Virus record (IMG/VR): IMGVR_UViG_2713896773_000026
Length of the DNA: 24,192 bases
Source of the DNA: a virus
Lineage: Duplodnaviria > Heunggongvirae > Uroviricota > Caudoviricetes
Strand: one strand, 5' to 3'
Shown: positions 1 to 24,192 of the stretch, piece after piece
How positions within the stretch are numbered: the first letter of the stretch is position 1
Layout of the letters: each line of letters opens with the position of its first letter
Notes under the pieces: generated by a model
Databases searched by the model: none
The model's input: the letters and a program-made list of their open reading frames with translations, nothing else
What the model was told of the DNA's origin: nothing
Made by a program: the position numbers and the translations under genes

Positions 1-1053
1 TTACGGGGTAATGCCAACCGCTGCCGCCACTTTGTCGCCACTTGGCAGCGTTGCCAGAGGATTGAAACGGAGCGCCGTTTCCAGATGATCCGGTGCCAGA
101 TGTGCGTAACGCATAGTCATTTTTATATCGTGGTGTCCGAGAATTTTTTGTAAGGCCAGAATATTTCCACCCGACATCATGAAGTGCGCCGCAAACGTAT
201 GGCGCAGAACGTGTGTGAGTTGACCGCGAGGGAGCACGATAGACGTTTTTTCCATCACGGATAAAAATTGAAAATAGCAGTCTGTGAAGAAATTGAACCC
301 ATCAAGCGCCATGATCTCTTCGTAAAGCTCTTTACTGATAGGGATGCTTCTGTTTTTCTTCCCCTTCGTTCTGACAAAGGTAATTCGGTATTTGGTCACC
401 TGTGAGCGGGTAAGATTTACGGCTTCACGCCAGCGTGCGCCTGTGCTTAAGCATATCTTAACTACCAGTGCCAGAATTGGGTCCTGACGTTTGCAATCAG
501 CCAGCAATTCAACAATCTGCTCATGGGTAAGCCATGCCATCTCTTTTTCTGCGATGGTGAATTTTCGCATGTTCTCCAGTGGATTCGGATACGACCATTC
601 GCCCAGACGGGATAGTTCGCTAAAAACACTACTTAGATAGCTTTGCTCCAGGTTAATGGTGACCGGGCTTGCTCCTTTCTTCCATTTCTCGCTGAAGTAG
701 ATCTCGCCTGTCAGGCGTTTATCTCGATAGTGGGCAAACATTTTAGAGGTGAGATCGGTTGCAAGAGGATTGCCCAGAGCGTCAACCATCAACAGCAATT
801 TGTCATAGACATGCTGCCCAGCTGTCAGAGATTTACCATGTAGTTTGAACCATAGCTCAACCACGTCTTTCAGTGTTCGACGATCCACTGATTCACCCAG
901 CCAGGGCTTTGCTTCGGTTTCTTCCATCGTGTGGCGCTCAAAAGCCAGTGCTTCGCCTTTGGTGGCGAATTGTTTACGCACACGACGCCCACTTCGTCCG
1001 GCGGGGTAACATTCACAAAGCCATTTCCCAGTGGTGAGTTTTCGTACTGCCAT
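1..1053 (-). CDS. int: Phage integrase (tyrosine recombinase, P2/186 Int family)
   Basis: C-terminal HxLRHTFA...Y catalytic region (HVLRHTFAAHF, MTMRYAHL). N-terminus MAVRKLTTGKW aligns with remembered P2 Int MAIKKLDDGRY; GGAGGG RBS upstream of the ATG at 1053. The longer ORF to 1209 is rejected. Confidence 0.9.
   Translation of the reverse strand: MAVRKLTTGKWLCECYPAGRSGRRVRKQFATKGEALAFERHTMEETEAKPWLGESVDRRTLKDVVELWFKLHGKSLTAGQHVYDKLLLMVDALGNPLATDLTSKMFAHYRDKRLTGEIYFSEKWKKGASPVTINLEQSYLSSVFSELSRLGEWSYPNPLENMRKFTIAEKEMAWLTHEQIVELLADCKRQDPILALVVKICLSTGARWREAVNLTRSQVTKYRITFVRTKGKKNRSIPISKELYEEIMALDGFNFFTDCYFQFLSVMEKTSIVLPRGQLTHVLRHTFAAHFMMSGGNILALQKILGHHDIKMTMRYAHLAPDHLETALRFNPLATLPSGDKVAAAVGITP
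19..40. repeat. attL: attL core (left copy of the 22-bp direct repeat cgctgccgccactttgtcgcca)
   Basis: 21/22 identical to 21338..21359; lies in the last codons of the integrase gene; flanks differ on both sides. Confidence 0.65.
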
Positions 1054-1241
1054 AAAAAATGCCCTCCAGTAGAGAGCATTTTTACTGTATGTATAACCAG
1101 TGTCAATGTATGAAATCCTACGACCATACATCTCACTGAAGCCATAATGAAGTTGGCTATTCTTTTTGCTATGTGAGCATGTAACTTTTGCGGTTAACCT
1201 GCGGCTCATTTTTATTTTAGACGCAGATATAAAAGCAAAAG

Positions 1242-1433
1242 TTATCGTGAGTTTTTAGTACAGATTTTTTTGGATTTACTAATAGTTCCATCATTGCAAA
1301 CAAATTTTCCATCGGAGGTACAGTGAGAGACCCCTCCCTTTTTCCCAGAACAAGGATAATTTTTAGCATAGGTAGTTAGTGGGCTTAATAACAAAGAGCA
1401 TGATAAAACCACAAAAAATACTTTACCAAGCAT
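1242..1433 (-). CDS. Small secreted Cys-rich protein (63 aa, signal peptide plus about 40-aa basic mature part with 4 Cys); moron in the cI-int operon
   Basis: Strong GGAGG RBS 5 nt upstream; hydrophobic N-terminus [23 protein letters not shown]; AT-rich relative to the flanking cI and int. Confidence 0.55.
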
Positions 1434-1448
1434 AGTTTCCTCCCGGTA

Positions 1449-2024
1449 TTATCTAACATATTTAACTGTTAAACTTATAATTTTACCAATTATTTCAATG
1501 TCTTCTATCTTACATTCGAAGGCTCTGTTTCCACCCTCGACGAAGATTCTTCCACCGGGTAAACGAGTAATGTCACGGATCGTTACTTCGCCATCAATAC
1601 TTATTACCCATTTACCATCACGTATGTCATCAAATTCTTTATCACAAATAAATTCAGAATTGTTATCTGTGATGACAAAAGGTTTTTTAAACGTAGAGGG
1701 TAGAAATCTCTTATCAAAAATATAAAAACCGTCTTCACGCAAGGCACCATCAGATAATACATATTTAGCAACTTCCATAGTATTTGTATTACCTGAAGTT
1801 TGCTTTGAACCATGTCCGGTTGTGAGCCAATTAAGCGAGGTGCCCGTTTCAAGGGCGCACTGGATTACCCATTCTGCTGGGAATGAGTCACGCATGTAGC
1901 GTGTGGCGAGTGTACTTTTAGAGATTCCTAAATGATCGCACAACGCCTGTCGAGTCTTGAATCCATAAGCTTCTACCATGCGCTCTATGGCGCCTCGTCC
2001 GCCTTTCTCCAAATTCATGGTCAC
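1449..2024 (-). CDS. cI: CI-type immunity repressor (N-terminal HTH, C-terminal oligomerisation domain), 186 CI-like
   Basis: 191 aa; HTH-like segment QALCDHLGISKSTLATRYMRD; position between int and the divergent apl/cII operon. Confidence 0.8.
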   Translation of the reverse strand: MTMNLEKGGRGAIERMVEAYGFKTRQALCDHLGISKSTLATRYMRDSFPAEWVIQCALETGTSLNWLTTGHGSKQTSGNTNTMEVAKYVLSDGALREDGFYIFDKRFLPSTFKKPFVITDNNSEFICDKEFDDIRDGKWVISIDGEVTIRDITRLPGGRIFVEGGNRAFECKIEDIEIIGKIISLTVKYVR

Positions 2025-2041
2025 TCCAAGTGAACTTTTAT

Positions 2042-2070
2042 CTTGACGATTTCACTGTGCGATCGTATGT
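2042..2070 (+). promoter_or_regulatory. Candidate early lytic promoter pR (-35 TTGACG, 17-bp spacer, -10 TATGTT) reading into apl-cII
   Basis: Sigma70-like hexamers with 17-bp spacing in the cI/apl intergenic region; imperfect inverted repeats around it (GTGAAC ... GTTCAC) could be operators. Confidence 0.4.
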
Positions 2071-2143
2071 TTATGGTGTTCACAAAATACAAACGATCCG
2101 TATTCGTCCTGATTAATCATCATTAAACGAGGAATGTTGCATC

Positions 2144-2365
2144 ATGAGACCTAACATTTCAATCACTCTTACCACGCCTCATGTGACTATTGAACGCTAT
2201 AGCGAGCTGACAGGGCTATCCATCGATACCATCAATGACATGTTGGCTGATGGACGCCTTATCCGTCACCGTCTGCGCAAAGATAAAAAACGCGAAAAAG
2301 TGATGATCAACATAGCAGCAATGACCGTTGATGCGCTTTCAGAATGCAATCTAAACCTTAATTAG
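2144..2365 (+). CDS. apl: Apl/Cox-like excisionase and transcriptional regulator
   Basis: 73-aa basic protein, first gene of the rightward early operon divergent from cI, as in 186/P2. Confidence 0.65.
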
Positions 2366-2397
2366 TTCGATTCTGAAATACATCAGAGGCATTGACC

Positions 2398-2907
2398 ATG
2401 TTTGATTACCAAGTTTCCAAACATCCACATTTTGATGAAGCCTGTCGTGCATTTGCACTGCGCCACAATCTGGTGCAACTGGCAGAACGTGCAGGCATGA
2501 ATGTGCAGATTCTGCGGAACAAGCTGAACCCAGCTCAGCCTCATTTATTAACCGCACCAGAAATCTGGCTGCTTACCGATCTGACTGAAGATTCAACGCT
2601 GGTAGATGGTTTTCTGGCACAGATTCATTGTCTGCCATGTGTACCGATTAATGAGGTGGCAAAAGAGAAACTGCCACATTACGTCATGAGTGCAACCGCA
2701 GAGATCGGGCGTGTTGCTGCAGGTGCGGTGTCTGGCGATGTAAAAACCTGTGCCGGTCGTCGTGATGCTATCAGCAGCATTAACTCTGTAACACGACTGA
2801 TGGCGCTGGCTGCTGTTTCATTGCAGGCCCGTTTACAGGCTAATCCTGCGATGGCGAGTGCAGTTGATACCGTGACTGGCCTCAGTGCTTCATTCGGTTT
2901 GCTGTGA
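2398..2907 (+). CDS. cII: CII-like lysogeny establishment regulator
   Basis: 169 aa from the ATG at 2398 (AGAGG RBS); position after apl; length matches 186 CII. Confidence 0.65.
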
Positions 2908-2914
2908 GGTGCTT

Positions 2915-3211
2915 ATGCTGACGAAAGAACCATCATTTGCATCGCTGCTGGTAAAACAAAGCCCGGCAATGCACTACGGTCACGGCTGGATCACGGGTGA
3001 GGATGGAAAACGCTGGCATCCATGTCATTCACAAGATGAATTGCTGTCTGAATTGACCACGAGGAAACGGAGAAAGTCCAAATGTATGCGGCAGAAAGTG
3101 AAGTGGTTTATCAGTTTCGTTACAGAGGGGAGAGTTATTCAGTACCTGAAGATGATTTGCTCTGTTGCTATCCGTCATTGTCGGGCGATGGCAGTTACTT
3201 TTTCACGTTAA
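2915..3211 (+). CDS. Hypothetical early protein (98 aa); overlaps the next ORF in another frame
   Basis: ATG at 2915 with GAGG RBS right after the cII stop; the frame stays open to 3211. Confidence 0.35.
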   Translation: MLTKEPSFASLLVKQSPAMHYGHGWITGEDGKRWHPCHSQDELLSELTTRKRRKSKCMRQKVKWFISFVTEGRVIQYLKMICSVAIRHCRAMAVTFSR

Positions 3212-3306
3212 AGGATGGGACGTTTTTACGGGGAGAGCAGTTTAAAGAGACGATACGAAAAAATGTATCTCCTCTTGAGCGTTACCGTAAGAACAAAGAA
3301 CGATAG
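3082..3306 (+). CDS. Hypothetical early protein (74 aa)
   Basis: ATG with GGAGA RBS; protein-like composition (MYAAESEVVYQFRYRGESYSVPEDD...). Confidence 0.5.
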   Translation: MYAAESEVVYQFRYRGESYSVPEDDLLCCYPSLSGDGSYFFTLKDGTFLRGEQFKETIRKNVSPLERYRKNKER

Positions 3307-3328
3307 CTGCGTTTGGGGGATATGAAGT

Positions 3329-3670
3329 ATGGCAATTAATGGCGCTGCAGCAACTGTTCCATTAAGCCCCGGTGAACGCCTGAATGGACTTAATCACATT
3401 GCGGAGTTAAGGGCGAAAGTTTTTGGCCTGAATATTGAGTCAGAGCTTGAGCGGTTTATTAAAGATATGCGTGATCCACGGGATATCAATAATGAACAAA
3501 ATAAACGGGCACTGGCTGCCATATTCTTTATGGCAAAAATTCCAGCTGAACGTCATAGCATCAGCATTAATGAGCTGACCACTGACGAAAAGCGGGAGCT
3601 GATTAAAGCAATGAATCATTTTCGTGCAGTGGTGAGCTTATTTCCCAGACGGCTAACCATGCCGAATTAA
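3329..3670 (+). CDS. Hypothetical phage early protein (113 aa)
   Basis: ATG preceded by GGGGGA; compact operon context. Confidence 0.6.
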   Translation: MAINGAAATVPLSPGERLNGLNHIAELRAKVFGLNIESELERFIKDMRDPRDINNEQNKRALAAIFFMAKIPAERHSISINELTTDEKRELIKAMNHFRAVVSLFPRRLTMPN

Positions 3671-3737
3671 CCAACTAATGAAATTAATGGCGTAAACCCG
3701 CCGGGCATCCCTTTATCTAAATTCAGGAGAATTGATT

Positions 3738-3971
3738 ATGCGTAATATTGAAACCTTCACGACTAAAACCGGACCGGATGACGCAGGGCTTAATATTTTA
3801 CTGACAGAGGCTCGTCTGGAAGAACGCCGGGCAAGGGCTGAAGCAATGGCTGCTCGCCTTGATAGCCTGGCGTGTCATATCTCATCCCGCCAGCTAAACC
3901 ACGTGGAAGCGGCAGAACTGCTGCGCGTGACTGCTGAAGCAATCCAGAACGAAGCGCAGGAGATCCACTAA
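3738..3971 (+). CDS. Small phage protein (77 aa), DUF2732-like
   Basis: AGGAGA RBS 6 nt upstream of the ATG at 3738; its stop overlaps the next start (TAATG). Confidence 0.55.
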   Translation: MRNIETFTTKTGPDDAGLNILLTEARLEERRARAEAMAARLDSLACHISSRQLNHVEAAELLRVTAEAIQNEAQEIH

Positions 3972-4198
3972 TGGCTGATGCAATGGATCTCGTACAGCAG
4001 CGCGTTGAAGAAGAACGCCAGCGCCATATCCGTGCAGCCCGTGCCAAATCACCGGGCGTGTCACGCGTACTTTGCATTGAATGTGAAGCGCCAATTCCGC
4101 CAGCACGACGCCGCGCCATTCCGGGAGTGCAGCTTTGCATTACCTGTCAGGAAATCGCAGAACTGAAAGGCAAACATTACAACGGAGGTGCTGTATGA
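3971..4198 (+). CDS. TraR/DksA-family C4 zinc-finger protein
   Basis: CxxC-X17-CxxC (CIECEAPIPPARRRAIPGVQLCITC); 75 aa; typical of P2-like early regions. Confidence 0.8.
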   Translation: MADAMDLVQQRVEEERQRHIRAARAKSPGVSRVLCIECEAPIPPARRRAIPGVQLCITCQEIAELKGKHYNGGAV

Positions 4199-5052
4199 GC
4201 ACCATCCTGAAATGGGCGGGAAATAAAACCGCCATTATGCCAGAACTGAAAAAATACCTTCCTGCTGGCCCGCGACTGGTTGAACCTTTCGCGGGTTCCT
4301 GTGCTGTGATGATGGAAACGGATTATCCCAGCTATCTGGTTGCGGATATTAATCCTGATTTAATCAACCTCTATAAAAAGGTTGCCGCTGATTGTGAATC
4401 GTTTATATCTCGCGCCAGAGTTTTATTTGAGATCGCAAACAGGGAGGTGGCTTATTACAACATAAGGCAGGAGTTTAACTGCTCAACTGAAATTACTGAT
4501 TTCATGAAAGCGGTATATTTCCTGTATCTCAATCGTCACGGTTACCGTGGTTTATGTCGCTATAACAAGAGCGGGCATTTCAACATTCCCTACGGTAATT
4601 ATAAAAATCCGTATTTCCCTGAAAAAGAACTTCGCACATTTGCAGAAAAAGCCCAGCGAGCAACGTTTATCTGCGCCAGCTTTGATGAAACGCTGGCGAT
4701 GTTGAAGGCGGGAGATGTGGTGTATTGCGATCCGCCATATGACGGTACGTTTTCCGGCTATCACACTGATGGTTTCACTGAAGATGACCAGTATCACCTG
4801 GCATCCGTTCTTGAACATCGGTCATCAGAAGGACATCCGGTCATTGTTTCTAACAGTGACACATCCCTGATCCGTTCGCTGTATCGCAATTTTACTCACC
4901 ACTATATCAAGGTAAAACGCAGCATCGGTGTGGCAGCTGGCGAGGGTAAATCAGCAACAGAAATCATTGCTGTTTCCGGGCCGCGCTGCTGGATGGGATT
5001 TGATTATTCGCGTGGCGTGGATAGTTCTGCCGTGTACGGAGTACGTGCATGA
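4195..5052 (+). CDS. dam: DNA adenine methyltransferase (Dam-like, orphan MTase)
   Basis: N-terminal AdoMet motif LKWAGNK...EPFAGSCAV and catalytic DPPY motif ([10 protein letters not shown]); ATGA overlap with the upstream stop. Confidence 0.9.
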
Positions 5053-7463
5053 GTCATGCCGATATGAACAACTGCTGCGGCTTTAACGAGGCTGCCGCAG
5101 CATTCTCATGGAACAGCCCGAAAAAGGCCATTAACCCTTATCTGGACCCGGCGGAAGTTGCGCCGGTTTCTACGCTTTCAAACCTGATCACTCTGTACGC
5201 TGCCGATAACGAGCAGGAACAGTTGCGCCGCGAGGCACTGAGTGATCAGGTCTGGGAGCGTTATTTCTTTAATGAATCACGTGATCCTGTCCAGCGCGAA
5301 ATGGAGCAGGATAAGCTCATTAGCCGGGCAAAGCTGGCGCATGAGCAGCAGCGTTTTAATTCAGACATGGTCATTCTGGCGGACGTCAACGCCCAGCCTT
5401 CCCATATCAGCAAGCCGCTGATGCAACGTATTGAATACTTCAGCAGCCTGGGCAGGCCAAAGGCTTATTCCCGCTATTTACGTGAGACGATTAAGCCATG
5501 TCTGGAACGACTGGAGCATGTACGCGACAGTCAGCTATCTGCATCTTTTCGCTTTATGGCAAGCCATGAAGGGCTGGACGGCCTGCTGATCCTGCCTGAA
5601 ATGAGTCAGGATCAGGTGAAACGCCTGTCCACCCTGGTAGCTGCGCATATGAGTATGTGCCTTGATGCAGCTTGTGGTGATTTGTATGCCACCGATGACG
5701 TTAAGCCAGAAGAAATCCGCAAGACATGGGAAAAGGTGGCAGCGGAAACCCTGCGTCTGGATGTCATCCCACCTGCGTTTGAGCAACTCCGTCGGAAAAG
5801 AAACCGCCGTAAACCCGTGCCCTATGAACTCATTCCGGGTTCGCTGGCGCGTATGTTGTGCGCCGACTGGTGGTATCGGAAATTATGGAAGATGCGTTGC
5901 GAATGGCGGGAAGAGCAGTTGCGCGCAGTTTGCCTGGTCAGCAAAAAAGCATCTCCTTATGTCAGCTATGAAGCCGTGATGCATAAACGTGAGCAGCGCC
6001 GTAAGTCGCTGGAGTTTTTCCGTTCTCATGAACTGGTGAACGAAGACGGCGACACGCTGGACATGGAGGATGTGGTAAACGCCAGCAGCAGCAACCCTGC
6101 GCATCGCCGCAATGAGATGATGGCCTGTGTTAAAGGTCTGGAGCTTATCGCGGAAATGCGCGGTGACTGCGCCGTTTTCTACACTATCACCTGTCCGTCG
6201 CGTTTCCATTCCACGCTAAATAACGGCAGACCAAACCCGACCTGGACAAACGCGACGGTAAGACAAAGCAGCGATTATCTGGTCGGCATGTTTGCTGCAT
6301 TTCGTAAGGCGATGCACAAAGCCGGGTTGCGCTGGTATGGCGTGCGGGTGGCTGAGCCGCATCATGATGGCACAGTTCACTGGCACCTGTTGTGTTTCAT
6401 GCGCAAAAAAGACCGCCGTGCCATCACTGCATTACTGCGTAAGTTTGCCATCCGTGAAGACCGCGAGGAGCTGGGCAATAACACTGGGCCGCGCTTTAAG
6501 TCTGAGTTGATTAACCCGCGCAAAGGAACGCCGACAAGCTACATCGCGAAATATATCAGTAAGAACATTGACGGTCGTGGTCTGGCTGGCGAGATCAGCA
6601 AGGAAACGGGTAAATCTCTGCGTGATAACGCTGAATACGTGAATGCCTGGGCGTCTCTGCATCGTGTTCAGCAATTCCGCTTCTTTGGTATTCCGGGGCG
6701 TCAGGCTTACCGTGAACTTCGCTTGCTGGCTGGTCAGGCGGCAAGGCAACAGGGTGACAAAAAAGCAGGTGCGCCGGTACTGGATAACCCGCGTCTTGAT
6801 GCCATTCTGGCTGCTGCTGATGCTGGTTGTTTTGCCACCTACATCATGAAGCAGGGCGGCGTACTGGTTCCCCGTAAATATCACCTCATCAGAACCGCTT
6901 ATGAAATTAACGAAGAGCCGACCGCCTATGGCGATCACGGCATTCGTATTTATGGCATCTGGTCACCCATTGCAGAGGGCAAGATCTGCACTCATGCAGT
7001 GAAGTGGAAAATGGTTCGTAAAGCCGTTGACGTTCAGGAGGCGGCAGCCGACCAGGGCGCTTGCGCCCCTTGGACTCGTGGCAATAACTGTCCCCTTGCT
7101 GAAAATTTGTACCAACAAGGGAAAGACAAATCAGCTGATGGGGATACCAGAACGGATATCACCCGTATGGATGACAAGGAGTTGCACGATTACCTGTACA
7201 GTATGAACAAAAAAGAACGCCGGGAACTGGCTGCAAGGTTACGCCTGGTGAAACCGAAACGGCGTAGAGACTACAAACAGCGAATTACAGACCATCAACG
7301 ACAGCAGCTCGTCTATGAACTGAAGTCCAGAGGATTTGATGGCAGCGAGAAAGAGGTCGATTTACTCCTTCGCGGCGGCAGCATTCCATCAGGAGCAGGC
7401 CTGCGTATTTTCTATCGGAACCAGCGTTTGCAGGAAGATGATAAGTGGCGGAACCTGTATTAA
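5049..7463 (+). CDS. repA: Replication initiation endonuclease (P2 gpA / 186 RepA family, rolling-circle HUH)
   Basis: 804 aa; HUH motif [13 protein letters not shown] and tyrosine motif [10 protein letters not shown]; ATGA overlap with dam. Confidence 0.9.
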
Positions 7464-7555
7464 TTACGCGGATTAACAATTCGTGCTCTTAATAATACCA
7501 GGCATATCAGGCTGATGAACGTAAAAAAACGTTTTACATCAGTAAGATTATTATA

Positions 7556-7575
7556 TACTGTAAATATAAACAGTG
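7556..7575. promoter_or_regulatory. LexA (SOS) box TACTGTAAATATAAACAGTG overlapping a candidate -10 (TATACT) upstream of the tum-like gene
   Basis: CTGT-N8-ACAG with an AT-rich centre matches the LexA consensus taCTGTatatatatACAGta. Confidence 0.6.
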
Positions 7576-7616
7576 GTTATGTATACAGTATTGCTTGTGG
7601 TGTCATAGGAGGAAAG

Positions 7617-7805
7617 ATGCAGGACTATTTTTTGGAGTCTTTGAAGCTCCAACGCATTGATTTTTTTCTTAAGCTTGTAGCGGCTGGTGAGTGTAGTGAT
7701 GAAGAGAAGGGGCTGGCCCTGCAGTGGGTTTCTGAACTGACAGATGAACTCATGGCAAAAATCAGAAGCCACGAATACAACCGCTCAATGGATGTCATCA
7801 GCTGA
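7617..7805 (+). CDS. Small SOS-controlled protein (62 aa), possible Tum-like antirepressor module
   Basis: AGGAGG RBS 4 nt upstream of the ATG at 7617; immediately downstream of the LexA box; position equivalent to 186 tum. Confidence 0.5.
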   Translation: MQDYFLESLKLQRIDFFLKLVAAGECSDEEKGLALQWVSELTDELMAKIRSHEYNRSMDVIS

Positions 7806-7815
7806 GGGGACTTTT

Positions 7816-8049
7816 ATGCGCATTGAAATAATGATCGATAAAGAGCAGAAGATTAGCCAGTCTACCCTGGACGCCCTTGAATCAGAGCTTTACCGCAATC
7901 TGCGCCCCCTGTATCCCAAAACGGTAATTCGTATCCGTAAAGGTAGCTCTAACGGTGTGGAACTGACCGGACTGCAACTGGACGAAGAAAGGAAACAAGT
8001 GATGAAAATTATGCAGAAGGTGTGGGAAGACGACAGCTGGCTGCATTAA
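7816..8049 (+). CDS. DinI-family protein (77 aa)
   Basis: MRIEIMIDKEQKIS...VWEDDSWLH resembles E. coli DinI (MRIEVTIAK...TWESADDWF); GAGGGGA RBS. Confidence 0.75.
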   Translation: MRIEIMIDKEQKISQSTLDALESELYRNLRPLYPKTVIRIRKGSSNGVELTGLQLDEERKQVMKIMQKVWEDDSWLH

Positions 8050-8433
8050 GAAACGTTGCTGGCGTCTGAACTTGTTTCTGGCGTCAGCAAGGTTGAACAA
8101 CGAGCTATGCGAGGCGTTAGCCATCTGATCAAAAGACATCAAATATCATATTGTATATCGTGGTCAAACGCTGGAAACAATCATTCCCGATCAGAGGGGC
8201 TTCTTTCAATGTCCAAAAGAGTGAGATAGAGGATACAGGATGGGAAGAGCTTTTGATTAATTATCGTCCAAGTTTTTCAAAAGCTTCTTATCTGGCGGTC
8301 GATACATGATTTACTGTTGGATATGGTATTTAAAATTAATCTTTACACTGTGGTATATGCAGAATAGGATATTATCAATACAATCAAACTGTTTTCATAC
8401 GGTTATTAATATTGCAATGTTATAGGTAATGTC

Positions 8434-9552
8434 ATGTATCTTTTCAAGTATTACCGTCCGGACTTCTTCTTCGAGAAAGCTATTCGTTATAATGAATTAT
8501 ATTTTTCCGCTCCTGCGCAATTGAATGATCCCAATGATCTCAATATAGATTATCGCTTCGATAATAAATTGAAATTATGGGATATTTTATTGCGTTCTCC
8601 TTGCGATAAATCCTATAAAAATTTGAGTCACATATTGGATTTGAGTGATTTGAAAATACATAAGGGATTGAATCGTATTTTTAGAGGAAAAAAAATAAAA
8701 AGTAGCATTGAGTCATTAGATAGCCTGTTTGACTCACACGTTGATGAGATACGTAAGATCATAGATGATGGTTTACTACCTATCAATGTGATTAATTCTG
8801 CTATTTATGGAAATATTCCTGAACCACGCCAATATTTGGTTTCACTTTGCGAGAACAGTATCAAAGAAAGGTTGTATAGGAAGATAGTTCCTGCAGTATT
8901 CAGTGTGTCATTTTCAGCTAATGCGTTAGATCGTATGATGTGGGCGCATTATGCTGCTGGCTTTAGTGGTTGTGTTGTGATTTATGAAACGCAGGATTTT
9001 AATATTGATGGTATACCCTATACTGGAATGAAGCTAAGAGAAAATTTATTTTCATCAGATAAATTTAATTTTCCAGTTAAGCCAATAAAATATAGTAATC
9101 AGGCTAAAGAGGTTTCACTTCTAGACCCAAGCGCAAATGTTGCAGAGTTATTTTTAACTAAAAATAGATTTTGGAGATATGAAGCTGAATATCGAATGTT
9201 TATTCCGGAGGCAAATGCAGGAATAGGGAGTGAGCGGCATGTTCAAAGACGCGTAAATCGAAATATTGGACATATTTTTCATCATGATGCTAATGTTGTT
9301 AAAGGGATCATTTTTGGTCCTAGAATGTGTGAAATGAAAAAAGAAAGCATATGGAATTGTATCAAGTCAAATATGGAGAATTCAAATTCAACAATATGTT
9401 ATTTTTTTGACTCTGAGTTATTAGCATCAGGAAAGATTACTATTTCAAAAGGGCAACGAGCGGAAAAAATGAAAAATTTCACTTTGTTCAGGAACAAGTT
9501 AAGTCAGACGGAAATGGCTAAAGTTTTGAAGGAAATTGGCATTACGAACTAA
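8434..9552 (+). CDS. AT-rich cargo gene: 372-aa protein with a DUF2971-like N-terminal motif; candidate stand-alone anti-phage or accessory protein
   Basis: Long ORF, markedly AT-rich versus the prophage backbone; N-terminus LFKYYRPDFFFEKAIRYNELYFSAPAQLNDPND resembles the DUF2971 signature as remembered; own terminator downstream. Confidence 0.6.
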   Translation: MYLFKYYRPDFFFEKAIRYNELYFSAPAQLNDPNDLNIDYRFDNKLKLWDILLRSPCDKSYKNLSHILDLSDLKIHKGLNRIFRGKKIKSSIESLDSLFDSHVDEIRKIIDDGLLPINVINSAIYGNIPEPRQYLVSLCENSIKERLYRKIVPAVFSVSFSANALDRMMWAHYAAGFSGCVVIYETQDFNIDGIPYTGMKLRENLFSSDKFNFPVKPIKYSNQAKEVSLLDPSANVAELFLTKNRFWRYEAEYRMFIPEANAGIGSERHVQRRVNRNIGHIFHHDANVVKGIIFGPRMCEMKKESIWNCIKSNMENSNSTICYFFDSELLASGKITISKGQRAEKMKNFTLFRNKLSQTEMAKVLKEIGITN

Positions 9553-9618
9553 CCTAACAACAGTGCATGCCTATGCTGCCTGAATTTGCATGACCGTTTG
9601 AGGATCGTTTTTGCTAAG

Positions 9619-9642
9619 GCCCGCCAGAACTGGCGGGCTTTT
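9619..9642 (+). terminator. Rho-independent terminator after the DUF2971-like gene
   Basis: GC stem GCCCGCC/GGCGGGC with a 6-nt loop, followed by TTTT. Confidence 0.6.
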
Positions 9643-9687
9643 GCGTGGATCAGGCACCTGCATGAAAACCACTACACAAAGCGGGCA

Positions 9688-9706
9688 GGCGTGGCGGGGA
9701 TACGAG
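9688..9706. other. cos: cos-like sequence (GGCGTGGCGGGGATACGAG) in a GC-rich patch
   Basis: First 13 nt match the remembered 186 cohesive end GGCGTGGCGGGGA; the location between the accessory region and the portal side fits the P2/186 prophage map. Confidence 0.35.
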
Positions 9707-9719
9707 CGCGCGCAGCGGG

Positions 9720-9748
9720 TGGAAACTCAGATTTGAATGTTGTATAAA
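9720..9748 (+). promoter_or_regulatory. Candidate retron operon promoter (-35 TGGAAA, 17 bp, TG-adjacent -10 TATAAA)
   Basis: Hexamers about 30 bp upstream of the effector start; weak -35. Confidence 0.25.
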
Positions 9749-9777
9749 AGATGGGATCATTCTGAGGAAAAGTGGAT

Positions 9778-10683
9778 ATGAAAAAGAAAACTATTCCGGA
9801 GTTGCAGAAGCAAAATCTGGCAAATTTAATTAAAAGTCGGCTTTTTCAACAGAAAAATAAAAATAAAGTTACTGTTTTCCTTTGCGGGGGCGATTTGAAT
9901 GATCCGTTTTTTTGTAGAAATAAAGTTAAAAGAGTGTTGGAAACACATCCCAAAATAGAAATATTCTATCCTGAGGAGTTGTTTGATGAGCTTTTGTATG
10001 GACAAGGTCAGCATAGTCTTTTAAGTTTGGAGAATATTTTAGCTGATTCAGTCGATGTTATTATTATTATTCCTGAAAGCCCAGGGTCTTTCGCTGAATT
10101 GGGCGCATTTTCAAATAATGAAAAACTGTGCAAAAAAATGATATGTCTTCAGGATGACAAATTCAAACTTAAAAAAAGCTTTCTTAATTATGGGCCTATA
10201 AAACTGCTTCGGCGTGCTAATAGCGGTGCAGTATTGCGAGGAGATTTGTCGACTCTTGAAAGCTTGAGTACAGGTAAAGCTTTTTATAATAGAATTATAA
10301 AAAGTATTAATGACATCAAAAAAAATAACCCAGTTAATCACTCAATAGATAATATTCTTCACGCTCGGCGTTTTATACTGCCATGTATATATTTGATGGA
10401 TGGTATAGATAATATACTTCTATATGAGCTATTACATTTGGTGACTAAGAAAGATGCTATTCTTTGTGAAATTATCGTTAAGTCTGTTATTTCAAGCTTG
10501 ATTAAAGAGTCAATAATTAGGCGTTCAGTTCAAGGATACCATATTACAGAAATTGGTATGCAATACGTTCTTGAGCATTTTGATCGAAAGGCTTTGGACA
10601 ATCTACGACTGGATATGATGAACTTCGAAAATCGTGGTAAAACAATACTCCACTATGATAGGATGCGTTTTGCGCACCCTTAG
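9778..10683 (+). CDS. Retron effector, nucleoside 2-deoxyribosyltransferase-like (NDT) N-terminal domain with a C-terminal putative DNA-binding domain
   Basis: VTVFLCGGDLNDP and IIIIPESPGSFAELGAF motifs typical of the NDT fold; GAGGAAA RBS; 3' end overlaps the retron a1 repeat; AT-rich. Confidence 0.7.
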   Translation: MKKKTIPELQKQNLANLIKSRLFQQKNKNKVTVFLCGGDLNDPFFCRNKVKRVLETHPKIEIFYPEELFDELLYGQGQHSLLSLENILADSVDVIIIIPESPGSFAELGAFSNNEKLCKKMICLQDDKFKLKKSFLNYGPIKLLRRANSGAVLRGDLSTLESLSTGKAFYNRIIKSINDIKKNNPVNHSIDNILHARRFILPCIYLMDGIDNILLYELLHLVTKKDAILCEIIVKSVISSLIKESIIRRSVQGYHITEIGMQYVLEHFDRKALDNLRLDMMNFENRGKTILHYDRMRFAHP

Positions 10684-10831
10684 CGAGTGGCTTCTCCGGA
10701 AGTTCACTGGACAGTGTTTCGCTGTCCTACATACAATCTGAAGTTTTACCAGTTCCCTCATTGAAAGGAGAACATCTCCCGATGTTCTCCTTTCACTTCG
10801 GAATCTGATTTTTATGACGTAAGGGTGCGCT
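10671..10831 (+). ncRNA. msr-msd: Retron msr-msd non-coding RNA (msDNA template), flanked by a1/a2 inverted repeats
   Basis: a1 TGCGCACCCTTA (10671..10682) and a2 TAAGGGTGCGC (10820..10830) form an 11-bp inverted repeat; msr hairpin GGACAG-tgtttcg-CTGTCC (10709..10727); msd hairpin AAAGGAGAACATC-tccc-GATGTTCTCCTTT (10764..10793); ends 2 nt before the RT start. Confidence 0.8.
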
Positions 10832-10832
10832 C

Positions 10833-11807
10833 ATGACTTCCGCAACACCATCTCAGGTTTTTCGCTTACGCAATCTTGGATTGCCTGTTATGTCCTCTTT
10901 AGAGGATATGTCTAGAGAAATGCGTTTATCAGTAGACATACTCCGGTTGTACATTTATCGTGCTGACAAATACTATAAGGTTTATTCGTTGCCAAAAAGA
11001 GATGGCAAGAGATCCCGCATCATTTCACAGCCATCACGTGAGCTGAAGGCATTGCAAGCTTGGGTGTTAAGAAACATCCTTGATAAGTTACATTCATCCC
11101 CATTTTCCAAAGGCTTTGAAAAAGGGCAATCAATATTAAATAATGCCAGCCCACATGTAGGAGCTAACTATGTATTAAATATTGATTTAGAAGATTGTTT
11201 TAATACTATTCTGATAGAGAAAATCTATACTGTTTTTCATTCTCTGGGGTATAACTCTACTATTTCTAATGCTTTAGCAAGATTGTGTTCATTTAATGGT
11301 TCGCTACCTCAAGGTGCACCATCTTCTCCAAAGATTGCGAATCTTGTTTTAACTAAATTAGATTATAGAATACATGGATATGCAGGTAGTAAGGGGATCG
11401 TATTTACTCGATATGCCGATGATTTGACTTTATCTGCTCAATCTTTAAAAAAAATACTTAAAGCTAAGTCATTTGTATGCTCTATAATACCAAGTGAATC
11501 TTTGAAGGTTAATTATAATAAAGTTGCGATTCATGGCCCCAAAGCAAGGAAGGAGGTTACTGGGCTCGTTTTATCTATTGATAATGTTGGAGTTGGCAGA
11601 ATACGTTATCGCGAAATTAGAAGTAAGATCCATTATCTGGCAGTAAAAAGAAATTCTGATTTCGAACATGTTAAAGGACTTATTGCGTTTGTTAAAAGTG
11701 TAGACAAGAAAAACTATAGAAAATTGATGACTTTCTCAAATAAAATGTCTGAAGCATATGGGGTTGATCTAAGTGTTCTTTTTCCTAAAAACAAAAAGGC
11801 CATTTAA
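10833..11807 (+). CDS. ret: Retron-type reverse transcriptase
   Basis: 324 aa; RT motifs NIDLEDCF, LPQGAPSSP, YTRYADDLTLS (YADD at 11412..11423) and the retron-specific VTG motif (RKEVTGLV). Confidence 0.9.
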   Translation: MTSATPSQVFRLRNLGLPVMSSLEDMSREMRLSVDILRLYIYRADKYYKVYSLPKRDGKRSRIISQPSRELKALQAWVLRNILDKLHSSPFSKGFEKGQSILNNASPHVGANYVLNIDLEDCFNTILIEKIYTVFHSLGYNSTISNALARLCSFNGSLPQGAPSSPKIANLVLTKLDYRIHGYAGSKGIVFTRYADDLTLSAQSLKKILKAKSFVCSIIPSESLKVNYNKVAIHGPKARKEVTGLVLSIDNVGVGRIRYREIRSKIHYLAVKRNSDFEHVKGLIAFVKSVDKKNYRKLMTFSNKMSEAYGVDLSVLFPKNKKAI

Positions 11808-11817
11808 TGGCCTTTTT
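11793..11817. terminator. Bidirectional hairpin terminator between the convergent RT and portal genes
   Basis: Palindrome AAAAAGGCCAT-tta-ATGGCCTTTTT with A/T runs on both sides; overlaps the RT stop. Confidence 0.55.
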
Positions 11818-11822
11818 GTTTA

Positions 11823-12854
11823 TTAGGTAATTGAATAACTCACGAAATTAATAACTTCTTCATTTATCCATTCGTTCAGCTCTTCTAGTCTTTTTTGTAA
11901 AGGGATGAGTTCATTCCTCACAAAAACATTAGCAGCTTTCTCTACATCCCCAAATCCTCCAACATTATTAGGCATAATCCCCATCATTTGCGGTGGCACA
12001 CGATGCGCCGCCATCATGTCATCCCGGCTCACGTTCTTGATGTTCAGAAACTCATCCTTCGCCGCGACCTCTGACAACGGGATAATCTGAAGCCCGTCCT
12101 TTTTGCCGTTAGGCGAGTACATAAACAGGTTGCGGAAGTTACCCGGTCCTTTGGCGCTTTTCATCGCGTTGCGGAGGTTGTTCACGTCCTCCTGGTTCTG
12201 CGCGGCATCGGTCATGTACATGATGAAGCCAGCATGACTGCCGTTTATGTAATACTTTCGACGGAACAGCGTGGCGGACTCATTGAGCAGGGCGGACGGA
12301 ATAGCAGAAAGATAGCCGGGCAGGCCATAGATCTCCTGATTTATGTCCGGTTCCATCAGATGGAAAATGCTGCCTTTCGTGAACTGATACGGTTGCGTGG
12401 TCATGCCGTATTGCACAAACCAGTAGGTATCTAGGTCTAATCCACGTCGGGTGTATTTTGCCAGCGCAGGCTCAAGAGCGATAACTTCACCGAATCGGTT
12501 CGTGCGTTTCTCCAGGTAGGCGTTACCAAATACCAGATAGTCCTGCACAAAACGCGAAAAAGCCTGCTGGCTGAGCAGCGGATGAGGGATATAGGTACTG
12601 GTCAGAATGTTGCACTTTACTGCAATCGGGGAACTGTGATGCACGGCGGCGCGGAAGGTGCGCGCCAGTCCGTCAAAGCTGACGGGCGGCTCATACCAAC
12701 GGTCCATCTGTACGCATTCCACATAATCCAGCAGTTCTCGGCGGTCCAGAACAGGAACGGGATCGCCGAAGCTGAATGCTTCGGCTGTAGTTTGACTTTT
12801 AAGCTGGATCTGTTTCGTCGCCGCAGCGCGGTTCTTCTTACTCTTTCCCATCAA
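11823..12854 (-). CDS. Q: Portal (capsid portal protein, P2 gpQ family)
   Basis: 343 aa; position and orientation next to the terminase gene as in P2 (Q-P leftward operon). Confidence 0.85.
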   Translation of the reverse strand: MMGKSKKNRAAATKQIQLKSQTTAEAFSFGDPVPVLDRRELLDYVECVQMDRWYEPPVSFDGLARTFRAAVHHSSPIAVKCNILTSTYIPHPLLSQQAFSRFVQDYLVFGNAYLEKRTNRFGEVIALEPALAKYTRRGLDLDTYWFVQYGMTTQPYQFTKGSIFHLMEPDINQEIYGLPGYLSAIPSALLNESATLFRRKYYINGSHAGFIMYMTDAAQNQEDVNNLRNAMKSAKGPGNFRNLFMYSPNGKKDGLQIIPLSEVAAKDEFLNIKNVSRDDMMAAHRVPPQMMGIMPNNVGGFGDVEKAANVFVRNELIPLQKRLEELNEWINEEVINFVSYSIT

Positions 12855-14554
12855 AAAATCTCCACAATATTGCTGGTATTGGCGGATTCGCCCTGCAGCG
12901 GTTCGTTAAACAGTGCGTGCATCGTTGCCCAGGCCAGATCGGCGTGGCTGGCTTCTTCGCTGCGGCTGGCTTCATAGGTCGGGCGGTTGCCACTGGCGGT
13001 GGTGGCGCGACGGATTGCCATAAAGGACTGCGCTATGTCGGTGTGTCCGGCGTCAAACTCCAGACGGCGGTGGCTGATAATGTCGTAGGCCTTGAGTACC
13101 AGGGCGTTTTTAACGTTGGGGTTGTAGACAAACTCCCGGACGGCAGGAAAAAACGCTTTCACGTTCTCGTAAACCCCGTGACCAACGCCGGTTGAGTCGA
13201 TACCGATATAGGTCACGTTGTACTGTTCGGTCAGTTTTTTGATGGCGTCAGCCTGGGCGCGGAAGTCCATTCCGCGCCACTGGTGACGCTCAAGAATGCG
13301 GAACTTACCGCCCGGCACGGCTGGCGGCGCCACCACCACGCATCCGGCGCTGTCGCCGTTCTGCGTACCTTTCGCCGGGTCATATCCGATCCACACTTCG
13401 CGCCAGCCAAACGGGCGCAGGGCCAGTGCATGAAAGTCGGTCCAGACTTCCCAACTGTCCACCATGCACGCCTGCAGCTCGCTGAGTGGGAACACAGACG
13501 CGAGATCGTCCACGAACTCACACATCAGCAGGTTCTGGTATTCGTCCGGGCTGTACTCCATGCGCAACTGGTCGAGGTCGAACAGGTTACAGCCGCCGCG
13601 CACCGCATCTTCCACAGTGACTATCTGGCGGTACTGCCCGTCTGCGCACAGCAGGCCGGGGGCCAGATTGCTGTGGGACAGGTCGATGTCCACCTTATCG
13701 GCTTTGTTGCGCCCTCGGTTGAACAGCGCACCGGACCAGAACGGATAAGCACTGTGTGTCAGGCTGGATGGCGTGGAAAAATAGGTTTGTCGCCATTTTT
13801 TGTGAATAGCCATACCGGAAGCCACTTTGCGCAGCTCCTGGAATTTCGGTATCCAGAAATATTCATCCAGATACAGGTTGCCGTGGTAACTCTGGGCCGT
13901 GCGGGCATTGGTGCCGAGGAAGTACAGCGTGGCCCCGTTAGGAAGCACCATCGGATCGCCTTTCAGCTCCACCTCCACTTCTTTGGCGAAGTCGATGATG
14001 TACTGCTTAAAGACGTGGGCCTGAGCCTTGCTGGCGGAAAGGAAAATCTGGTTACGCCCGGTTAGCAGGGCGTCAATCAGGGCTTCACGGGCAAAATAGA
14101 AGGTCGCGCCGATCTGGCGTGACTTCAGCAGGTTGCGGATGCGGTTGGTTTTTCCGGCTTCCCACCAGTGGCGCTGGTAGTTGAACATGGAGGAATGGAA
14201 GATTTCTTCCAGCTTCTCAATCTGTTCATCGGTGAAAACGTTCTTTTCCGGCTGACGGCGCGGGCCTTTGTTGCGGTTGGCGACGTTAGGGTTTAAGTCG
14301 GCTTCGTTGCCGCCATTGTTAAACTTGCCGATCCGCGCATGGCGCTCCGACTGGCGCGCCAGCAGGTCAATCTCTTTGAAATCTTTCCCTTCTTTGTGCT
14401 CCTTCATAATGAGCTGGCAGTAGCGTGCGGCGGTGGTGAGCTGCATCTGATCCAGCGGCCCATAGTCACCCCACTTGTCGCGTTTTTTCCAGCTGTGAAC
14501 GGTTGCAACTTTCTCGCCCAGCATTTCAGCAATGCGGGCTATCTGCCCAGACAC
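12851..14554 (-). CDS. P: Terminase large (ATPase) subunit, P2 gpP family, 5'-truncated at a deletion junction and probably non-functional
   Basis: 567 aa; nuclease-domain-like segments; the upstream in-frame sequence is antisense to the sheath gene, so the native N-terminus and promoter are missing; the GTG start is an ORF-caller artefact. Confidence 0.8.
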
Positions 14555-14562
14555 AGCTCGGC
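14540..14562. other. Deletion junction joining the terminase 5' region to the middle of the tail sheath gene
   Basis: Terminase homology (minus strand) ends and sheath homology (plus strand, from [11 protein letters not shown]) begins within about 20 bp; scaffold, capsid, small terminase, lysis, baseplate and fibre genes are absent. Confidence 0.7.
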
Positions 14563-15363
14563 GTTAAACCGCGCATTCTCGGCGTGCCAGGCCACGACAC
14601 CAAGGCGGTAGCTACTGAGTTGCTGAGCGTGGCGCAAAGCCTGCGTGGATTTGCTTACCTGTCAGCGTATGGCTGCAAGACGGTGCAGGAGGCGATCACT
14701 TACCGTGAAAACTTCAGCCAGCGCGAAGGAATGCTGATCTGGCCCGACTTTACTGGCTGGGACATGGTGCTGAATGCCGAAGCAACGGCATATGCCACCG
14801 CCCGTGCGCTTGGTCTGCGTGCCAAAATTGATGAGCAGACTGGGTGGCACAAAAGCCTGTCCAACGTGGGTGTGAATGGTGTCACCGGAATTTCTGCAGA
14901 TGTGTTCTGGGATCTGCAGGACCCGGCAACCGATGCAGGTCTGCTGAACCAGAACGACGTTACCACGCTTGTGCGTAAAGACGGTTTCCGCTTCTGGGGT
15001 TCCCGCTGCCTGAGTGATGACCCGCTCTTTGCCTTCGAAAACTACACCCGCACGGCGCAGGTGCTGACGGACACAATGGCAGAAGCGCACATGTGGGCAG
15101 TGGACAAACCGCTGAACCCGTCGCTGGCGCGCGACATTATCGAGGGCATCCGCGCCAAAATGCGCAGCCTGGTCAGTCAGGGGTATCTCATTGGTGGTGA
15201 TTGCTGGCTGGACGAGTCGGTGAACGACAAAGACACTCTGAAAGCCGGAAAACTCACCATCGACTACGACTACACGCCAGTGCCGCCACTTGAAAACCTG
15301 ATGTTGCGTCAGCGCATCACCGATCAGTACCTGGTGAATTTCGCCAGCCAGGTCAGCGCGTAA
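14543..15363 (+). pseudogene. FI: Tail sheath protein (P2 gpFI family), C-terminal two-thirds only
   Basis: Clear similarity to remembered P2 FI from about residue 130 ([11 protein letters not shown]...WPDF...[15 protein letters not shown]...[20 protein letters not shown]); no native start or RBS. Confidence 0.8.
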
Positions 15364-15372
15364 GGGGACAAC

Positions 15373-15888
15373 ATGGCTTTACCACGCAAATTAAAACACC
15401 TGAACCTGTTTAACGACGGGAACAACTGGCAGGGGATCGTTGAGTCGCTGACGCTGCCGAAATTTACCCGCAAATATGAGAAGTATCGCGGCGGCGGAAT
15501 GCCGGGTGCGGTGGATGTGGATCTGGGGCTTGATGACAGTGCGCTGGACACAGAATTTTCCATTGGTGGTACTGAATTGCTGCTGTTTAAACAGATGGGT
15601 AAAGCCACGGTGGATGGCATCCAGCTGCGCTTTACCGGCTCTATTCAGCGTGACGATACCGGGGAAGTGCAGGCCGTGGAGCTTGTCGTGCGTGGACGTC
15701 ACAAAGAAGTGGATTCCGGCGAGTGGAAGACGGGCGAAAGCAACACCACCAAAGTGACCAGTACCAACAGCTACGCGAAGCTGACCATCAATGGTGAGGT
15801 GCTCTATGAAGTGGACCTTATCAACATGGTGGAAATTGTGGACGGTGTGGACCTGATGGAAGCGCACCGCAACGCCCTCGGCCTCTGA
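15373..15888 (+). CDS. FII: Major tail tube protein (P2 gpFII family)
   Basis: 171 aa; N-terminus MALPRKLKHLNLFNDGNNWQG as in P2 FII; GGGGA RBS. Confidence 0.9.
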   Translation: MALPRKLKHLNLFNDGNNWQGIVESLTLPKFTRKYEKYRGGGMPGAVDVDLGLDDSALDTEFSIGGTELLLFKQMGKATVDGIQLRFTGSIQRDDTGEVQAVELVVRGRHKEVDSGEWKTGESNTTKVTSTNSYAKLTINGEVLYEVDLINMVEIVDGVDLMEAHRNALGL

Positions 15889-15899
15889 TGTATCTGAAC

Positions 15900-15917
15900 G
15901 GCGCGGAATGCCGCGCC
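15900..15917 (+). other. GC-rich intercistronic stem-loop (GGCGCGG-aatg-CCGCGCC) between FII and E
   Basis: Perfect 7-bp GC stem; no T-run, so more likely an attenuator or RNA-stability element than a full terminator. Confidence 0.35.
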
Positions 15918-15942
15918 AGAACCTAATTTACAGGACAACAAA

Positions 15943-16245
15943 ATGAGCGATAAACAGACTGAAAAGAGCATTCAACTGGATACCCCCATCATGCGCGGTA
16001 AAACAGAAATTACCGAAATTGTGCTGCGTAAACCGCAGTCTGGTGCGCTGCGCGGCACACGCCTGCAGGCCATTATGGATATGGATGTGAACGCGATGAT
16101 GACCGTGATCCCCCGCATCTCCAGTCCGGCACTGACTGCACAGGAAATTGCAGAGATGGACCCGGCAGATCTCACTGCCATGTCGGTTGAGGTTGTCACT
16201 TTTTTGTTGAAGAAGTCGGTGCTTGCCGGTTTACCGACAGCCTGA
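15943..16245 (+). CDS. E: Tail assembly chaperone gpE
   Basis: Small acidic protein between the tube and tape-measure genes; contains a TTTTTTG slippery heptamer at 16200..16206. Confidence 0.8.
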   Translation: MSDKQTEKSIQLDTPIMRGKTEITEIVLRKPQSGALRGTRLQAIMDMDVNAMMTVIPRISSPALTAQEIAEMDPADLTAMSVEVVTFLLKKSVLAGLPTA

Positions 16246-16379
16246 CGGTTGACGATCTGGTGGCAGATATCGCCACCATTTTTCACTGGCCGCCATCCGT
16301 TACTGACGTTATGCCGCTGATCGAAGTGCTGGAATGGCGGTATAAAGCGATTCAGAGAAGCGGGGCCAACGATGAGTGA
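15943..16379 (+). CDS. E+E': Tail assembly chaperone gpE+E' (programmed -1 frameshift at T TTT TTG, 16200..16206)
   Basis: The -1 frame is open from 16206 to a TGA at 16377..16379, overlapping the T start at 16372; this is the conserved arrangement in P2-like phages. Confidence 0.6.
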
Positions 16380-19300
16380 TAACAACCTGCGTCTGCAGGT
16401 CATTCTTAATGCGGTTGACAAGCTCACCCGCCCATTTCGATCTGCGCAGGCCAGTTCAAGAGAACTGGCTGCTGCTGTCAAAAAATCCCGCGATGCAATA
16501 AAGCAGCTTGATCAGGCCGGGAGCAGTCTGGACAGCTTCCGAAAGCTGCAGGCAGAAAATCAGAAATTAGGCGACAGGCTGAACTATGCCCGCCAGCGTG
16601 CAAATTTGCTCAGTCAGGAACTGGGAGCGATGGGGCCGCCTTCGCAACGTCAGGTTGTTGCTCTGGGCCGTCAACGGCTGGCTGTTCAGCGCCTGGAAGA
16701 ACGCCAGAAAAAGCTGCAGCAGCAGACGGCGCTTGTGCGTGCTGAACTGTACCGGGCGGGAATTTCTGCGAAAGACGATGCGGGAGCAACTGCCCGTTTA
16801 GCCCGTGAAACATCACGTTATAACCAGGAACTTTCGAAACAGGAGGCGCGGCTGAAGCGACTGGGGGAAGCTCAGCGCAGGATGAATGCAGCGCGTGCCA
16901 GTTATGCCCGTTCGCTGGAGGTGCGTGATCGTATTGCAGGTGCCGGAGCCACCACCACGGCTGCAGGGCTGGCAATGGGCGCACCAGTGATGGCGGCAGT
17001 AAAAAGCTATACCAGCATGGAAGATGCCATGAAAGGTGTGGCAAAGCAGGTCAATGGCCTGCGTGACGATAATGGCAACCGCACTGCACGTTTTTATGAA
17101 ATGCAGGATGCCATCAAGGCTGCCAGCGAACAGTTGCCGATGGAAAACGGTGCGGTGGATTTCGCTGCACTGGTTGAAGGTGGTGCGCGCATGAACGTCG
17201 CAAACCCTGACGACAGCTGGGAAGACCAGAAACGTGACCTGCTGGCCTTCGCCAGTACGGCAGCAAAGGCGGCAACAGCCTTTGAGCTGCCAGCGGATGA
17301 ACTGTCAGAAAGTCTGGGGAAAATCGCCCAGCTCTACAAAATACCTACCCGCAATATTGAACAGCTCGGCGATGCGCTGAACTATCTGGATGATAACGCC
17401 ATGTCGAAAGGGGCAGACATCATTGATGTGATGCAACGTCTGGGCGGTGTGGCTGACCGTCTGGATTATCGTAAAGCGGCGGCGCTGGGTTCCACCTTCC
17501 TGACACTGGGCGCTGCGCCAGAGGTTGCAGCCAGTGCAGCAAACGCGATGGTGCGTGAATTGTCCATTGCCACCATGCAAAGCAAGAGTTTCTTTGAAGG
17601 GATGAATCTGCTGAAACTCAATCCTGAAGTGATTGAAAAGCAGATGACGAAGGATGCGATGGGAACCATCCAGCGCGTGCTGGAGAAGGTGAACGCACTG
17701 CCGCAGGACAAGCGTCTGTCTGCCATGACCATGTTGTTTGGTAAAGAGTTTGGCGATGACGCGGCGAAACTGGCAAACAACCTGCCGGAACTGCAGCGCC
17801 AGTTAAAGCTGACAGCGGGCAATGATGCGCTCGGTTCCATGCAGAAAGAATCCGACATCAACAAGGACTCACTTTCTGCTCAGTGGTTGCTGGTCAAAAC
17901 CGGAGCGCAGAACACCTTCAGCAGCCTGGGTGAAACGCTGCGCCAGCCGCTGATGGATATTCTGTACACGGTGAAAAGCGTCACGGGGGCGTTGCGTCGC
18001 TGGGTGGAAGCTAACCCGGAACTGACGGGCACACTGATGAAAGCAGCGGCTGTTGTGGCTGCGGTTACCGTGGGCCTCGGCACCTTAGCGGTGGTGTTAG
18101 CTGCAGTGCTGGGGCCGCTGGCAGTGATCCGTCTGGGGTTCTCTGTGCTGGGTATCAAAACGTTACCTTCCGTTACGGCAGCAGTAACCCGAACCAGCAG
18201 CGCGTTGTCCTGGCTGGCTGGCGCACCACTGGCACTGCTGCGACGCGGGCTTACTTCATCGGGCAACGCCGCAGGTTTACTTACTGCGCCGTTGTCGTCT
18301 TTGCGCCGCACGGCATCACTGACGGGAAATGTCCTGAAAACTGTAGCAGGTGCGCCGGTTGCACTTTTGCGGTCTGGATTATCCGGTTTACGTGCTGTTG
18401 CTGTGATGTTTATGAATCCTCTGGCGGTACTGCGCGGTGGACTGGCCGCCGCAGGCACGGTGCTGCGAGTACTGGCATCTGGTCCACTGGCGATGCTGCG
18501 CGTTGCCCTGTATGCCGTATCTGGTCTGTTAGGTGCTCTGCTCAGTCCGATAGGTCTTGTGGTTACTGCACTGGCGGGCGTGGCGCTGGTTGTCTGGAAA
18601 TACTGGCAACCCATCACCGCATTTCTTGGTGGCGTGGTGGAAGGATTCAAAGCGGCGGCAGGTCCCGTCAGTGCAGCATTCGAACCGCTTAAGCCCGTGT
18701 TCCAGTGGATTGGCGACAAAGTACAGGCGCTGTGGGGCTGGTTTACTGATCTGCTGACGCCCGTTAAGTCGACCTCTGCCGAACTGCAGAGTGCAGCGGC
18801 AATGGGGCGGCGATTCGGGGAGGCACTGGCGGAAGGGCTGAATATGGTCATGCATCCGCTGGACTCCCTGAAATCCGGCGTTTCCTGGTTGCTGGAGAAA
18901 CTCGGCGTTGTCAGTAAAGAGGCCGCAAAGGCGAAACTACCGGAAAGTGTGACGCGTCAGCAACCTGCGACGGTGAATACAGACGGTAAAGTGATGATGC
19001 CATCGGGTGGTTTTCCGTCATGGGGATATGGCTTTGCGGGGATGTATGACAGCGGCGGCTATATCCCGCGCGGGCAGTTTGGCATCGTCGGTGAAAACGG
19101 GCCGGAAATTGTTAACGGCCCGGCAAATGTGACCAGCCGGAGAAATACAGCTGCACTGGCTGCCGTTGTTGCCGGAATGATGGGCGTTGCTGCCGCGCCA
19201 GCAGAGCTTCCACCGTTGCACCCTTTGGCACTTCCCGCGAAAGGTGGAGAAGCAATTGTGAGTCGCGCAGCCACTGTGCCGCCCGTTTACAGGATTGAGG

Positions 19301-19449
19301 CACCGACGCAGATCATCATCCAGACGCAGCCAGGACAAAGTGCGCAGGATATTGCGCGGGAGGTGGCCCGCCAGCTTGATGAACGTGAACGCAGGCTGAA
19401 GGCAAAAGCCAGGAGTAACTACAGCGATCAGGGGGGATACGACGCATGA
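16372..19449 (+). CDS. T: Tail tape measure protein (gpT family)
   Basis: 1025 aa; coiled-coil-rich N-terminus, hydrophobic repeat-rich centre; position after E/E'. Confidence 0.85.
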   Translation: MSDNNLRLQVILNAVDKLTRPFRSAQASSRELAAAVKKSRDAIKQLDQAGSSLDSFRKLQAENQKLGDRLNYARQRANLLSQELGAMGPPSQRQVVALGRQRLAVQRLEERQKKLQQQTALVRAELYRAGISAKDDAGATARLARETSRYNQELSKQEARLKRLGEAQRRMNAARASYARSLEVRDRIAGAGATTTAAGLAMGAPVMAAVKSYTSMEDAMKGVAKQVNGLRDDNGNRTARFYEMQDAIKAASEQLPMENGAVDFAALVEGGARMNVANPDDSWEDQKRDLLAFASTAAKAATAFELPADELSESLGKIAQLYKIPTRNIEQLGDALNYLDDNAMSKGADIIDVMQRLGGVADRLDYRKAAALGSTFLTLGAAPEVAASAANAMVRELSIATMQSKSFFEGMNLLKLNPEVIEKQMTKDAMGTIQRVLEKVNALPQDKRLSAMTMLFGKEFGDDAAKLANNLPELQRQLKLTAGNDALGSMQKESDINKDSLSAQWLLVKTGAQNTFSSLGETLRQPLMDILYTVKSVTGALRRWVEANPELTGTLMKAAAVVAAVTVGLGTLAVVLAAVLGPLAVIRLGFSVLGIKTLPSVTAAVTRTSSALSWLAGAPLALLRRGLTSSGNAAGLLTAPLSSLRRTASLTGNVLKTVAGAPVALLRSGLSGLRAVAVMFMNPLAVLRGGLAAAGTVLRVLASGPLAMLRVALYAVSGLLGALLSPIGLVVTALAGVALVVWKYWQPITAFLGGVVEGFKAAAGPVSAAFEPLKPVFQWIGDKVQALWGWFTDLLTPVKSTSAELQSAAAMGRRFGEALAEGLNMVMHPLDSLKSGVSWLLEKLGVVSKEAAKAKLPESVTRQQPATVNTDGKVMMPSGGFPSWGYGFAGMYDSGGYIPRGQFGIVGENGPEIVNGPANVTSRRNTAALAAVVAGMMGVAAAPAELPPLHPLALPAKGGEAIVSRAATVPPVYRIEAPTQIIIQTQPGQSAQDIAREVARQLDERERRLKAKARSNYSDQGGYDA

Positions 19450-19931
19450 TGATGGTGCTGGGATTGTACGTGTTTATGCTGCGCACCGTGCCGTATCAGG
19501 AGCTGCAGTATCAACGCAGCTGGCGACATGCGGCAAACAGCCGGGTAAACCGACGTCCGTCCACGCAGTTTCTGGGACCGGACAACGACATGCTGACGCT
19601 TTCCGGTGTTCTTATGCCGGAGATAACAGGTGGCAGGCTGTCGTTGCTGGCACTGGAGCAGATGGCAGAACAGGGGAAAGCATGGCCCCTGATTGAAGGC
19701 AGCGGCACGATTTATGGCATGTATGTGATTGAGGGACTGAATCAGACTAAAACGGAGTTTTTCCGCGACGGTATGCCGCGCCGGATTGAGTTCACCCTGT
19801 CGCTCAAACGGGTGGATGAATCCCTGTCCGGTATGTTCGGTGATCTCAGTACGCAACTGAATAATCTGCAGGACACGGCAACATCTGCCTTAAGTGATAT
19901 CAGTAAAACGGTGGGAGGGCTGCTGTCGTGA
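19446..19931 (+). CDS. U: Tail protein gpU
   Basis: 161 aa; start overlaps the T stop (ATGATGATG); position between T and D. Confidence 0.8.
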   Translation: MMMVLGLYVFMLRTVPYQELQYQRSWRHAANSRVNRRPSTQFLGPDNDMLTLSGVLMPEITGGRLSLLALEQMAEQGKAWPLIEGSGTIYGMYVIEGLNQTKTEFFRDGMPRRIEFTLSLKRVDESLSGMFGDLSTQLNNLQDTATSALSDISKTVGGLLS

Positions 19932-21028
19932 ATTTCAGCTCTGAACTGCTTAACAAAGGCAACAAAACTCCCGCATTCAGCATCAGTATTGAGGGCAGGG
20001 ATATCACTACTGTGCTGGATAACCGTCTGATGAGTCTGACGCTGACGGACAATCGGGGCTTTGAAGCGGACCAGCTTGATCTGGAGCTGGACGACGCCGA
20101 CGGAAAAATCGTGCTGCCGCGCCGTGGTGCGGTCATCACGCTGGCGCTGGGCTGGAAGGGGCAGCCGCTTTTCCCGAAAGGGGCATTCACGGTGGACGAG
20201 ATTGAACACACCGGCGCACCGGATCGCCTGACTATCCGGGCGCGAAGTGCTGATTTTAGGGAAACGCTGAATACCCGCCGTGAAAAATCGTGGCACAAGA
20301 CCACTGTCGGGGAAGTGGTGAAGGAAATAGCCGCGCGTCATAAGCTGAAGATGGCACTGGGTAAAGACCTGTCGGATAAGCCCGTGGAGCATATAGACCA
20401 GACTAATGAGAGTGACGGCAGTTTTCTGATGCGGCTGGCGCGCCAGTACGGTGCCATCGCGTCGGTGAAAAATGGCAATCTGTTATTCATCCGGCAGGGA
20501 CAGGGCAAAAGCGCCAGCGGTAAACCACTGCCGGTGATCTCAATCACACGTAAGGACGGCGACAGTCACCGCTTTACCCTGGCAGATCGCGGAGCCTACA
20601 CGGGCGTAATTGCCAGTTGGTTGCATACCCGCGAACCCGAGAAGAAAGAAAGCACCACGGTGAAGCGTAAGCGCAGGACTAAGAAGCAGAAGAAAGAGCC
20701 GGAAGCGAAGCAGGGCGATTACCTGGTGGGTACGGATGAAAACGTGCTGGTACTTAATCGCACTTATGCCAACCGGAGCAACGCCGAACGGGCAGCGAAA
20801 ATGCAGTGGGAACGCCTGCAACGCGGCGTTGCATCATTCTCGCTACAACTGGCGGAAGGGCGGGCAGATCTCTACACAGAAATGCCTGTGAAGGTCAGTG
20901 GCTTTAAACAGCCGATAGATGATGCGGAATGGACCATTACGACTCTGACGCATACCGTCAGCCCCGATAACGGTTTTACAACCAGTCTGGAGCTTGAAGT
21001 GAGGATTGATGATTTCGAAATGGAATGA
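19928..21028 (+). CDS. D: Tail protein gpD (late gene D family)
   Basis: 366 aa; GTG start overlapping the U stop with a GGGAGGG RBS; position before ogr. Confidence 0.8.
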   Translation: MNFSSELLNKGNKTPAFSISIEGRDITTVLDNRLMSLTLTDNRGFEADQLDLELDDADGKIVLPRRGAVITLALGWKGQPLFPKGAFTVDEIEHTGAPDRLTIRARSADFRETLNTRREKSWHKTTVGEVVKEIAARHKLKMALGKDLSDKPVEHIDQTNESDGSFLMRLARQYGAIASVKNGNLLFIRQGQGKSASGKPLPVISITRKDGDSHRFTLADRGAYTGVIASWLHTREPEKKESTTVKRKRRTKKQKKEPEAKQGDYLVGTDENVLVLNRTYANRSNAERAAKMQWERLQRGVASFSLQLAEGRADLYTEMPVKVSGFKQPIDDAEWTITTLTHTVSPDNGFTTSLELEVRIDDFEME

Positions 21029-21118
21029 TTATTCGCAATGGAGAACTTTTAAGTTTGCAAAATGGAATAATGCGGTATCATTATTGTGAATTTAGCAAAA
21101 ATGGGGAGAACTCGAAAA

Positions 21119-21337
21119 ATGATGATTTGCCCACTGTGTGGAAGTGCCGCCCATACTCGCAGCAGTTTTCAGGTATCTTCATTGACCAAAGAGCGTTACA
21201 ACCAGTGCCAGAACATTAACTGCAGCCATACTTTTGTTACCCATGAAACTTTTGTTCGTTCGATTGCAACGCCAAAAGAGTCAAATCCGGTTCAGCCGCA
21301 TCCAATGAAATCAGGACAGGTGGCGCTCTCTCTTTGA
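21119..21337 (+). CDS. ogr: Late transcription activator, Ogr/B (Delta) zinc-finger family
   Basis: 72 aa from the ATG at 21119; CPLCGSAAH...CQNINCSH zinc-finger pattern as in P2 Ogr (CPLCQHAAH...CQNVNCS). Confidence 0.85.
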   Translation: MMICPLCGSAAHTRSSFQVSSLTKERYNQCQNINCSHTFVTHETFVRSIATPKESNPVQPHPMKSGQVALSL

Positions 21338-21359
21338 CGCTGCCGCCATTTTGTCGCCA
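21338..21359. repeat. attR: attR core (right copy of the 22-bp direct repeat cgctgccgccattttgtcgcca)
   Basis: 21/22 identical to 19..40; immediately after the ogr stop. Confidence 0.65.
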
Positions 21360-21415
21360 TCGTTAAAAAACAGTGTTTCTAACATCATGATTTTAAACAG
21401 CTTAAATTTCAGGCA

Positions 21416-21460
21416 ACAAAAAACCCATCAACCTTGAACCGAAATGGCGGGGTTGATGGG
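21416..21460 (-). terminator. Candidate rho-independent terminator downstream of ybjL
   Basis: 10-bp stem CCCATCAACC/GGTTGATGGG (17-nt loop) followed on the minus strand by a U-run (plus-strand A6). Confidence 0.4.
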
Positions 21461-21572
21461 CTCCACAAAATGGGGACATCAAAGAAAAGCAGTGGCACTA
21501 ATTAAGACTGATGCCCTGCGGAAAAGTTCTGCGGTTGTGCAAAAAAATTTCATTTTCAGGGCAACTTCAGTT

Positions 21573-23258
21573 TTATCCTAATCCTGGCCATACCATGACG
21601 ATGATTGTCCCTGCCAGCGTCAGCAGGACGTTGGCGATTGCATAGGTGCCCGCATAGCCCAGCGCCGGGATGTTACTGCGAGCTGTATCACTGATGATCT
21701 CCATTGCCGGCGCGCAGGTACGTGCGCCCATCATTGCGCCGAACAACAGCGCGCGGTTCATTCGCAATACATAAGCACCGAACAAGAAACAGATAACCAC
21801 GGGCACCAGACTGACAATCAATCCGGCAATCAACATCTGACCGCCAATCGCGCCCAGGCCGTTATTAATACCGCTACCGGCGCTCAGACCAACGCCTGCC
21901 ATAAACACCATCAAGCCGAACTCTTTCACCATGCTTAATGCACCCTGCGGAATGTAACCGAAGGTCGGGTGGTTAGCACGCATAAAGCCCAGCATAATTC
22001 CGGCGAATAACAACCCGGCAGCGTTCCCCATGCCGAAACTGAATGTGCTGAACTGGAAGGTGATCATCCCGATCATCAGCCCAATAACAAAGAAGGCGCA
22101 GAATGCCAGCAGGTCAGTGACCTGGCTGTGAATCGAGATAAAGCCGATGCGATCGGCGATGGTTTTTACGCGGCGGGCATCGCCGCTGACTTGTAAAACG
22201 TCACCTTTGTTAAGCACGACGTTGTCATCTATCGGCATCTCAATCTGGCTACGAATGACGCGGTTAAGGAAGCAACCGTGATCGGTCAACTTCAGTTGTG
22301 CGAGACGTTTACCTACAGCGTTATGGTTTTTAACGACCACTTCTTCAGTGACGATACGCATGTCGAGAAGGTCACGATCGAAAACTTCTTTACCGTTACG
22401 GAAGCTGGGATCGAGTCGGGCATGGGCGTCGGGATAGCCTACCAACGCTATTTCATCGCCCATTTGTAGCACGGCATCACCGTCTGGATTTGCCAGAATC
22501 CCGTTACGTCGAATACGTTCAATGTAGCAGCCGGTTTGTCGATAAATACCCAGTTCACGCAGATTTTTGCCGTCGGTCCAGGCCACCAGTTCCGGGCCGA
22601 CGCGATAGGCGCGGATCACCGGTAAATAAACCTTACGGTTGGCATCAGTGTCCAGGCCACGTTCGCGGGCGATTTGCTGGGCGCTGGTCTGTAAGTCCTG
22701 ATGCTGCAATTTCGGCAAGTAACGCGCACCAACAATCAAACTCACCAGACCGATTAAATAGGTTAAGGCATACCCGAGGCTCAGATTATCCAGTGCCAGT
22801 GAGAGCTGCCTGCTTTCCATGCCGGAATGACGCAGTGTATCGCCAGCACCGACCAGAACCGGTGTCGACGTCATAGAGCCTGCTAACATACCGGCCGTCA
22901 GGCCAATATCCCAGCCAAACAGCTTACCTAACCCTAAGGCGATCACCAGCGCACTGCCAACCATCACCAGTGCTAACATTAGGTAATTTTTCCCATCGCG
23001 AAAAAAAATGGAAAAAAAGTTCGGTCCGGCTTCGACCCCGACGCAGAAAATAAACAGCATAAAGCCAAGATTAAGCGCATCGGTGTTAATGCTGAAATGT
23101 TGTTGGCCTAATAACAGCGATACGACTAAAACGCCAATGGAATTACCCAGTTGGATCGAACCAAGTCGTAACTTTCCGAGACATAGCCCAAGCGCGAGGA
23201 CCACAAATAATAACAGAATGTAATTCCCATTTAACAATTCGGCGACGTTTATATTCAC
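21573..23258 (-). CDS. ybjL: Putative transporter YbjL (AAE/YidE-YbjL family, duplicated transmembrane domains with central TrkA-C-like domains)
   Basis: 561-aa polytopic membrane protein matching remembered E. coli YbjL. Confidence 0.85.
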
Positions 23259-23527
23259 GGAGGCTAACTTCTTGTTTACTAGTAAGCTGTTGAAAGAAAT
23301 GGTAATTTACGATAATGTTTTTTACCAGAATTCAGGGCGCAGATTCATTCAGCGCACCTAAACGATAGTAAAGCAACAATATATTTTACTAGTGTAATCA
23401 CATTAGGTATCAACGGCTATATGAATTGCGTTGGCCTATATTAGCATGGAATGCGAAGCGGCTTTATCTTACTGAACGCCACACTGGCGAAAAATGTGTT
23501 CGATAGACGCAGTGTCAGGAGGAACGA

Positions 23528-23905
23528 GTGAAACATAAACAACGTTGGGCGGGGGCAATCTGCTGTTTTGTCCTCTTCATTGTGGTGTGCCTTTTTCTGG
23601 CGACGCACATGAAAGGCGCTTTTCGGGCTGCCGGGCATCCTGAAATCGGCTTGCTATTTTTCATTCTTCCTGGAGCAGTCGCCAGCTTCTTTTCACAGCG
23701 TAGAGAAGTCCTGAAACCTCTGTTTGGCGCAATGCTGGCGGCACCCTGTTCGATGCTCATTATGCGGCTGTTTTTTTCACCGACGCGCTCATTCTGGCAA
23801 GAGCTGGCATGGTTACTAAGCGCGGTGTTCTGGTGTGCGCTGGGGGCACTGTGTTTCTTATTTATCAGTAGTTTGTTTAAACCACAGCACAGAAAAAATC
23901 AGTAA
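23528..23905 (+). CDS. ybjM: Inner membrane protein YbjM
   Basis: 125-aa hydrophobic protein; GTG start with AGGAGG RBS; position between ybjL and grxA as in E. coli. Confidence 0.75.
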   Translation: MKHKQRWAGAICCFVLFIVVCLFLATHMKGAFRAAGHPEIGLLFFILPGAVASFFSQRREVLKPLFGAMLAAPCSMLIMRLFFSPTRSFWQELAWLLSAVFWCALGALCFLFISSLFKPQHRKNQ

Positions 23906-23925
23906 AGCCCTCAACGCGAGGGCTT
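23895..23925 (-). terminator. Rho-independent terminator of grxA
   Basis: 8-bp stem AAGCCCTC/GAGGGCTT followed on the minus strand by T6. Confidence 0.6.
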
Positions 23926-23934
23926 GTCAGACGA

Positions 23935-24192
23935 TCAGGCGTCCAGATTTTCTTTCACCCATGCAGCAAAATCGGTATAGCCGCCGATATGTTGCTGATC
24001 GACAAAAATCTGCGGCACGGTTTCTACGGGTTTACCTGCCTTTTGTTGTAGATCTTCTTTAGTGATCCCTTCCGCACGAATATCTACATACTGATACTGA
24101 AAATCATCGCGTTCATTGCTCAATTTCTCAGCCAGATCTTTTGCACGCACACAGTAAGGGCAACCCGAACGACCAAAAATAACGGTTTGCAT
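23935..24192 (-). CDS. grxA: Glutaredoxin 1
   Basis: 85 aa with the CPYC active site (MQTVIFGRSGCPYCVRAK...). Confidence 0.9.
   Translation of the reverse strand: MQTVIFGRSGCPYCVRAKDLAEKLSNERDDFQYQYVDIRAEGITKEDLQQKAGKPVETVPQIFVDQQHIGGYTDFAAWVKENLDA

What the first reader, a model, noticed from the sequence alone, without database searches (positions are those of the whole stretch)
19..40. 22-bp direct repeat (also at 21338..21359) marks the prophage ends; insertion next to ybjL
The repeat cgctgccgcca[c/t]tttgtcgcca occurs once inside the 3' end of int and once immediately after ogr, exactly where attL and attR are expected for a P2/186-type integration. The last six int codons (1..18) would then be host-derived. 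The right flank is ybjL-ybjM-grxA, which in E. coli K-12 has no prophage here as far as I recall. The core is not tRNA-like.
Basis: partly seen in the sequence, partly recalled or inferred. Interest (0 to 1): 0.45.

Follow-up and report, generated by a model that had tools for sequence, protein, structure and literature searches.

The report
Integrase arm sites, not prophage ends
The 22-bp repeat is real, but it is not the junction where the prophage recombined with the chromosome; it is the pair of integrase "arm" binding sites that phage-186-type viruses carry on both sides of their true attachment core, which here lies in the end of the small-RNA gene rybB, and this is a well-documented arrangement.

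Summary
Observation confirmed: CGCTGCCGCCA[C/T]TTTGTCGCCA occurs only at 19-40 and 21338-21359 (0 expected by chance). Interpretation largely wrong. Unoccupied sites in E. coli K-12 and in FDAARGOS_536 (100% identical to the reconstructed empty site) lack the 22-mer. They carry one copy of a different sequence, TAAATTTCAGGCAACAAAAAACCCAT, which brackets the prophage as a perfect 26-bp direct repeat: left copy 74-99 bp outside the window, right copy at 21403-21428. This true core is the terminator end of the sRNA gene rybB (Rfam, 105 bits, 21415-21493 minus). Free phage genomes (Klebsiella phage KP12, Escherichia phage ESSI2_ev040) have a contiguous attP: ogr, 22-mer, core, 22-mer, int. Both 22-mers and window bases 1-18 are therefore phage DNA, and the last int codons are not host-derived. 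Each 22-mer is two tandem 11-mers (TGCCGCCACTT, TGTCGCCACTT) matching the published 186-type Int arm-site consensus. Phage 186, MHG48 and RCIP0057 have such sites in both arms, as tandem pairs in 186 and MHG48. P2 has the same layout with a different motif. The Int N-terminus has the 186-type W/E/Y residues. rybB is a published P2-like prophage site. Already known; low interest.

The parts
19..40 (+).
   Evidence: exact position; present in contiguous attP of free phage records, 92 nt from the core
22..43 (+). P' arm tandem pair of 11-bp 186-type Int arm-type sites, TGCCGCCACTT + TGTCGCCACTT
   Evidence: both units match YRYCGCCAYTY with 0 mismatches; consensus tgccGCCActt from PMC3448106; 186 record consensus YAYCGCCAYTY
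1..1053 (-). int, tyrosine integrase with 186-type N-terminal arm-binding residues W11/E14/Y16; its last codons overlap the P' arm sites
   Evidence: Pfam Int_N, Phage_integrase; alignment with 186 and P2 Int
2144..2365 (+). Apl/Cox-like excisionase-repressor gene, the expected directionality factor
   Evidence: phrog_575, E=6e-31
21119..21337 (+). ogr/Delta late activator gene, the last phage gene before attR; its stop codon abuts the right 22-mer
21338..21359 (+).
21341..21362 (+). P arm tandem pair of 11-bp arm-type sites, TGCCGCCATTT + TGTCGCCATCG
   Evidence: 0 and 2 mismatches to YRYCGCCAYTY; same position in E. coli HS, strain 504239, 4LV2017 and KP12
21403..21428 (+). True attR core, TAAATTTCAGGCAACAAAAAACCCAT. 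It is a perfect 26-bp direct repeat of the attL core, which lies outside the window at L004:2901-2926 (window -99 to -74). The last 14 bp (21415-21428) are shared with K-12 attB
   Evidence: attL/attR annotated on the 19-20 bp CAGGCAACAAAAAACCCAT part by the depositors of KY271398
21415..21493 (-). rybB sRNA gene, intact; its terminator 3' half and U-tract form the attachment core
   Evidence: RF00110, 105.3 bits, model 1-79 of 79; terminator fold

Best explanation
The two 22-mers are the P-arm and P'-arm integrase arm-type binding sites of the attP of a 186-type (Fels-2 group, Felsduovirus-like) P2-family phage. Each is a tandem pair of 11-bp units. The phage integrated by Int-mediated recombination between a core in its attP and the 3' end of the host sRNA gene rybB, between rcdA and ybjL. 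Integration splits attP at the core, so one arm-site pair ends up just inside attL, overlapping the end of int, and the other just inside attR, after ogr. That is why they look like a terminal direct repeat. By analogy with P2, 186, HP1 and lambda, the N-terminal domain of Int binds these arm sites while its core-binding and catalytic domains bind the core. Together with bending proteins (IHF) and, for excision, the Apl/Cox-like protein, this builds the recombination complex. Shown here: the position, copy number, orientation and conservation of the sites, their absence from attB, their presence in intact attP, their match to the published consensus, and the matching Int N-terminal residues. 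Inferred: that Int physically binds them in this phage.
For: (1) The empty sites lack the 22-mer and have one core. (2) The lysogen 82.0311 (L004) is identical to the window over the 1300 bases compared, and a perfect 26-bp repeat brackets its insertion. (3) Contiguous attP with pair-core-pair occurs in KP12 and ESSI2_ev040; the 22-mers are 183 bp apart start to start in KP12. [quoted passage not shown] (5) 186 and Yersinia phage MHG48 have tandem 11-mer pairs in both arms, and Klebsiella phage RCIP0057 has CGCCA-type repeats in both arms, although their cores differ. P2 has the same 11-bp-periodic pairs with TGTGGNCA instead, and its annotated Int P' arm site also lies inside the int 3' end. 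(6) Int has W11/E14/Y16 as in 186, against Y/D/R in P2. These are the residues proposed to discriminate arm-site type. (7) In E. coli B and HS a moron ORF separates the P' 22-mer from int, yet the 22-mer is conserved, so int coding does not explain it. (8) Tandem pairs occur nowhere else in the window. (9) rybB is a published insertion site for these prophages.
Against: There is no binding experiment for this phage. In the 186 record the arm sites are labelled 'predicted'; only the P2 sites are annotated as Int protein-binding regions. The second unit of the P-arm pair (TGTCGCCATCG) departs from the consensus at 2 of 11 positions. Single 11-mers matching the motif also occur at three places inside coding sequence (13788, 15281, 16332), so one unit alone is not specific. 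The KP12 and ESSI2_ev040 records may derive from induced prophages rather than independently propagated phages, but their attP is contiguous either way.
Confidence: 0.9

Rival explanations
1. One reading: the 22-mer is the common core of attL and attR. Crossover happened within it, and everything left of window position 19 is host DNA.
For: It is a near-perfect direct repeat located close to int on one side and ogr on the other, which is where P2-type att sites are expected.
Against: It is absent from unoccupied sites, including one 100% identical to the reconstructed empty site of this lineage. It is present twice in contiguous attP. About 92 bp to the left of the left copy and 43 bp to the right of the right copy are still phage DNA, ending at a different 26-bp repeat that is present once at attB. 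Depositors of 4LV2017 annotated att on that other repeat.
Confidence: 0.01
2. The 22-mers are binding sites for a different attP-binding protein (Apl/Cox-like excisionase, IHF or CI) rather than for Int.
For: The attP arms of 186 and P2 also carry Apl/Cox and IHF sites, and no footprint exists for this phage.
Against: The sequence matches the Int arm consensus, not an A/T-rich IHF-type site. In 186 and P2 the Apl/Cox sites are on one side only, between the core and the P' Int sites, whereas the 22-mers are on both sides. The motif co-varies with the Int N-terminal residue type across P2 versus 186-type phages (PMC3448106). A separate pair of 18-nt repeats between the core and the P' pair better fits the Apl/IHF position.
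Confidence: 0.05
3. The repeat has no function: it is a historical duplication, a relic of a nested or tandem integration at an older att site, or a by-product of int coding sequence.
For: The left copy overlaps int codons. A weak look-alike exists in the rcdA 3' end.
Against: It keeps the same spacing to the core in E. coli, Klebsiella and free phage records: the P' pair is 95 nt from the core, and the P pair is 52 nt from the 14-bp shared core. It is conserved where it is intergenic (E. coli B and HS). The right copy is non-coding. The same architecture appears in distant relatives with about 49-56% identical Int and different cores. The rcdA look-alike score is reached by unrelated sequences.
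Confidence: 0.03

Closest known systems
Phage 186 attP, Int arm-type sites (consensus YAYCGCCAYTY; 3 sites left and 2 right of the core; NC_001317 annotation)
   Same: Tandem 11-bp CGCCA-type units in direct orientation on both sides of the core. The P' pair is about 95-97 bp from the crossover side of the core. There is an Apl/Cox-like excisionase, a CI/CII/Fil lysogeny module and the Int N-terminal W/E/Y residues. The core is the 3' end of a small stable RNA gene that the phage reconstitutes.
   Different: 186 targets tRNA-Ile (ileY) with a 36-bp common sequence, while this phage targets the sRNA gene rybB. Position 2 of the unit is G here and A in 186. 186 has a third, inverted P-arm site and an extra ORF (orf69) between the P' sites and int. 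The Int proteins are only 49% identical over the first 100 residues aligned.
Phage P2 attP (Int P arm, IHF, core, Cox, Int P' arm; NC_001895 annotation)
   Same: Same order: ogr, P arm, core, P' arm, int. Each arm has two units with 11-bp periodicity. The P' arm site lies inside the 3' end of the int coding sequence.
   Different: The P2 arm motif is TGTGGNCA, with no CGCCA-type sites. Its Int N-terminus has Y/D/R. P2 has a C/Cox switch instead of CI/Apl, and its core is intergenic and unrelated.
rybB-inserted P2-like prophages: PhiECO1/2/3 and PhiSEN1 (PMC3448106), Rybb*W/B/Cr (PMC3032704), E. coli defence hotspot #29 Felsduovirus (PMC10121019), Kpn38RybB (PMC4048246), Klebsiella phage 4LV2017
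   Same: Same insertion site, same int end and same ogr-att region: E. coli HS PhiECO1 has identical pair and core spacing, and 4LV2017 is 98.8% identical over ogr-attR. All carry defence cargo, and E. coli B's copy carries retron Ec86.
   Different: This copy is a ~21.5 kb deletion derivative lacking the capsid-to-tail-fibre genes, and it carries its own cargo set (PDC-S31 candidate plus an Ec86-like type II-A retron).
Lambda attP arm-type sites (P1, P2, P'1-3)
   Same: Same principle: a heterobivalent integrase whose N-terminal domain binds arm sites distant from the core, so attP is complex and attB is simple (established knowledge; also stated in PMC3448106).
   Different: Unrelated site sequences, and a different number and arrangement of sites.

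Membership tests
186-type Int arm-type binding sites in attP of P2-family phages | Sequence matches the arm consensus tgccGCCActt / YAYCGCCAYTY | tested here: met
   The P' units TGCCGCCACTT and TGTCGCCACTT match the Nilsson consensus at 11 of 11 and 10 of 11 positions, and each matches the 186 consensus at 10 of 11. The P units are TGCCGCCATTT and TGTCGCCATCG.
186-type Int arm-type binding sites in attP of P2-family phages | [quoted passage not shown] | tested here: met
   One tandem pair on each side, all on the + strand, in the window plus L004 and in contiguous attP of KP12 and ESSI2_ev040.
186-type Int arm-type binding sites in attP of P2-family phages | Belong to phage DNA: present in attP and absent from attB | tested here: met
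   Absent from L001, L003 and L018; present in phage records L006 and L012.
186-type Int arm-type binding sites in attP of P2-family phages | Cognate integrase has the 186-type N-terminal arm-binding domain (W/E/Y discriminator residues) | tested here: met
   W11, E14 and Y16 as in 186 Int; P2 Int has Y, D and R (criterion from PMC3448106).
186-type Int arm-type binding sites in attP of P2-family phages | Int protein physically binds the sites, and they are required for recombination | not testable with these tools
   Needs a footprint or EMSA and site mutagenesis. The 186 record itself labels its sites 'predicted'.
   0 matches with up to 3 mismatches in L001 and L018.
   Two copies 183 bp apart in KP12; two pairs in ESSI2_ev040.
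   Homology with the empty site resumes only at the 26-bp core: 92 nt to the left of the left copy and 43 nt to the right of the right copy.
rybB-targeting P2-like (Felsduovirus-type) prophage | Inserted at the 3' end of rybB between rcdA and ybjL, with rybB kept intact | tested here: met
   The Rfam match covers the whole RybB model.
rybB-targeting P2-like (Felsduovirus-type) prophage | 186-type lysogeny module plus P2-type late genes | tested here: met
   The lysogeny and replication genes found are CI, Apl/Cox-like, CII, Fil and GPA. The late genes found are portal, terminase, tube, E, tape measure, U, D and Ogr.
rybB-targeting P2-like (Felsduovirus-type) prophage | Complete virion gene set (viable phage) | tested here: not met
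   Terminase abuts a truncated sheath gene at about 14540, and the capsid, lysis, baseplate and fibre genes are absent. The prophage is about 21.5 kb against about 31-33 kb for relatives.

The most novel reading that the evidence does not exclude
The most novel reading still open is that the arm-site pair embedded in the last codons of int, and the pair abutting the ogr stop codon, do more than assemble the recombination complex. For example, Int bound there might feed back on int or ogr expression. Separately, the phage's lysogenic-operon terminator doubles as the recombination core by mimicking the rybB terminator, which would hint at how a new RNA-gene target was acquired. Neither idea was tested, and the first is equally open for P2 itself.
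Probability: 0.05. Interest if true: 0.35.

Novelty: already known. Interest (0 to 1): 0.08.

Why it matters
It matters mainly for annotation. The direct repeat nearest the ends of a prophage that uses a lambda/P2-type integrase can be the arm-site pair rather than the crossover core. Calling it the att site here misplaces both boundaries by about 45-95 bp. It also wrongly assigns the end of int to the host and hides the fact that the target is an RNA gene, rybB. Biologically, the site, the phage group and the arm-site consensus are all published, so nothing new follows.

Tried and rejected
- **22-mer as att core:** rejected by the empty sites and by intact attP.
- **Insertion into the rcdA coding sequence:** I first wondered whether the prophage had inserted into the 3' end of rcdA, because K-12 has TGACGCTG-CATTTTGTCACC there. 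rcdA is intact in the lysogen. The similarity scores 27, above all 2000 shuffles, but unrelated real sequence windows reach 27-28, so I treat it as probable chance.
- **Coding constraint of int:** rejected because the 22-mer is conserved where it is intergenic (E. coli B and HS) and the right copy is non-coding.
- **P2-type arm motif TGTGGACA:** not present in these arms.
- **Other RNA families:** Rfam at gathering threshold found nothing in the window other than RybB, and no retron msr/msd model matched.
- **Supplementary Fig. S4 of PMC3448106 (arm-site alignment):** not held as text, so I rebuilt the comparison from phage records.

Full report
**1. The observation**

The 22-mer CGCTGCCGCCAYTTTGTCGCCA occurs exactly twice in the window, at 19-40 and 21338-21359, both on the + strand. 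The copies differ only at position 12 (C versus T). No further match exists with up to 3 mismatches, and none appeared in 100 dinucleotide-preserving shuffles. The left copy lies in the 3' end of the integrase gene (CDS 1-1053, minus strand). The right copy begins at the base after the ogr stop codon. The right flank is ybjL, ybjM, grxA. The description is correct.

**2. The empty site does not contain it**

The right flank is present in 5,419 of 5,426 complete E. coli genomes. K-12-type genomes align only from window position ~21403 or ~21415 onward, not from 21360.

In BW25113 and G6/7 the rcdA stop codon is followed by TAGATAAGTTTTAGATAACAAAAAACCCAT|CAACC..., and there is no 22-mer.

The window is identical, over the 1300 bases compared, to E. 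coli 82.0311 (NZ_CP122454; L004:3001 = window 1). That genome supplies the left flank the window lacks: an intact rcdA, then TAAATTTCAGGCAACAAAAAACCCAT at L004:2901-2926 (window -99 to -74), then 92 nt that are absent from K-12, then the left 22-mer.

The same 26-mer occurs once in the window, at 21403-21428, and K-12 homology resumes immediately after it. The insertion is therefore bracketed by a perfect 26-bp direct repeat. Both 22-mers lie inside it, 92 nt and 43 nt from the respective core copies.

I built the predicted empty site (left flank, one core, right flank; 299 nt) and searched all genomes. FDAARGOS_536 matches it at 100% over its full length, and 4,227 of 5,426 genomes have the site uninterrupted. 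That locus has one 26-mer and no 22-mer.

**3. Intact attP in phage records**

The ogr-to-core segment is 98-99% identical in a set of Klebsiella phage records.

In Klebsiella phage KP12 (OM835953) the region is contiguous: ogr stop, CTCTGCCGCCAATTTGTCGCCA, 43 nt, TAAATTTCAGACAACAAAAAACCCAT, 92 nt ending in ...TTACGGGGTAATGCCAAC, CGCTGCCGCCACTTTGTCGCCA, int. The two 22-mers are 183 bp apart start to start.

Escherichia phage ESSI2_ev040, whose Int is 86% identical, has the same pair, core, pair layout with the same spacings.

So window bases 1-18 and both 22-mers are phage DNA, and the last six int codons are not host-derived.

The depositors of Klebsiella phage 4LV2017 annotated attL and attR on (G)CAGGCAACAAAAAACCCAT, not on the 22-mer.

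**4. What the real core is**

Rfam places a full-length RybB sRNA (RF00110, 105.3 bits against a gathering score of 40) at 21415-21493 on the minus strand. The 14 bp shared by all attB alleles, AACAAAAAACCCAT, is the complement of the descending terminator stem plus the U-tract of rybB.

The phage therefore targets the 3' end of a small RNA gene and restores it, as tRNA-targeting phages do.

At attL and attP, the same 14 bp form the 3' half and U-tract of a second hairpin, AACCCGTTTACATAAATGGGTT-TTTTGTT on the minus strand, made with phage P'-arm sequence downstream of int. This is probably the terminator of the lysogenic operon. The 186 record annotates an analogous terminator in its attP. 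The terminator function is inferred, not shown.

**5. What the 22-mer is**

Shifted by three bases, each 22-mer is two tandem 11-mers:

| Arm | Window position | Units |
|---|---|---|
| P' | 22-43 | TGCCGCCACTT + TGTCGCCACTT |
| P | 21341-21362 | TGCCGCCATTT + TGTCGCCATCG |

Nilsson et al. [quoted passage not shown] They give a P2-type consensus tgTGGaCa and a 186-type consensus tgccGCCActt. They also state that the arm sites are recognised by the Int N-terminal domain.

The RefSeq record of phage 186 annotates 'predicted Int arm-type recognition sequences; consensus = YAYCGCCAYTY; 3 sites to left of attP and 2 sites to right'.

My scan of comparator phages gave the following:

| Phage | P arm | P' arm | Note |
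|---|---|---|---|
| 186 | CACCGCCATTC-TATCGCCACTC | TACCGCCACTT-TATCGCCATTC | tRNA-Ile core |
| Yersinia phage MHG48 | tandem CGCCA-type pair | tandem CGCCA-type pair, inside the int 3' end | tRNA-Ile core |
| Klebsiella phage RCIP0057 | CGCCA-type repeats, less regular | TGCCGCCACAT-TGTCGCCAACA, inside the int 3' end | unrelated core |
| P2 | TGTGGTCA..TGTGGACG, 11-bp period | TGTGGACA..TGTGGACA, 11-bp period | P' site (24470-24496) inside the int CDS, which ends at 24462; no CGCCA-type site |

The Int encoded here has W11, E14 and Y16, like 186 Int. P2 Int has Y, D and R at those columns. These are the discriminating residues proposed in PMC3448106.

In E. coli B and E. coli HS a small extra ORF sits between the P' 22-mer and int, yet the 22-mer is conserved. 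Its conservation is therefore not a by-product of int coding.

Single 11-mers matching the motif also occur at three coding positions in the window, but tandem pairs occur only in the two arms.

**6. Mechanism, and what is shown versus inferred**

*Shown:* the site anatomy, its conservation and spacing, its absence from attB, its presence in attP, the consensus match, and the matching Int N-terminal type. An Apl/Cox-like gene is present (phrog_575), as are CI, CII and Fil.

*Inferred from P2, 186 and lambda:* Int bridges the arm sites and the core through its two DNA-binding domains. IHF and the Apl-like protein bend the arms and set directionality. Strand exchange occurs within the 14-bp segment shared with every attB allele.

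Two 18-nt direct repeats (TAATGAAAACAATAAGTT and TAGTAAAAACAATAAGTT, 19 bp apart) lie between the core and the P' pair. This is where 186 has its IHF and Apl sites. They are candidate Apl or IHF sites and remain untested. They lie outside the window.

**7. Comparison with what is known**

rybB is a published insertion site for P2-like prophages:
- The E. coli W genome paper lists 'rybB ncRNA' with Rybb*W, Rybb*B and Rybb*Cr, and notes that Rybb*B carries retron Ec86 (PMC3032704).
- A pan-genome study describes hotspot #29, occupied only by Felsduovirus prophages integrated within rybB, in 109 genomes (PMC10121019).
- Klebsiella island Kpn38RybB lies 'precisely within' the RybB gene (PMC4048246).
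- PhiECO1 (E. coli HS), PhiECO2, PhiECO3 and PhiSEN1 share one site (PMC3448106). I confirmed that PhiECO1 sits between rcdA and ybjL with the same pair and core spacing.

In the collection searched here, 1,135 of 5,426 complete E. coli genomes carry this int end.

**8. Verdict**

The repeat is real and functional-looking, but it is the integrase arm-site pair of a 186-type attP, split by integration. It is not the attachment core. The true core is 26 bp in this lineage (14 bp shared with K-12) in the rybB terminator, at 21403-21428 and just outside the window on the left. Site, phage group and arm consensus are all already described, so the finding is ordinary and scores low.

**9. Other things seen**

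- The prophage is a ~21.5 kb deletion derivative. At about 14540 the terminase gene abuts the C-terminal part of the tail sheath gene, and the capsid, lysis, baseplate and fibre genes are missing.
- Between replication gene A and the portal gene it carries a PDC-S31 candidate defence gene and a type II-A retron. The retron has an NDT effector and an RT that scores 416 bits against the PDB retron Ec86 RT.
- The rcdA 3' end contains a weak look-alike of the P-arm 22-mer. It is probably chance.

Noticed in passing
window 21415-21493 (minus strand): Full-length rybB sRNA gene (Rfam RF00110, 105 bits).
   Followed up: yes
window ~14503-15363, junction near 14539/14540: Internal deletion: the terminase large subunit gene (12851-14554, minus) directly abuts the C-terminal part of the tail sheath gene. 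The scaffold, capsid, lysis, baseplate and tail-fibre genes are missing, so the prophage (~21.5 kb) cannot make virions, although int, cI, the apl-like gene and both att sites look intact.
   Followed up: partly
window 9772-11807: Type II-A retron cargo: an NDT-like effector (9772-10683; PADLOC NDT_II-A, E=3e-97) and a reverse transcriptase (10833-11807; RT_II-A, E=5e-123; 416 bits to the PDB retron Ec86 RT). The msr/msd RNA was not located, and Rfam gave no match.
   Followed up: partly
window 8434-9552: 372-aa ORF matching the PADLOC candidate defence family PDC-S31 (E=1e-23) and, below the Pfam cut-off, DUF2971. It sits in the known P2 cargo hotspot between gene A and the portal gene.
   Followed up: partly
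L004:2920-2941 (window about -80 to -59; also L006:2837-2858): Hairpin AACCCGTTTACATAAATGGGTT followed by TTTTGTT on the minus strand, downstream of int. It straddles the phage P' arm and the core, and is likely the lysogenic-operon terminator. It shares its 3' half and U-tract with the rybB terminator. Phage 186 has an annotated lysogenic-operon terminator with a similar GGCAACAAAAAGGCC sequence in its attP.
   Followed up: partly
L006:2858-2894 (equivalent to L004 ~2941-2977, just left of the window): Two 18-nt direct repeats (TAATGAAAACAATAAGTT and TAGTAAAAACAATAAGTT), 19 bp apart, between the core and the P' arm pair. This is where 186 has its IHF and Apl sites, so they are candidate Apl or IHF binding sites.
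   Followed up: no
L005:3076-3408 and L009:1647-1916: In E. coli B (T7Express) and E. coli HS a small hypothetical ORF is inserted between the conserved P' 22-mer and a diverged int allele. In E. coli B, homology with the window breaks exactly at the end of the 22-mer.
   Followed up: partly
L018:1622-1647 versus L001:2501-2526: attB is polymorphic. Some unoccupied E. coli sites are identical to the phage core over 26 bp (TAAATTTCAGGCAACAAAAAACCCAT), while K-12 differs at 4 of the first 12 positions and shares only the last 14 bp. E. coli B's attL keeps the K-12-type left part, which places the crossover within the 14 bp.
   Followed up: partly
L001:2417-2441 (rcdA 3' end): TGACGCTG----CATTTTGTCaCC resembles the P-arm 22-mer and its 3 preceding bases. 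It lies on the same side of the core at a comparable distance (96 bp versus 81 bp). The local alignment score of 27 beats 2000 shuffles, but unrelated real windows reach 27-28, so it is probably chance.
   Followed up: partly
window 21086-21428 versus Klebsiella phage records (H71-H100): The ogr-attR segment is 98-100% identical to prophage-derived Klebsiella pneumoniae phage records, and Klebsiella has the same rybB attB. This suggests recent exchange of this phage group between the two genera.
   Followed up: no
window 4135-5052: A D12-class N6-adenine DNA methyltransferase (Dam-like) gene lies in the early region, upstream of replication gene A.
   Followed up: no

What the first reader, a model, noticed from the sequence alone, without database searches (positions are those of the whole stretch)
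1242..1433. Secreted Cys-rich mini-protein in the lysogenic cI-int operon
A 63-aa ORF with an excellent RBS sits between cI and int, co-oriented with both, so it should be expressed in the lysogen. It has a signal-peptide-like N-terminus and a basic mature part of about 40 residues with four cysteines, and is AT-rich relative to its neighbours. Genes at this position in temperate phages are often lysogenic-conversion or superinfection-exclusion morons.
Basis: partly seen in the sequence, partly recalled or inferred. Interest (0 to 1): 0.5.

Follow-up and report, generated by a model that had tools for sequence, protein, structure and literature searches.

The report
Prophage-borne secreted YdcA-family mini-protein
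The 63-codon ORF is a real, strongly conserved gene for a small exported, cysteine-rich, basic protein of the widespread but uncharacterised YdcA family, placed right after the repressor gene in the slot where related prophages keep anti-phage genes; what it does has never been tested.

Summary
Window 1242-1433 (-) is a genuine gene. It passes the curated cut-off of NCBIfam NF007463, matches PHROG 6000, and belongs to Pfam PF27300 (YdcA). It is intact in all 81 close copies examined, with pN/pS of about 0.05, and is full length in about 628 of 5426 complete E. coli genomes, including REL606 and BL21(DE3).

It encodes a Sec-type signal peptide and a 40-residue mature peptide with four Cys, net charge +7 and pI 9.6. 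There is no conserved lipobox. The ORF starts 15 nt after cI behind a GGGAGG Shine-Dalgarno site.

Phage 186 has nothing between cI and int. Sister prophages fill this gap with KAP NTPase (PDC-S20) or PD-Lambda-1 defence genes. Haemophilus phages HP2 and S2 carry an unannotated homologue overlapping the cI stop. In 16 of 80 species-level loci the gene follows a prophage repressor from one of two unrelated families.

[quoted passage not shown] It also occurs fused to secreted nucleases on mobile elements.

Best reading (inferred, about 0.4): a lysogen-expressed periplasmic factor that hinders entry of foreign DNA. Function is untested. It is a new member of a known, uncharacterised family; interest is moderate.

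The parts
1242..1433 (-). YdcA-family gene, 63 codons plus stop (stop at 1242-1244)
   Evidence: NF007463 scores 115.3 bits against a cut-off of 93. PHROG 6000 E 9e-34. Homologues carry PF27300:YdcA. pN/pS 0.05.
1365..1433 (-). Signal-peptide coding part (residues 1-23, [23 protein letters not shown]), with predicted SPase I cleavage after T-Y-A
   Evidence: Read directly from the sequence. In the family alignment the N-termini are unrelated in sequence but all hydrophobic, and A23 is at least 90% conserved. 104 of 108 family members have a hydrophobic N-terminus and only 7 of 125 a lipobox-like motif. No dedicated signal-peptide predictor was available.
1245..1364 (-). Mature 40-residue domain [40 protein letters not shown] (4 Cys, net +7, pI 9.64)
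   Evidence: Invariant columns P27 C28 S29 K32 G33 G34 C38 F44 C46 G49 S52 S54 K55 C58. AF2 pLDDT 84-91 over the domain. Homologous to the Dis2 lobes.
1439..1444 (-). Shine-Dalgarno GGGAGG, 5 nt upstream of the ATG, in the 15-nt gap after the cI stop
   Evidence: Read directly from the sequence.
1449..2024 (-). 186-type CI repressor gene, the upstream gene of the presumed pL transcript (PGAP starts it at the ATG at 2018)
   Evidence: Pfam Phage_CI_repr 2.8e-33 and Phage_CI_C 2.7e-29. RefSeq annotation in an identical E. coli locus.
1132..1448 (.). Variable cargo interval between cI and the conserved int-proximal element; here it holds only the YdcA-family gene plus about 110 nt
   Evidence: Similarity to prophages with other cargo ends at about 1131. 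The slot holds a KAP NTPase in Ec1117 and PM4-5 and PD-Lambda-1 in 813R9. Phage 186 has no gap.
1055..1083 (-). Conserved hairpin AAAAAUGCUCUCU-ACU-GGAGGGCAUUUUU, running into a U-tract that ends at the int ATG; it contains the int Shine-Dalgarno (1062-1067). Terminator-like and/or RBS-sequestering.
   Evidence: MFE -17.5 kcal/mol, z -5.0. The alternative stem GCCCUC/GAGGGC in Ec1117 and 813R9 keeps the pairing. Function is inferred.
1078..1106 (-). Promoter-like site TTGACA-17-AAAAAT upstream of int, conserved across prophages with different cargo
   Evidence: Consensus scan, 10 of 12 matches. Conserved in the alignment. Not shown to be active.
1..1053 (-). P2/186-type tyrosine integrase gene (true start at 1053, MAVRKLTTGKW...)
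   Evidence: Pfam Int_N and Phage_integrase. PGAP coordinates in the identical locus.

Best explanation
Shown: the ORF is a functional gene of the YdcA family (PF27300 / NF007463 / PHROG 6000). Its product has a Sec/SPase I-type signal peptide and a 40-residue, strongly basic, four-cysteine domain.

Inferred from the 186 paradigm and the 15-nt gap with a strong RBS: it is transcribed with cI from the lysogenic promoter(s), so the prophage makes it continuously. It is exported to the periplasm and oxidised to two disulfides.

Inferred from context: it is accessory cargo of the cI-int slot, which sister phages use for anti-phage systems.

Most likely mechanism (inference, not shown): the small cationic domain docks on a conserved anionic or envelope partner at the periplasmic face of the outer membrane. 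The candidates are nucleic acid in transit or an outer-membrane-associated DNA-transport machine. By doing so it hinders entry of foreign DNA, giving superinfection or entry exclusion that benefits the resident element. The nuclease-fused relatives on other mobile elements would be the 'bind and cut' version of the same module.
For: Gene reality and family:
-.
- Exported: conserved tripartite N-termini across unrelated sequences. K-12 YdcA is described as a predicted periplasmic protein with a signal sequence (bioRxiv 10.1101/2024.02.12.579971). The homologous Dis2 lobes are seen disulfide-bonded in a periplasmic complex (PMC8486379).

Expression with cI:
- 15-nt gap and GGGAGG.
- TAATG overlap with cI in HP2.
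- A co-oriented repressor lies within 150 nt upstream in 7 of 80 species-level loci and within 1.5 kb in 16, from two unrelated repressor families.
- Annotated pL/pE lysogenic operon of 186.

Defence-slot context:
-; PMC9122126 and PMC13586616.
- K139 glo is a precedent for a periplasmic immunity/exclusion gene in a P2-related phage (PMC4870250).

Link to DNA traffic:
- The domain is fused to Endonuclease_NS and SNase nucleases.
- All four fusions examined lie on mobile elements. One is in a P2-like prophage beside gpD/gpU/tape measure, and one is beside a T4SS coupling protein and GmrSD.
- It is homologous to the T4SS outer-membrane-cap protein Dis2.
- It occurs on 4-5 kb mobilisable plasmids.
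- At least 535 IMG/VR contigs encode a relative.
Against: - No phenotype exists for any family member in phage or DNA exclusion.
- There is no PADLOC hit and no sequence relation to known Sie, Cor, Llp or Imm proteins.
- Most family members are chromosomal with unrelated neighbours: 61 of the 80 species-level loci show no P2-like prophage hallmark (repressor, integrase, gpD or tape measure) within 4 kb. E. coli already has a chromosomal paralogue, which suggests a host-physiology role.
- The only reported phenotype of ydcA is sensitivity to 3-hydroxypropionate, plus reported acid induction (PMC7642389).
- Dis2 binds proteins (DotC, DotD, DotK), not DNA, and is dispensable (PMC12716638).
- Incoming phage DNA normally crosses the periplasm inside a conduit, so a soluble DNA binder may never reach it.
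- Nuclease fusions are a small minority (5 of 32 long members).
Confidence: 0.4

Rival explanations
1. Host-fitness moron. The prophage copy does the same unknown envelope job as chromosomal ydcA, for example tolerance to acid or organic-acid stress. It raises lysogen fitness rather than blocking other elements.
For: - 57% identity to K-12 YdcA with the same architecture.
- A ydcA deletion made E. coli W sensitive to 300 mM 3-hydroxypropionate. The paper cites acid (pH 5) induction via YdcI (PMC7642389).
- Many family members sit in ordinary chromosomal contexts.
- The gene is retained intact in a defective prophage.
Against: - The recurrent placement behind repressors of two unrelated families, and in a slot otherwise filled with defence genes, is not explained.
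- The nuclease fusions and mobile-element bias are not explained either.
- The 3-HP phenotype is a single report with no mechanism, and it was overridden by yieP deletion.
Confidence: 0.22
2. Adaptor for an outer-membrane-spanning machine, working like Dis2. It docks on lipoproteins or secretin-type complexes (T4SS, T2SS, type IV pili) and tunes or blocks them, for instance removing a pilus receptor or modulating conjugation.
For: - Each Dis2 lobe is homologous to the domain: hhalign 96.8%, Foldseek top hit with probability 0.95-0.98.
- Dis2 sits on the outer-membrane-cap surface and contacts the lipoproteins DotC, DotD and DotK (PMC12716638).
- Some UniRef entries for this very cluster are named 'Conjugal transfer protein'.
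- The gene lies next to TraD/Mob genes on small plasmids.
Against: - There are no T4SS genes in the window, and E. coli hosts of this prophage need not carry any.
- The window protein is a single lobe with 4 Cys, whereas Dis2 has two lobes and 5 disulfides.
- The extreme sequence conservation across alpha-, beta- and gamma-proteobacteria argues for a universal partner rather than a lineage-specific machine.
- The UniRef name has no traceable basis.
Confidence: 0.13
3. Periplasmic metal-binding or redox peptide. The four Cys, together with the nearly invariant His37 and Asp48, would bind a metal, or the Cys would act as thiol-disulfide redox centres, rather than form structural disulfides.
For: - C28, C38, C46 and C58 are invariant; H37 and D48 are at least 90% conserved.
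- The domain-only profile weakly resembles Ca-binding LDL-receptor class A modules (E 0.007-0.04).
- It is fused to metal-dependent nucleases.
Against: - In Dis2 the equivalent cysteines are seen as disulfides (PMC8486379).
- The periplasm with DsbA oxidises such Cys.
- H37 is replaced in some members, for example by S in P0052 and by Y, K or R in others.
- The LDL-A match covers only half the domain and is at chance-level E-values.
Confidence: 0.07
4. Cationic antimicrobial peptide or toxin, released on lysis or leakage, that harms competitors.
For: The mature product is small, Cys-stabilised and strongly cationic (pI 9.64). It is carried on phages and plasmids.
Against: - No immunity or export genes are linked.
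- A chromosomal paralogue is harmlessly conserved in E. coli.
- Net charge varies from 0 to +7 across the family.
- Sec export delivers the protein only to the periplasm.
Confidence: 0.04
5. Not a functional gene: a chance ORF in an AT-rich spacer.
For: It is short (63 aa), lies in an AT-rich block, and older annotations often lacked it (HP2 and S2 leave the homologue unannotated).
Against: - HMM E-values reach 1e-33 to 1e-34.
- 311 clusters at 50% identity match at E <= 0.001.
- It is intact in 81 of 81 copies with pN/pS 0.05.
- All four Cys are kept even where the 3' end was recombined (PM4-5).
Confidence: 0.01

Closest known systems
E. coli K-12 YdcA (b1419; Pfam PF27300, NCBIfam NF007462)
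   Same: Same family and architecture: a signal peptide plus one approximately 35-residue PCSGxKGG...C...FVCNDGxxSxSKKxC domain. 57% identity.
   Different: The window gene belongs to the sister model NF007463. It is prophage-borne and sits behind cI instead of between rydC/cybB and other chromosomal genes. It is also more basic. Neither protein has a known function.
Legionella pneumophila Dis2 (Lpg0823), Dot/Icm T4SS outer-membrane-cap subunit (PDB 7MUC/7MUD chain AN)
   Same: Each Dis2 lobe aligns to the YdcA domain: 48% identity over 25 columns, hhalign probability 96.8%. Dis2 is the only meaningful Foldseek hit. Both are periplasmic and disulfide-rich.
   Different: Dis2 has two lobes with five disulfides and is built into a 13-fold T4SS cap, contacting DotC, DotD and DotK. 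The window protein is a single free domain in a host without Dot/Icm. The Dis2 literature calls it species-specific and without homologues (PMC8486379, PMC12716638).
Vibrio phage K139 Glo (periplasmic protein of the lysogeny region, described as an immunity/exclusion gene)
   Same: It is a periplasmic protein encoded by a P2-related temperate phage and is described as the K139-family immunity gene (PMC4870250). I recall from memory, without checking, that it lies in the lysogeny region and that exclusion was shown by Nesper et al. 1999. The cI-int interval of K139-like phages is a published defence hotspot (PMC9122126).
   Different: No sequence relationship was detected; no Vibrio phage appears among the tblastn hits. 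Glo is a much larger protein. The analogy is positional and topological only.
Small envelope exclusion proteins of mobile elements (Cor, T5 Llp, RP4 TrbK, F TraT)
   Same: They are small, exported and made by the resident element, and they act at the envelope to stop incoming DNA. This rests on my own knowledge of these systems.
   Different: Those are lipoproteins or membrane proteins with known receptor or machine targets. The window protein has no conserved lipobox and no homology to them.
Periplasmic or secreted nucleases of mobile elements that block DNA uptake (C. jejuni prophage Dns; ICE-borne DNases of V. cholerae)
   Same: They are MGE-encoded exported proteins that act on incoming DNA (reviewed in PMC12378983). 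YdcA-domain/nuclease fusions occur on a P2-like prophage and on ICE-like islands.
   Different: The window protein has only the accessory domain and no catalytic domain.

Membership tests
YdcA family (Pfam PF27300; NCBIfam NF007463 PRK10040.1-2; PHROG 6000) | Profile score above the curated threshold | tested here: met
   NF007463 scores 115.3 bits against a cut-off of 93, covering profile positions 1-58 of 58. PHROG 6000 E 9.2e-34, positions 1-56 of 56. Close homologues are pre-annotated PF27300 and named 'YdcA family protein'. The local Pfam copy lacks PF27300, so that model was not scored directly.
YdcA family (Pfam PF27300; NCBIfam NF007463 PRK10040.1-2; PHROG 6000) | Conserved motif with four Cys: P-C-S-G-x-K-G-G ... 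C ... F-x-C-x-D-G-x-x-S-x-S-K-x-x-C | tested here: met
   All invariant columns of the 36-sequence alignment are present in the window protein.
YdcA family (Pfam PF27300; NCBIfam NF007463 PRK10040.1-2; PHROG 6000) | N-terminal Sec signal peptide, single small domain | tested here: met
   Sequence features and the family-wide pattern. No SignalP-type predictor was available.
YdcA family (Pfam PF27300; NCBIfam NF007463 PRK10040.1-2; PHROG 6000) | Periplasmic localisation and disulfide bonding | not testable with these tools
   This needs PhoA fusions or mass spectrometry. Support comes only by analogy with Dis2 (PMC8486379).
Dis2 (Lpg0823)-type T4SS outer-membrane-cap subunits | Sequence and fold similarity to a Dis2 lobe | tested here: met
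   [not shown]
Dis2 (Lpg0823)-type T4SS outer-membrane-cap subunits | Two tandem lobes pinned by five disulfides | tested here: not met
   The window protein has one domain and four Cys.
Dis2 (Lpg0823)-type T4SS outer-membrane-cap subunits | Encoded in a genome with, and assembled into, a Dot/Icm-type T4SS | tested here: not met
   The window is a P2/186-like prophage with no T4SS genes.
Prophage superinfection-exclusion or lysogenic-conversion genes of the lysogeny operon | Located in the repressor transcript, expressed in the lysogen | tested here: inconclusive
   Position, the 15-nt gap, the RBS and the synteny in HP2 and 16 other loci support co-transcription. No transcript data were examined.
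Prophage superinfection-exclusion or lysogenic-conversion genes of the lysogeny operon | Exported envelope protein | tested here: met
   Signal-peptide features.
Prophage superinfection-exclusion or lysogenic-conversion genes of the lysogeny operon | Demonstrated exclusion or conversion phenotype | not testable with these tools
   No experiment on this family was found in the literature.
Known anti-phage defence systems (PADLOC-DB v2) | Match to a defence-protein model | tested here: not met
   The ORF matches 0 families, while neighbouring-slot cargo in relatives hits PDC-S20 and PD-Lambda-1.
Bacterial lipoproteins (Cor/Llp/TrbK-type exclusion lipoproteins) | Lipobox [LVI][ASTVI][GAS]C after an uncharged hydrophobic region, with Cys at about position 15-35 | tested here: not met
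   VLSC at residues 9-12 is too close to the N-terminus, has K4 within the six preceding residues, and is followed by more hydrophobic residues. C12 is not conserved. Only 7 of 125 family members have any lipobox-like motif.

The most novel reading that the evidence does not exclude
The YdcA domain is a previously unrecognised periplasmic module that mobile elements use to control DNA traffic across the Gram-negative envelope. It would act alone as an exclusion factor (phages, small plasmids), in tandem as a T4SS cap subunit (Dis2), and fused to nucleases as a 'bind and cut' barrier. The copy in this prophage would then be a one-gene, 40-residue superinfection- or entry-exclusion system, present in about 11% of complete E. 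coli genomes, including BL21(DE3) and REL606.
Probability: 0.25. Interest if true: 0.75.

Novelty: new member of a known kind. Interest (0 to 1): 0.45.

Why it matters
YdcA is one of the conserved E. coli y-genes that still has no function. This analysis ties it to three other things:
- a solved but unexplained T4SS subunit (Dis2, reported as having no homologues);
- the repressor-proximal accessory slot of P2/186/HP1-type prophages in gamma- and beta-proteobacteria;
- secreted nucleases on mobile elements.

If the prophage copy proves to be an exclusion factor, it would be among the smallest known. It would also give YdcA and Dis2 a biochemical handle. The test is cheap, because the standard laboratory strains BL21(DE3) and REL606 already carry the gene. 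If it is only a stress-tolerance peptide, the finding is an ordinary moron.

Tried and rejected
- **Local Pfam scan:** it gave only a sub-threshold GULLO2 hit, because that copy lacks PF27300. The family was found through NCBIfam, PHROGs and precomputed Pfam tags.
- **Domain-only PDB profile:** the Dis2 hit dropped to E 0.019 and was matched by LDL-receptor class A modules. I treat the LDL-A resemblance as Cys-rich convergence. The Dis2 link rests on hhalign, on the intermediate 'KMGG' two-repeat proteins and on Foldseek.
- **lpg1681 family hit:** E 0.09, not significant, so dropped.
- **Lipoprotein reading:** rejected.
- **Conserved functional partner:** clustering the neighbours of 80 species-level loci found none. 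The most frequent neighbours are prophage repressors, at 10 and 7 loci.
- **Terminator between the ORF and int:** the tool's scan found none on the minus strand. Folding revealed the pre-int hairpin.
- **Literature searches:** YdcA, PF27300, PRK10040, phrog_6000 and the RefSeq accessions gave no functional study. HP2 literature was not retrievable.
- **UniRef name 'Conjugal transfer protein':** it could not be traced to evidence and is not relied on.
- **Not done:** a second structure prediction, and additional IMG/VR scans with divergent family members.

Full report
**1. The observation**

- It starts 15 nt after the stop of a 186-type CI repressor gene (1449-2024; Pfam Phage_CI_repr and Phage_CI_C).
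- A GGGAGG Shine-Dalgarno sequence lies 5 nt upstream of its ATG.
- It is followed by a P2/186-type integrase gene (1-1053) on the same strand.
- Across the divergent promoter region lie apl/cox (2144-2365) and cII (2392-2907).
- The N-terminus has one Lys, a 15-residue hydrophobic core (mean Kyte-Doolittle 2.38) and T-Y-A before Lys24.
- The remaining 40 residues hold four Cys, eight Lys, one Arg and two Asp, giving pI 9.64.

The ORF is AT-rich at 34.4% GC, against 48.8% for int and 49% for the window. However, the 3' half of cI (32.6%) and the spacer to int (36.7%) are equally AT-rich, so the low-GC block is about 1054-1736 rather than the ORF alone.

**2. It is a real gene under strong constraint**

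The protein exceeds the curated cut-off of NCBIfam NF007463 (PRK10040.1-2; 115.3 against 93 bits). It matches PHROG 6000, a family of unknown function, end to end at E 9e-34. Its homologues in the 5.8-billion-protein database carry PF27300 and are named 'YdcA family protein'; Pfam's name for PF27300 is YdcA.

- It is 57% identical to chromosomal E. coli YdcA.
- A full scan of 1.84 billion representatives finds 311 clusters at E <= 0.001.
- Among 81 close copies (the window plus 80 IMG/VR loci) there are 12 nucleotide alleles but only 5 protein variants, all intact.
- Mean pS is 0.17 and pN 0.009, a ratio of 0.05. In the mature part the values are 0.23 and 0.007.
- The gene is full length in about 628 of 5426 complete E. 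coli genomes, including REL606 and BL21(DE3).
- RefSeq annotates it as 'hypothetical protein' or 'YdcA family protein'.

**3. Exported, not lipidated**

In the family alignment the N-terminal 20-25 residues are unrelated in sequence but always hydrophobic. They end in a small-x-small motif whose last Ala (A23) is at least 90% conserved. The domain that follows is nearly invariant: P27 C28 S29 K32 G33 G34 C38 F44 C46 G49 S52 S54 K55 C58.

- Of 108 family members whose domain starts within 45 residues of the N-terminus, 104 have a strongly hydrophobic leader.
- Only 7 of 125 have anything resembling a lipobox.
- Domain net charge averages +3.8 and ranges from 0 to +7; the window copy is at the top of that range.
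- The VLSC in the window protein is too near the N-terminus and is not conserved, so a lipoprotein reading is rejected.
- K-12 YdcA is described in the literature as a 57-aa predicted periplasmic protein of unknown function (bioRxiv 10.1101/2024.02.12.579971).

**4. Genomic setting: an accessory slot behind the repressor**

In the prototype phage 186, cI abuts int. The pL/pE lysogenic operon is cI-int-orf69 (annotated record). Here about 395 nt separate the two genes.

Similarity to prophages with other cargo stops at about 1131, so the variable interval is about 1132-1448. Sister prophages fill this slot as follows:

| Prophage | Content between cI and int |
|---|---|
| E. coli Ec1117 (identical Int protein) | A second CI-like protein plus a 505-aa KAP NTPase |
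| E. coli PM4-5 | The YdcA gene followed by a 443-aa KAP NTPase |
| Phage vB_EcoM-813R9 | A 558-aa protein |
| Klebsiella phage 4LV2017 | A 349-aa unknown protein |

The KAP NTPases match the PADLOC candidate system PDC-S20, and the 813R9 protein matches PD-Lambda-1. In PM4-5 the recombination joint lies inside the last codons of the YdcA gene, yet all four Cys are kept.

The literature already describes a defence hotspot between cI and int in K139-like P2 relatives (PMC9122126). It also describes a minor hotspot between integrase and primase in P2-likes (PMC13586616). K139 glo, a periplasmic protein called the K139-family immunity gene, is a positional precedent (PMC4870250).

**5. The arrangement recurs far beyond E. 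coli**

Haemophilus phages HP2 and S2 contain an unannotated 60-codon homologue. Its ATG overlaps the cI stop (TAATG), and it is followed by orf1(S) and int.

Among 80 species-representative genome loci (226 matched in all; alpha-, beta- and gamma-proteobacteria):

- 16 have a co-oriented prophage repressor within 1.5 kb upstream, and 7 within 150 nt.
- The repressors come from two unrelated families: 186-type CI and LexA/S24-type cI.
- Typically P2 gpD and the tape measure lie on the other side.

No other neighbour is conserved. The remaining loci are ordinary chromosomal sites.

The gene also occurs elsewhere:

- in the late region of Moraxella Mcat phages;
- on 4-5 kb mobilisable Moraxellaceae plasmids, next to TraD/Mob genes;
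- on at least 535 IMG/VR contigs.

**6. What the domain resembles**

A profile of the family hits one solved protein: Legionella Dis2 (Lpg0823; PDB 7MUC/7MUD chain AN).

- With the signal peptide included the E-value is 1.3e-5. With the domain alone it falls to 0.019, level with LDL-receptor class A modules.
- hhalign of the first Dis2 lobe against the domain profile gives 96.8% probability with 48% identity.
- Two-repeat 'KMGG' family members bridge the two at 50% identity.

Separately, 5 of 32 long family members are fusions of the domain to secreted nucleases of two unrelated folds (Endonuclease_NS and SNase), and others are tandem repeats. All four nuclease fusions whose contigs I read lie on mobile elements:

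- one in a P2-like prophage beside gpD/gpU/tape measure;
- one beside a T4SS coupling protein and GmrSD;
- two in integrase islands.

**7. Mechanism**

*Shown.* The ORF is a constrained gene for an exported Cys-rich basic mini-domain. It is accessory cargo placed directly behind the repressor.

*Inferred from the 186 paradigm and the spacing.* It is made with CI in the lysogen.

*Inferred from context and domain associations.* It acts in the periplasm near the outer membrane on a conserved partner, most plausibly to hinder entry of foreign DNA (exclusion). The nuclease fusions would be the catalytic version of the same idea. I put this at about 0.4.

The rivals, in order, are:

- a host-fitness role like chromosomal ydcA; its only reported phenotype is 3-hydroxypropionate sensitivity, and the paper also cites acid induction (PMC7642389) (0.22);
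- a Dis2-like adaptor of an outer-membrane machine (0.13);
- a metal or redox peptide (0.07);
- an antimicrobial peptide (0.04);
- a chance ORF (0.01).

The main points against the favoured model are these: there is no phenotype at all, there is no PADLOC match, most family members are chromosomal, and incoming phage DNA is normally shielded in the periplasm.

**8. Operon structure caveat**

Between the ORF and int lies a conserved element. It has a promoter-like TTGACA-17-AAAAAT (1078-1106) followed by a 13-bp hairpin (1055-1083) that contains the int Shine-Dalgarno and runs into a U-tract ending at the int ATG.

- Its MFE is -17.5 kcal/mol with z -5.0.
- Prophages with other cargo carry a different stem (GCCCUC/GAGGGC) that preserves the pairing.

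Read-through from cI and the YdcA gene may therefore terminate, or be untranslatable, before int. The ORF belongs with cI rather than with int.

**9. Verdict**

The gene is a new member of a known but uncharacterised family, in a location that makes an exclusion or defence role a reasonable and cheaply testable hypothesis. The Dis2 homology, the repressor-linked synteny (including an unannotated gene in HP2 and S2) and the nuclease fusions are the added value. Interest is 0.45.

Noticed in passing
window 1055-1106 (minus strand): A conserved int-proximal element. A promoter-like TTGACA-17-AAAAAT is followed by a strong hairpin that buries the int Shine-Dalgarno and runs into a U-tract ending at the int ATG. 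A different but still pairing stem occurs in prophages with other cargo. It is a possible terminator or translational gate that insulates int from the cI transcript.
   Followed up: partly
window 21415-21493 (minus strand): A full-length RybB sRNA gene (Rfam RF00110, 105 bits) whose 3' end faces the prophage. The prophage lies between rcdA and rybB, so its attachment site is probably the 3' end of rybB.
   Followed up: no
window 12851-15363: The prophage in the window appears defective. The terminase large-subunit gene is followed directly by an N-terminally truncated tail-sheath gene, then tube, tape measure, gpU and gpD. The capsid, lysis, baseplate and tail-fibre genes seen in the intact relative of strain 82.0311 are missing. 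The YdcA-family gene is nevertheless intact.
   Followed up: partly
[not shown]
   Followed up: yes
L002 3112-3876 (HP2 orf1(S)): The gene right after the HP2 YdcA homologue encodes a 254-aa protein with a signal-peptide-like N-terminus and a Pfam tRNA_anti-like domain (2.8e-13). As I recall, that family groups OB-fold nucleic-acid-binding domains, so this may be a second exported protein with a possible nucleic-acid-binding fold in the same lysogenic operon.
   Followed up: no
L166 (E. coli Ec1117) 525-2991; L167 (PM4-5) 1142-2473; L003 (phage 813R9) 1291-2967: The cI-int slot of sister prophages carries PADLOC candidate defence genes: KAP NTPase PDC-S20 and PD-Lambda-1. In Ec1117 it also carries a 307-aa protein with two CI-type HTH stretches plus the CI C-terminal domain.
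   Followed up: partly
L175 4001-4669; L174 4001-4921: YdcA-domain/nuclease fusions on mobile elements. A YdcA-SNase gene lies beside gpD/gpU/tape measure of a P2-like prophage. A YdcA-Endonuclease_NS gene lies beside a T4SS coupling protein and a GmrSD restriction gene.
   Followed up: partly
L169 (pGFJ6, 4.07 kb) 640-816; L171 (pA40P1, 5.4 kb) 2932-3105: Very small mobilisable or cryptic Moraxellaceae plasmids devote one of their 5-6 genes to a YdcA-family protein. It sits in a three-gene cluster next to a TraD or lipoprotein gene.
   Followed up: partly
window 8434-11807: Three ORFs (372, 303 and 324 aa; two with PHROG hits, one described as a polymerase, and one with no hit) lie between the replication gene A and the portal gene. 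This is the published main defence hotspot of P2-like phages, and the content differs from strain 82.0311.
   Followed up: no
mature domain, residues 36-58 of the ORF: The domain-only profile weakly matches LDL-receptor class A modules of VLDLR (E 0.007-0.04; C-x-x-x-F-V-C-N-x-G...C). The three-repeat family member P0064 carries a precomputed faint hit to DUF3761. This is probably Cys-rich convergence, but a wider superfamily of small secreted modules is possible.
   Followed up: no
L086 (JAEWTL010000113.1, labelled 'Bacillota bacterium' MAG): A 3-kb contig carries a cI/YdcA/int locus of the E. coli prophage type, with its YdcA-family protein 97% identical to the window's. It is almost certainly contamination of the MAG.
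   Followed up: no

Follow-up and report, generated by a model that had tools for sequence, protein, structure and literature searches.

The module that lies directly downstream of the replication gene in this 24,192-nucleotide stretch of DNA (hereafter the window) very probably belongs to a Fels-2-like prophage of E. coli from the P2 family (Peduoviridae), in which it would serve as the SOS (tum) operon. With the same high confidence we read it as a LexA-repressed operon of two genes, one encoding a small antirepressor, TumA, and the other a DinI-like protein, TumB. On the + strand, the replication endonuclease gene A (5049–7463; Pfam Phage_GPA, 1.4e-127; included for context only) is followed by a promoter-like site with a LexA box (7533–7590, the box itself at 7556–7575), a 62-aa ORF (7617–7805) and a DinI-family ORF (7816–8049), in line with the first-pass annotation, which had noted a 62-aa ORF followed by a DinI-like gene. 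This position, directly 3' of gene A, is syntenic with that of the corresponding operons of phages 186, PSP3 and Fels-2. Since a split Tum operon has already been described for Fels-2 and PSP3, both in publications and in GenBank, the arrangement is not new, and its concept is fully covered by earlier knowledge of 186, PSP3, Fels-2 and the Gifsy phages. What the present analysis contributes is a colicin-type pair of operators, the optional nature of the DinI component, a pairing between TumA and CI types and the absence of ~12.3 kb from the prophage.

We examined the promoter region and its LexA operator. Box 1, the distal box (TACTGTAAATATAAACAGTG, 7556–7575, + strand), agrees with the consensus at 17 of 20 positions and holds the only perfect CTGT-N8-ACAG of the 24-kb window. 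It is likewise the window's sole match to the 20-nt LexA consensus with three or fewer mismatches, and none of 100 shuffles gave one. The left arm of this box, TACTGT (7556–7561, + strand), is a candidate -10 hexamer by analogy with phage 186, in whose record the -10 element of promoter p95 is annotated as TACTGT, again the left arm of a LexA box, in the same layout. A -35 hexamer equivalent to that of p95, TTTACA (7533–7538, + strand; 5/6 to TTGACA), lies 17 nt before it. The earlier proposal of a near-consensus LexA operator overlapping a candidate -10 element is thus borne out, both by motif scoring and by the spacing of the two hexamers. Of 40 genomes from different species, 38 carry box 1 before the homologous ORF despite divergent flanks, as does Fels-2; of the two loci without it, one is cut by a contig end and the other is degenerate. 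TTTACA or TTCACA stands at the 17-nt distance in 31 of 40 loci with box 1 (the window and Fels-2 counted in), and the -35/-10 geometry is conserved across loci. A generic promoter and terminator scan returned neither a + strand promoter nor a terminator for the operon; the scanner missed the promoter site because TACTGT matches TATAAT at only three of six positions.

Overlapping box 1 is a second, proximal LexA box (CAGTGGTTATGTATACAGTA, 7571–7590, + strand; 15/20), which the first-pass annotation had missed. At a fixed offset of +15, box 2 scores at least 13/20 in 25 of 40 loci, against a chance level at which 3 of 8000 random 20-mers reach 13, and the scores are bimodal. Together the two boxes read CTGT-N8-ACAGTGG-N8-ACAGT (7558–7589), that is, two SOS boxes sharing a core. 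Judged by this sequence, they constitute a colicin-type dual overlapping SOS operator, to which LexA would be expected to bind. Among the matches listed, the dual operator stands directly before a TumA-family ORF in 103 of 120 viral contigs, or in 106 if three truncated copies are included.

The module is flanked by two potential hairpins. One lies between gene A and the tum promoter and overlaps the -35 element (7511–7543, + strand); RNA folding of 7455–7545 gives -21.4 kcal/mol, with a z-score of -3.6 relative to shuffles. This predicted structure may terminate or insulate transcription arriving from the early operon, although it is not a canonical intrinsic terminator, as no T-run follows it. 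Terminator-like palindromes also precede the LexA boxes of Gifsy prophages (Lemire 2011, PMC3121763). The other is an imperfect GC-rich hairpin after tumB (8052–8094, + strand), with an 11-bp stem, a z-score of only -1.7 and no T-run, which sits at the edge of the conserved module and may tentatively be taken to mark where the operon stops. Klebsiella phages resemble the window up to ~8047 and E. coli phages up to ~8121.

The tumA-like gene, presumed to encode an antirepressor of the prophage CI, starts at ATG 7617 on the + strand and runs to 7805. Reading of the sequence identified a Shine-Dalgarno motif, AGGAGG (7607–7612, + strand), 4 nt before this start codon, and an equivalent GGAGG is kept in related loci. 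The ORF is a real coding gene under strong purifying selection (median dN/dS 0.075 at dS about 1), and conservation of the protein begins exactly at Met 7617. We rejected an upstream-extended ORF of 96 aa (7515–7805), since it reads through its own promoter and the extension is not conserved. Many database entries call a longer ORF of 84–106 aa that reads through the box. The small gene is labelled “hypothetical protein” in most genome records and “levan regulatory protein” in some.

We then asked how the 62-aa protein relates to Tum of phage 186. The first-pass annotation had suggested a split or modular Tum and had named alignment with 186 Tum as a test of this reading. Pairwise BLASTP yielded no alignment between the 62-aa protein and 186 Tum, between it and PSP3 TumA, or between PSP3 TumA and 186 Tum, and there is no Pfam family for it; the link to Tum thus rests on profiles and synteny. 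With PHROG profiles, the 62-aa protein matches phrog_698 at 3e-37, and 186 Tum matches this same family at 2.4e-5, positions 7–44 aligning with 7–44, the hits being reciprocal. Comparison of a broad family of the 62-aa protein with the family of the 186 Tum N-terminal region using hhalign gave a probability of 96.5% (E 7e-10), with residues 2–46 in register. This result needed the broader alignment obtained by exhaustive search: a narrow one, built from sequences at least 81% identical, gave a probability of only 34% (P 4e-4). Over the 45 aligned residues the two families share a conserved Cys in the inter-helix loop and an ALxWxxEL motif. An HMM built from relatives of the 62-aa protein alone scored 186 Tum at 33.3 bits. 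The most distant member was PSP3 TumA, the sole split form for which activity has been reported, at 3.9 bits against this HMM and 15.9 bits against a 186-type HMM. Similarity to Tum is therefore present, and the profile methods turn a reading that BLASTP alone would have made look refuted into a supported one, in which the 62-aa protein and the N-terminal half of 186 Tum are remotely homologous.

AlphaFold predicts TumA to be a two-helix hairpin (pLDDT 88; helices 2–23 and 28–61). A Foldseek search of the PDB with this model found only generic helical hairpins, the best at a non-significant E of 0.46, so the fold is uninformative on function. A sequence search of solved structures found no TumA relative.

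The second gene, tumB (7816–8049, + strand), encodes a 77-aa protein of the DinI family (Pfam DinI, PF06183, E 6.6e-23) and has its own ribosome-binding site, GAGGGG (7804–7809). The match covers the full profile (residues 14–76 on positions 1–63 of 63) and reaches 81.3 bits against a gathering cut-off of 24.2. The protein is also 41% identical to residues 71–145 of 186 Tum, which agrees with the DinI-like character of the C-terminal part of 186 Tum and supports the view that the DinI-like ORF is homologous to that half of Tum. Thus, the modular part of the initial reading stands: both ORFs have counterparts in the halves of Tum, as judged by profiles, genomic position, promoter layout and the presence of a 186-type CI. 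The word “split”, by contrast, probably reverses history. Of the 40 species-level loci, 22 keep the pair adjacent; in the other 18, a TumA-like ORF follows a LexA box and the 16 kb searched contain no DinI ORF, which indicates that TumA can stand alone. Nearly all of the 88 clusters of the TumA family are short stand-alone proteins and none has a fused DinI domain, while Tum is fused in 78 of 80 loci of the 186 type, the fused form being seen only in the 186 lineage. Since stand-alone small ORFs are the norm in the family and the fusion was seen in one lineage only, 186 Tum was more likely derived by fusion.

The presumed target of TumA is encoded on the - strand (1449–2024). It is a CI immunity repressor of the 186 type, 32% identical to 186 CI over 175 aa (full length; E 3e-38), and it bears the annotation ‘phage repressor protein CI’ in the identical prophage of KFu015. 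In 99 of 101 loci the type of TumA corresponds to the clade of CI, including nine in which the gene A lying between the two differs in type; at locus L026, the window's TumA type is paired with a CI of the 186 clade. P2, which has a short C repressor and no 186-type CI, is without tum. TumA conservation, at 65–97%, is far above that of CI, whose mean within the clade is 46%. Such a difference is unusual for a specific binder and its presumed target, unless the contact is made with the N-terminal domain of CI, which is better conserved (57–67%).

We propose a mechanism that builds on what is established here or in the cited work, namely the conserved sequence elements, the homology between the two ORFs and the halves of Tum, and the DNA-damage induction of the Fels-2 operon. 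In uninduced cells, two LexA dimers probably occupy the overlapping boxes and would cover the -10 element and the start region, keeping the operon tightly off. Upon DNA damage, RecA-stimulated self-cleavage of LexA would free the promoter and the two small proteins would be made; in Salmonella, the mutagen MX raised expression of the Fels-2 operon STM2726–2728 by a factor of 5.5 to 14.8 (PMC2225428). TumA most likely then binds the uncleavable 186-type CI and blocks its operator binding, which would turn on the early lytic operon. TumB, by virtue of its family membership, most likely acts on RecA filaments, tuning the strength or duration of the SOS response, and would be dispensable for antirepression. 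In the 186 record, full-length Tum ‘inhibits CI DNA binding’, while the role given for the truncated DinI-like products is only to ‘modulate SOS induction’. According to Lemire 2011 (PMC3121763), tum is split by a stop codon in Fels-2 and PSP3, the PSP3 upstream gene has antirepressor activity (known only through a personal communication quoted there), and Fels-2 is under 186-like antirepressor regulation (citing Bunny 2002).

Other explanations of the locus can be weighed against these data. Tum might work as two subunits, with TumA and TumB assembling non-covalently and neither alone inactivating CI. The fusion of both parts on one polypeptide in phage 186, and in 78 of 80 186-type loci, would fit such an assembly, as would the adjacency of the pair in 22 of 40 loci and the spacing of only 10 nt between the window's tumA and tumB, which are probably co-translated. 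It is nevertheless improbable given the 18 of 40 loci with a TumA-like ORF and no DinI ORF in 16 kb, and given that the PSP3 upstream gene alone is reported as an antirepressor and that induction of Gifsy prophages did not change significantly when dinI was deleted (PMC3121763); in 186, too, internal starts yield a separate DinI-like product. We consider it similarly unlikely that the 62-aa product is an SOS-induced small protein with a different role, for example as a modulator of a host process, which resembles the Tum N-terminal region only through a shared hairpin scaffold. The antirepressor role of the Fels-2-type protein is a presumed one, the predicted two-helix hairpin is generic (best PDB E 0.46), TumA is conserved much above CI and one locus combines mismatched CI and TumA types. 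Yet the homology extends in register along 45 residues, among them the loop Cys and the ALxWxxEL motif, the genomic position and promoter are identical to those of tum in 186 and PSP3, and the TumA type stays with the CI clade despite replacement of gene A. Moreover, the antirepressor mechanism of Fels-2 is described as like that of 186 (PMC3121763, citing Bunny 2002).

The least credible explanation, to which we give almost no weight, is that the LexA box arose by chance as an AT-rich palindrome and that gene calling produced the small ORF as an artefact. The generic scan did report no + strand promoter here, and the calls of 84–106-aa ORFs through the box point to uncertain annotation. Against this, no shuffle out of 100 produced such a box, and 38 of 40 species have it with constant spacing to a conserved -35 element; the reading frame has a dN/dS of 0.075, a strong Shine-Dalgarno motif and conservation from Met 7617 exactly; and DNA damage induces the orthologous Salmonella operon. 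Conservation and dN/dS effectively refute both a chance palindrome and a non-coding ORF.

The operator and pairing data together suggest a wider, more tentative hypothesis, which we regard as possible rather than probable. Fels-2-type tumA promoters may carry the colicin-type dual operator as a lineage-specific and possibly horizontally shared cassette that would set a high, all-or-none SOS threshold. The TumA families would form a specificity code with the CI clades that is kept when gene A is replaced, and DinI would be an optional add-on, fused only in the 186 lineage. Among searchable papers, we found neither a dual operator at tumA promoters nor the TumA-CI pairing described. Both the double operator of colicin type and the pairing of CI with TumA offer modest leads on induction thresholds and antirepressor specificity.

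Of 5426 complete E. coli genomes, 1124 (~21%) carry the tum module, which was found in Salmonella, Klebsiella, Citrobacter, Enterobacter, Pantoea and Erwinia as well. It determines if P2-like prophages of a very common family are awakened by DNA damage, of which SOS-triggering antibiotics are one source, and use of the name “TumA-like antirepressor” would improve both prophage annotation and the prediction of inducibility. The prophage in the window lacks ~12.3 kb relative to the matching prophage of E. coli KFu015, including head and lysis genes, so induction here could not yield phage. This gap falls around 14541 and may be a real deletion.

Of the known systems, Fels-2 of Salmonella LT2 is closest. 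Its STM2728 and the neighbouring DinI gene (STM2726.1 in the phage record) encode proteins 95% and 100% identical to TumA and TumB of the window, respectively, the operon likewise follows gpA, and the dual LexA operator is the same but for two bases in box 2. The two differ in host (Salmonella versus E. coli), and the window's prophage is without its head and lysis genes. After its DinI gene, Fels-2 has a 732-nt ORF that corresponds in position and length to 186 orf97, with no similarity between them at tblastn E<=1e-3; at this site the window instead has a DUF2971 gene and a retron, and an Rfam search of this cargo region found no retron RNA. PSP3 also has two separate genes after gene A, tumA being annotated as ‘similar to 5' end 186 tum; UV induction of prophage’ and tumB as ‘similar to dinI and 3' end of 186 tum’. 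Its TumB is 78% identical to that of the window, whereas its TumA is distant from the 62-aa protein (aligned at ~22% identity, without a BLASTP hit and with low HMM scores) and its CI is a different, longer repressor (861-nt gene). In phage 186, as in the window, a LexA box forms the -10 element of a promoter 3' of gene A, and the CI belongs to the same family. Unlike the window's proteins, the two domains of 186 Tum (146 aa) are fused, with only ~20% identity between its N-terminal domain and the 62-aa protein; 186-type loci have a single LexA box, the overlapping pair occurring in 0 of 80, and in 186 orf97 follows tum.

The operons of Gifsy-1/2/3 (GfoA, GftA, GfhA) follow the same logic, a LexA-repressed DinI homologue together with a small antirepressor of an uncleavable repressor, but dinI comes first, the phages are lambdoid and the repressor is of another family (PMC3121763). 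For the operator, the closest parallels are those of colicins N and R, which have the same order of left arm, N8, core, N8 and right arm and to which the window's operator is 86–88% identical over ~43 nt. The dual overlapping SOS-box structure of colicin operators, which bind two LexA dimers cooperatively, has been described as keeping a lethal function tightly off (PMC11332147; PMC2994835). Colicin operators control toxin genes on Col plasmids, whereas that of the window would control a presumed prophage antirepressor; in colicin N, the -35 element (TTGACA) lies further upstream and the boxes are placed just after the -10 element, whereas in the window they form it. The likeness of the window's operator to the colicin operators may reflect either common descent or convergence.

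The window is a P2/186-like prophage with an integrase (1-1209, minus strand) and a 186-type CI immunity repressor (1449-2024, minus strand; 32% identity to 186 CI over 175 residues, E 3e-38), followed in gene order by CII, Fil, DUF2732, DksA-like zinc finger and Dam methylase genes and then by the replication endonuclease gene A (gpA, 5049-7463; Pfam Phage_GPA, 1.4e-127). Just before gene A, and running into its start, is a gene for a D12-class N6-adenine DNA methyltransferase (4135-5052), where phage 186 instead carries a PAPS-reductase-like orf. Immediately 3' of gpA lies the SOS module, whose LexA box, 62-aa ORF and DinI-like gene are all present, to the base, where the first-pass annotation had placed them.

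The 62-aa ORF (ORF62, or tumA; 7617-7805), with AGGAGG 4 nt before its ATG, is a real gene: in 494 pairwise comparisons over its first 55 codons, dN/dS has a median of 0.075 and dS averages about 1, and conservation begins exactly at Met 7617. Many database entries give an ORF of 84-106 aa started upstream, through the promoter and LexA box; we rejected these longer versions, whose extensions are not conserved. We likewise saw no support for the name 'levan regulatory protein' used in some records and in UniRef. Ten bases past the ORF62 stop begins the 77-aa DinI-like ORF (tumB; 7816-8049; Pfam DinI, 6.6e-23), which is 41% identical to residues 71-145 of 186 Tum, the LexA-controlled antirepressor of phage 186.

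A candidate promoter for the pair (TTTACA at 7533-7538, a 17-nt spacer and TACTGT at 7556-7561) reproduces p95, the annotated SOS promoter of 186, although a generic promoter scanner found no plus-strand promoter there. As proposed initially, a near-consensus LexA operator overlaps its -10 element: TACTGT is the left arm of LexA box 1 (TACTGTAAATATAAACAGTG, 7556-7575), and p95 is annotated likewise. Motif scoring bore this out, box 1 being both the only site in 24 kb with at most three mismatches to the LexA consensus and the sole perfect CTGT-N8-ACAG in the window, and 0 of 100 shuffles yielded such a site. A chance match is further ruled out by conservation in a set of 40 species-level loci running from Escherichia via Citrobacter, Enterobacter and Serratia to Pantoea, Erwinia and Izhakiella. 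CTG-N10-CAG lies within 100 nt 5' of the homologous ORF in 38 of these 40, the other two being cut by a contig end and carrying a degenerate box, respectively. Box 1 scores range from 15 to 19 of 20, and of the 40 loci with box 1, a set that includes the window and Fels-2, 31 have TTTACA or TTCACA at exactly 17 nt on its 5' side. Since the flanking sequence varies freely, box 1 and its promoter constitute a phylogenetic footprint. We also note that 7511-7543, downstream of gene A, can form a hairpin reaching into the -35 element of the tum promoter; the fold of 7455-7545 has a z of -3.6 and no T-run follows the hairpin, which may shield the SOS operon from transcription running on out of the early operon.

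A second LexA box (CAGTGGTTATGTATACAGTA, 7571-7590; 15/20) begins 15 nt into box 1. At this fixed offset, 25 of the 40 loci score at least 13, a value reached by only 3 of 8000 random 20-mers, and the box 2 scores are clearly bimodal across loci. In 186-type loci, by contrast, the box is single (80/80).

BLASTP of ORF62 against 186 Tum returned no match, so the alignment suggested in the first-pass annotation failed in its pairwise form, but profiles recovered it. ORF62 and the 186 Tum N-terminus match the same three PHROG families in opposite order (ORF62: phrog_698 3e-37, phrog_8554 1.6e-8, phrog_1993 1.7e-3; Tum: phrog_1993 1e-22, phrog_8554 1.4e-11, phrog_698 2.4e-5), with Tum positions 7-44 falling on phrog_698 positions 7-44. 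By hhalign, a broad ORF62 alignment matched the 186-type N-domains with 96.5% probability (E 7e-10, columns 2-46 on 2-46), and 186 Tum scored 33.3 bits against an HMM built from ORF62 relatives alone. Searched exhaustively by HMM, 1.84 billion representatives yielded 88 clusters, nearly all of them stand-alone proteins of 50-75 aa; motifs such as ERIELIARL...C..DKELAL.WIAEL in the remoter clusters visibly form a bridge to ERVEMIARL...C.ERDREIALNLIAEI in 186. In the AlphaFold model (pLDDT 88), ORF62 folds as a hairpin of two helices whose connecting loop contains the conserved Cys26, and a fold search with this model returned generic hairpins only. Together with the identity of the DinI-like ORF to the C-terminal half of Tum, the profile links therefore support the initial idea of a split or modular Tum, and ORF62 is Tum-related, though not by pairwise search.

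Either a 186-like protein was split or two genes were fused. Stand-alone small ORFs predominate in every branch, and they include many 63-aa proteins that go by the name "Tum protein" and are closely related to the 186 N-domain. Fusions, 143-146 aa long, turned up in the 186 lineage alone, at 78 of 80 loci in a sample biased to linker-containing matches. For these reasons we regard two genes as the general state and 186 Tum as the product of a fusion that has occasionally been reversed. Such reversion from fused to split is suggested by several short 186-type Tum proteins (among P0121-P0240), whose ends, such as FPRHLLMKPLQRRAR, resemble the outcome of frameshifts in the linker of a fused protein. 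A related question is whether TumA and TumB form an obligatory two-subunit Tum. This is argued against by 18 of the 40 species-level loci, in which a TumA-like ORF and LexA box occur with no DinI ORF within 16 kb; TumA can therefore function without TumB, and DinI is an optional companion. According to the 186 record, full-length Tum "inhibits CI DNA binding", whereas products without the N-terminal half only "modulate SOS induction".

In the most likely model, whose binding steps we infer, LexA, probably as two dimers, would occupy the -10 and start region; DNA damage would lead to LexA self-cleavage and tumA-tumB transcription, upon which TumA would bind CI and keep it from its operators, the activity demonstrated for full-length 186 Tum, and TumB would act on RecA filaments. 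The CI clade matches the Tum type in 99 of 101 loci. Gene A sits between CI and tumA, and in nine loci with window-type TumA it has been replaced by a 186-type or third-type gene while the CI clade still matches, which points to selection for a matched CI-TumA pair and not mere linkage. An exception is Pantoea stewartii ATCC 8199 (NZ_CP046558; L026), alone among 32 loci in placing a Fels-2-type TumA (82% identical) beside a 186-clade CI (60% identity to 186 CI); it would be a natural test case for antirepressor specificity. In phage P2, which has a short C repressor and is not known to be SOS-inducible, gene A is followed by neither tum nor a DinI gene. A caution for this model is that TumA is much more conserved (65-97% identical) than CI (mean 46% within clade); the CI N-terminal domain is the best-conserved part of CI (57-67%) and may, speculatively, be the TumA contact surface.

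The conserved core stops at about 8047-8121, after tumB. Adjoining the tum operon is variable cargo (8434-11807), comprising a DUF2971 protein gene (8434-9552; match to PADLOC candidate PDC-S31) and a type II-A retron (St85 family) with an NDT-like effector (9772-10683; 2.6e-97) and a reverse transcriptase (10833-11807; 4.9e-123); the expected retron RNA had no Rfam family match. Positions 1-14541 are 100% identical to the E. coli KFu015 prophage, after which the window picks up 12.3 kb further along it and so lacks scaffold, capsid, lysis, baseplate and tail-fibre genes. This junction (14541/14542), which cuts into the 5' end of terminase gpP on one side and tail sheath FI on the other, is spanned by 0 of 5426 complete E. 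coli genomes in the collection, so either the prophage is defective or the join arose in assembly. Should the deletion be real, excision and replication could still be derepressed by SOS induction, but no phage could be made. The chromosomal flank is marked by the host sRNA RybB (21415-21493, minus strand; Rfam, 105 bits) and an Asp-Al_Ex/TrkA_C transporter (21573-23258, minus strand); in KFu015, rcdA (ybjK) lies on the other side of the prophage.

Among known systems, the 35-nt two-box element shares its design with the dual overlapping SOS boxes of small Col plasmids: an alignment of about 43 nt with the operators of colicin N and colicin R shows 86-88% identity (window 7556-7590 against L124 1201-1243 and L125 482-523). 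A passage of PMC11332147 quoting Gillor 2008 gives the colicin-type consensus as left arm-N8-core-N8-right arm with cooperative binding. Among the matches listed for CTGT-N8-MCAGTGG-N8-ACAGT, 103 of 120 viral contigs have a TumA-family ORF directly downstream, a count that is indicative only, the pattern being derived from the window's own promoter; three further contigs carry truncated TumA copies behind it. The gene pair itself recurs in Fels-2, where STM2728 is 95% identical to ORF62 and its DinI-like neighbour, noted as "similar to TumB [PsP3]", is 100% identical to that of the window. The PSP3 GenBank record describes tumA as "similar to 5' end 186 tum; UV induction of prophage" and tumB as "similar to dinI and 3' end of 186 tum", and a passage of Lemire et al. 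(PMC3121763) describes the split, resting on 2002 work and a personal communication. The mutagen MX elicited a response from the operon STM2726-STM2727-STM2728 in Salmonella that carries Fels-2, and STM2727, listed with the LexA regulon, rose 5.5-, 11.1- and 14.8-fold (PMC2225428); its numbering between STM2726 and STM2728 makes it presumably the DinI-like gene. Of 5426 complete E. coli genomes, 1124 match the module and 1082 cover at least 80% of it, with the annotation "hypothetical protein | DinI-like family protein". With the gene pair present in Fels-2 and its split described in the literature, both are already known; what this analysis adds is incremental, namely the colicin-type dual operator, the CI-TumA pairing and the optional status of DinI.

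Follow-up and report, generated by a model that had tools for sequence, protein, structure and literature searches.

Introduction

Tailed phages of the P2/186 family carry variable cargo on both sides of cos, and three descriptions of it concern us here: the old/tin region, the retron site between cos and the portal gene Q (Dodd and Egan 1996), and the gpA-gpQ hotspot (Rousset 2022). As cited in PMC9122126, Odegrip et al. (2006) described a variable ‘TO’ region of P2 and 186. As cited in PMC6868368, Dodd and Egan (1996, Virology 219:115) described retrons Ec86 and Ec67 as taking the place of some 180 bp that run from cos to the packaging-gene terminator, with Ec67 at the same site as Ec86. The gpA-gpQ hotspot contains retrons and other defence genes, which are rapidly swapped between near-identical phages (Rousset et al. 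2022, PMC9122126; Moura de Sousa et al. 2026, PMC13586616); the recombination pathway is a matter of speculation in the former study and is called still unresolved in the latter. The position between cosL and Q has moreover been proposed as a pick-up site for foreign genes (PMC5694545, where Nakayama et al. 1999 are cited for the same point).

Here we analyse a window of 24,192 nucleotides (the whole stretch of DNA in IMG/VR record IMGVR_UViG_2713896773_000026). Our main reading, which we hold with a probability of roughly 0.88, is that it contains a cos-proximal hotspot of P2/186-family (Peduoviridae) prophages with two independently exchanged slots, one filled by a DUF2971 gene and the other by a retron. 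Both positions are already known, and the locus is a clear case of a described phage defence hotspot and no new kind of element.

Composition and boundaries of the variable region

The gene order in the window is gpA, a DinI/Tum-like gene, the DUF2971 gene, cos, the retron, and then the portal gene Q and the terminase gene P on the minus strand. This order matches the maps of P2 and 186, with the DUF2971 gene at the right end, in the old/tin position, and the retron at the left end, i.e., on the sides to which an earlier, sequence-only reading of this DNA had assigned them. The following features delimit the region:

7556..7573, plus strand: LexA-box-like site TACTGT-N8-ACAG, upstream of a small ORF and the DinI/Tum-like gene
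7816..8049, plus strand: DinI/Tum-like gene, the final conserved backbone gene ahead of the left slot (Pfam DinI, 1.3e-22)
8050..8122, plus strand: conserved spacer with a hairpin (-28.4 kcal/mol, z = -2.8), defined by empty-slot sequences
8123..9562, plus strand: left cargo cassette (right-end, old/tin-equivalent), defined by homology breaks against 8 relatives, empty-site comparison and GC
9563..9713, plus strand: predicted cos module, consisting of 125 bp on the right-end side (TGCATG repeats, hairpin), the 19-nt cohesive end and 7 bp
9714..11954, plus strand: right (left-end, cos-Q) exchange unit, consisting of the retron, a bidirectional terminator and the portal's last 37 codons
11823..12854, minus strand: portal gene Q, a backbone gene and the right-hand limit of the hotspot (Pfam Phage_portal; annotation of relatives)

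Sliding GC gave a mean of 0.52 (sd 0.04-0.05) for backbone windows. Relative to equal-length backbone windows, GC dropped to 0.33 in the left tract, 8123-9562 (0.331 and z = -3.9 for 8224-9560), and to about 0.35 in the right tract, 9714-11822 (0.354 and z = -3.9 for 9715-11822), which bears out the fall in GC previously claimed for about 8.1-11.8 kb. The 151 bp between the tracts (9563-9713) are GC-rich and backbone-like (0.58; 0.578 for 9561-9714). GC at third codon positions (GC3) was 0.27-0.29 in the three cargo genes versus 0.57-0.72 in gpA, Q and P. The earlier limits of 8050-11820 hold for the core of the low-GC span and shift at both ends: 8050-8122 is conserved backbone, with the cassette beginning at about 8123, and low GC also covers roughly the final 130 bp of the portal gene, ending near 11950. 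The GC-rich patch said to carry a terminator and a cos-like motif indeed contains a hairpin-UUUU (9616-9641) and a cohesive-end match (9688-9706), although the conserved block is 9563-9713 and not 9600-9720.

Both low-GC tracts were missing from most relatives, which had unrelated sequence or short empty sites instead. An empty left slot consists of just the conserved spacer between dinI and the cos block (79 bp in those relatives). Empty right sites measure 140-241 bp, with a GC of 0.59 and a GC-rich terminator inside, and no remnant of this spacer or terminator was left in the window. The two outcomes named beforehand as arguing against foreign cassettes, a uniform GC profile and cassette genes that form conserved backbone, were both checked and neither was seen.

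As for the backbone, the LexA-box-like pattern had one match in the window versus 0.02 expected by chance, and phage 186 has an annotated LexA site upstream of tum at an equal map position; 7556..7573 is backbone context, equivalent to the 186 p95 SOS operon. The DinI/Tum-like gene is annotated in every relative compared, its NCBIfam DinI match (E 5.8e-11, 42.7 bits) being far under the curated cut-off of 111. The prophage carries a 12-kb deletion and is defective; in the window's own host it has lost the start of the terminase gene (25 codons) and every capsid gene.

A conserved cos module between two slots

Two features within the block are relevant here:

9616..9641, plus strand: conserved hairpin followed by UUUUG (fold -23.6 kcal/mol, z = -4.1)
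9688..9706, plus strand: predicted 19-nt cohesive end GGCGTGGCGGGGATACGAG, from alignment to the annotated P2 and 186 ends including their flanks

Judging by these alignments, 9563-9713 is a P2/186-type cos module, which follows the right-end accessory region and precedes the 3' end of the leftward portal gene, and terminase would be expected to cleave there. The predicted end is identical to that of 186 (GGCGTGGCGGGGAAAGCAT) at 13/19 positions (the P2 end is GGCGAGGCGGGGAAAGCAC). The window, P2 and 186 also have flanks in common, namely ...AAAACC..GCGGGCA directly before the cohesive end and (T/C)GCGCGC directly after it (CGCGCGC in the comparison with 186). Column conservation in 126 distinct related sequences was 0.8-1.0 within 9563-9713 versus 0.3-0.5 outside, the cohesive end was almost invariant across 130 loci, and related phages without either cassette kept the 151-bp block whatever their cargo. 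Since the cos module is required in cis for packaging, it cannot be interrupted; it splits the hotspot into two slots, each of which is filled and exchanged independently. The hairpin may terminate the left-slot or SOS transcript, form part of the cos structure, or do both. Its counterpart in phage 186, CGCCAGAGCTGGCG, is similar and lies equally far from the cut, but no T run follows it.

Cargo of the two slots

The features within the two cassettes and at the 3' end of the portal gene are:

8434..9552, plus strand: the one gene of the left cassette, encoding a 372-aa DUF2971/PDC-S31 protein with a predicted DarT-like ADP-ribosyltransferase fold
9778..10683, plus strand: retron effector, NDT-like (nucleoside deoxyribosyltransferase-like) with a DNA-binding domain, Ec86/St85 family
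10672..10830, plus strand: retron ncRNA (msr-msd; fold -73.7 kcal/mol, z = -9.4)
10833..11807, plus strand: retron reverse transcriptase (RT), 324 aa, with NASPH, YADD and VTG motifs read from the translation
11785..11821, both strands: bidirectional intrinsic terminator, where the RT and portal genes converge (-20.8 / -21.8 kcal/mol, z = -7.1 / -6.3)
11823..11936, minus strand: cargo-linked AT-rich 3' end of portal gene Q, 37 codons plus stop, defined by GC and tail identity

The single gene of the left cassette (DUF2971; PADLOC PDC-S31) encodes a protein named DUF2971 in RefSeq. The assignment is based on a sub-threshold match to Pfam PF11185 (21.3 bits, gathering cut-off 22), on PDC-S31, which is a candidate system only in PADLOC, and on the predicted fold; the PF11185 match is precomputed for most homologues at 30-70% identity. 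The predicted fold is that of an ADP-ribosyltransferase (ART) with the conserved tyrosine and ExE motif, at 8-13% sequence identity to solved ARTs. An ART prediction for DUF2971 has already been published (PMC12522546), and Aristaios, a lactococcal DUF2971 abortive-infection (Abi) gene, has been validated (PMC11381338). Unlike DarT and Aristaios, the protein found here has large helical inserts, an additional C-terminal domain and no DarG-type partner, as a search of the left cassette for a DarG-like antitoxin or macrodomain partner found none. It is most likely an Aristaios-type abortive-infection toxin.

In the right cassette, the effector matched PADLOC NDT_II-A (2.6e-97), NCBIfam NF038232 (186 bits, cut-off 100) and, over its full length, the Ec86 effector chain (PDB 7v9x_C, 5e-92), with the DNA-binding domain being C-terminal. 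The RT matched PADLOC RT_II-A (4.9e-123), NCBIfam NF038233 (272 bits, cut-off 235) and the Ec86 RT (PDB 7v9u_A, 5e-124). An Rfam search for retron ncRNA gave no match; the ncRNA has a1/a2 repeats (GCGCACCCUUA / UAAGGGUGCGC) with an 11-bp a1/a2 pairing, a predicted branching G at 10683 that is unpaired in the fold, two msr hairpins and a long msd hairpin (10750-10807). Homology and predicted fold identify the right cassette as a complete type II-A retron that has diverged from its relative Ec86/Eco1. We infer the defence functions and mechanisms of both cassettes: for the retron, homology suggests that the RT copies msd into msDNA, that the RT-msDNA complex restrains the NDT-like effector, and that phage interference with the msDNA would free the effector, with the cell being killed or arrested.

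The exchange unit of the right slot stops at a constant position within the portal gene, so that the final 37 codons come with each cargo in a diverged, AT-rich version of their own. In the window this tail has a GC of 0.32 and a GC3 of 0.29, versus 0.53 and 0.59 in the remainder of Q, and tail identity is 0.98 for carriers of the same cargo versus 0.64 for carriers of different cargo. The general breakpoint lies just past the GDVEK codons, and at the opposite end right-slot cargo begins 7-8 bp beyond the cohesive end in every locus examined. The bidirectional terminator stands where empty-slot loci have a different, GC-rich tQ/tW terminator. We did not find a cargo-linked portal 3' end described in the literature searched. 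We tentatively suggest, at somewhat worse than even odds, that right cargoes are modules with two fixed ends (7 bp past the cohesive end, and after GDVEK) for which the cos core acts as the turnover anchor. If true, and taken with the change of linkage within the 19-mer, cos ends or the invariant cos core would be the recombination anchor that drives turnover of the defence hotspot, and the portal C-terminus would effectively belong to the accessory module.

Independent assortment and joining at cos

Of 5,426 complete E. coli genomes, 27 had the DUF2971 cassette and 4 the retron; only 2 had both. The right slot held other cargo in 25 of the 27 DUF2971 carriers, with at least 4 different cargoes as partners, and the left slot held other cargo in two of the four retron carriers; four left-slot states, one of them empty, were seen with the retron. 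In 130 related loci, the left slot was of 57 types and the right slot of 91, in 123 combinations; these loci are skewed to close relatives of the window's portal and are not independent. Annotated slot contents in relatives include a SIR2 family protein with an ATP-binding protein, an AAA family ATPase, DUF4062, an AIPR/abortive-infection protein, a Hypoth_Ymh domain protein and RTs.

Mismatch maps against two other retron carriers showed 1-6 mismatches in 9678-11954 and dense mismatches on either side, and the DUF2971-linked and retron-linked patches met within 36 bp (9678-9713) with the cohesive end inside. The allele of the cos block tracked the left cargo and not the right. We propose that the pair in the window was formed by recombination between a DUF2971 haplotype (about 7.03-9.71 kb) and a retron haplotype (9.68-11.95 kb), joined inside the 36 invariant positions that include the cohesive end.

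These data bear on two other explanations. One is that low GC is ordinary backbone variation and not foreign cargo, as relatives do keep other AT-rich backbone (GC 0.38-0.41 at 7400-7850 and 0.34 at 1201-1800). However, most relatives have unrelated sequence or empty sites in place of both tracts, and the GC3 of the cargo is far under that of backbone genes; the comparative data refute this explanation, and we give it a negligible probability. It is slightly more probable, though still very unlikely, that the whole of 8.1-11.9 kb was gained as one block including the cos patch. Exactly this pair occurs in the complete genomes KFu015 and 97.3 and in an IMG/VR contig, meaning that, once formed, it can co-travel, e.g., with a whole prophage, and both cassettes could have moved together in the last transfer into this host. 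By contrast, the alternative combinations, the presence of the cos block as backbone in every relative regardless of cargo, its linkage to the left cargo only and the meeting of two donor haplotypes at 9678-9713 all contradict a single island. Genome counts, varied partners, cos-block retention and mismatch maps thus support the two separate acquisitions that had been suggested from composition.

A further question is how the junction at cos arises. Rousset et al. 2022 (PMC9122126) speculated that cohesive ends serve as a recombination substrate, in which case terminase-cut or freshly injected ends, instead of ordinary homologous recombination inside the conserved block, would produce the junction together with a second crossover nearby. 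The fixed start of right cargoes just past the cohesive end is consistent with this, as are the polymorphic sites of the cos block: all 22 up to 9677 tracked the left cargo, sites 9700, 9706 and 9707 were mixed in 0/18 right-cargo types, and among 41 pairs sharing a right cargo but not a left one, the rightmost difference never lay past 9686. Nevertheless, 9678-9713 is near-invariant, and RecA- or phage-mediated crossovers there would leave an identical pattern, while breakpoints elsewhere might be counterselected if the cos block is a co-adapted unit. End annealing alone also predicts that 19-mer alleles go with either side and not just with the right cargo, and the exchanged tracts are short patches rather than whole arms, which homologous recombination in the flanks would also produce. 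On balance, we consider a role for cohesive ends rather unlikely.

Comparison with known systems

Ec86 (Retron-Eco1) of E. coli B/BL21 lies in a defective prophage related to 186, which has the same backbone family and rcdA-adjacent chromosomal site as the prophage in the window, both prophages having deletions. It occupies the same cos-portal slot, with its left junction at the identical nucleotide (directly after ...GAGCGCGCGC), and has the same order of effector, msr-msd and RT, with a1, branching G and a2 almost identical. The two retrons nonetheless differ: nucleotide identity is 68.7% over about 55% of the cassette, the effectors share about 50% amino-acid identity (global alignment), and the msr and msd stems are different, the msd being shorter here. 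The allele in the window is rare (4/5,426 complete genomes). As in the replacement attributed to Dodd and Egan, the retron supplants about 150-240 bp of GC-rich spacer and terminator, here together with 37 portal codons.

On the other side of cos, P2 old/tin and 186 orf97 occupy the same position as the left cassette, between the replication/SOS genes and the right cohesive end, and are likewise non-essential AT-rich cargo with a phage-exclusion role. Compared with old/tin, however, the cargo here is unrelated, being one DUF2971 ART-like gene that is read towards cos; old and tin point away from it. In Ralstonia phages phiRSY1 and phiRSX, foreign genes lie between cosL and the Q homologue with phage functions undisturbed (PMC5694545). 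These phages and the case of Nakayama and colleagues involve other hosts and other cargo (toxins, Vgr-like proteins). The latter case is reportedly that of ctx in phiCTX.

Finally, the gpA-gpQ hotspot is the same locus by cos, highly variable and bounded by gpA and gpQ (PMC9122126; PMC13586616). While those studies set the hotspot by its flanking core genes, as one locus, here it resolves into two slots around a 151-bp cos block, each slot with its own fixed junctions.

Two low-GC cassettes flank the cos region of a P2/186-type prophage

Positions 1-14541 of the window are 100% identical to the P2/186-type prophage of E. coli KFu015, which is integrated adjoining rcdA/ybjJ. The gene order (integrase, CI, CII, Fil, Dam methylase, gpA, a small ORF, a DinI/Tum-like gene, the cassette region, Q and P) is that of P2 and 186, and a perfect LexA-box-like site, TACTGTAAATATAAACAG (7556-7573), lies upstream of a 62-aa ORF and the DinI/Tum-like gene. 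Given that a LexA site likewise precedes tum in 186, the label “186-like”, proposed in an earlier inspection of the sequence alone (henceforth the sequence-only reading), is fair. The features of the region are as follows:

5049-7463, replication protein gpA
7816-8049, DinI/Tum-like gene
8123-9562, left cassette with the DUF2971 gene (PDC-S31; predicted DarT-like ADP-ribosyltransferase fold)
9563-9713, cos block, including the predicted 19-nt cohesive end (19-mer) at 9688-9706
9714-11822, right cassette (complete type II-A retron)
9778-10683, retron effector; matches NF038232 and PADLOC NDT_II-A
10672-10830, retron ncRNA; 11-bp a1/a2 pairing, unpaired G at 10683, long msd hairpin; fold z = -9.4
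10833-11807, retron RT; matches NF038233 and PADLOC RT_II-A; NASPH, YADD and VTG
11823-12854, minus strand, portal gene Q, followed by terminase P

The sequence-only reading had also described low-GC tracts on both sides of a short GC-rich patch, and the computed profile has this shape: against a mean GC of 0.52 in backbone windows, 8224-9560 and 9715-11822 have GC contents of 0.331 and 0.354 (each with z = -3.9 relative to backbone windows of equal length), and the intervening patch (9561-9714) has 0.578. The three cargo genes have a GC3 of 0.27-0.29, compared to 0.57-0.72 for gpA, Q and P. The segment 7400-7850 is AT-rich too (GC 0.38-0.41), yet it is conserved backbone. Two more low-GC stretches lie at 1201-1800 (0.34), near the integrase/CI end, and at 21001-21600 (0.42), near the right end of the prophage; one relative (L176) carries additional hypothetical genes between integrase and CI.

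Relative to the otherwise identical KFu015 prophage, the window has a deletion of ~12 kb (junction 14541/14542), which fuses codon 26 of terminase P to approximately codon 117, midway through the tail sheath gene, and shows 2-nt microhomology (TA). This prophage copy is defective, having lost every capsid, lysis, baseplate and tail-fibre gene. The same junction was found in one IMG/VR contig (L094).

The cos block has fixed boundaries

To define the boundaries of backbone and cargo, the window was compared with 8 annotated relatives and then with 130 loci found via the portal protein in GTDB genomes and IMG/VR. We relied on type-level counts, as the set contains near-duplicates and is restricted to close relatives of one portal type. 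The block 9563-9713 was kept in all loci compared, with a column conservation of 0.8-1.0 that falls to background within 1-2 bases on both sides. Of its 151 bp, 125 lie on the right-end side of the 19-mer and 7 beyond it; cargo never interrupts the block, and the right cargo begins 7 bp past the cohesive end. The 19-mer itself, GGCGTGGCGGGGATACGAG (9688-9706), can be aligned to the 19-nt cohesive ends annotated in P2 and 186, including the flanks on both sides. When empty, the left slot is a 79-bp spacer downstream of dinI, placing the window's left insertion point at about 8122/8123, and the right slot is a GC-rich spacer of 140-241 bp with the portal terminator, as in P2 and 186.

The terminator assigned to the GC-rich patch is a less clear case. 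A hairpin followed by a U run (9616-9641) does fold strongly, but it is present in the cos block of all relatives, and its counterpart in 186, equally distant from the cut, has no T run; it may thus be a cos or terminase-recognition element, in addition to or instead of a terminator. A terminator scan detected neither of the two obvious hairpins, so these were folded directly. A promoter scan returned 17 sites where 16.3 were expected, i.e., chance level, and we therefore claim no promoter.

The two cassettes were acquired separately

As the sequence-only reading had suggested, the cassettes were two acquisitions and not a single island. Of 5,426 complete E. coli genomes, 27 carry the left cassette, 4 the retron and 2 both; one further genome has a 226-bp remnant of the retron. 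The partners also vary: the right slot of DUF2971 carriers can instead encode an AAA family ATPase, a DUF4062 protein or a 380-aa hypothetical protein, and in retron carriers the left slot can be empty or hold two hypothetical genes or a SIR2 family protein plus an ATP-binding protein. Overall, the 130 loci comprised 57 left types and 91 right types in 123 combinations. E. coli 97.3, the sole other complete genome with both of the window's cassettes, carries a group II intron (ltrA) between gpA and the small ORF (839-2326 of its locus, L175), outside both cassettes.

Nucleotide differences locate the point at which the two histories meet. Relative to two carriers of the DUF2971 cassette, dense polymorphism extends to ~7031, after which the window is nearly identical, with 0 differences in 9423-9712. 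Relative to two carriers of the retron, the window differs at 21-22 positions in 9564-9677; the count drops to 1-6 over the whole of 9678-11954, and from 11955 onwards differences become dense again. This pattern indicates that two short donor patches meet within 36 bp holding the cohesive end. We considered whole-arm exchange at cos, with everything to the left coming from one phage and everything to the right from another, and rejected it because the DUF2971 carriers are nearly identical to the window only from ~7.03 kb onwards and the retron carriers only as far as 11.95 kb.

Across loci, the allele of the cos block tracks the left cargo. The median pairwise identity of the block was 0.97-0.98 for loci with the same left but different right cargo, whereas loci with the same right but different left cargo had a mean identity of 0.84-0.87, near the background of 0.83. 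Polymorphic sites up to 9677 were mixed in 1-4 of 16 left types versus 5-9 of 18 right types, while sites 9700, 9706 and 9707 were mixed within no right type, meaning that linkage switches in or beside the 19-mer. The invariant 36 bp fits recombination initiated at cos ends and ordinary crossovers alike.

The right exchange unit ends inside the portal gene

The right exchange unit terminates within portal gene Q, right after its GDVEK codons (about 11937-11955). The portal tail, i.e., the last 37 codons, co-varies with the right-slot cargo across the 130 loci: its last 96 nt are 98% identical in 50 pairs with the same cargo, but 64% identical, and never more than 90%, in 1,933 pairs with different right cargo and portal bodies at least 93% identical. 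The window's tail (11823-11955) is AT-rich, with a GC3 of 0.29. In the 130 loci, tail GC was 0.365 when the slot was occupied versus 0.547 when it was empty (p = 1e-6), and GC3 with an occupied slot was 0.36 in the tail versus 0.67 in the gene body; P2 and 186 have tails of normal GC. An intrinsically fast-evolving tail was rejected as an explanation, given that empty-slot tails have normal GC and a rate of divergence roughly equal to, or modestly above, that of the remaining gene.

The portal genes of KFu015 and VG888-46E9 differ at ~30 sites in the 650 nt upstream of the tail (window 11955-12600). As their proteins share one RefSeq accession (WP_054623379.1) and are identical, all of these differences must be synonymous, which suggests that the backbone, deeply diverged beside a nearly identical cassette, is under strong purifying selection.

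Cargo of the two slots

RefSeq already annotates both cargoes; all functions given here are inferred. The position of the candidate DarT-like DUF2971 gene, in a slot validated for defence, recommends it for functional testing. We rejected the idea that its 312-bp leader encodes a small antitoxin: only two short TTG-start ORFs are found there, neither with a Pfam match. By analogy with 186, where p95 transcription runs into orf97, an SOS promoter equivalent to p95 could transcribe into the cassette.

The right cargo is a complete type II-A retron. No Rfam family matched its ncRNA, and the search gave just sub-threshold terminator-like matches around 11.8 kb. The end of repeat a1 shares bases with the effector's TAG stop codon (10681-10683), whose G is predicted to be the branching nucleotide of the msr. 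In E. coli LR-48 (NZ_AP027543), 226 bp from the 3' end of the retron RT (window 11597-11822) adjoin the portal gene, and the hotspot contains an IS1 transposase; the cassette seems to have decayed or been overwritten there.

Comparison with known hotspots and retrons

According to Dodd and Egan (1996), as cited in PMC6868368, Ec86 and Ec67 replace ~180 bp between cos and the packaging-gene terminator of a 186-related prophage; cosL-Q was proposed as a position where P2-like phages acquire foreign genes (PMC5694545). The old/tin side is described as a highly variable locus (Odegrip 2006, as cited in PMC9122126), and the gpA-gpQ region has been catalogued as a defence hotspot delimited by its flanking core genes (Rousset et al., PMC9122126; Moura de Sousa et al., PMC13586616). 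Given that the slots are known from 1996 and 2022-2026 work, the sequence-only reading correctly recognised a known arrangement with new cargo alleles; as first stated it adds little to the hotspot described in 1996 (retrons by cos) and again in 2022-2026 (gpA-gpQ). Neither fixed inner boundaries nor a portal tail linked to the cargo turned up in the searchable literature, whose coverage is incomplete and excludes the 1996 paper. Rousset et al. speculated that cohesive ends might seed recombination (PMC9122126), and Moura de Sousa et al. state that how this recombination proceeds has yet to be elucidated (PMC13586616). The nucleotide-level boundaries (the uninterrupted 151-bp cos block, the 7-bp cargo start and the fixed portal breakpoint) provide testable constraints on the swapping of defence cassettes between phages.

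The nearest characterised relative of the window's retron is Ec86/Eco1 (5e-124 for the RT and 5e-92 for the effector against cryo-EM chains), with a nucleotide identity of 68.7%. In Ec86, an NDT-like effector that consumes NAD is kept in check by the RT-msDNA complex as long as no phage interferes with the msDNA. By the same mechanism, the RT-msDNA of the window's retron would hold its effector back, and perturbation of the msDNA by a phage would release it. The msd differs between the two, and this rare Ec86 relative could thus serve as an alternative scaffold for retron editing. In BL21, Ec86 has the identical overlap of stop codon and a1 and occupies the same slot in the same prophage family, with its left junction at the identical nucleotide.

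Follow-up and report, generated by a model that had tools for sequence, protein, structure and literature searches.

The window, which is the whole stretch of 24,192 nucleotides analysed here, carries a P2-family prophage in which an integrase gene, a CI-type repressor gene, and the early operon are followed by gpA (Table 1). The gene under study is located between the DinI-like gene and the cos site, and the genes of a St85-type retron occupy the opposite side of cos. Both intervals are bounded by phage backbone genes, with gpA and the DinI-like gene to the left and the portal and terminase genes to the right.

Table 1. Features in and around the DUF2971 cassette; residue numbers refer to the 372-aa protein
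Feature	Positions	Strand	Description
gpA	5049-7463		Pfam Phage_GPA; early operon; a small ORF and the DinI-like gene come after it
DinI-like gene	ends 8049		upstream of the ORF
Cargo cassette	8261-9562	+	173-bp 5' region, ORF, and 10 bp of 3' sequence; 1.3 kb
Promoter-like site (sigma-70)	8342-8370	+	TTTACA-17-TAGGAT; inside the cassette; consensus scan, 9 of 12 matches; putative
ORF, DUF2971 / PDC-S31 family	8434-9552	+	ATG start; 372 aa; six-frame ORF list
N-terminal block, residues 1-45	8434-8568	+	strand-helix-strand and NDP loop; F-K5-Y-Y-R8...E21-L-Y-F24-S...L-N31-D32-P33
Helical insert, residues 46-148	8569-8877	+	entropy 2.41 bits; length varies across the superfamily; helices in the model
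Catalytic-core candidate, residues 149-260	8878-9213	+	S159-F-S161 strand; helix M-W170-A-H-Y173-A; K243-N-x-F-W247-x-Y249-E250-x-E252-x-R254
ExE motif	9181-9189		runs into a strand
Conserved C-terminal DUF2971 part, residues 284-345	9283-9468	+	G291-I-I-F-G295-P, helix, beta hairpin; common to short canonical members
C-terminal tail, residues 346-372	9469-9549	+	subfamily-specific and variable; ends in a helix; entropy 2.64 bits; absent from 250-280-aa DUF2971 proteins
Terminator-like hairpin	9616-9645 (hairpin 9616-9641)	+	GC-rich hairpin, then TTTT; dG -27.6 kcal/mol, z -3.1
P2-family cos cohesive end	9688-9706	.	boundary between the DinI-to-cos and cos-to-portal slots
Retron effector	9772-10683		matches NDT_II-A and NCBIfam 'retron St85 family effector'
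Retron RT	10833-11807		matches RT_II-A / retron_St85_RT
Portal gpQ and terminase gpP	beyond the retron	minus	

The ORF, which was present in the six-frame list exactly where the earlier note had placed it, encodes a protein of 43 kDa with a pI of 9.1 and no transmembrane segments. The strong AT-richness described in that note was confirmed by a GC content of 0.334 (GC3 0.29), compared with 0.528 for gpA and approximately 0.57 for the terminase and tail genes; both downstream retron genes are likewise AT-rich (GC 0.34-0.35). The dN/dS ratio is 0.12 (dS 0.69) in comparison with an 84.6%-identical allele from another E. coli genome and 0.20 in comparison with a 97.8%-identical allele, and none of the five alleles compared contains a stop codon within the reading frame. 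The low dN/dS and the uninterrupted frames identify the ORF as a real coding gene under purifying selection and exclude a chance reading frame. With its foreign-looking composition, it is best explained as a horizontally acquired accessory cargo of the P2-like prophage.

The limits of the cassette are evident from a prophage that lacks the gene (L008), whose similarity to the window extends up to TTTGATTAA (8252-8260) and restarts at GTGCATG (9563). Two diverged loci that carry the DUF2971 gene (L003 and L004) can be aligned over the entire cassette, including the 173-bp region upstream of the ORF. This region contains a putative promoter, and both of its hexamers are kept in the 84%-identical allele of L004; such promoter-like sites are no more numerous in this region than expected from shuffling.

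The GC-rich, cos-like patch that the earlier note had recognized between the ORF and the retron is a true cos. It reads GGCGTGGCGGGGATACGAG and aligns with the annotated cosR (right cohesive end) of P2, GGCGAGGCGGGGAAAGCAC, with identity at 16 of 19 positions; the flanking bases (AAAACC...AAGCGGGC) are also conserved. The interval between the ORF and the retron genes (9553-9714) has a GC content of 0.568, and conservation among the loci stops at approximately 9714, just past cos. The same interval contains the terminator-like hairpin, which the consensus terminator scan missed because it is followed by only four T. Although the hairpin exists, the notion that the gene has its own terminator did not hold: the structure lies outside the cassette in the cos-proximal backbone and is kept in loci with and without the DUF2971 gene, which rules it out as a component of the cassette and identifies it as a backbone terminator. 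As such, it would end transcription of whichever cargo stands upstream. An Rfam search of positions 7400-12000 yielded nothing at E <= 0.1; neither the cassette nor its surroundings matched a described RNA family, and the retron ncRNA was not hit either.

The gene is rare. When 5426 complete E. coli genomes were searched by megablast with positions 8300-9760, it was detected in 27 of them (0.5%), with 84.6-100% identity, and all 27 matches are annotated as 'DUF2971 domain-containing protein'; the cos region, which makes up the final 200 bases of the query, matches 1249 genomes. In all six annotated loci inspected, the gene is located between the DinI-like gene and cos, whereas the cargo between cos and the portal gene differs in each of them: the St85 retron, two hypothetical genes with IS421, a gene for a 557-aa hypothetical protein, DUF4145, a DprA-like gene, and a gene for a 380-aa hypothetical protein. 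Conversely, E. coli H1 carries the same retron with a different cargo to the left of cos, and strain 504239 has yet another cargo. The association of the same gene with six different cos-to-portal cargos, and of the same retron with another left cargo, means that the two slots vary independently. The cos-proximal hotspot of P2 therefore consists of two slots that flank cos. The presence of near-identical copies beside such different cargos also agrees with the earlier view that the gene forms an independent single-gene cassette.

In P2 itself, the interval from gpA/orf91 to cos holds tin and old, so that the placement of the gene in the accessory and exclusion slot of P2-family phages was correct. 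Rousset et al. 2022 (PMC9122126) delimited the P2 defence hotspot as the interval from gpA to gpQ around cos; the gene lies within these boundaries, adjoins cos, and belongs to a region whose content is variable among P2-like prophages. The supplementary table of the same study lists the arrangement 'hypothetical + DinI + DUF2971 + hypothetical', including WP_021542067, which is the allele of L003 (PMC9122126). The DUF2971 gene of P2-like prophages was thereby catalogued and is absent from the validated systems of that study (PMC9122126); a 2026 preprint on the P2/P4 hotspots makes no mention of DUF2971.

The relationship to DUF2971 that the earlier note had suspected is well supported. The Pfam model (PF11185) matches residues 169-255 over its full 89 positions with 21.3 bits (E 7e-4), which is 0.7 bits short of the cut-off of 22, and all 44 aligned relatives match PF11185 at E <= 0.01 (best, 6e-9). 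The RefSeq name of the protein is also DUF2971. The similarity had been assigned to the N-terminus; this is not where the Pfam model matches, but the N-terminal block is nevertheless a genuine signature of the family and its best-conserved part (mean entropy 0.89 bits), which is common to the short canonical DUF2971 proteins. Use of a defence-system classifier, which had been recommended as a check, returned a candidate: PADLOC matched the protein with PDLC04990 (PDC-S31; E 1.3e-23, residues 3-312) and with three further PDC-S31 models. The PDC-S31 profiles also match all 44 aligned relatives. Among the PHROGs, the protein matches phrog_1762 (function unknown), and the PADLOC and PHROG profiles reach residues 312-338. 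No NCBIfam model matches the protein, and no Pfam family other than DUF2971, including DarT, was found at E <= 1.

A database search recovered 58 homologues from Enterobacterales and Pseudomonas, all but one of them 366-399 aa long and most of them carrying PF11185. A profile search added a few more before the score dropped from 412 to 72 bits, where the ordinary DUF2971 proteins of 250-280 aa begin; these canonical PF11185 proteins were retrieved by the A1 profile at E values of 1.7e-14 to 1.3e-5. The entire superfamily comprises 6797 cluster representatives (50% identity) at E <= 1e-3. By contrast with this large radiation, proteins of a length similar to that of the window protein (most of them 364-399 aa) form approximately 67 clusters at 90% identity from Enterobacterales, Pseudomonas, and Paraburkholderia and share 42 invariant positions. 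Judged by sequence comparison, the protein is a member of a compact, long (~370 aa) subfamily inside the DUF2971 superfamily. The gene is almost absent from deposited phage genomes: a tblastn search with the protein against 50,697 phage records gave one weak partial match, so that none of these phages carries it. In the corresponding search against plasmids, the matches listed were remote DUF2971 relatives, and neither a member of the subfamily nor a Lactococcus record was among them; a remote relative is matched by 699 PLSDB records, and the family is common on enterobacterial plasmids.

The motifs of the family extend over the whole length of the protein ([FY][KR][FY]...ELYFS...NDP, [CS]-x-S, MWxHYA, KxxxWxYExExR, and GIIFG) and align with those of the short canonical members. 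In an alignment of 33 sequences with approximately 20% identity, residues N31, D32, W170, Y173, G179, Y220, K243, E250, E252, and R254 are invariant, and E21, F24, P33, S161, W247, Y249, G291, and G295 are nearly so; position 5 is always K or R in this alignment of the superfamily. The extra length of the subfamily is accounted for by the longer, variable insert at residues 46-148 and the C-terminal tail (residues 346-372). The insert is a candidate specificity or sensor module, which may recognize either a target or a trigger. A separate C-terminal sensor domain was considered and dropped, as the GIIFG region and the strands that follow are common to the canonical DUF2971 proteins of 250-280 aa.

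Where the earlier note had seen no recognizable motif beyond the N-terminus, structure prediction allows the assignment of a fold. An AlphaFold2 model based on a 44-sequence alignment (pLDDT 92.8, pTM 0.86) contains the core fold of ADP-ribosyltransferases (ARTs), and its nearest structural relatives are DarT, which acts on single-stranded DNA, and Tpt1/KptA, which act on RNA; the ART toxins TreX, SopF, TreTu, Scabin, and CARDS, together with PARP15, were also named in the fold assignment. The protein is accordingly predicted to have an ART-like fold. The order of the secondary-structure elements in the model suggests that motif I corresponds to K5 in the first strand, motif II to the S159-F-S161 strand and the helix with Y173, and motif III to E250-x-E252. 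The motif I position is occupied by K or R, not by the canonical H or R at a fixed position. PDB profile searches with A1 and A4 gave non-significant matches (E 0.14-2); the alignment of 'rIFHHD....GIIFG' with the HExxH region of peptide deformylase was taken as chance.

The fold assignment agrees with two independent publications. In a survey of ART families, DUF2971 was described as a new family related to DarT and AbiGi, characterized by a poorly conserved motif I histidine, a strict tyrosine, an ExE motif, and large helical inserts (PMC12522546). The model of the DUF2971 protein Aristaios was likewise reported to be ART-like (PMC11381338).

Outside the P2 hotspot, distant members of the subfamily occur as solitary genes in various mobile elements. 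In E. coli, the gene is located in the nin region of a lambdoid prophage, beside genes for GIY-YIG, HNH, and DUF7380 proteins and on the strand opposite to the phage genes; in an Enterobacter lambdoid prophage, it follows O/P; in a Morganella prophage, it lies between Dam and Q, again on the opposite strand; and in a Salmonella ICE, it is found inside the conjugation module. A homologue from Pseudomonas, by contrast, is part of a small chromosomal islet with an ordinary-looking neighbourhood. The copies in the P2 hotspot, three lambdoid prophages, and the ICE speak for a defence cargo, the Pseudomonas copy against it. A remote DUF2971 relative adjoins GmrSD, NOV_C, and TIR genes. None of 11 contexts revealed a conserved partner, antitoxin, or immunity gene, and a DarG-like macrodomain was not found among them.

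A validated relative is Aristaios, a single-gene DUF2971 system of 316 aa from the Lactococcus plasmid pUCCL641_199, which confers anti-phage activity with an abortive-infection phenotype (Nucleic Acids Res 2024, PMC11381338) and is the only DUF2971 member with a shown anti-phage phenotype. By its published description, it resembles the window protein in being a single DUF2971 protein (same Pfam domain) with an ART-like predicted fold. It differs in size and origin, as the protein of 372 aa studied here is encoded by an enterobacterial P2 prophage and not by a Gram-positive plasmid, and it belongs to the compact ~370-aa subfamily, whose helical insert is longer and which bears an additional tail at its C-terminus. 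The candidate system PDC-S31 is also a single gene, as its 'S' class implies, and four of its profiles match the window protein; it is a computational candidate only, so that membership says nothing on function, and a literature search found no paper mentioning PDC-S31.

Although DarT, the ssDNA thymidine ADP-ribosyltransferase of DarTG, is among the nearest structures, identity is only 8-13%, and the Pfam model of DarT (DUF4433) does not match the window protein at E <= 1. The window protein further differs in its large helical inserts, the Y-E-x-E-x-R motif, and the K/R at the motif I position. The gene also lacks a DarG or macrodomain partner, its neighbours being the DinI-like gene and cos. 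With neither a DarG partner nor a match to the DarT Pfam model, the gene is not a DarTG system. Tpt1/KptA are housekeeping enzymes of RNA processing with another set of catalytic residues, and the PDB profile searches detected no relationship to them at the sequence level. The old and tin genes of P2 occupy the same slot beside cos and are likewise optional, AT-rich cargo that is replaced by unrelated genes in sister prophages. Their products, however, are unrelated to the DUF2971 protein (Old is a nuclease/ATPase), and transcription of old-tin starts at a promoter near cos and runs leftward, whereas the DUF2971 gene reads rightward towards cos.

Taken together, the analysis somewhat favours an NAD+-dependent ADP-ribosyltransferase that acts without a partner and shuts out superinfecting phages in a manner similar to Aristaios, probably with a nucleic acid as target and the insert as the recognizing element. 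The protein would be made in the lysogen, either from its own promoter, by read-through from the early operon, or both, and the enzyme would be inactive or harmless until another phage infects the cell. Upon infection, it would transfer ADP-ribose from NAD+ to a macromolecule on which phage replication depends and thereby stop the infection, probably at a cost to the cell (abortive infection). DNA or RNA would be the favoured target because the nearest structures, DarT and Tpt1/KptA, modify nucleic acids, and the variable helical insert (residues 46-148) would be the best candidate for the recognition of this target or of the trigger. A toxic ART without an antitoxin needs some mechanism of control, which weighs against this reading. 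Tentatively, the protein may be a self-contained sensor and effector, i.e., an antitoxin-free, DarT/Tpt1-like ART acting on nucleic acids, in which the hypervariable insert (residues 46-148) holds the enzyme off until a phage component is recognized. If true, this would make it the one-protein counterpart of DarTG and provide a first mechanism for the DUF2971 superfamily.

An ART may also serve the lytic cycle of the phage itself, as do Alt, ModA, and ModB of T4, which reprogram host machinery during lytic growth. Such a role instead of a defence of the lysogen would be compatible with the ART fold and with the codirectional arrangement of the gene and the early replication operon (gpA, the small ORF, and the DinI-like gene). 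Since a consensus scan also found no terminator-like site on the + strand between 8049 and 8434, i.e., after the DinI-like gene, expression exclusively in lytic growth is conceivable. The reading is nevertheless unlikely, because the gene is optional (27 of ~1249 genomes with the cos backbone) and its slot holds unrelated cargo elsewhere, because the subfamily is represented also in an ICE and a chromosomal islet, and because its members in the Morganella and E. coli lambdoid prophages are encoded on the strand opposite to the phage operons. Moreover, the gene is kept in a prophage without head, lysis, and most tail genes and is almost absent from deposited phage genomes. A toxin for element addiction or for the attack on other cells, such as a secreted or injected ART effector with no anti-phage role, is improbable. 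In none of the 11 contexts is there a conserved neighbouring antitoxin or immunity gene; Rhs, T6SS, T3SS, and signal-peptide features are lacking, as is a transmembrane segment; and the genes are located in the cargo slots of phages and an ICE rather than in secretion loci.

The rarity of the gene in E. coli (0.5% of the complete genomes) would be expected of a selfish or neutral passenger without a laboratory phenotype. However, such a passenger is difficult to reconcile with a dN/dS of 0.12 over a dS of 0.69 or with the maintenance of ~67 clusters of similar length and 42 invariant positions across Enterobacterales, Pseudomonas, and Paraburkholderia, which leaves this explanation with little probability. 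The ART-like fold could, in principle, also support a different chemistry, such as that of an NAD+-dependent 2'-phosphotransferase of the Tpt1/KptA type or of another RNA-end modifier, or merely form the pocket of a non-catalytic sensor. Tpt1 employs the catalytic tetrad Arg-His-Arg-Arg, for which the invariant residues of the family offer no obvious equivalent. That acidic and aromatic residues never vary speaks for catalysis, and the invariant Y-E-x-E-x-R is typical of transferases with an ExE motif (PMC12522546), so that both versions of this alternative are rather doubtful.

The listing of the gene in the P2 hotspot, the flagging of the family as a defence candidate, and the ART prediction are already known and will not surprise specialists. 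As a candidate for a stand-alone, phage-excluding ART, the locus is a convenient entry to the target and control of an antitoxin-free ART toxin, as it offers a confident model, the candidate catalytic residues Y173, E250, and E252, and a native cassette of 1.3 kb. The locus also illustrates that the cos-proximal hotspot of P2 consists of two independently swapping slots.

The prophage in the window is defective. Its similarity to an intact sister prophage of E. coli O68:H12 97.3 stops at position 14541 inside gpP, after which the sequence resumes within the tail sheath gene, in its 3' portion; approximately 12 kb with the capsid, lysis, baseplate, and fibre genes are missing. The junction at 14541 is present in no complete genome of the collection. 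In the sister prophage, gpA is followed by a group II intron, which is missing from the window. Despite the decay of the prophage, the AT-rich cargo has been retained on both sides of cos.

The cos-to-portal slot of the window is occupied by a complete St85-family (type II-A) retron, which comprises an NDT-like effector, a reverse transcriptase (RT), and an intervening gap. The gap should hold the expected msr/msd RNA; an Rfam search of this interval returned no RNA family match at E ≤ 0.1. The same retron is paired with a different cargo to the left of cos in E. coli H1. In other P2-type loci, the DUF2971 gene is accompanied by different genes in the cos-to-portal slot; examples are a DprA-like gene and a gene for a DUF4145 protein. 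The DprA-like cargo recalls the DprA-PRTase system, which was validated by Rousset et al. (PMC9122126), although no PRTase is annotated here.

A paralogue of the DUF2971 protein (41% identity) is encoded in an E. coli lambdoid prophage, in a block of genes outside the phage core that is placed between the replication genes and Q. The same block encodes a 617-aa DUF7380/EMARD_N protein, a LEM-3-type GIY-YIG protein, a 411-aa HNH_2 protein, and a 186-aa protein, and may represent a defence cluster.

Within the DUF2971 ORF itself, residues 279-296 (IGHIFHHDANVVKGIIFG) gave weak, non-significant profile matches to peptide deformylases (E 0.14-2), which centre on the HExxH region of these enzymes. 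Residue H284 of the segment is nearly invariant across the subfamily of long DUF2971 proteins. The likeness is probably due to chance; less probably, the segment may form a metal site.

The DinI-like gene and the cargo cassette are separated by a small ORF that seems to belong to the backbone and not to the cargo. It is annotated with 86 aa in L004, a P2-type locus bearing the DUF2971 gene, and with 47 aa, covering only part of the interval, in L008, a prophage without the gene. Relative to these two and to L003, another DUF2971-bearing locus, the window copy has an internal deletion of ~121 bp.

The prophage in the window is defective. Its gpP terminase gene is truncated at the 5' end, where it is fused with the 3' portion of the tail sheath gene. 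This junction is absent from all 5426 complete E. coli genomes examined. About 12 kb of the sister prophage in E. coli O68:H12 97.3 is absent from the window; this stretch holds the scaffold, capsid, small terminase, lysis, baseplate, and fibre genes. The sister prophage also carries a 1.9-kb group II intron (ltrA) between gpA and a small ORF, which the window lacks; apart from the intron, it is 99.9% identical to the window. In the window, gpD is followed by a 64-aa ORF, possibly an Ogr-type regulator, and then by a 561-aa Asp-Al_Ex/TrkA_C permease that looks like host chromosome; the right prophage end should therefore lie near 21.2-21.5 kb.

Coordinates of the features in the window and in related loci
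Feature	Locus	Position	Remark
Group II intron	L001 (strain 97.3)	6368-8276	
Site corresponding to intron	window	7575/7576	
Small ORF before cassette	window	about 8150-8260	
Residues 279-296 of the DUF2971 ORF	window	9268-9321	
Retron effector	window	9772-10683	
Effector-RT gap	window	10684-10832	149 bp, GC 0.46
Retron RT	window	10833-11807	
Complete retron	window	9772-11807	
gpP terminase	window	12851-14554	minus strand
Tail sheath, 3' part	window	14503-15363	
gpP/tail sheath junction	window	about 14541	within 14503-14554
gpD	window	19928-21028	
64-aa ORF	window	21025-21219	
Permease	window	21025-23258 region	minus strand
DprA-like gene	L005	6103-7077	
DUF4145 protein	L004	5514-6212	
Lambdoid-prophage block	L010	5807-12163	
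Lambdoid-prophage block	L011	409-6765

Follow-up and report, generated by a model that had tools for sequence, protein, structure and literature searches.

A probable type II-A3 retron of the Ec86 family, with a divergent msd hairpin, in the cos-proximal slot of a P2/186-like prophage

Results and discussion

The window analysed here, a stretch of 24,192 nucleotides of caudoviral DNA (IMG/VR record IMGVR_UViG_2713896773_000026), contains between positions 9715 and 11822 a 2.1-kb AT-rich cassette, which extends from just past the cos site to the portal stop codon (11823). We conclude with high confidence that this cassette is an intact retron of the Retron-Eco1 (Ec86) family, type II-A3 as defined by Mestre 2020 (PMC7736814), which a P2/186-like prophage carries in its cos-proximal hotspot as accessory cargo. 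The initial annotation, made from the letters alone, had called it an Ec86-like type II retron; the PADLOC II-A calls, which fall on the same sub-models as those of Ec86, bear this out, and the subtype can now be refined to II-A3. The allele is a rare sister of Ec86 and as such ordinary for the field. Its features and landmarks are as follows:

9688..9706, plus strand: homologue of the cos cohesive end, GGCGTGGCGGGGATACGAG, left landmark of the slot, outside the retron (alignment to the phage 186 cos)
9715..11822, no strand assigned: swappable cargo cassette, the whole retron (GC drop; alternative content in relatives)
9778..10683, plus strand: retron effector, 301 aa (PADLOC, NCBIfam, PDB homology)
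10671..10831, plus strand: msr-msd ncRNA, ~160 nt, approximate ends (Ec86 homology, fold, covariation)
10672..10682, plus strand: a1 inverted repeat GCGCACCCTTA (perfect 11-nt complement of 10820-10830; same in Ec86)
10683, plus strand: presumptive branching G, in UUAGC (context CCCTTAGCGAG; unpaired)
10686-10708 and 10709-10727, plus strand: two msr stem-loops (MFE fold)
10737..10818, plus strand: msd template, 82 nt (boundaries transferred from the Ec86 msd by alignment)
10750-10807, plus strand: long DNA stem-loop region of the msd (inverted repeat with 27-nt arms)
10820..10830, plus strand: a2 inverted repeat TAAGGGTGCGC (perfect 11-nt partner of a1)
10833..11807, plus strand: retron reverse transcriptase (RT), 324 aa (PADLOC, Pfam, NCBIfam, PDB homology)
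11793..11817, both strands: bidirectional intrinsic-terminator hairpin AAAAAGGCCAT-TTA-ATGGCCTTTTT, for the RT gene (plus) and the portal gene (minus) (fold energy, U-runs)
11823-12854, minus strand: portal gene, convergent with the RT gene

The reverse transcriptase and the effector

Both open reading frames lie on the plus strand where they had been placed without database searches, the effector at 9772/9778-10683 and the RT at 10833-11807. The RT motifs quoted at that stage (QGxxxSP, YADD and VTG) are present as QGAPSSP at residues 160-166, YADD at 194-197 and VTG at 242-244, together with NAxxH in the form NASPH (104-108), and their residues are invariant across a 22-sequence family alignment; NAxxH and VTG are known as motifs of retron RTs (PMC12640716). 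PADLOC classifies the protein as RT_II-A (PDLC02941, 4.9e-123), and this best-scoring model (408 bits) is likewise the best one for the Ec86 RT (424 bits). The protein also matches Pfam RVT_1 (1e-24) and NCBIfam NF038233 (retron_St85_RT; 272 bits, cut-off 235), and its closest solved structure is that of the Ec86 RT (7v9u; 5e-124, 59% identity), followed by Kva2 at 1.9e-34. RefSeq already labels both genes of the cassette (WP_050488517.1 and WP_032301626.1) "retron St85 family". Judged by the PADLOC model and the closest structure, the RT appears to belong to the Ec86 lineage (Mestre clade 9).

Weak secondary matches to models of group II intron RTs, Drt2 and Drt3a, and to group II RT structures, could be taken to mean that the RT represents another prokaryotic class (group II intron, DGR or Abi/DRT) and that the hairpins next to it are incidental. 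However, these models reach only 29–60 bits against cut-offs of 200–390 (60 bits against 300 for the group II intron RT/maturase family TIGR04416), versus 272 against 235 for the retron model, the protein has no maturase or endonuclease domain, and the adjoining ncRNA is homologous to the Ec86 msr-msd. This reading has virtually no chance of being correct and is refuted: the RT sides with the retron RTs, and membership of the cassette among retrons follows from the RT motifs together with the adjacent a1 and a2 repeats, unpaired G, msr stem-loops and msd hairpin.

The upstream reading frame can start at a GTG (9772), giving 303 aa, or at an ATG (9778), giving 301 aa, the latter being the choice of PGAP. 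Both motifs from which an NDT fold had first been read, VFLCGGDLNDP and IIPESPGSFAELGAF, are found in it. A Pfam search with the effector found no domain; its assignment as NDT-like rests on PADLOC (NDT_II-A PDLC02930, 2.6e-97), NCBIfam (NF038232, "retron St85 family"; 186 bits, cut-off 100) and PDB homology, the solved NDT-like effector of Ec86 (7v9x_C) aligning with it end to end (residues 1–307; 5e-92, 50% identity). By this homology the protein is predicted to comprise an N-terminal NDT-like (N-glycosidase) domain and a C-terminal DNA-binding domain. The segment GSFAELGAF keeps Glu107, the equivalent of the Glu swapped for Ala in PDB 8qbl (8qbl_G) and the presumptive catalytic residue.

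The msr-msd RNA

The structured RNA that had been noticed between the two genes is real, as judged by the perfect 11-nt a1/a2 pairing and by its minimum free energy of -73.7 kcal/mol, compared with -38.1 +/- 3.6 in shuffled sequences (z = -9.9; none of 200 shuffles is as stable). In the consensus structure of nine family variants covariation is seen in 17 of 47 pairs, a score reached by none of 500 shuffles, and 97% of cells are paired versus 37–43% in slid controls. Compensatory changes occur in the msr helices (two pairs in helix 2, four in helix 3), and helix 5 of the msd has seven covarying pairs. Pairwise alignment with the Ec86 msr-msd reveals homology, with a mean column identity of 82%, a shared consensus fold, and identical a1, a2 and branch-G context. 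In an Rfam scan of the whole window RybB was the sole hit, and none of the retron ncRNA families reached threshold; the ncRNA is therefore established by Ec86 homology and covariation.

The branch context CCCTTAGCGAG is invariant in all nine variants, and G10683 is unpaired in both the MFE and the consensus folds; by analogy with the biochemistry of Ec86 it is the putative branch point. This nucleotide doubles as the final base of the TAG that closes the effector gene, so that the last codons and the stop codon of that gene overlap with a1 and the presumptive branching G. At the other end, direct reading of the sequence places the ATG of the RT gene 2 nt downstream of a2, compared with 7 nt in Ec86, and the Shine-Dalgarno sequence of the RT likely sits within a2. 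The presumptive boundaries of the msd, like the branching G, were transferred by alignment and depend in part on the 86-nt Ec86 msd, a sequence found exactly in BL21, and the msDNA is predicted to be ~82 nt long. A search of the msd for CCWGG and GATC sites found neither, although chance absence of CCWGG from 82 nt is statistically not unusual. Among the family variants, CCWGG is present in the msd hairpin of four of the nine, all of them from the Ec86-like subclade.

Relationship to Ec86 and other retrons

Ec86 of E. coli B/BL21 (PDB 7v9u, 7v9x, 8qbk) shares with the cassette the order effector, msr-msd, RT, the same kind of two msr stem-loops and long msd hairpin, the motifs of the RT and the Glu of the effector; in PADLOC its proteins, too, fall on PDLC02941 and PDLC02930, at scores close to those of the cassette. 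Nevertheless, the cassette is not Ec86 itself: identity is 59% for the RT and 50% for the effector at the amino acid level and 68.7% (about 69%) for the DNA, the msd is 82 nt long rather than 86 nt, the sequence of its stem differs, and CCWGG is absent. The initial annotation had likewise seen a distinct family member rather than Ec86, a view with which these figures agree. A blastn search of the GenBank phage collection with the retron gave no match, not even to Ec86, and we found no experimental report of the allele in literature searches that covered the RefSeq accessions, the apex sequence of the msd and the supplementary files of a retron census preprint.

Both proteins score above the NCBIfam cut-offs of the "St85 family", a label common to this cassette and to Retron-Sen2 (St85) of Salmonella Typhimurium. 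Sen2, a II-A1 retron, also combines an NDT-like effector bearing a DNA-binding domain with a retron RT, in the gene order msrmsd-rcaT-rrtT. The tripartite toxin/antitoxin logic is common to both (PMC12640716); Sen2 differs in having a clade 1 RT and a IA/IIA1-type ncRNA (PMC7736814). The shared family name, which NCBIfam and PGAP give to both proteins, is one reason to ask if the cassette works like Sen2, with the RT-msDNA neutralizing a toxic effector and no Eco1-style filament or Dcm-type trigger; another is that an msd lacking CCWGG offers no canonical site to the trigger reported for Eco1. We consider such a mode of action unlikely, as the PADLOC sub-models favoured by Ec86 give the proteins 408 and 324 bits, far above the 223/197 and 128/38 bits from the remaining II-A sub-models, and Sen2 belongs to another subtype, RT clade and ncRNA type. 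An equally small likelihood attaches to the release of the effector, as in the Sen2 model, by Dam methylation of the msDNA or by a RecE-type nuclease that degrades it; triggers acting on the msDNA have been described for Sen2 (PMC12640716), but with no GATC in the msd, Dam could not act either. The Sen2-like and Eco1-like models are alike in overall logic, and the differences between them lie mainly in the trigger and the assembly.

The cos-portal slot

The cassette has a GC content of 0.354 versus 0.546 for the portal and terminase genes, in agreement with its first description as AT-rich. What had been called a cos-like sequence is indeed homologous to cos: GGCGTGGCGGGGATACGAG aligns with the 19-nt cos annotated in phage 186 (1–19), the first 13 nt being the same in both, its flank is 77% identical to phage 186 over 93 nt, and the cos region of the window is identical to that of the Ec86 prophage of BL21. 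The matches to phage 186 and to BL21 both stop at about 9713–9714, in other E. coli genomes the identity is 100% through 9714 and breaks down beyond it, and the region 9562–9725 is kept in 87 records of P2/186-like phages. In the interval from cos to the portal gene (Q/W), where the window carries the retron, strain p10A has a 557-aa hypothetical protein and BL21 has Ec86, with the left junction of the latter also a few bases after cos; hence the cos-proximal location ascribed earlier to retrons of 186-related prophages holds for Ec86, in the same slot and at the same left junction. Among the 20 Ec86-family loci from IMG/VR that we examined (L005-L023 and L027), a portal homologue is convergent downstream of the RT in all 20, and a cos-like motif lies ~90 nt upstream of the effector in 19.

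The same P2/186 slot also accommodates Retron-Eco2 (Ec67) and other cargo (old, tin, etc.), as indicated by the title of Dodd & Egan 1996, cited in PMC6868368. Ec67 is, however, a type I-C RT-Toprim fusion, and the match to it is only 1.3e-50 (172 bits, cut-off 450). The gpA-gpQ region of P2 was described as a defence hotspot by Rousset 2022 (PMC9122126), and the cassette illustrates the swapping of alleles at this already documented cos-portal slot of P2/186-like prophages.

At the right end the initial annotation had placed a portal-gene terminator. A strong bidirectional hairpin is indeed present (-21.8 kcal/mol on the plus and -20.8 on the minus strand; z = -6.0 and -7.5; U-runs on both sides), but it belongs to the cassette and is distinct from the 186 tW sequence. 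It overlaps the RT stop codon, and Ec86 also has a bidirectional terminator overlapping the RT end, the hairpin at the equivalent place in BL21 being analogous and non-homologous. A simple terminator scan did not list the hairpin at 11793–11817. In a promoter scan, promoter-like sites were no commoner than in shuffles; by eye only, a TGGAAA-17-TATAAA candidate can be seen near 9712–9739, as can a conserved TATGAT upstream of a1.

Distribution and maintenance

The exact locus is present in four of 5,426 complete E. coli genomes, among which the cassette is 99.7–100% identical, and the RT is identical to the same degree (99.7–100%) in three viral contigs. In a related genome, LR-48, the retron was lost through IS1 and is therefore dispensable, and compared with KFu015 the prophage copy in the window lacks 12.3 kb that hold morphogenesis genes, an apparent deletion at 14540/14541. 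Rarity, IS1-mediated loss and the apparently incomplete prophage would all fit a passenger that is in decay or inactive, one that descends from a retron but has ceased to make msDNA and to defend. We regard this as very improbable: both reading frames are full length with all catalytic motifs present, a1 and a2 are perfect, the RNA fold is intact, and the near-identical copies come from unrelated isolates (river water, cattle, calf igloo). The conservation at 99.7–100% across four genomes and three viral contigs argues for a cassette that is maintained.

A possible mode of action

For the intact Ec86-family retron a mode of action can be proposed by analogy, in which msDNA, filaments, NAD+ hydrolysis and defence are all transferred from a homologue at 50–59% protein identity. 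An operon of effector, msr-msd and RT would be transcribed rightward from near cos; in the transcript a1 (10672–10682) would pair with a2 (10820–10830) and expose the unpaired G10683. Once bound to the msr stem-loops, the RT would prime from the 2'-OH of G10683 and reverse-transcribe the template from 10818 to 10737; the product would be a branched msDNA, ~82 nt in length, that contains a long DNA hairpin. The RT-msDNA complex could then bind the effector via its C-terminal DNA-binding domain and restrain the NDT-like N-glycosidase domain, within a filament in the case of Ec86. If a phage factor were to modify the msDNA hairpin or perturb it, the effector would be released or activated and would then hydrolyse NAD+, leading to abortive infection that may shield the lysogen population, and hence the prophage, from competing phages. 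For Eco1, filaments, a Dcm trigger and NAD+ depletion are covered by secondary descriptions (PMC12640716, PMC13158370, PMC12746101).

Given an msd hairpin that is unlike its Ec86 counterpart and contains no CCWGG, the trigger of this allele is probably other than the Dcm-type methylation reported for Ec86. More tentatively, and with some doubt on our part, the allele may have evolved a sensor specificity unlike that of Ec86, and the Ec86-family alleles in the slot may form a natural series of retargeted msDNA sensors; the different msDNA stem and the lack of CCWGG are the reasons to expect, on this reading, a response to a non-Dcm phage trigger. Should it hold, an Eco1-like E. coli retron with an 82-nt msd would as a by-product offer a possible orthogonal or better scaffold for editing and recombineering.

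PADLOC and PGAP already recognise the retron, and the finding opens no new question. It does provide a second natural and intact allele of the best-studied retron (Ec86/Eco1) within E. coli, with a re-shaped msDNA hairpin. Comparison of the two alleles could reveal the msDNA features that set trigger specificity and could show how the contacts between effector and msDNA co-evolve.

Retron proteins

The cassette and its borders comprise the following features (a1 and a2 are the inverted repeats flanking the ncRNA):

9688-9706, cos homologue GGCGTGGCGGGGATACGAG, aligning with the 19-nt cos annotated in phage 186
9772/9778-10683, + strand, retron effector (303 aa from GTG, 301 aa from the ATG used by RefSeq)
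10672-10682 and 10820-10830, + strand, a1/a2 inverted repeats (perfect, 11 nt)
10683, + strand, presumptive branching G, also the final base of the effector TAG stop codon (read from the sequence)
10750-10807, + strand, msd-region hairpin with arms of 27 nt
10833-11807, + strand, retron RT (324 aa)
11793-11817, both strands, bidirectional terminator hairpin (-21.8 and -20.8 kcal/mol) containing the RT stop codon

The initial annotation proposed an Ec86-like retron carried as prophage cargo; its observations hold, and its interpretation is supported. In PADLOC the effector is assigned to NDT_II-A (PDLC02930, 2.6e-97) and the RT to RT_II-A (PDLC02941, 4.9e-123), which are also the best sub-models, with similar scores, for the Ec86 effector and RT from BL21(DE3). 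Judged against the curated cut-offs of the NCBIfam "retron St85 family" models, the effector scores 186 bits (cut-off 100) and the RT 272 bits (cut-off 235); for the RT, a group II intron class was rejected, the corresponding NCBIfam model giving 60 bits where 300 are required. The best PDB match of the RT is the Ec86 RT (7v9u, 5e-124), followed among retron RTs by Kva2 (1.9e-34), and that of the effector is the Ec86 effector (7v9x_C, 5e-92) over its full length, in keeping with the NDT fold expected of the upstream ORF. All motifs quoted earlier for the two proteins were found in the ORFs, and NAxxH, QGxxxSP, YADD and VTG are invariant across a 22-sequence RT family alignment. The effector also keeps the Glu of GSF(A/T)ELGAF, which is replaced by Ala in PDB 8qbl and which we infer to be catalytic. 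By BLASTP, the RT is 59% and the effector 50% identical to its Ec86 counterpart, and the two alleles share about 69% nucleotide identity; together with an msd of 82 nt, these values bear out the view of a distinct family member rather than Ec86 itself.

The msr-msd RNA

The 149-nt gap between the effector and RT genes, with the final 12 nt of the effector gene, encodes a strongly structured RNA (MFE -73.7 kcal/mol versus -38.1 +/- 3.6 in dinucleotide shuffles, z = -9.9). A scan of IMG/VR for the RT family yielded 20 close loci, which with BL21 provide nine distinct ncRNA variants. In their RNAalifold consensus, the a1/a2 stem, two stem-loops in the msr and an msd hairpin in two parts make up five helices, with compensatory changes in 17 of 47 pairs and 97.1% of cells paired, versus 37–43% when partners are slid by 1–3 columns. 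The observed covariation score was matched by none of 500 column shuffles, in a test comprising nine sequences and a consensus structure derived from those same sequences.

In an alignment with the Ec86 locus of BL21, no difference is seen in a1 (GCGCACCCTTA), a2 (TAAGGGTGCGC) or the branch context (CCCTTAGCGAG); the stems differ by paired substitutions. The 86-nt Ec86 msd template has an exact copy in BL21, and its transfer through the alignment places the window msd template at 10737-10818 (82 nt). The a2 repeat, as read from the sequence, ends 2 nt upstream of the RT start codon and likely contains the RT Shine-Dalgarno sequence. The best sigma-70-like site of the region, TGGACA-18-TACAAT (10/12; 10708-10737, + strand), lies inside the second msr stem-loop and is probably a chance match, because such sites are no more numerous than in shuffles.

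The cos-portal slot

The window is 100% identical to the chromosome of E. coli KFu015, where its counterpart is a P2/186-like prophage between rcdA and rybB-ybjL. The cassette is indeed AT-rich (GC 0.354 versus 0.546 in the adjoining portal and terminase genes). The cos-like sequence reported on its left proved to be the homologue of the phage 186 cos and is the same in the BL21 Ec86 prophage; similarity to phage 186 and to the BL21 prophage breaks off at about 9713-9714, where many further E. coli prophages, 100% identical to the window as far as this point, also diverge. On the right, the portal-gene terminator was recovered as the bidirectional hairpin, and the portal gene, convergent with the RT, ends at 11823. 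The slot is occupied by Ec86 in BL21, whereas in phage 186 it is filled by only about 145 nt and the terminator tW. A convergent portal homologue (60–100% identical) lies downstream of the RT in all 20 IMG/VR loci, in one of them (L022) as a short fragment only, and in 19 of 20 the effector is preceded, at about 90 nt, by a cos-like motif. That 186-related prophages carry retrons at this position, as previously stated, is borne out by Ec86 in BL21; the slot contents also agree with Dodd & Egan 1996, going by its title (cited in PMC6868368), and fit the gpA-gpQ defence hotspot that Rousset et al. 2022 (PMC9122126) describe in P2.

Two further prophages have other contents in this slot. The p10A prophage, about 97% identical to the remainder of the window, has no retron there and encodes a single uncharacterised 557-aa hypothetical protein (L086 3759-5432), which may be another defence candidate. 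In LR-48 (L004 4248-5214), IS1 adjoins the last 214 nt of the RT (99.5% identical), all that is left of a retron lost by IS-mediated deletion.

Other features of the prophage

Across cos, within the same hotspot, lies another AT-rich gene (8434-9552, + strand, GC 0.33, 372 aa), with a hit to PADLOC's candidate defence family PDC-S31 (1.3e-23) and a weak one, under the gathering score, to Pfam DUF2971. Many E. coli prophages that have no retron contain this gene, and the DUF2971 annotation is absent under the match in two of four retron-bearing genomes; therefore, this gene and the cassette assort independently.

The KFu015 prophage, in other respects 100% identical, contains 12,277 bp that are missing from the window at 14540/14541; this stretch covers the tail-fibre invertase and the genes for capsid, lysis, baseplate and tail fibres. 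At the junction the terminase ATPase gene, broken off 76 nt after its 5' end, runs into an internal part of the tail sheath gene. If this deletion is real, the window prophage is defective; it could be an artefact of assembly or window construction.

The rybB sRNA gene (21415-21493, - strand, Rfam 105 bits) adjoins the ogr end of the prophage. Its 3'-terminal 14 nt, AACAAAAAACCCAT (21415-21428), recur beside rcdA in KFu015 (L001 3364-3377), and this repetition at both prophage ends suggests integration at the rybB 3' end with AACAAAAAACCCAT as the att core. In strain 97.3 (NZ_CP061758.1) the otherwise identical prophage aligns as three pieces, with an ltrA group II intron RT/maturase under the match, which suggests insertion of a group II intron.

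Predicted mechanism

[quoted passage not shown] PMC12640716, PMC13158370 and PMC12746101 describe, at second hand, filaments and NAD+ depletion for Ec86 and, as its trigger, a phage Dcm-like methyltransferase modifying the msDNA. Among the nine ncRNA variants, CCWGG is carried only by Ec86-like ones (four); the 82-nt window msd contains neither CCWGG nor GATC, an absence not statistically remarkable for this length. Given this absence, a trigger different from that of Ec86 is plausible. Dam-type methylation of msDNA has been reported as a trigger of Retron-Sen2 (PMC12640716), and the prophage has its own DNA adenine methylase gene (4135-5052, + strand; annotation in KFu015); speculatively, an msd free of GATC may avoid self-activation by this enzyme.

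Distribution and status

The exact cassette occurs in four of 5,426 complete E. coli genomes and the Ec86 allele in 48 of them, mostly B-lineage laboratory strains. The RT cluster has 71 member sequences and shares 75% identity with its closest neighbour cluster. We found no paper naming the RefSeq accessions or msd sequence of the window retron, and no entry for it in the retron census supplements searched. Both genes are already labelled "retron St85 family" in RefSeq, and the retron is recognisable with standard annotation tools. It is a new, uncharacterised allele of the well-known type II-A3 retron family (defined in PMC7736814) at a well-known prophage hotspot.

Follow-up and report, generated by a model that had tools for sequence, protein, structure and literature searches.

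The window, by which we mean the whole 24,192-nucleotide stretch of viral DNA that was analysed (IMG/VR record IMGVR_UViG_2713896773_000026), carries an effector gene, a structured non-coding RNA (ncRNA) element and a reverse transcriptase (RT) gene in that order, all on the + strand. The effector gene spans positions 9778-10683 and encodes 301 aa from an ATG at 9778 (the program-called open reading frame begins at a GTG at 9772), and the RT gene spans 10833-11807 and encodes 324 aa from an ATG at 10833. RefSeq names both proteins 'retron St85 family' (effector WP_032301626.1, 'retron St85 family effector protein'; RT WP_050488517.1), with nothing annotated between them. The wider gene content of the window, with an integrase, CI, a replication endonuclease, a portal protein, a terminase and tail genes, is that of a P2-like prophage, and RybB lies just beyond the prophage edge. 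The three features occupy a variable cargo site with a DinI-like gene on one side and the portal gene on the other; Retron-Eco1 (Ec86) occupies the identical slot, flanked by the same two genes, in the P2 prophage of BL21.

The RT is matched best by the PADLOC model RT_II-A (4.9e-123), ahead of RT_XIII (1.3e-78), and by Pfam RVT_1 (1e-24). Its nearest solved structure is the Ec86 RT (7v9u_A, 5.4e-124), to which it is 59% identical, while the next retron RT in the PDB matches at 1.9e-34. The translation contains NASPH (NAxxH), YADD and VTG; NAxxH and VTG are signature motifs of retron-type RTs, alongside YADD. The effector has an N-terminal NDT-like N-glycosidase domain and a C-terminal DNA-binding lobe, matches PADLOC NDT_II-A (2.6e-97) and is closest over its full length to the Ec86 effector (7v9x_C, 5e-92; 50% identity). 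In a pairwise alignment it retains E65, D69, S100, E106 and S133, which are ligand and catalytic residues of the Ec86 effector, E106 being catalytic (bioRxiv 10.1101/2023.08.16.553469).

The region between the two open reading frames is bounded by a perfect inverted repeat of 11 bp. Its 5' arm, a1 (GCGCACCCTTA, 10672-10682), coincides with the last codons of the effector (A-H-P-stop), and its 3' arm, a2 (TAAGGGTGCGC, 10820-10830), contains a Shine-Dalgarno-like AAGGG run. Direct reading and a repeat search both gave arms that are 100% complementary and 137 nt apart, as an earlier reading made from the letters alone (the sequence-only reading) had proposed. That reading had also placed a1 in the end of the effector and a2 against the start of the RT, and both placements held: the effector stop TAG (10681-10683) lies inside and just past a1, and the RT ATG begins 2 nt past a2. 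A repeat of this length is within chance for the window, where a second perfect 11-mer pair occurs at 10019-10029/10164-10174 with a spacing of 134 nt; we therefore draw the significance of a1 and a2 from conservation, covariation and synteny.

Folding of 10660-10840 as RNA gave a minimum free energy (MFE) of -74.7 kcal/mol, compared with -43.7 +/- 4.0 kcal/mol for shuffled sequences (z = -7.7), and 0/200 shuffles folded as well. Stable a1/a2 pairing and an msd stem are both present in the MFE structure, in which the a1/a2 duplex is extended by the pairs C10684-G10819 and G10685-C10818 around a bulged G10683. Three hairpins stand on this closing duplex. The first, the msr stem-loop P2 (10686-10708), pairs 10686-10694 with 10699-10708 in 9 bp with one bulge. 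The second, the msr stem-loop P3 (10709-10727), has the form GGACAGUG-UUU-CGCUGUCC, in which 10709-10716 pair with 10720-10727 over 8 bp to close the loop at 10717-10719. The third is the msd hairpin (10750-10807), the predicted DNA stem-loop (DSL) of the msDNA; it comprises a lower stem of 7 bp (10750-10756 with 10800-10807) and a perfect upper stem of 15 bp (10762-10776 with 10781-10795) around a TCCC loop (10777-10780). A repeat search returned this upper stem as the longest inverted repeat in the window. The sequence-only reading had described two hairpins, a GGACAG/CTGTCC stem and a 13-bp msd stem around TCCC. Both exist, and its TCCC loop was right; the former is an 8-bp helix with a UUU loop, the latter is 15 bp long and continues into the lower stem, and P2 had been overlooked. 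No T-run follows the hairpins. An Rfam search at gathering and permissive thresholds returned no match to the element, with noise at 18 bits or below, which we attribute to the absence of a matching retron ncRNA family from Rfam and do not count against a retron.

To place the element in a family, relatives were gathered by scanning viral contigs for a motif of a1 plus UAGCGAG and from contigs encoding RT homologues 56-68% identical to the RT of the window. The closest RT relative, P0002 (75% identity), has no contig on record, and a contig scan queried with a single RT protein returned solely a Firmicutes RT, 26% identical. The set comprises 16 distinct relatives from Erwinia, Pantoea, Enterobacter, Yersinia, Serratia and metagenomes. 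All have the order effector, ncRNA, RT, and in all 16 the ncRNA sits between an effector of the STM3845/NDT type (about 300 aa) and the RT. RNAalifold applied to their alignment recovered the same five helices, with compensatory change in 17 of the 42 pairs. Paired cells made up 97.5% of the total, as against 87.6% after shuffling and 37-44% when pairing partners were slid by 1-3 columns, and none of 500 shuffles matched the observed values on any measure. The a1/a2 helix is 100% paired over the 16 relatives; a1 is invariant in 15 of them, and in the remaining one (L033) a C-to-T change is compensated by G-to-A, converting a C-G pair to U-A. Compensatory change affects 3/5 pairs of helix 2 (P2), which varies in length and sequence among the relatives, 4/8 pairs of helix 3 (P3), which is 99% paired and keeps its UUU loop, and 5/10 pairs of helix 5; both msd helices, 4 and 5, show covariation.

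A covariance model built from 15 relatives with the window left out (R1) matched the window at 10670-10832 on the + strand with 133 bits (E 5.5e-34), and the match covers all 167 positions of the model. The only other matches in the window are weak reverse-strand echoes of the palindromic hairpins, and nothing else is full-length. Mismatch marks in the alignment to the model show that the lower msd stem of the window is out of register with its relatives. Neither contigs in which the 16-nt a1 motif occurs merely by chance nor a distant Firmicutes RT locus scored with R1. Together with the PADLOC assignments of the flanking proteins, the relatives and an end-to-end alignment with the Ec86 ncRNA of BL21 (69% identity), this match upholds the initial identification of the element as an msr-msd ncRNA.

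Structural correspondence with Ec86 allows the site of priming and the extent of the copied DNA to be predicted. In Retron-Eco1 the priming G follows directly after a1 within a UAGC motif, and the RT recognises P3 by its UUU loop (PMC11754653). P3 of the window is homologous to this RT-recognition hairpin. The Eco1 priming G corresponds here to G10683, the final base of the effector TAG stop, whose 2'-OH would carry the msDNA. In both the MFE and the consensus folds, a single base, G10683, is left unpaired between a1/a2 and the C10684-G10819 and G10685-C10818 pairs, and its bulged geometry and UAGC context are invariant in all 16 relatives. The predicted branch point is thus one base before the interval 10684-10690, in which the sequence-only reading had looked for it.

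The template boundaries were transferred from Ec86 by alignment, according to a rule in which the first template base lies just 5' of a2 and the last is the U of AAUCUGA. This gives an msd template of exactly 10737-10818, which would be copied from 10818 back to 10737, and confirms as a prediction the earlier estimate of a template at about 10737-10818 and an msDNA of some 80 nt. The predicted msDNA is the complement of 10818 to 10737, an 82-nt DNA with the ends 5'-GTCATAAAAATCAGATTCC...ACTTCAGA-3' (written with longer ends, 5'-GTCATAAAAATCAG...CTTCAGA-3'). The same rule yields 86 nt when applied to Ec86. Folded as DNA, the predicted msDNA forms an interrupted 22-bp hairpin of -19.1 kcal/mol (z = -7.0). 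Across the family, predicted lengths fall into an 82/83-nt class and an 86-nt class, the latter corresponding to the Ec86 subclade. Taken jointly, a branch point at G10683 and a length of 82 nt are predictions in which, by analogy with Ec86, we place good confidence.

A working retron could nevertheless make a different product, either by branching from G10685 or G10687 or by stopping elsewhere, so that its msDNA would not be 82 nt long. There are further Gs close to the predicted branch point, and the sequence near the msDNA 3' end (10737-10749) is unlike that of Ec86. Moreover, termination in Eco1 is set by host RNase H1 and local structure rather than by sequence alone (Palka et al., as cited in PMC11754653). 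These points are weighed against the invariance of UAGC and of the bulged G10683 in 16/16 relatives, the near-invariance of AAUCU at the predicted stop among the same relatives, and the recovery of the Ec86 length by the same rule, and we consider a product other than the predicted one unlikely, if still a chance worth keeping in mind.

The ncRNA shares sequence with both of its neighbours. Placement of a1 inside the last codons of the effector is seen in Ec86 and in 13 of the 16 variants, while in three loci (L029, L032 and L034) the effector stops just before a1. In these three a1 is unchanged, which argues that it is conserved as RNA and not as codons. The overlap is thus common in the family but dispensable, and is not special to the locus of the window. 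At the other end, loci of the 82-nt class typically have 2 nt between a2 and the RT ATG, as the window does. The AAGGG run of a2 precedes the RT start codon by about 8 nt, and in Eco1 the ribosome binding site of the RT has been placed as 'contained in or near the a2 region' (bioRxiv 10.1101/2021.03.26.437017); by analogy, we infer that AAGGG may serve as the ribosome binding site of the RT. It is then reasonable to suppose that a1/a2 pairing and translation of the RT could compete.

Candidate limits of the transcribed unit were found on either side. A hairpin followed by TTTT at 9617-9645 is a candidate 5' limit of the effector-ncRNA-RT unit, and an inverted-repeat search of the window returned a perfect 16-nt palindrome, assigned to neither strand, over the RT stop codon (11789-11821). 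From its sequence and position, the palindrome is likely to be a bidirectional terminator that separates the retron unit from the convergent portal gene, and the two structures plausibly delimit a single effector-ncRNA-RT unit. A scan for sigma-70 promoters was at background (7 found, 7.7 expected), with its best match inside the ncRNA, and found no convincing sigma-70 promoter immediately 5' of msr. We also compared the 75 nt upstream of a1 in the 16 relatives for conserved -10 and -35 elements. The conserved blocks coincide with conserved codons (MNFENR and NYxK) and are indistinguishable from protein constraint, and the proposal of an internal msr promoter was dropped.

The state of the prophage bears on whether the retron is alive. 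The element that carries it is a defective, decaying P2-like prophage of E. coli: a deletion runs from capsid to tail, the capsid, lysis and baseplate genes are gone and the terminase gene is truncated. The locus is also rare, being present in 4/5,426 complete E. coli genomes, and a search of a phage collection (blastn, distant mode) gave no match to it; at the DNA level, Ec86 is the one further relative that could be detected in E. coli. With no clear promoter found near msr, the decay and the rarity would fit a relic whose Ec86-like ncRNA is still recognisable but is no longer expressed or making msDNA. Such a relic is difficult to reconcile with two full-length open reading frames that keep their catalytic motifs, with the intactness of every ncRNA determinant known for Eco1, or with copies of the locus that are 99.7-100% identical across four unrelated strains, some of which hold full prophages. 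Ec86 itself is active in a comparably defective prophage in BL21. A dead locus is, in our estimation, quite improbable.

An ordinary intergenic regulatory structure that serves as no template for reverse transcription, for example one that terminates or attenuates transcription or stabilises the mRNA, might be read into a repeat of chance length, an a2 that overlaps a Shine-Dalgarno-like run and so could plausibly control translation, and the lack of a matching Rfam family. We reject it as very improbable, given that no T-run follows the hairpins, that the multi-helix architecture co-varies across genera and always alongside a retron RT, and that base-for-base homology links the element to the ncRNA of Ec86, a retron for which the msDNA has been both isolated and solved.

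We conclude, with a probability of about 0.9, that the element is the msr-msd ncRNA gene of a retron of type II-A3, one that has diverged from its sister Retron-Eco1 (Ec86) and is carried by a defective P2-like prophage. This reading is based on the anatomy of the sequence, the RNA fold with its covariation, synteny, and the homology of effector, ncRNA and RT alike. Production of msDNA, the position of its 3' end, sequestration of the effector and defence are expected by homology with Ec86, and the working of the system would then be as follows. The effector-ncRNA-RT unit would be transcribed and the RNA would fold, a1 pairing with a2. The RT, translated from the ATG 2 nt past a2, would recognise the P3 hairpin and its UUU loop, prime from the 2'-OH of the bulged G10683 and copy the template from 10818 back to about 10737. 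Host RNase H would strip the copied RNA, to leave an 82-nt hairpin msDNA linked 2'-5' to the msr RNA. The RT-msDNA complex would bind the NDT-like effector and keep its N-glycosidase/NDT-like site closed and inactive. A phage-inflicted change to the msDNA would then free the effector, causing depletion of nucleosides or NAD+ and aborting the infection.

The nature of this change may differ from that in Ec86, which acts by abortive infection with its effector held in RT-msDNA filaments and responds to methylation of CCTGG in the msDNA stem by phage Dcm, mutation of CCTGG abolishing defence (bioRxiv 10.1101/2023.08.16.553469). The predicted 82-nt msDNA of the window contains neither CCWGG nor GATC when searched for these two motifs, and its trigger is therefore probably not Dcm methylation as in Ec86. 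The effector points in the same direction. Three lysines of the Ec86 effector that contact the msDNA stem, K149, K177 and K185, are each needed for defence (bioRxiv 10.1101/2023.08.16.553469); the effector of the window has G, N and D at the aligned positions and a gap of 7 residues close by, and it keeps the fourth contact lysine, K29. With three of the four contact lysines not conserved, docking of the effector on the msDNA may depart from the Ec86 model, and the combined loss of CCWGG and of these lysines suggests that the trigger may differ from that of Ec86. The sensor half of the system has thus diverged, with conservation of the halves that serve priming and catalysis. A tentative extension, to which we give somewhat less than an even chance, is that the sensor has been re-tuned in this 82-nt branch of the family, with a Dcm site lost from the msDNA stem and three of the four stem-gripping lysines exchanged in the effector, and that the retron responds to a phage cue other than cytosine methylation. 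Such a cue might be a nuclease, a protein that binds DNA or a DNA modification of another kind. If this were so, comparison with Ec86 would reveal how the specificity of the trigger arises from co-evolution of the msDNA sequence with the surface of the effector.

The kind of system is already known, as a type II-A3 anti-phage retron, and standard defence-system finders would call the protein pair type II-A. The present variant was not mentioned in the literature that we searched for its RefSeq accessions, its P3 sequence and in the supplements of retron censuses, and the annotation of its ncRNA given here is absent from the RefSeq records and Rfam. Its resemblance to the St85 group, suggested by the RefSeq label 'retron St85 family', extends to an NDT-like effector with a DNA-binding domain, which Retron-Sen2 (St85, type II-A1) also has. 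Mestre et al. (PMC7736814) place type II-A1 in RT clade 1 (ncRNA class IA/IIA1) and Ec86 in clade 9 (IIA3), and the order of Retron-Sen2 is msr-msd, effector-like ORF, RT (PMC11701397). The system in the window has its best PADLOC models and nearest structures among those of Ec86 type.

Closer to the window are the Ec86-like retrons of other Enterobacterales whose RTs are 56-68% identical to its own (L027-L035). They share its effector family (Pfam STM3845) and its 82/83-nt class of predicted msd, most of them have the same 2-nt spacing between a2 and the RT ATG, and many lie in P2-like prophages beside the portal gene. They differ from the window in the sequences of P2 and of the msd stem; three of them have an effector that stops just before a1, and in some the msDNA stem bears CCWGG or GATC, both absent from that of the window. 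Over the 16 relatives as a whole, CCWGG occurs at the Ec86 position in only six. A CCWGG in the msDNA stem is a property of Ec86 and does not define the family.

Retron-Eco1 itself, from E. coli B/BL21 (Ec86; type II-A3, Mestre et al. 2020, PMC7736814), has the same order of NDT-like effector, msr-msd and RT. The two systems have in common an identical 11-nt a1/a2 core, the UAGC priming motif, a P3 hairpin with a UUU loop and an effector that ends ...AHP-TAG inside a1, and their ncRNAs also share AAUCUGA, the hairpin tip and GACGUAAGGGUGCGC, with stems that differ by paired substitutions. The differences lie in the length of a1/a2 (11 bp in the window, 12 bp in Ec86), the distance from a2 to the RT ATG (2 nt as against 7 nt), the predicted length of the msDNA (82 nt as against 86 nt), the region near the msDNA 3' end (10737-10749), and the msDNA stem, which in the window has a different sequence without the CCTGG Dcm site of Ec86. 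Genome editing with retrons has Retron-Eco1 as its workhorse, which is also among the few retrons for which both trigger and structure are known. The locus described here is a natural sister to it, with about 50-60% protein identity, in which every known determinant of priming is kept and the msDNA stem, the trigger motif and the DNA-contact residues of the effector are changed. It offers a comparator for two questions, the specificity of the trigger and the orthogonality of its RT and ncRNA to those of Eco1, the latter being useful for multiplexed editing.

The inverted repeat a1, which with a2 closes the retron ncRNA, is identical in three relatives of the window's retron (loci L029, L032 and L034) in which the effector ORF stops 0-3 nt upstream of a1, not inside it. 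The a1 sequence is therefore constrained at the level of the RNA and not of the protein. Candidate terminators are found around the retron unit. Downstream of the PDC-S31-like gene, at 9617-9645, a GC-rich hairpin (GCCCGCCAG...CTGGCGGGC) with TTTT after it is likely a terminator dividing that gene from the retron unit. Across the stop codon of the reverse transcriptase, where this gene and the portal gene converge, a perfect 16-nt palindrome (AAACAAAAAGGCCATT / AATGGCCTTTTTGTTT; 11789-11821) looks like a bidirectional intrinsic terminator.

The gene adjoining the retron on its upstream side (8434-9552, plus strand) encodes 372 amino acids. Its PADLOC match is to the candidate defence family PDC-S31 (1.3e-23); its DUF2971 match is weak. 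While the window carries this PDC-S31-like gene, the same slot in H1, an E. coli strain with the same retron locus, is filled by a different hypothetical gene of 203 aa; the P2 cargo site therefore holds two adjacent swappable modules. Ec86-like retrons of other bacteria adjoin a Thoeris pair (ThsA Macro and ThsB TIR) and a SIR2-like gene, and the loci with such defence-gene neighbourhoods (L032, 3193-4682; L035, 3006-3929) look like defence islands, not P2 cargo sites.

The window's prophage carries an internal deletion at about 14540, where a terminase-ATPase gene lacking its 5' end (12851-14554, minus strand) abuts a truncated tail-sheath gene (14503-15363, plus strand). The window's prophage therefore lacks the capsid, lysis and baseplate genes that H1 and a second E. 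coli strain with this retron locus, KFu015, still have. Among the collection's complete E. coli genomes none contains the junction, since their matches do not begin until query base 241. The prophage's chromosomal edge is marked by the RybB sRNA (21415-21493, minus strand; Rfam, 105 bits), just past the last prophage gene, which is gpD-like (19928-21028); an Asp-Al_Ex/TrkA_C transporter gene (21573-23258) comes next. Within the gpA-like replication endonuclease gene, an imperfect inverted repeat of 25 nt (84% complementary, 40 nt spacing; 5172-5261) may be connected with the phage origin.

The same prophage encodes a D12-class N6-adenine DNA methyltransferase (4135-5052, plus strand; Pfam 2.7e-75) and a retron whose nearest relative responds to DNA methylation; GATC is absent from the predicted msDNA of the window's retron. 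In Ec86, the Dcm site CCWGG at msDNA position 19 is essential for defence. An alignment of ncRNA variants (the window, L002, L008, L011, L016, L017, L021 and L027-L035) places CCWGG at this position in only 6 of 16, the remainder either carrying GATC in their stem or lacking both motifs. The msDNA sensor motif on which Ec86 depends varies across the family and is not a constant feature of it.

Follow-up and report, generated by a model that had tools for sequence, protein, structure and literature searches.

A P2/186-type prophage in the rybB 3′ end of Escherichia coli AW1.3 with a probable single, very recent deletion between the terminase and tail sheath genes

The stretch of DNA analysed here (the window, 24,192 bp) holds a prophage of the P2/186 type and adjoining host DNA, and corresponds to positions 89..24280 of contig LDYI01000162.1, reversed. 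The contig belongs to LDYI00000000, the draft genome of E. coli AW1.3, a phylogroup A strain from beef with high heat resistance (PMC4563881). Gene identities were transferred from the RefSeq annotation of E. coli KFu015, in which the corresponding prophage DNA is identical. The window begins at the stop codon of an intact integrase gene (int, 1..1053, minus strand), with attL lying outside it, about 75–88 bp beyond the window start. An intact gene for the CI immunity repressor follows (1449..2018, minus), and the early lytic operon runs away from it on the plus strand, starting with a 73-aa gene in the position of Apl/Cox (2144..2365) and continuing with CII (2398..2907) and Fil (2915..3211). 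Genes for DUF5347, DUF2732 and TraR/DksA proteins are also retained, together with an intact orphan Dam methylase gene (4195..5052, plus; assigned by PADLOC to the orphan methylases) and an intact gene A, encoding the replication endonuclease gpA (5049..7463, plus). A LexA-box match at 7558..7573 is the only one in the window, where 0.28 matches would be expected by chance, and 3′ of it lie two plus-strand ORFs in the position of the 186 p95/tum SOS operon, one of 62 aa (7617..7805) and one that is DinI-like (7816..8049).

Accessory genes occupy the region between gene A and the portal gene. A DUF2971 gene (8434..9552, plus), which belongs to the PADLOC candidate defence family PDC-S31, lies in the part of this region that extends from gpA to cos. 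The likely cos site (9688..9706, plus) is retained and reads GGCGTGGCGGGGATACGAG. It was located through the ends of 186: window positions 9622–9713 align at 77% with the 186 cos region (joined ends), and over its first 13 bases the cohesive end is the same in both. Between cos and the portal gene sits a retron, comprising an intact St85/type II-A effector gene of the NDT type (9778..10683, plus; PADLOC NDT_II-A) and an intact reverse transcriptase gene (10833..11807, plus; PADLOC RT_II-A); Rfam found no msr/msd RNA for it. P2-like phages are known to carry a cos-proximal defence hotspot between gpA and gpQ, including a retron (Rousset et al, 2022, PMC9122126), and the AW1.3 cargo is placed in the same way, between gpA and gpQ and beside cos.

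The remainder of the prophage consists of structural genes. The intact portal gene (gpQ, 11823..12851, minus) is followed by a 5′-truncated remnant of the large terminase gene (gpP, 12851..14554, minus), and this in turn meets a 5′-truncated remnant of the tail sheath gene (FI/J, 14542..15363, plus). Downstream of the sheath remnant and on the same strand are intact genes for the tube FII (15373..15888), E (15943..16245), E′ (16260..16379), the tape measure T (16372..19449), U (19446..19931) and D (19928..21028), and then an intact gene for a zinc-finger late activator of the ogr/B type (21119..21337, plus). The attR core (21415..21428) reads AACAAAAAACCCAT, is repeated at attL in KFu015, and constitutes the 3′ end of the rybB sRNA gene (21415..21493, minus); in the host chromosome the attachment site has rcdA on one side and ybjL on the other.

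The element was assigned to the P2/186-type (Peduoviridae) prophages on the basis of synteny and homology of the early, replication, portal/terminase and tail genes (blastn and blastp against P2 and 186), together with the presence of an Ogr/B zinc-finger activator and cos. Its order is shared with phage 186 (Eganvirus) and P2 (Peduovirus): int–CI and apl–cII–fil, through A, the SOS operon, cargo and cos, then the leftward portal–terminase pair, the morphogenesis operons and the genes from tube to D, and finally ogr/B. The control by CI/CII/Fil-type proteins and the LexA-boxed operon resemble those of 186, and in intact relatives of the element the Ogr/B activator sites occupy the same intergenic positions as in P2 and 186. 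It differs from both phages in that the terminase and sheath proteins are only 63–73% identical, in its cargo of retron II-A plus DUF2971, and in the absence of a 12.3-kb morphogenesis/lysis block; it differs from 186 also in its attachment site, which is rybB rather than ileY.

Two intact sisters of the AW1.3 prophage were found at the same chromosomal site and with the same cargo, one in KFu015 (NZ_CP147130.1) and one in E. coli O68:H12 97.3 (NZ_CP061758.1). Over the DNA that AW1.3 retains, identity is 100% to KFu015 and 99.98–99.99% to 97.3, and both sisters, unlike AW1.3, keep a block of 12,279 bp. Each also shows a change: a group II intron is inserted beside the LexA box in 97.3, and a tail-fibre gene is broken in KFu015. 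Aligned by blastn with the 97.3 prophage region (L001), window positions 7576..14541 correspond to L001 758..7723 (99.99%) and positions 14540..24192 to L001 20001..29653 (99.98%), so that the interval removed is L001 7724..20002. The KFu015 region (L002, reverse complement) matches window positions 1..14541 at 100% and positions 14540..24192 with two mismatches (23374 and 24031); both of these fall beyond the right end of the prophage, in host DNA, and every retained prophage base is identical. From core to core the prophage measures 33,781 bp when intact and 21,502 bp in AW1.3, 64% of the full length, a size that may be unsuited to packaging in a P2 head.

The alignments place a single junction at window 14541/14542. 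The dinucleotide TA at 14540..14541 is common to both parental breakpoints, with terminase-side DNA to its left and sheath-side DNA to its right, and nothing has been inserted. The parental context on the terminase side reads ...GCGGGCTA, followed across the breakpoint by CGCGG, and on the sheath side ...CCCTGTTA, which ends in CCTGTTA, followed by TCTGCCC. The same boundary emerged from two further searches: in a megablast of phage records the homology to terminase and portal ends at window 14541, and in a megablast of 5,426 complete E. coli genomes the homology to sheath and tube begins at window 14540. Chance would not produce two collinear, near-identical alignments that meet at a breakpoint exact to the base. 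The original prediction, made from the sequence of the window, had proposed an internal deletion of a P2/186-type prophage at which terminase and sheath homology meet abruptly near 14543–14561, and had put the missing DNA at 10–12 kb. The intact copies that KFu015 and 97.3 carry at this chromosomal site bear out the deletion, move the junction to 14541/14542 and give a length of 12,279 bp, close to the estimate; the microhomology that was to be looked for at the junction amounts to the 2 bp TA. The deleted genes are found nowhere else in the window, as the two collinear blocks account for all of its DNA.

At the junction both flanking genes are truncated at their 5′ ends. In the intact 97.3 prophage the terminase CDS occupies L001 6033..7799 (minus) and the sheath CDS 19652..20824 (plus). 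The terminase remnant has lost the first 26 codons of a 588-aa gene and gained five junction codons (VSGQI), after which it continues ARIAEMLG..., giving an ORF of 567 aa; the terminase-derived DNA ends at 14541, and the ORF starts at a chance GTG within sheath-derived antisense DNA, where no recognisable ribosome-binding site or promoter was found. The breakpoint was mapped onto P2 and 186 as well: the terminase remnant begins at residue 27 of P2 P, and the sheath breakpoint, which falls at 117/118 in the 390-aa orthologue, is equivalent to P2 FI residue 122 (near the residue of about 130 first suggested) and 186 J residue 119. The sheath remnant comprises residues 118–390 of 390, the first 117 codons being lost. 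Pfam profiles show the terminase remnant without the first 15 positions of Terminase_5 (it begins at profile position 16 of 58) and with its ATPase and nuclease domains whole, and the sheath remnant without Gp18_domIII_N and the first 14 positions of Phage_sheath_1. Neither remnant has a promoter or its native start codon. The deletion had been described as fusing terminase to sheath, which holds for the DNA and not for the genes: the remnants stand head to head on opposite strands, 5′ to 5′, so that no fusion protein is possible. RefSeq lists the truncated terminase under the unremarkable name 'terminase ATPase subunit family protein' (WP_054623380.1); the remnant of the sheath (a 286-aa ORF) is neither a called gene in the source record nor on record as one elsewhere; prophage-calling tools could therefore rate the element as largely intact.

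With the annotation of L001 as reference, 20 genes and one pseudogene are wholly lost and two genes are truncated. The lost genes are those for the scaffold, major capsid, small terminase and head completion proteins, X, holin, lysozyme, a LysA-like gene in the LysA position, LysB, LysC, R, S, V, W, J, I, H and two tail-fibre assembly genes. An alternative fibre C-terminus (the pseudogene) and a serine DNA invertase have gone with them. All the head, lysis, baseplate and tail-fibre genes that had been listed as missing thus lie within the deleted block of the intact copies. A second cargo hotspot, which had also been placed there, does not: in intact relatives that slot holds only the invertase and an invertible tail-fibre segment. 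The gpA–gpQ cargo region lies outside the deletion, and the integration, immunity, Dam, replication and retron functions that were said to be kept, together with CII, are base-identical to the intact copy.

The deletion also bears on late transcription. The P2 and 186 records annotate Ogr/B activator sites in the gap that separates P from O, where 186 has p12/pV, and also upstream of the genes V and FI, the latter being pJ in 186. The motif TGT-N12-ACA occurs six times in the 26 kb of L001, about the number expected by chance, and four of the six (7788, 7846, 13754 and 19558) coincide with the three intergenic activator-site regions (pP/pO, pV and pF). All four fall inside the deleted interval, and in the prophage part of the window the motif is left only within the tube and tape-measure coding sequences. 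A search of positions 14000–16400 for sigma-70-like promoters found none, including any newly made by the junction. Because all four Ogr/B-dependent late promoters are gone, the portal gene and the terminase remnant, severed from their late promoter, and the sheath remnant and FII-E-E′-T-U-D genes, which have lost pF, would be transcriptionally orphaned, and Ogr itself would be left without a target in cis.

The element has the marks of a defective prophage made by internal deletion: to the left and right of one junction it is collinear with an intact relative and nearly identical to it, and the ORFs at that junction are truncated. The full morphogenesis and lysis set of a complete phage is missing from it. 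We therefore consider it very probable (about 0.9) that the locus has arisen by a single internal deletion inside a P2/186-type (Peduoviridae) prophage resident in the rybB 3′ end, by illegitimate recombination and very recently in evolutionary terms. Judged by its gene content and by what is established for P2 and 186, the element, which lacks among other parts the capsid, endolysin, spanins and a complete sheath, should be unable to make particles or to lyse its host, although a second P2-like prophage, if AW1.3 has one, could supply the missing genes in trans. An R-type tailocin was considered and rejected, the sheath being truncated and the baseplate, fibre, holin and lysozyme genes deleted.

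The recent origin of the deletion is apparent from its distribution and from the DNA around it. The junction was absent from the 5,426 complete E. coli genomes searched by megablast across it; related terminase or sheath DNA was present in 1,255 of these, and the two pieces never lay within about 1.5 kb of each other. Nor was the junction present in 50,697 phage records (megablast), in GTDB representative genomes (exact 54-mer) or in JGI metagenomes (exact 32-mer). In the collection where the truncated terminase has two contigs, 240 blocks list the CI protein of this prophage, and compared with the intact KFu015 copy there are zero substitutions in 21.4 kb. The deletion is thus a fresh, strain-specific singleton.

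These data bear directly on whether the element has been adaptively domesticated, that is, whether selection removed the killing and structural genes and kept immunity and defence cargo, as the original prediction had proposed. The gene content has the appearance that such a history would leave, since lysis and morphogenesis are lost and CI, retron II-A, DUF2971/PDC-S31 and Dam are kept, and reviews have argued that lysogens escaping lytic induction are favoured (PMC6379469). However, the same defect was seen in no other strain searched, the junction and its product being found in AW1.3 only, so that a common intact prophage is set against a single deleted case. With zero substitutions there has been no time for selection to show, and some 8.6 kb of late genes that no longer serve any purpose (portal, terminase remnant, and sheath remnant to D) remain unpurged. 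Fil is also retained; its 186 homologue blocks cell division on overexpression, so that induction may still harm the cell, without lysis, through early functions of this kind. The retained set is, moreover, merely everything outside one contiguous interval. Domestication therefore appears improbable to us, and the term is unsupported for a junction seen once, in a single draft assembly, in a prophage that has not diverged at all from an intact one.

A further concern was that the junction could be an artefact of assembly, a chimeric contig standing for a real genome with an intact prophage. The exact 567-aa product was found on two contigs only, both from assembly GCA_001309485.1 (WGS LDYI01) of AW1.3; as they belong to the same assembly they do not confirm each other independently, and one sequencing data set backs the junction. 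That assembly is a 2015 short-read draft of 184 contigs (BioProject PRJNA277539), generated from HiSeq2000 100-bp pairs with 300-bp inserts at 579x and ABySS 1.3.4 (PMC4563881), it is the only one that has the junction, and it oddly has the prophage on two contigs. Against this, the two bases shared by the breakpoints are far below any k-mer overlap that a de Bruijn assembler could use, and no repeat, IS element or homology is present at the breakpoints. Since such an assembler cannot otherwise join loci sharing two bases, reads spanning the junction must exist, and since both contigs cross it unbroken at 579x, the intact allele must be absent or rare. We accordingly regard an artefact as very unlikely.

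If the deletion is real, its ends suggest how it may have formed. According to the mechanism we propose, the DNA would have broken within terminase codon 26 and sheath codon 117, and the ends would have been joined by illegitimate recombination, through homology-independent or microhomology-mediated end joining or through slippage. Because the ends share only TA, neither site-specific nor homologous recombination is indicated. A deletion mediated by homology or repeats was rejected on the same two shared bases and on the lack of local similarity around the breakpoints: the 200-nt breakpoint neighbourhoods showed no direct or inverted similarity (best local scores 10–11), and no IS element, foreign DNA or repeat lies at the junction. 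By our calculation, chance alone would give two or more shared bases at about 16% of joins made at random, so that the junction is compatible with more than one repair pathway.

We also examined whether the prophage's own Cin/Gin-type serine invertase could have deleted the block by acting at quasi-crossover sites. The intact relatives have the invertase gene upstream of the right breakpoint, some 490 bp away, and a tail-fibre segment that actively flips, and the 2-bp overlap at the junction is of the length at which enzymes of the Cin/Gin type exchange strands, namely a 2-bp core. The genuine crossover sites in L001, however, read CCTTGGTTTGGG, unlike the breakpoints, and 26-mers centred on the breakpoints match the Mu-like crossover site of 186 at 5–6 of 26 positions, fewer than the average of 7.7 for the genome background. 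As the breakpoints resemble a crossover site less than background DNA does, an invertase origin was rejected as hardly credible. No more credence attaches to the idea that the element is a natural satellite or hitcher of the P4 kind rather than a deletion derivative, for although it has cos, int, a replication gene and an Ogr/Delta-type activator and lacks capsid genes, it is base-identical to a full-length phage on each side of one junction, its terminase and sheath ORFs are truncated, its block of tail genes is complete yet of no use, and its junction was seen in no satellite lineage in the collections searched.

A prophage disabled by one recent internal deletion belongs to a familiar type. 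E. coli contains defective prophages, also termed 'cryptic' or 'grounded', which are non-infectious by deletion and keep some regulatory, recombination and accessory genes, as the AW1.3 element does. Those of O157 Sakai retain the ability to excise and to replicate, and when helped they can even be packaged (Asadulghani et al, PMC2669165), and the cryptic prophages of K-12 have been reviewed (PMC6379469), so that defective prophages retaining such activities are well documented (PMC2669165, PMC6379469). Unlike the Sakai and K-12 prophages, which are mostly lambdoid, older and multiply damaged, the AW1.3 prophage has one clean lesion and no divergence. What it displays is ordinary prophage decay, precisely mapped, at its very first step; the case offers a clean snapshot of decay and opens no new biological question, and its main value lies in annotation and strain biology. 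For AW1.3, a model heat-resistant food isolate, the gene content predicts a prophage that should give neither plaques nor lysis and should still confer 186-type immunity, so that the strain would keep superinfection immunity together with its defence cargo, the retron II-A system and the DUF2971 candidate defence gene. With Int and an Apl-like function in place the element can probably still excise, and it can probably also replicate after induction.

Two further contig features concern the state of the element in the sequenced culture. The AW1.3 assembly holds the deleted prophage twice, on LDYI01000046.1 and on LDYI01000162.1. By coordinate arithmetic, on which both contig-end positions rest, LDYI01000046.1 (105,881 bp; its numbering runs 84,453 ahead of that of the window) ends at window 21428, the last base of the attR core, and LDYI01000162.1 (88 ahead) starts 88 bp to the left of window position 1, where the comparison with KFu015 puts the outermost base of the attL core. 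At the k values used for 100-bp reads, a repeat of only 14 bp should leave the assembly graph unbranched, and contig ends at the cores therefore hint at an attP junction. It is possible, though we hold this only tentatively, that the AW1.3 culture contained a third junction of this type, from right arm through core to left arm, originating either from a tandem double lysogen or from excised circles replicated by gpA. The presence of the truncated terminase on two contigs only makes a second copy at another chromosomal location a poorer fit. Circles, if they exist, would build up because the cell can no longer lyse, and the element would then constitute a 21.5-kb inducible integrative replicon, bearing cos and carrying the retron, that could possibly be mobilised by a P2-like helper.

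Public annotation masks the lesion in both of the genes that the deletion truncates. The terminase remnant (window 12851-14554, minus strand) corresponds to WP_054623380.1, which RefSeq labels 'terminase ATPase subunit family protein' and GenBank/UniRef label 'oxidoreductase', with no pseudogene flag, and the sheath remnant (window 14542-15363, plus strand) has received no gene call.

The likely cos site (window 9688-9706) precedes the retron II-A system, so that the effector and RT of the latter (window 9778-11807) stand between this likely cos and the portal gene, whose stop is only 15 bp from that of the RT. A search of Rfam returned no match for the msr/msd RNA of the retron; the sole non-coding candidates for it are a 149-bp gap at 10684-10832 and a 71-bp gap at 9707-9777. 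The old/tin position is occupied by a gene encoding a DUF2971 protein (window 8434-9552), for which PADLOC gives a match (E = 1e-23) to PDC-S31, a candidate defence family.

The only LexA-box match in the window (CTGTAAATATAAACAG), in the region 7558-7576, is followed downstream by a 62-aa ORF and a DinI-like ORF, a layout similar to that of the tum operon, the SOS operon of phage 186. The intact sister prophage of E. coli 97.3 carries an insertion 2 bp past the LexA box, a group II intron with ltrA (L001, the locus of that strain, 1-757), and this insertion may have uncoupled the SOS operon of that prophage.

The invertible tail-fibre segment lies in opposite orientations in the prophages of 97.3 (L001 17068-18878) and KFu015 (L002), the two copies being 98.7% identical when inverted, and the main fibre gene of KFu015 is annotated as broken. 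Judged from these sequence differences, infectivity likely differs even between the two 'intact' references.

The prophage is inserted in rybB, an sRNA gene, at its 3′ end (window 21415-21493, minus strand; Rfam RF00110, 105 bits). Since the tail of rybB is itself the 14-bp att core, the gene is reconstituted at attR. The whole deleted prophage is present on two contigs of the source assembly (LDYI01000046.1 and LDYI01000162.1): the first stops exactly at the outer base of the attR core (window 21415-21428), and the second begins exactly at that of the attL core, 88 bp to the left of the window's first base. Such contig ends suggest attP-type junction reads, whose source would be a tandem dilysogen or else replicating circles formed by excision.
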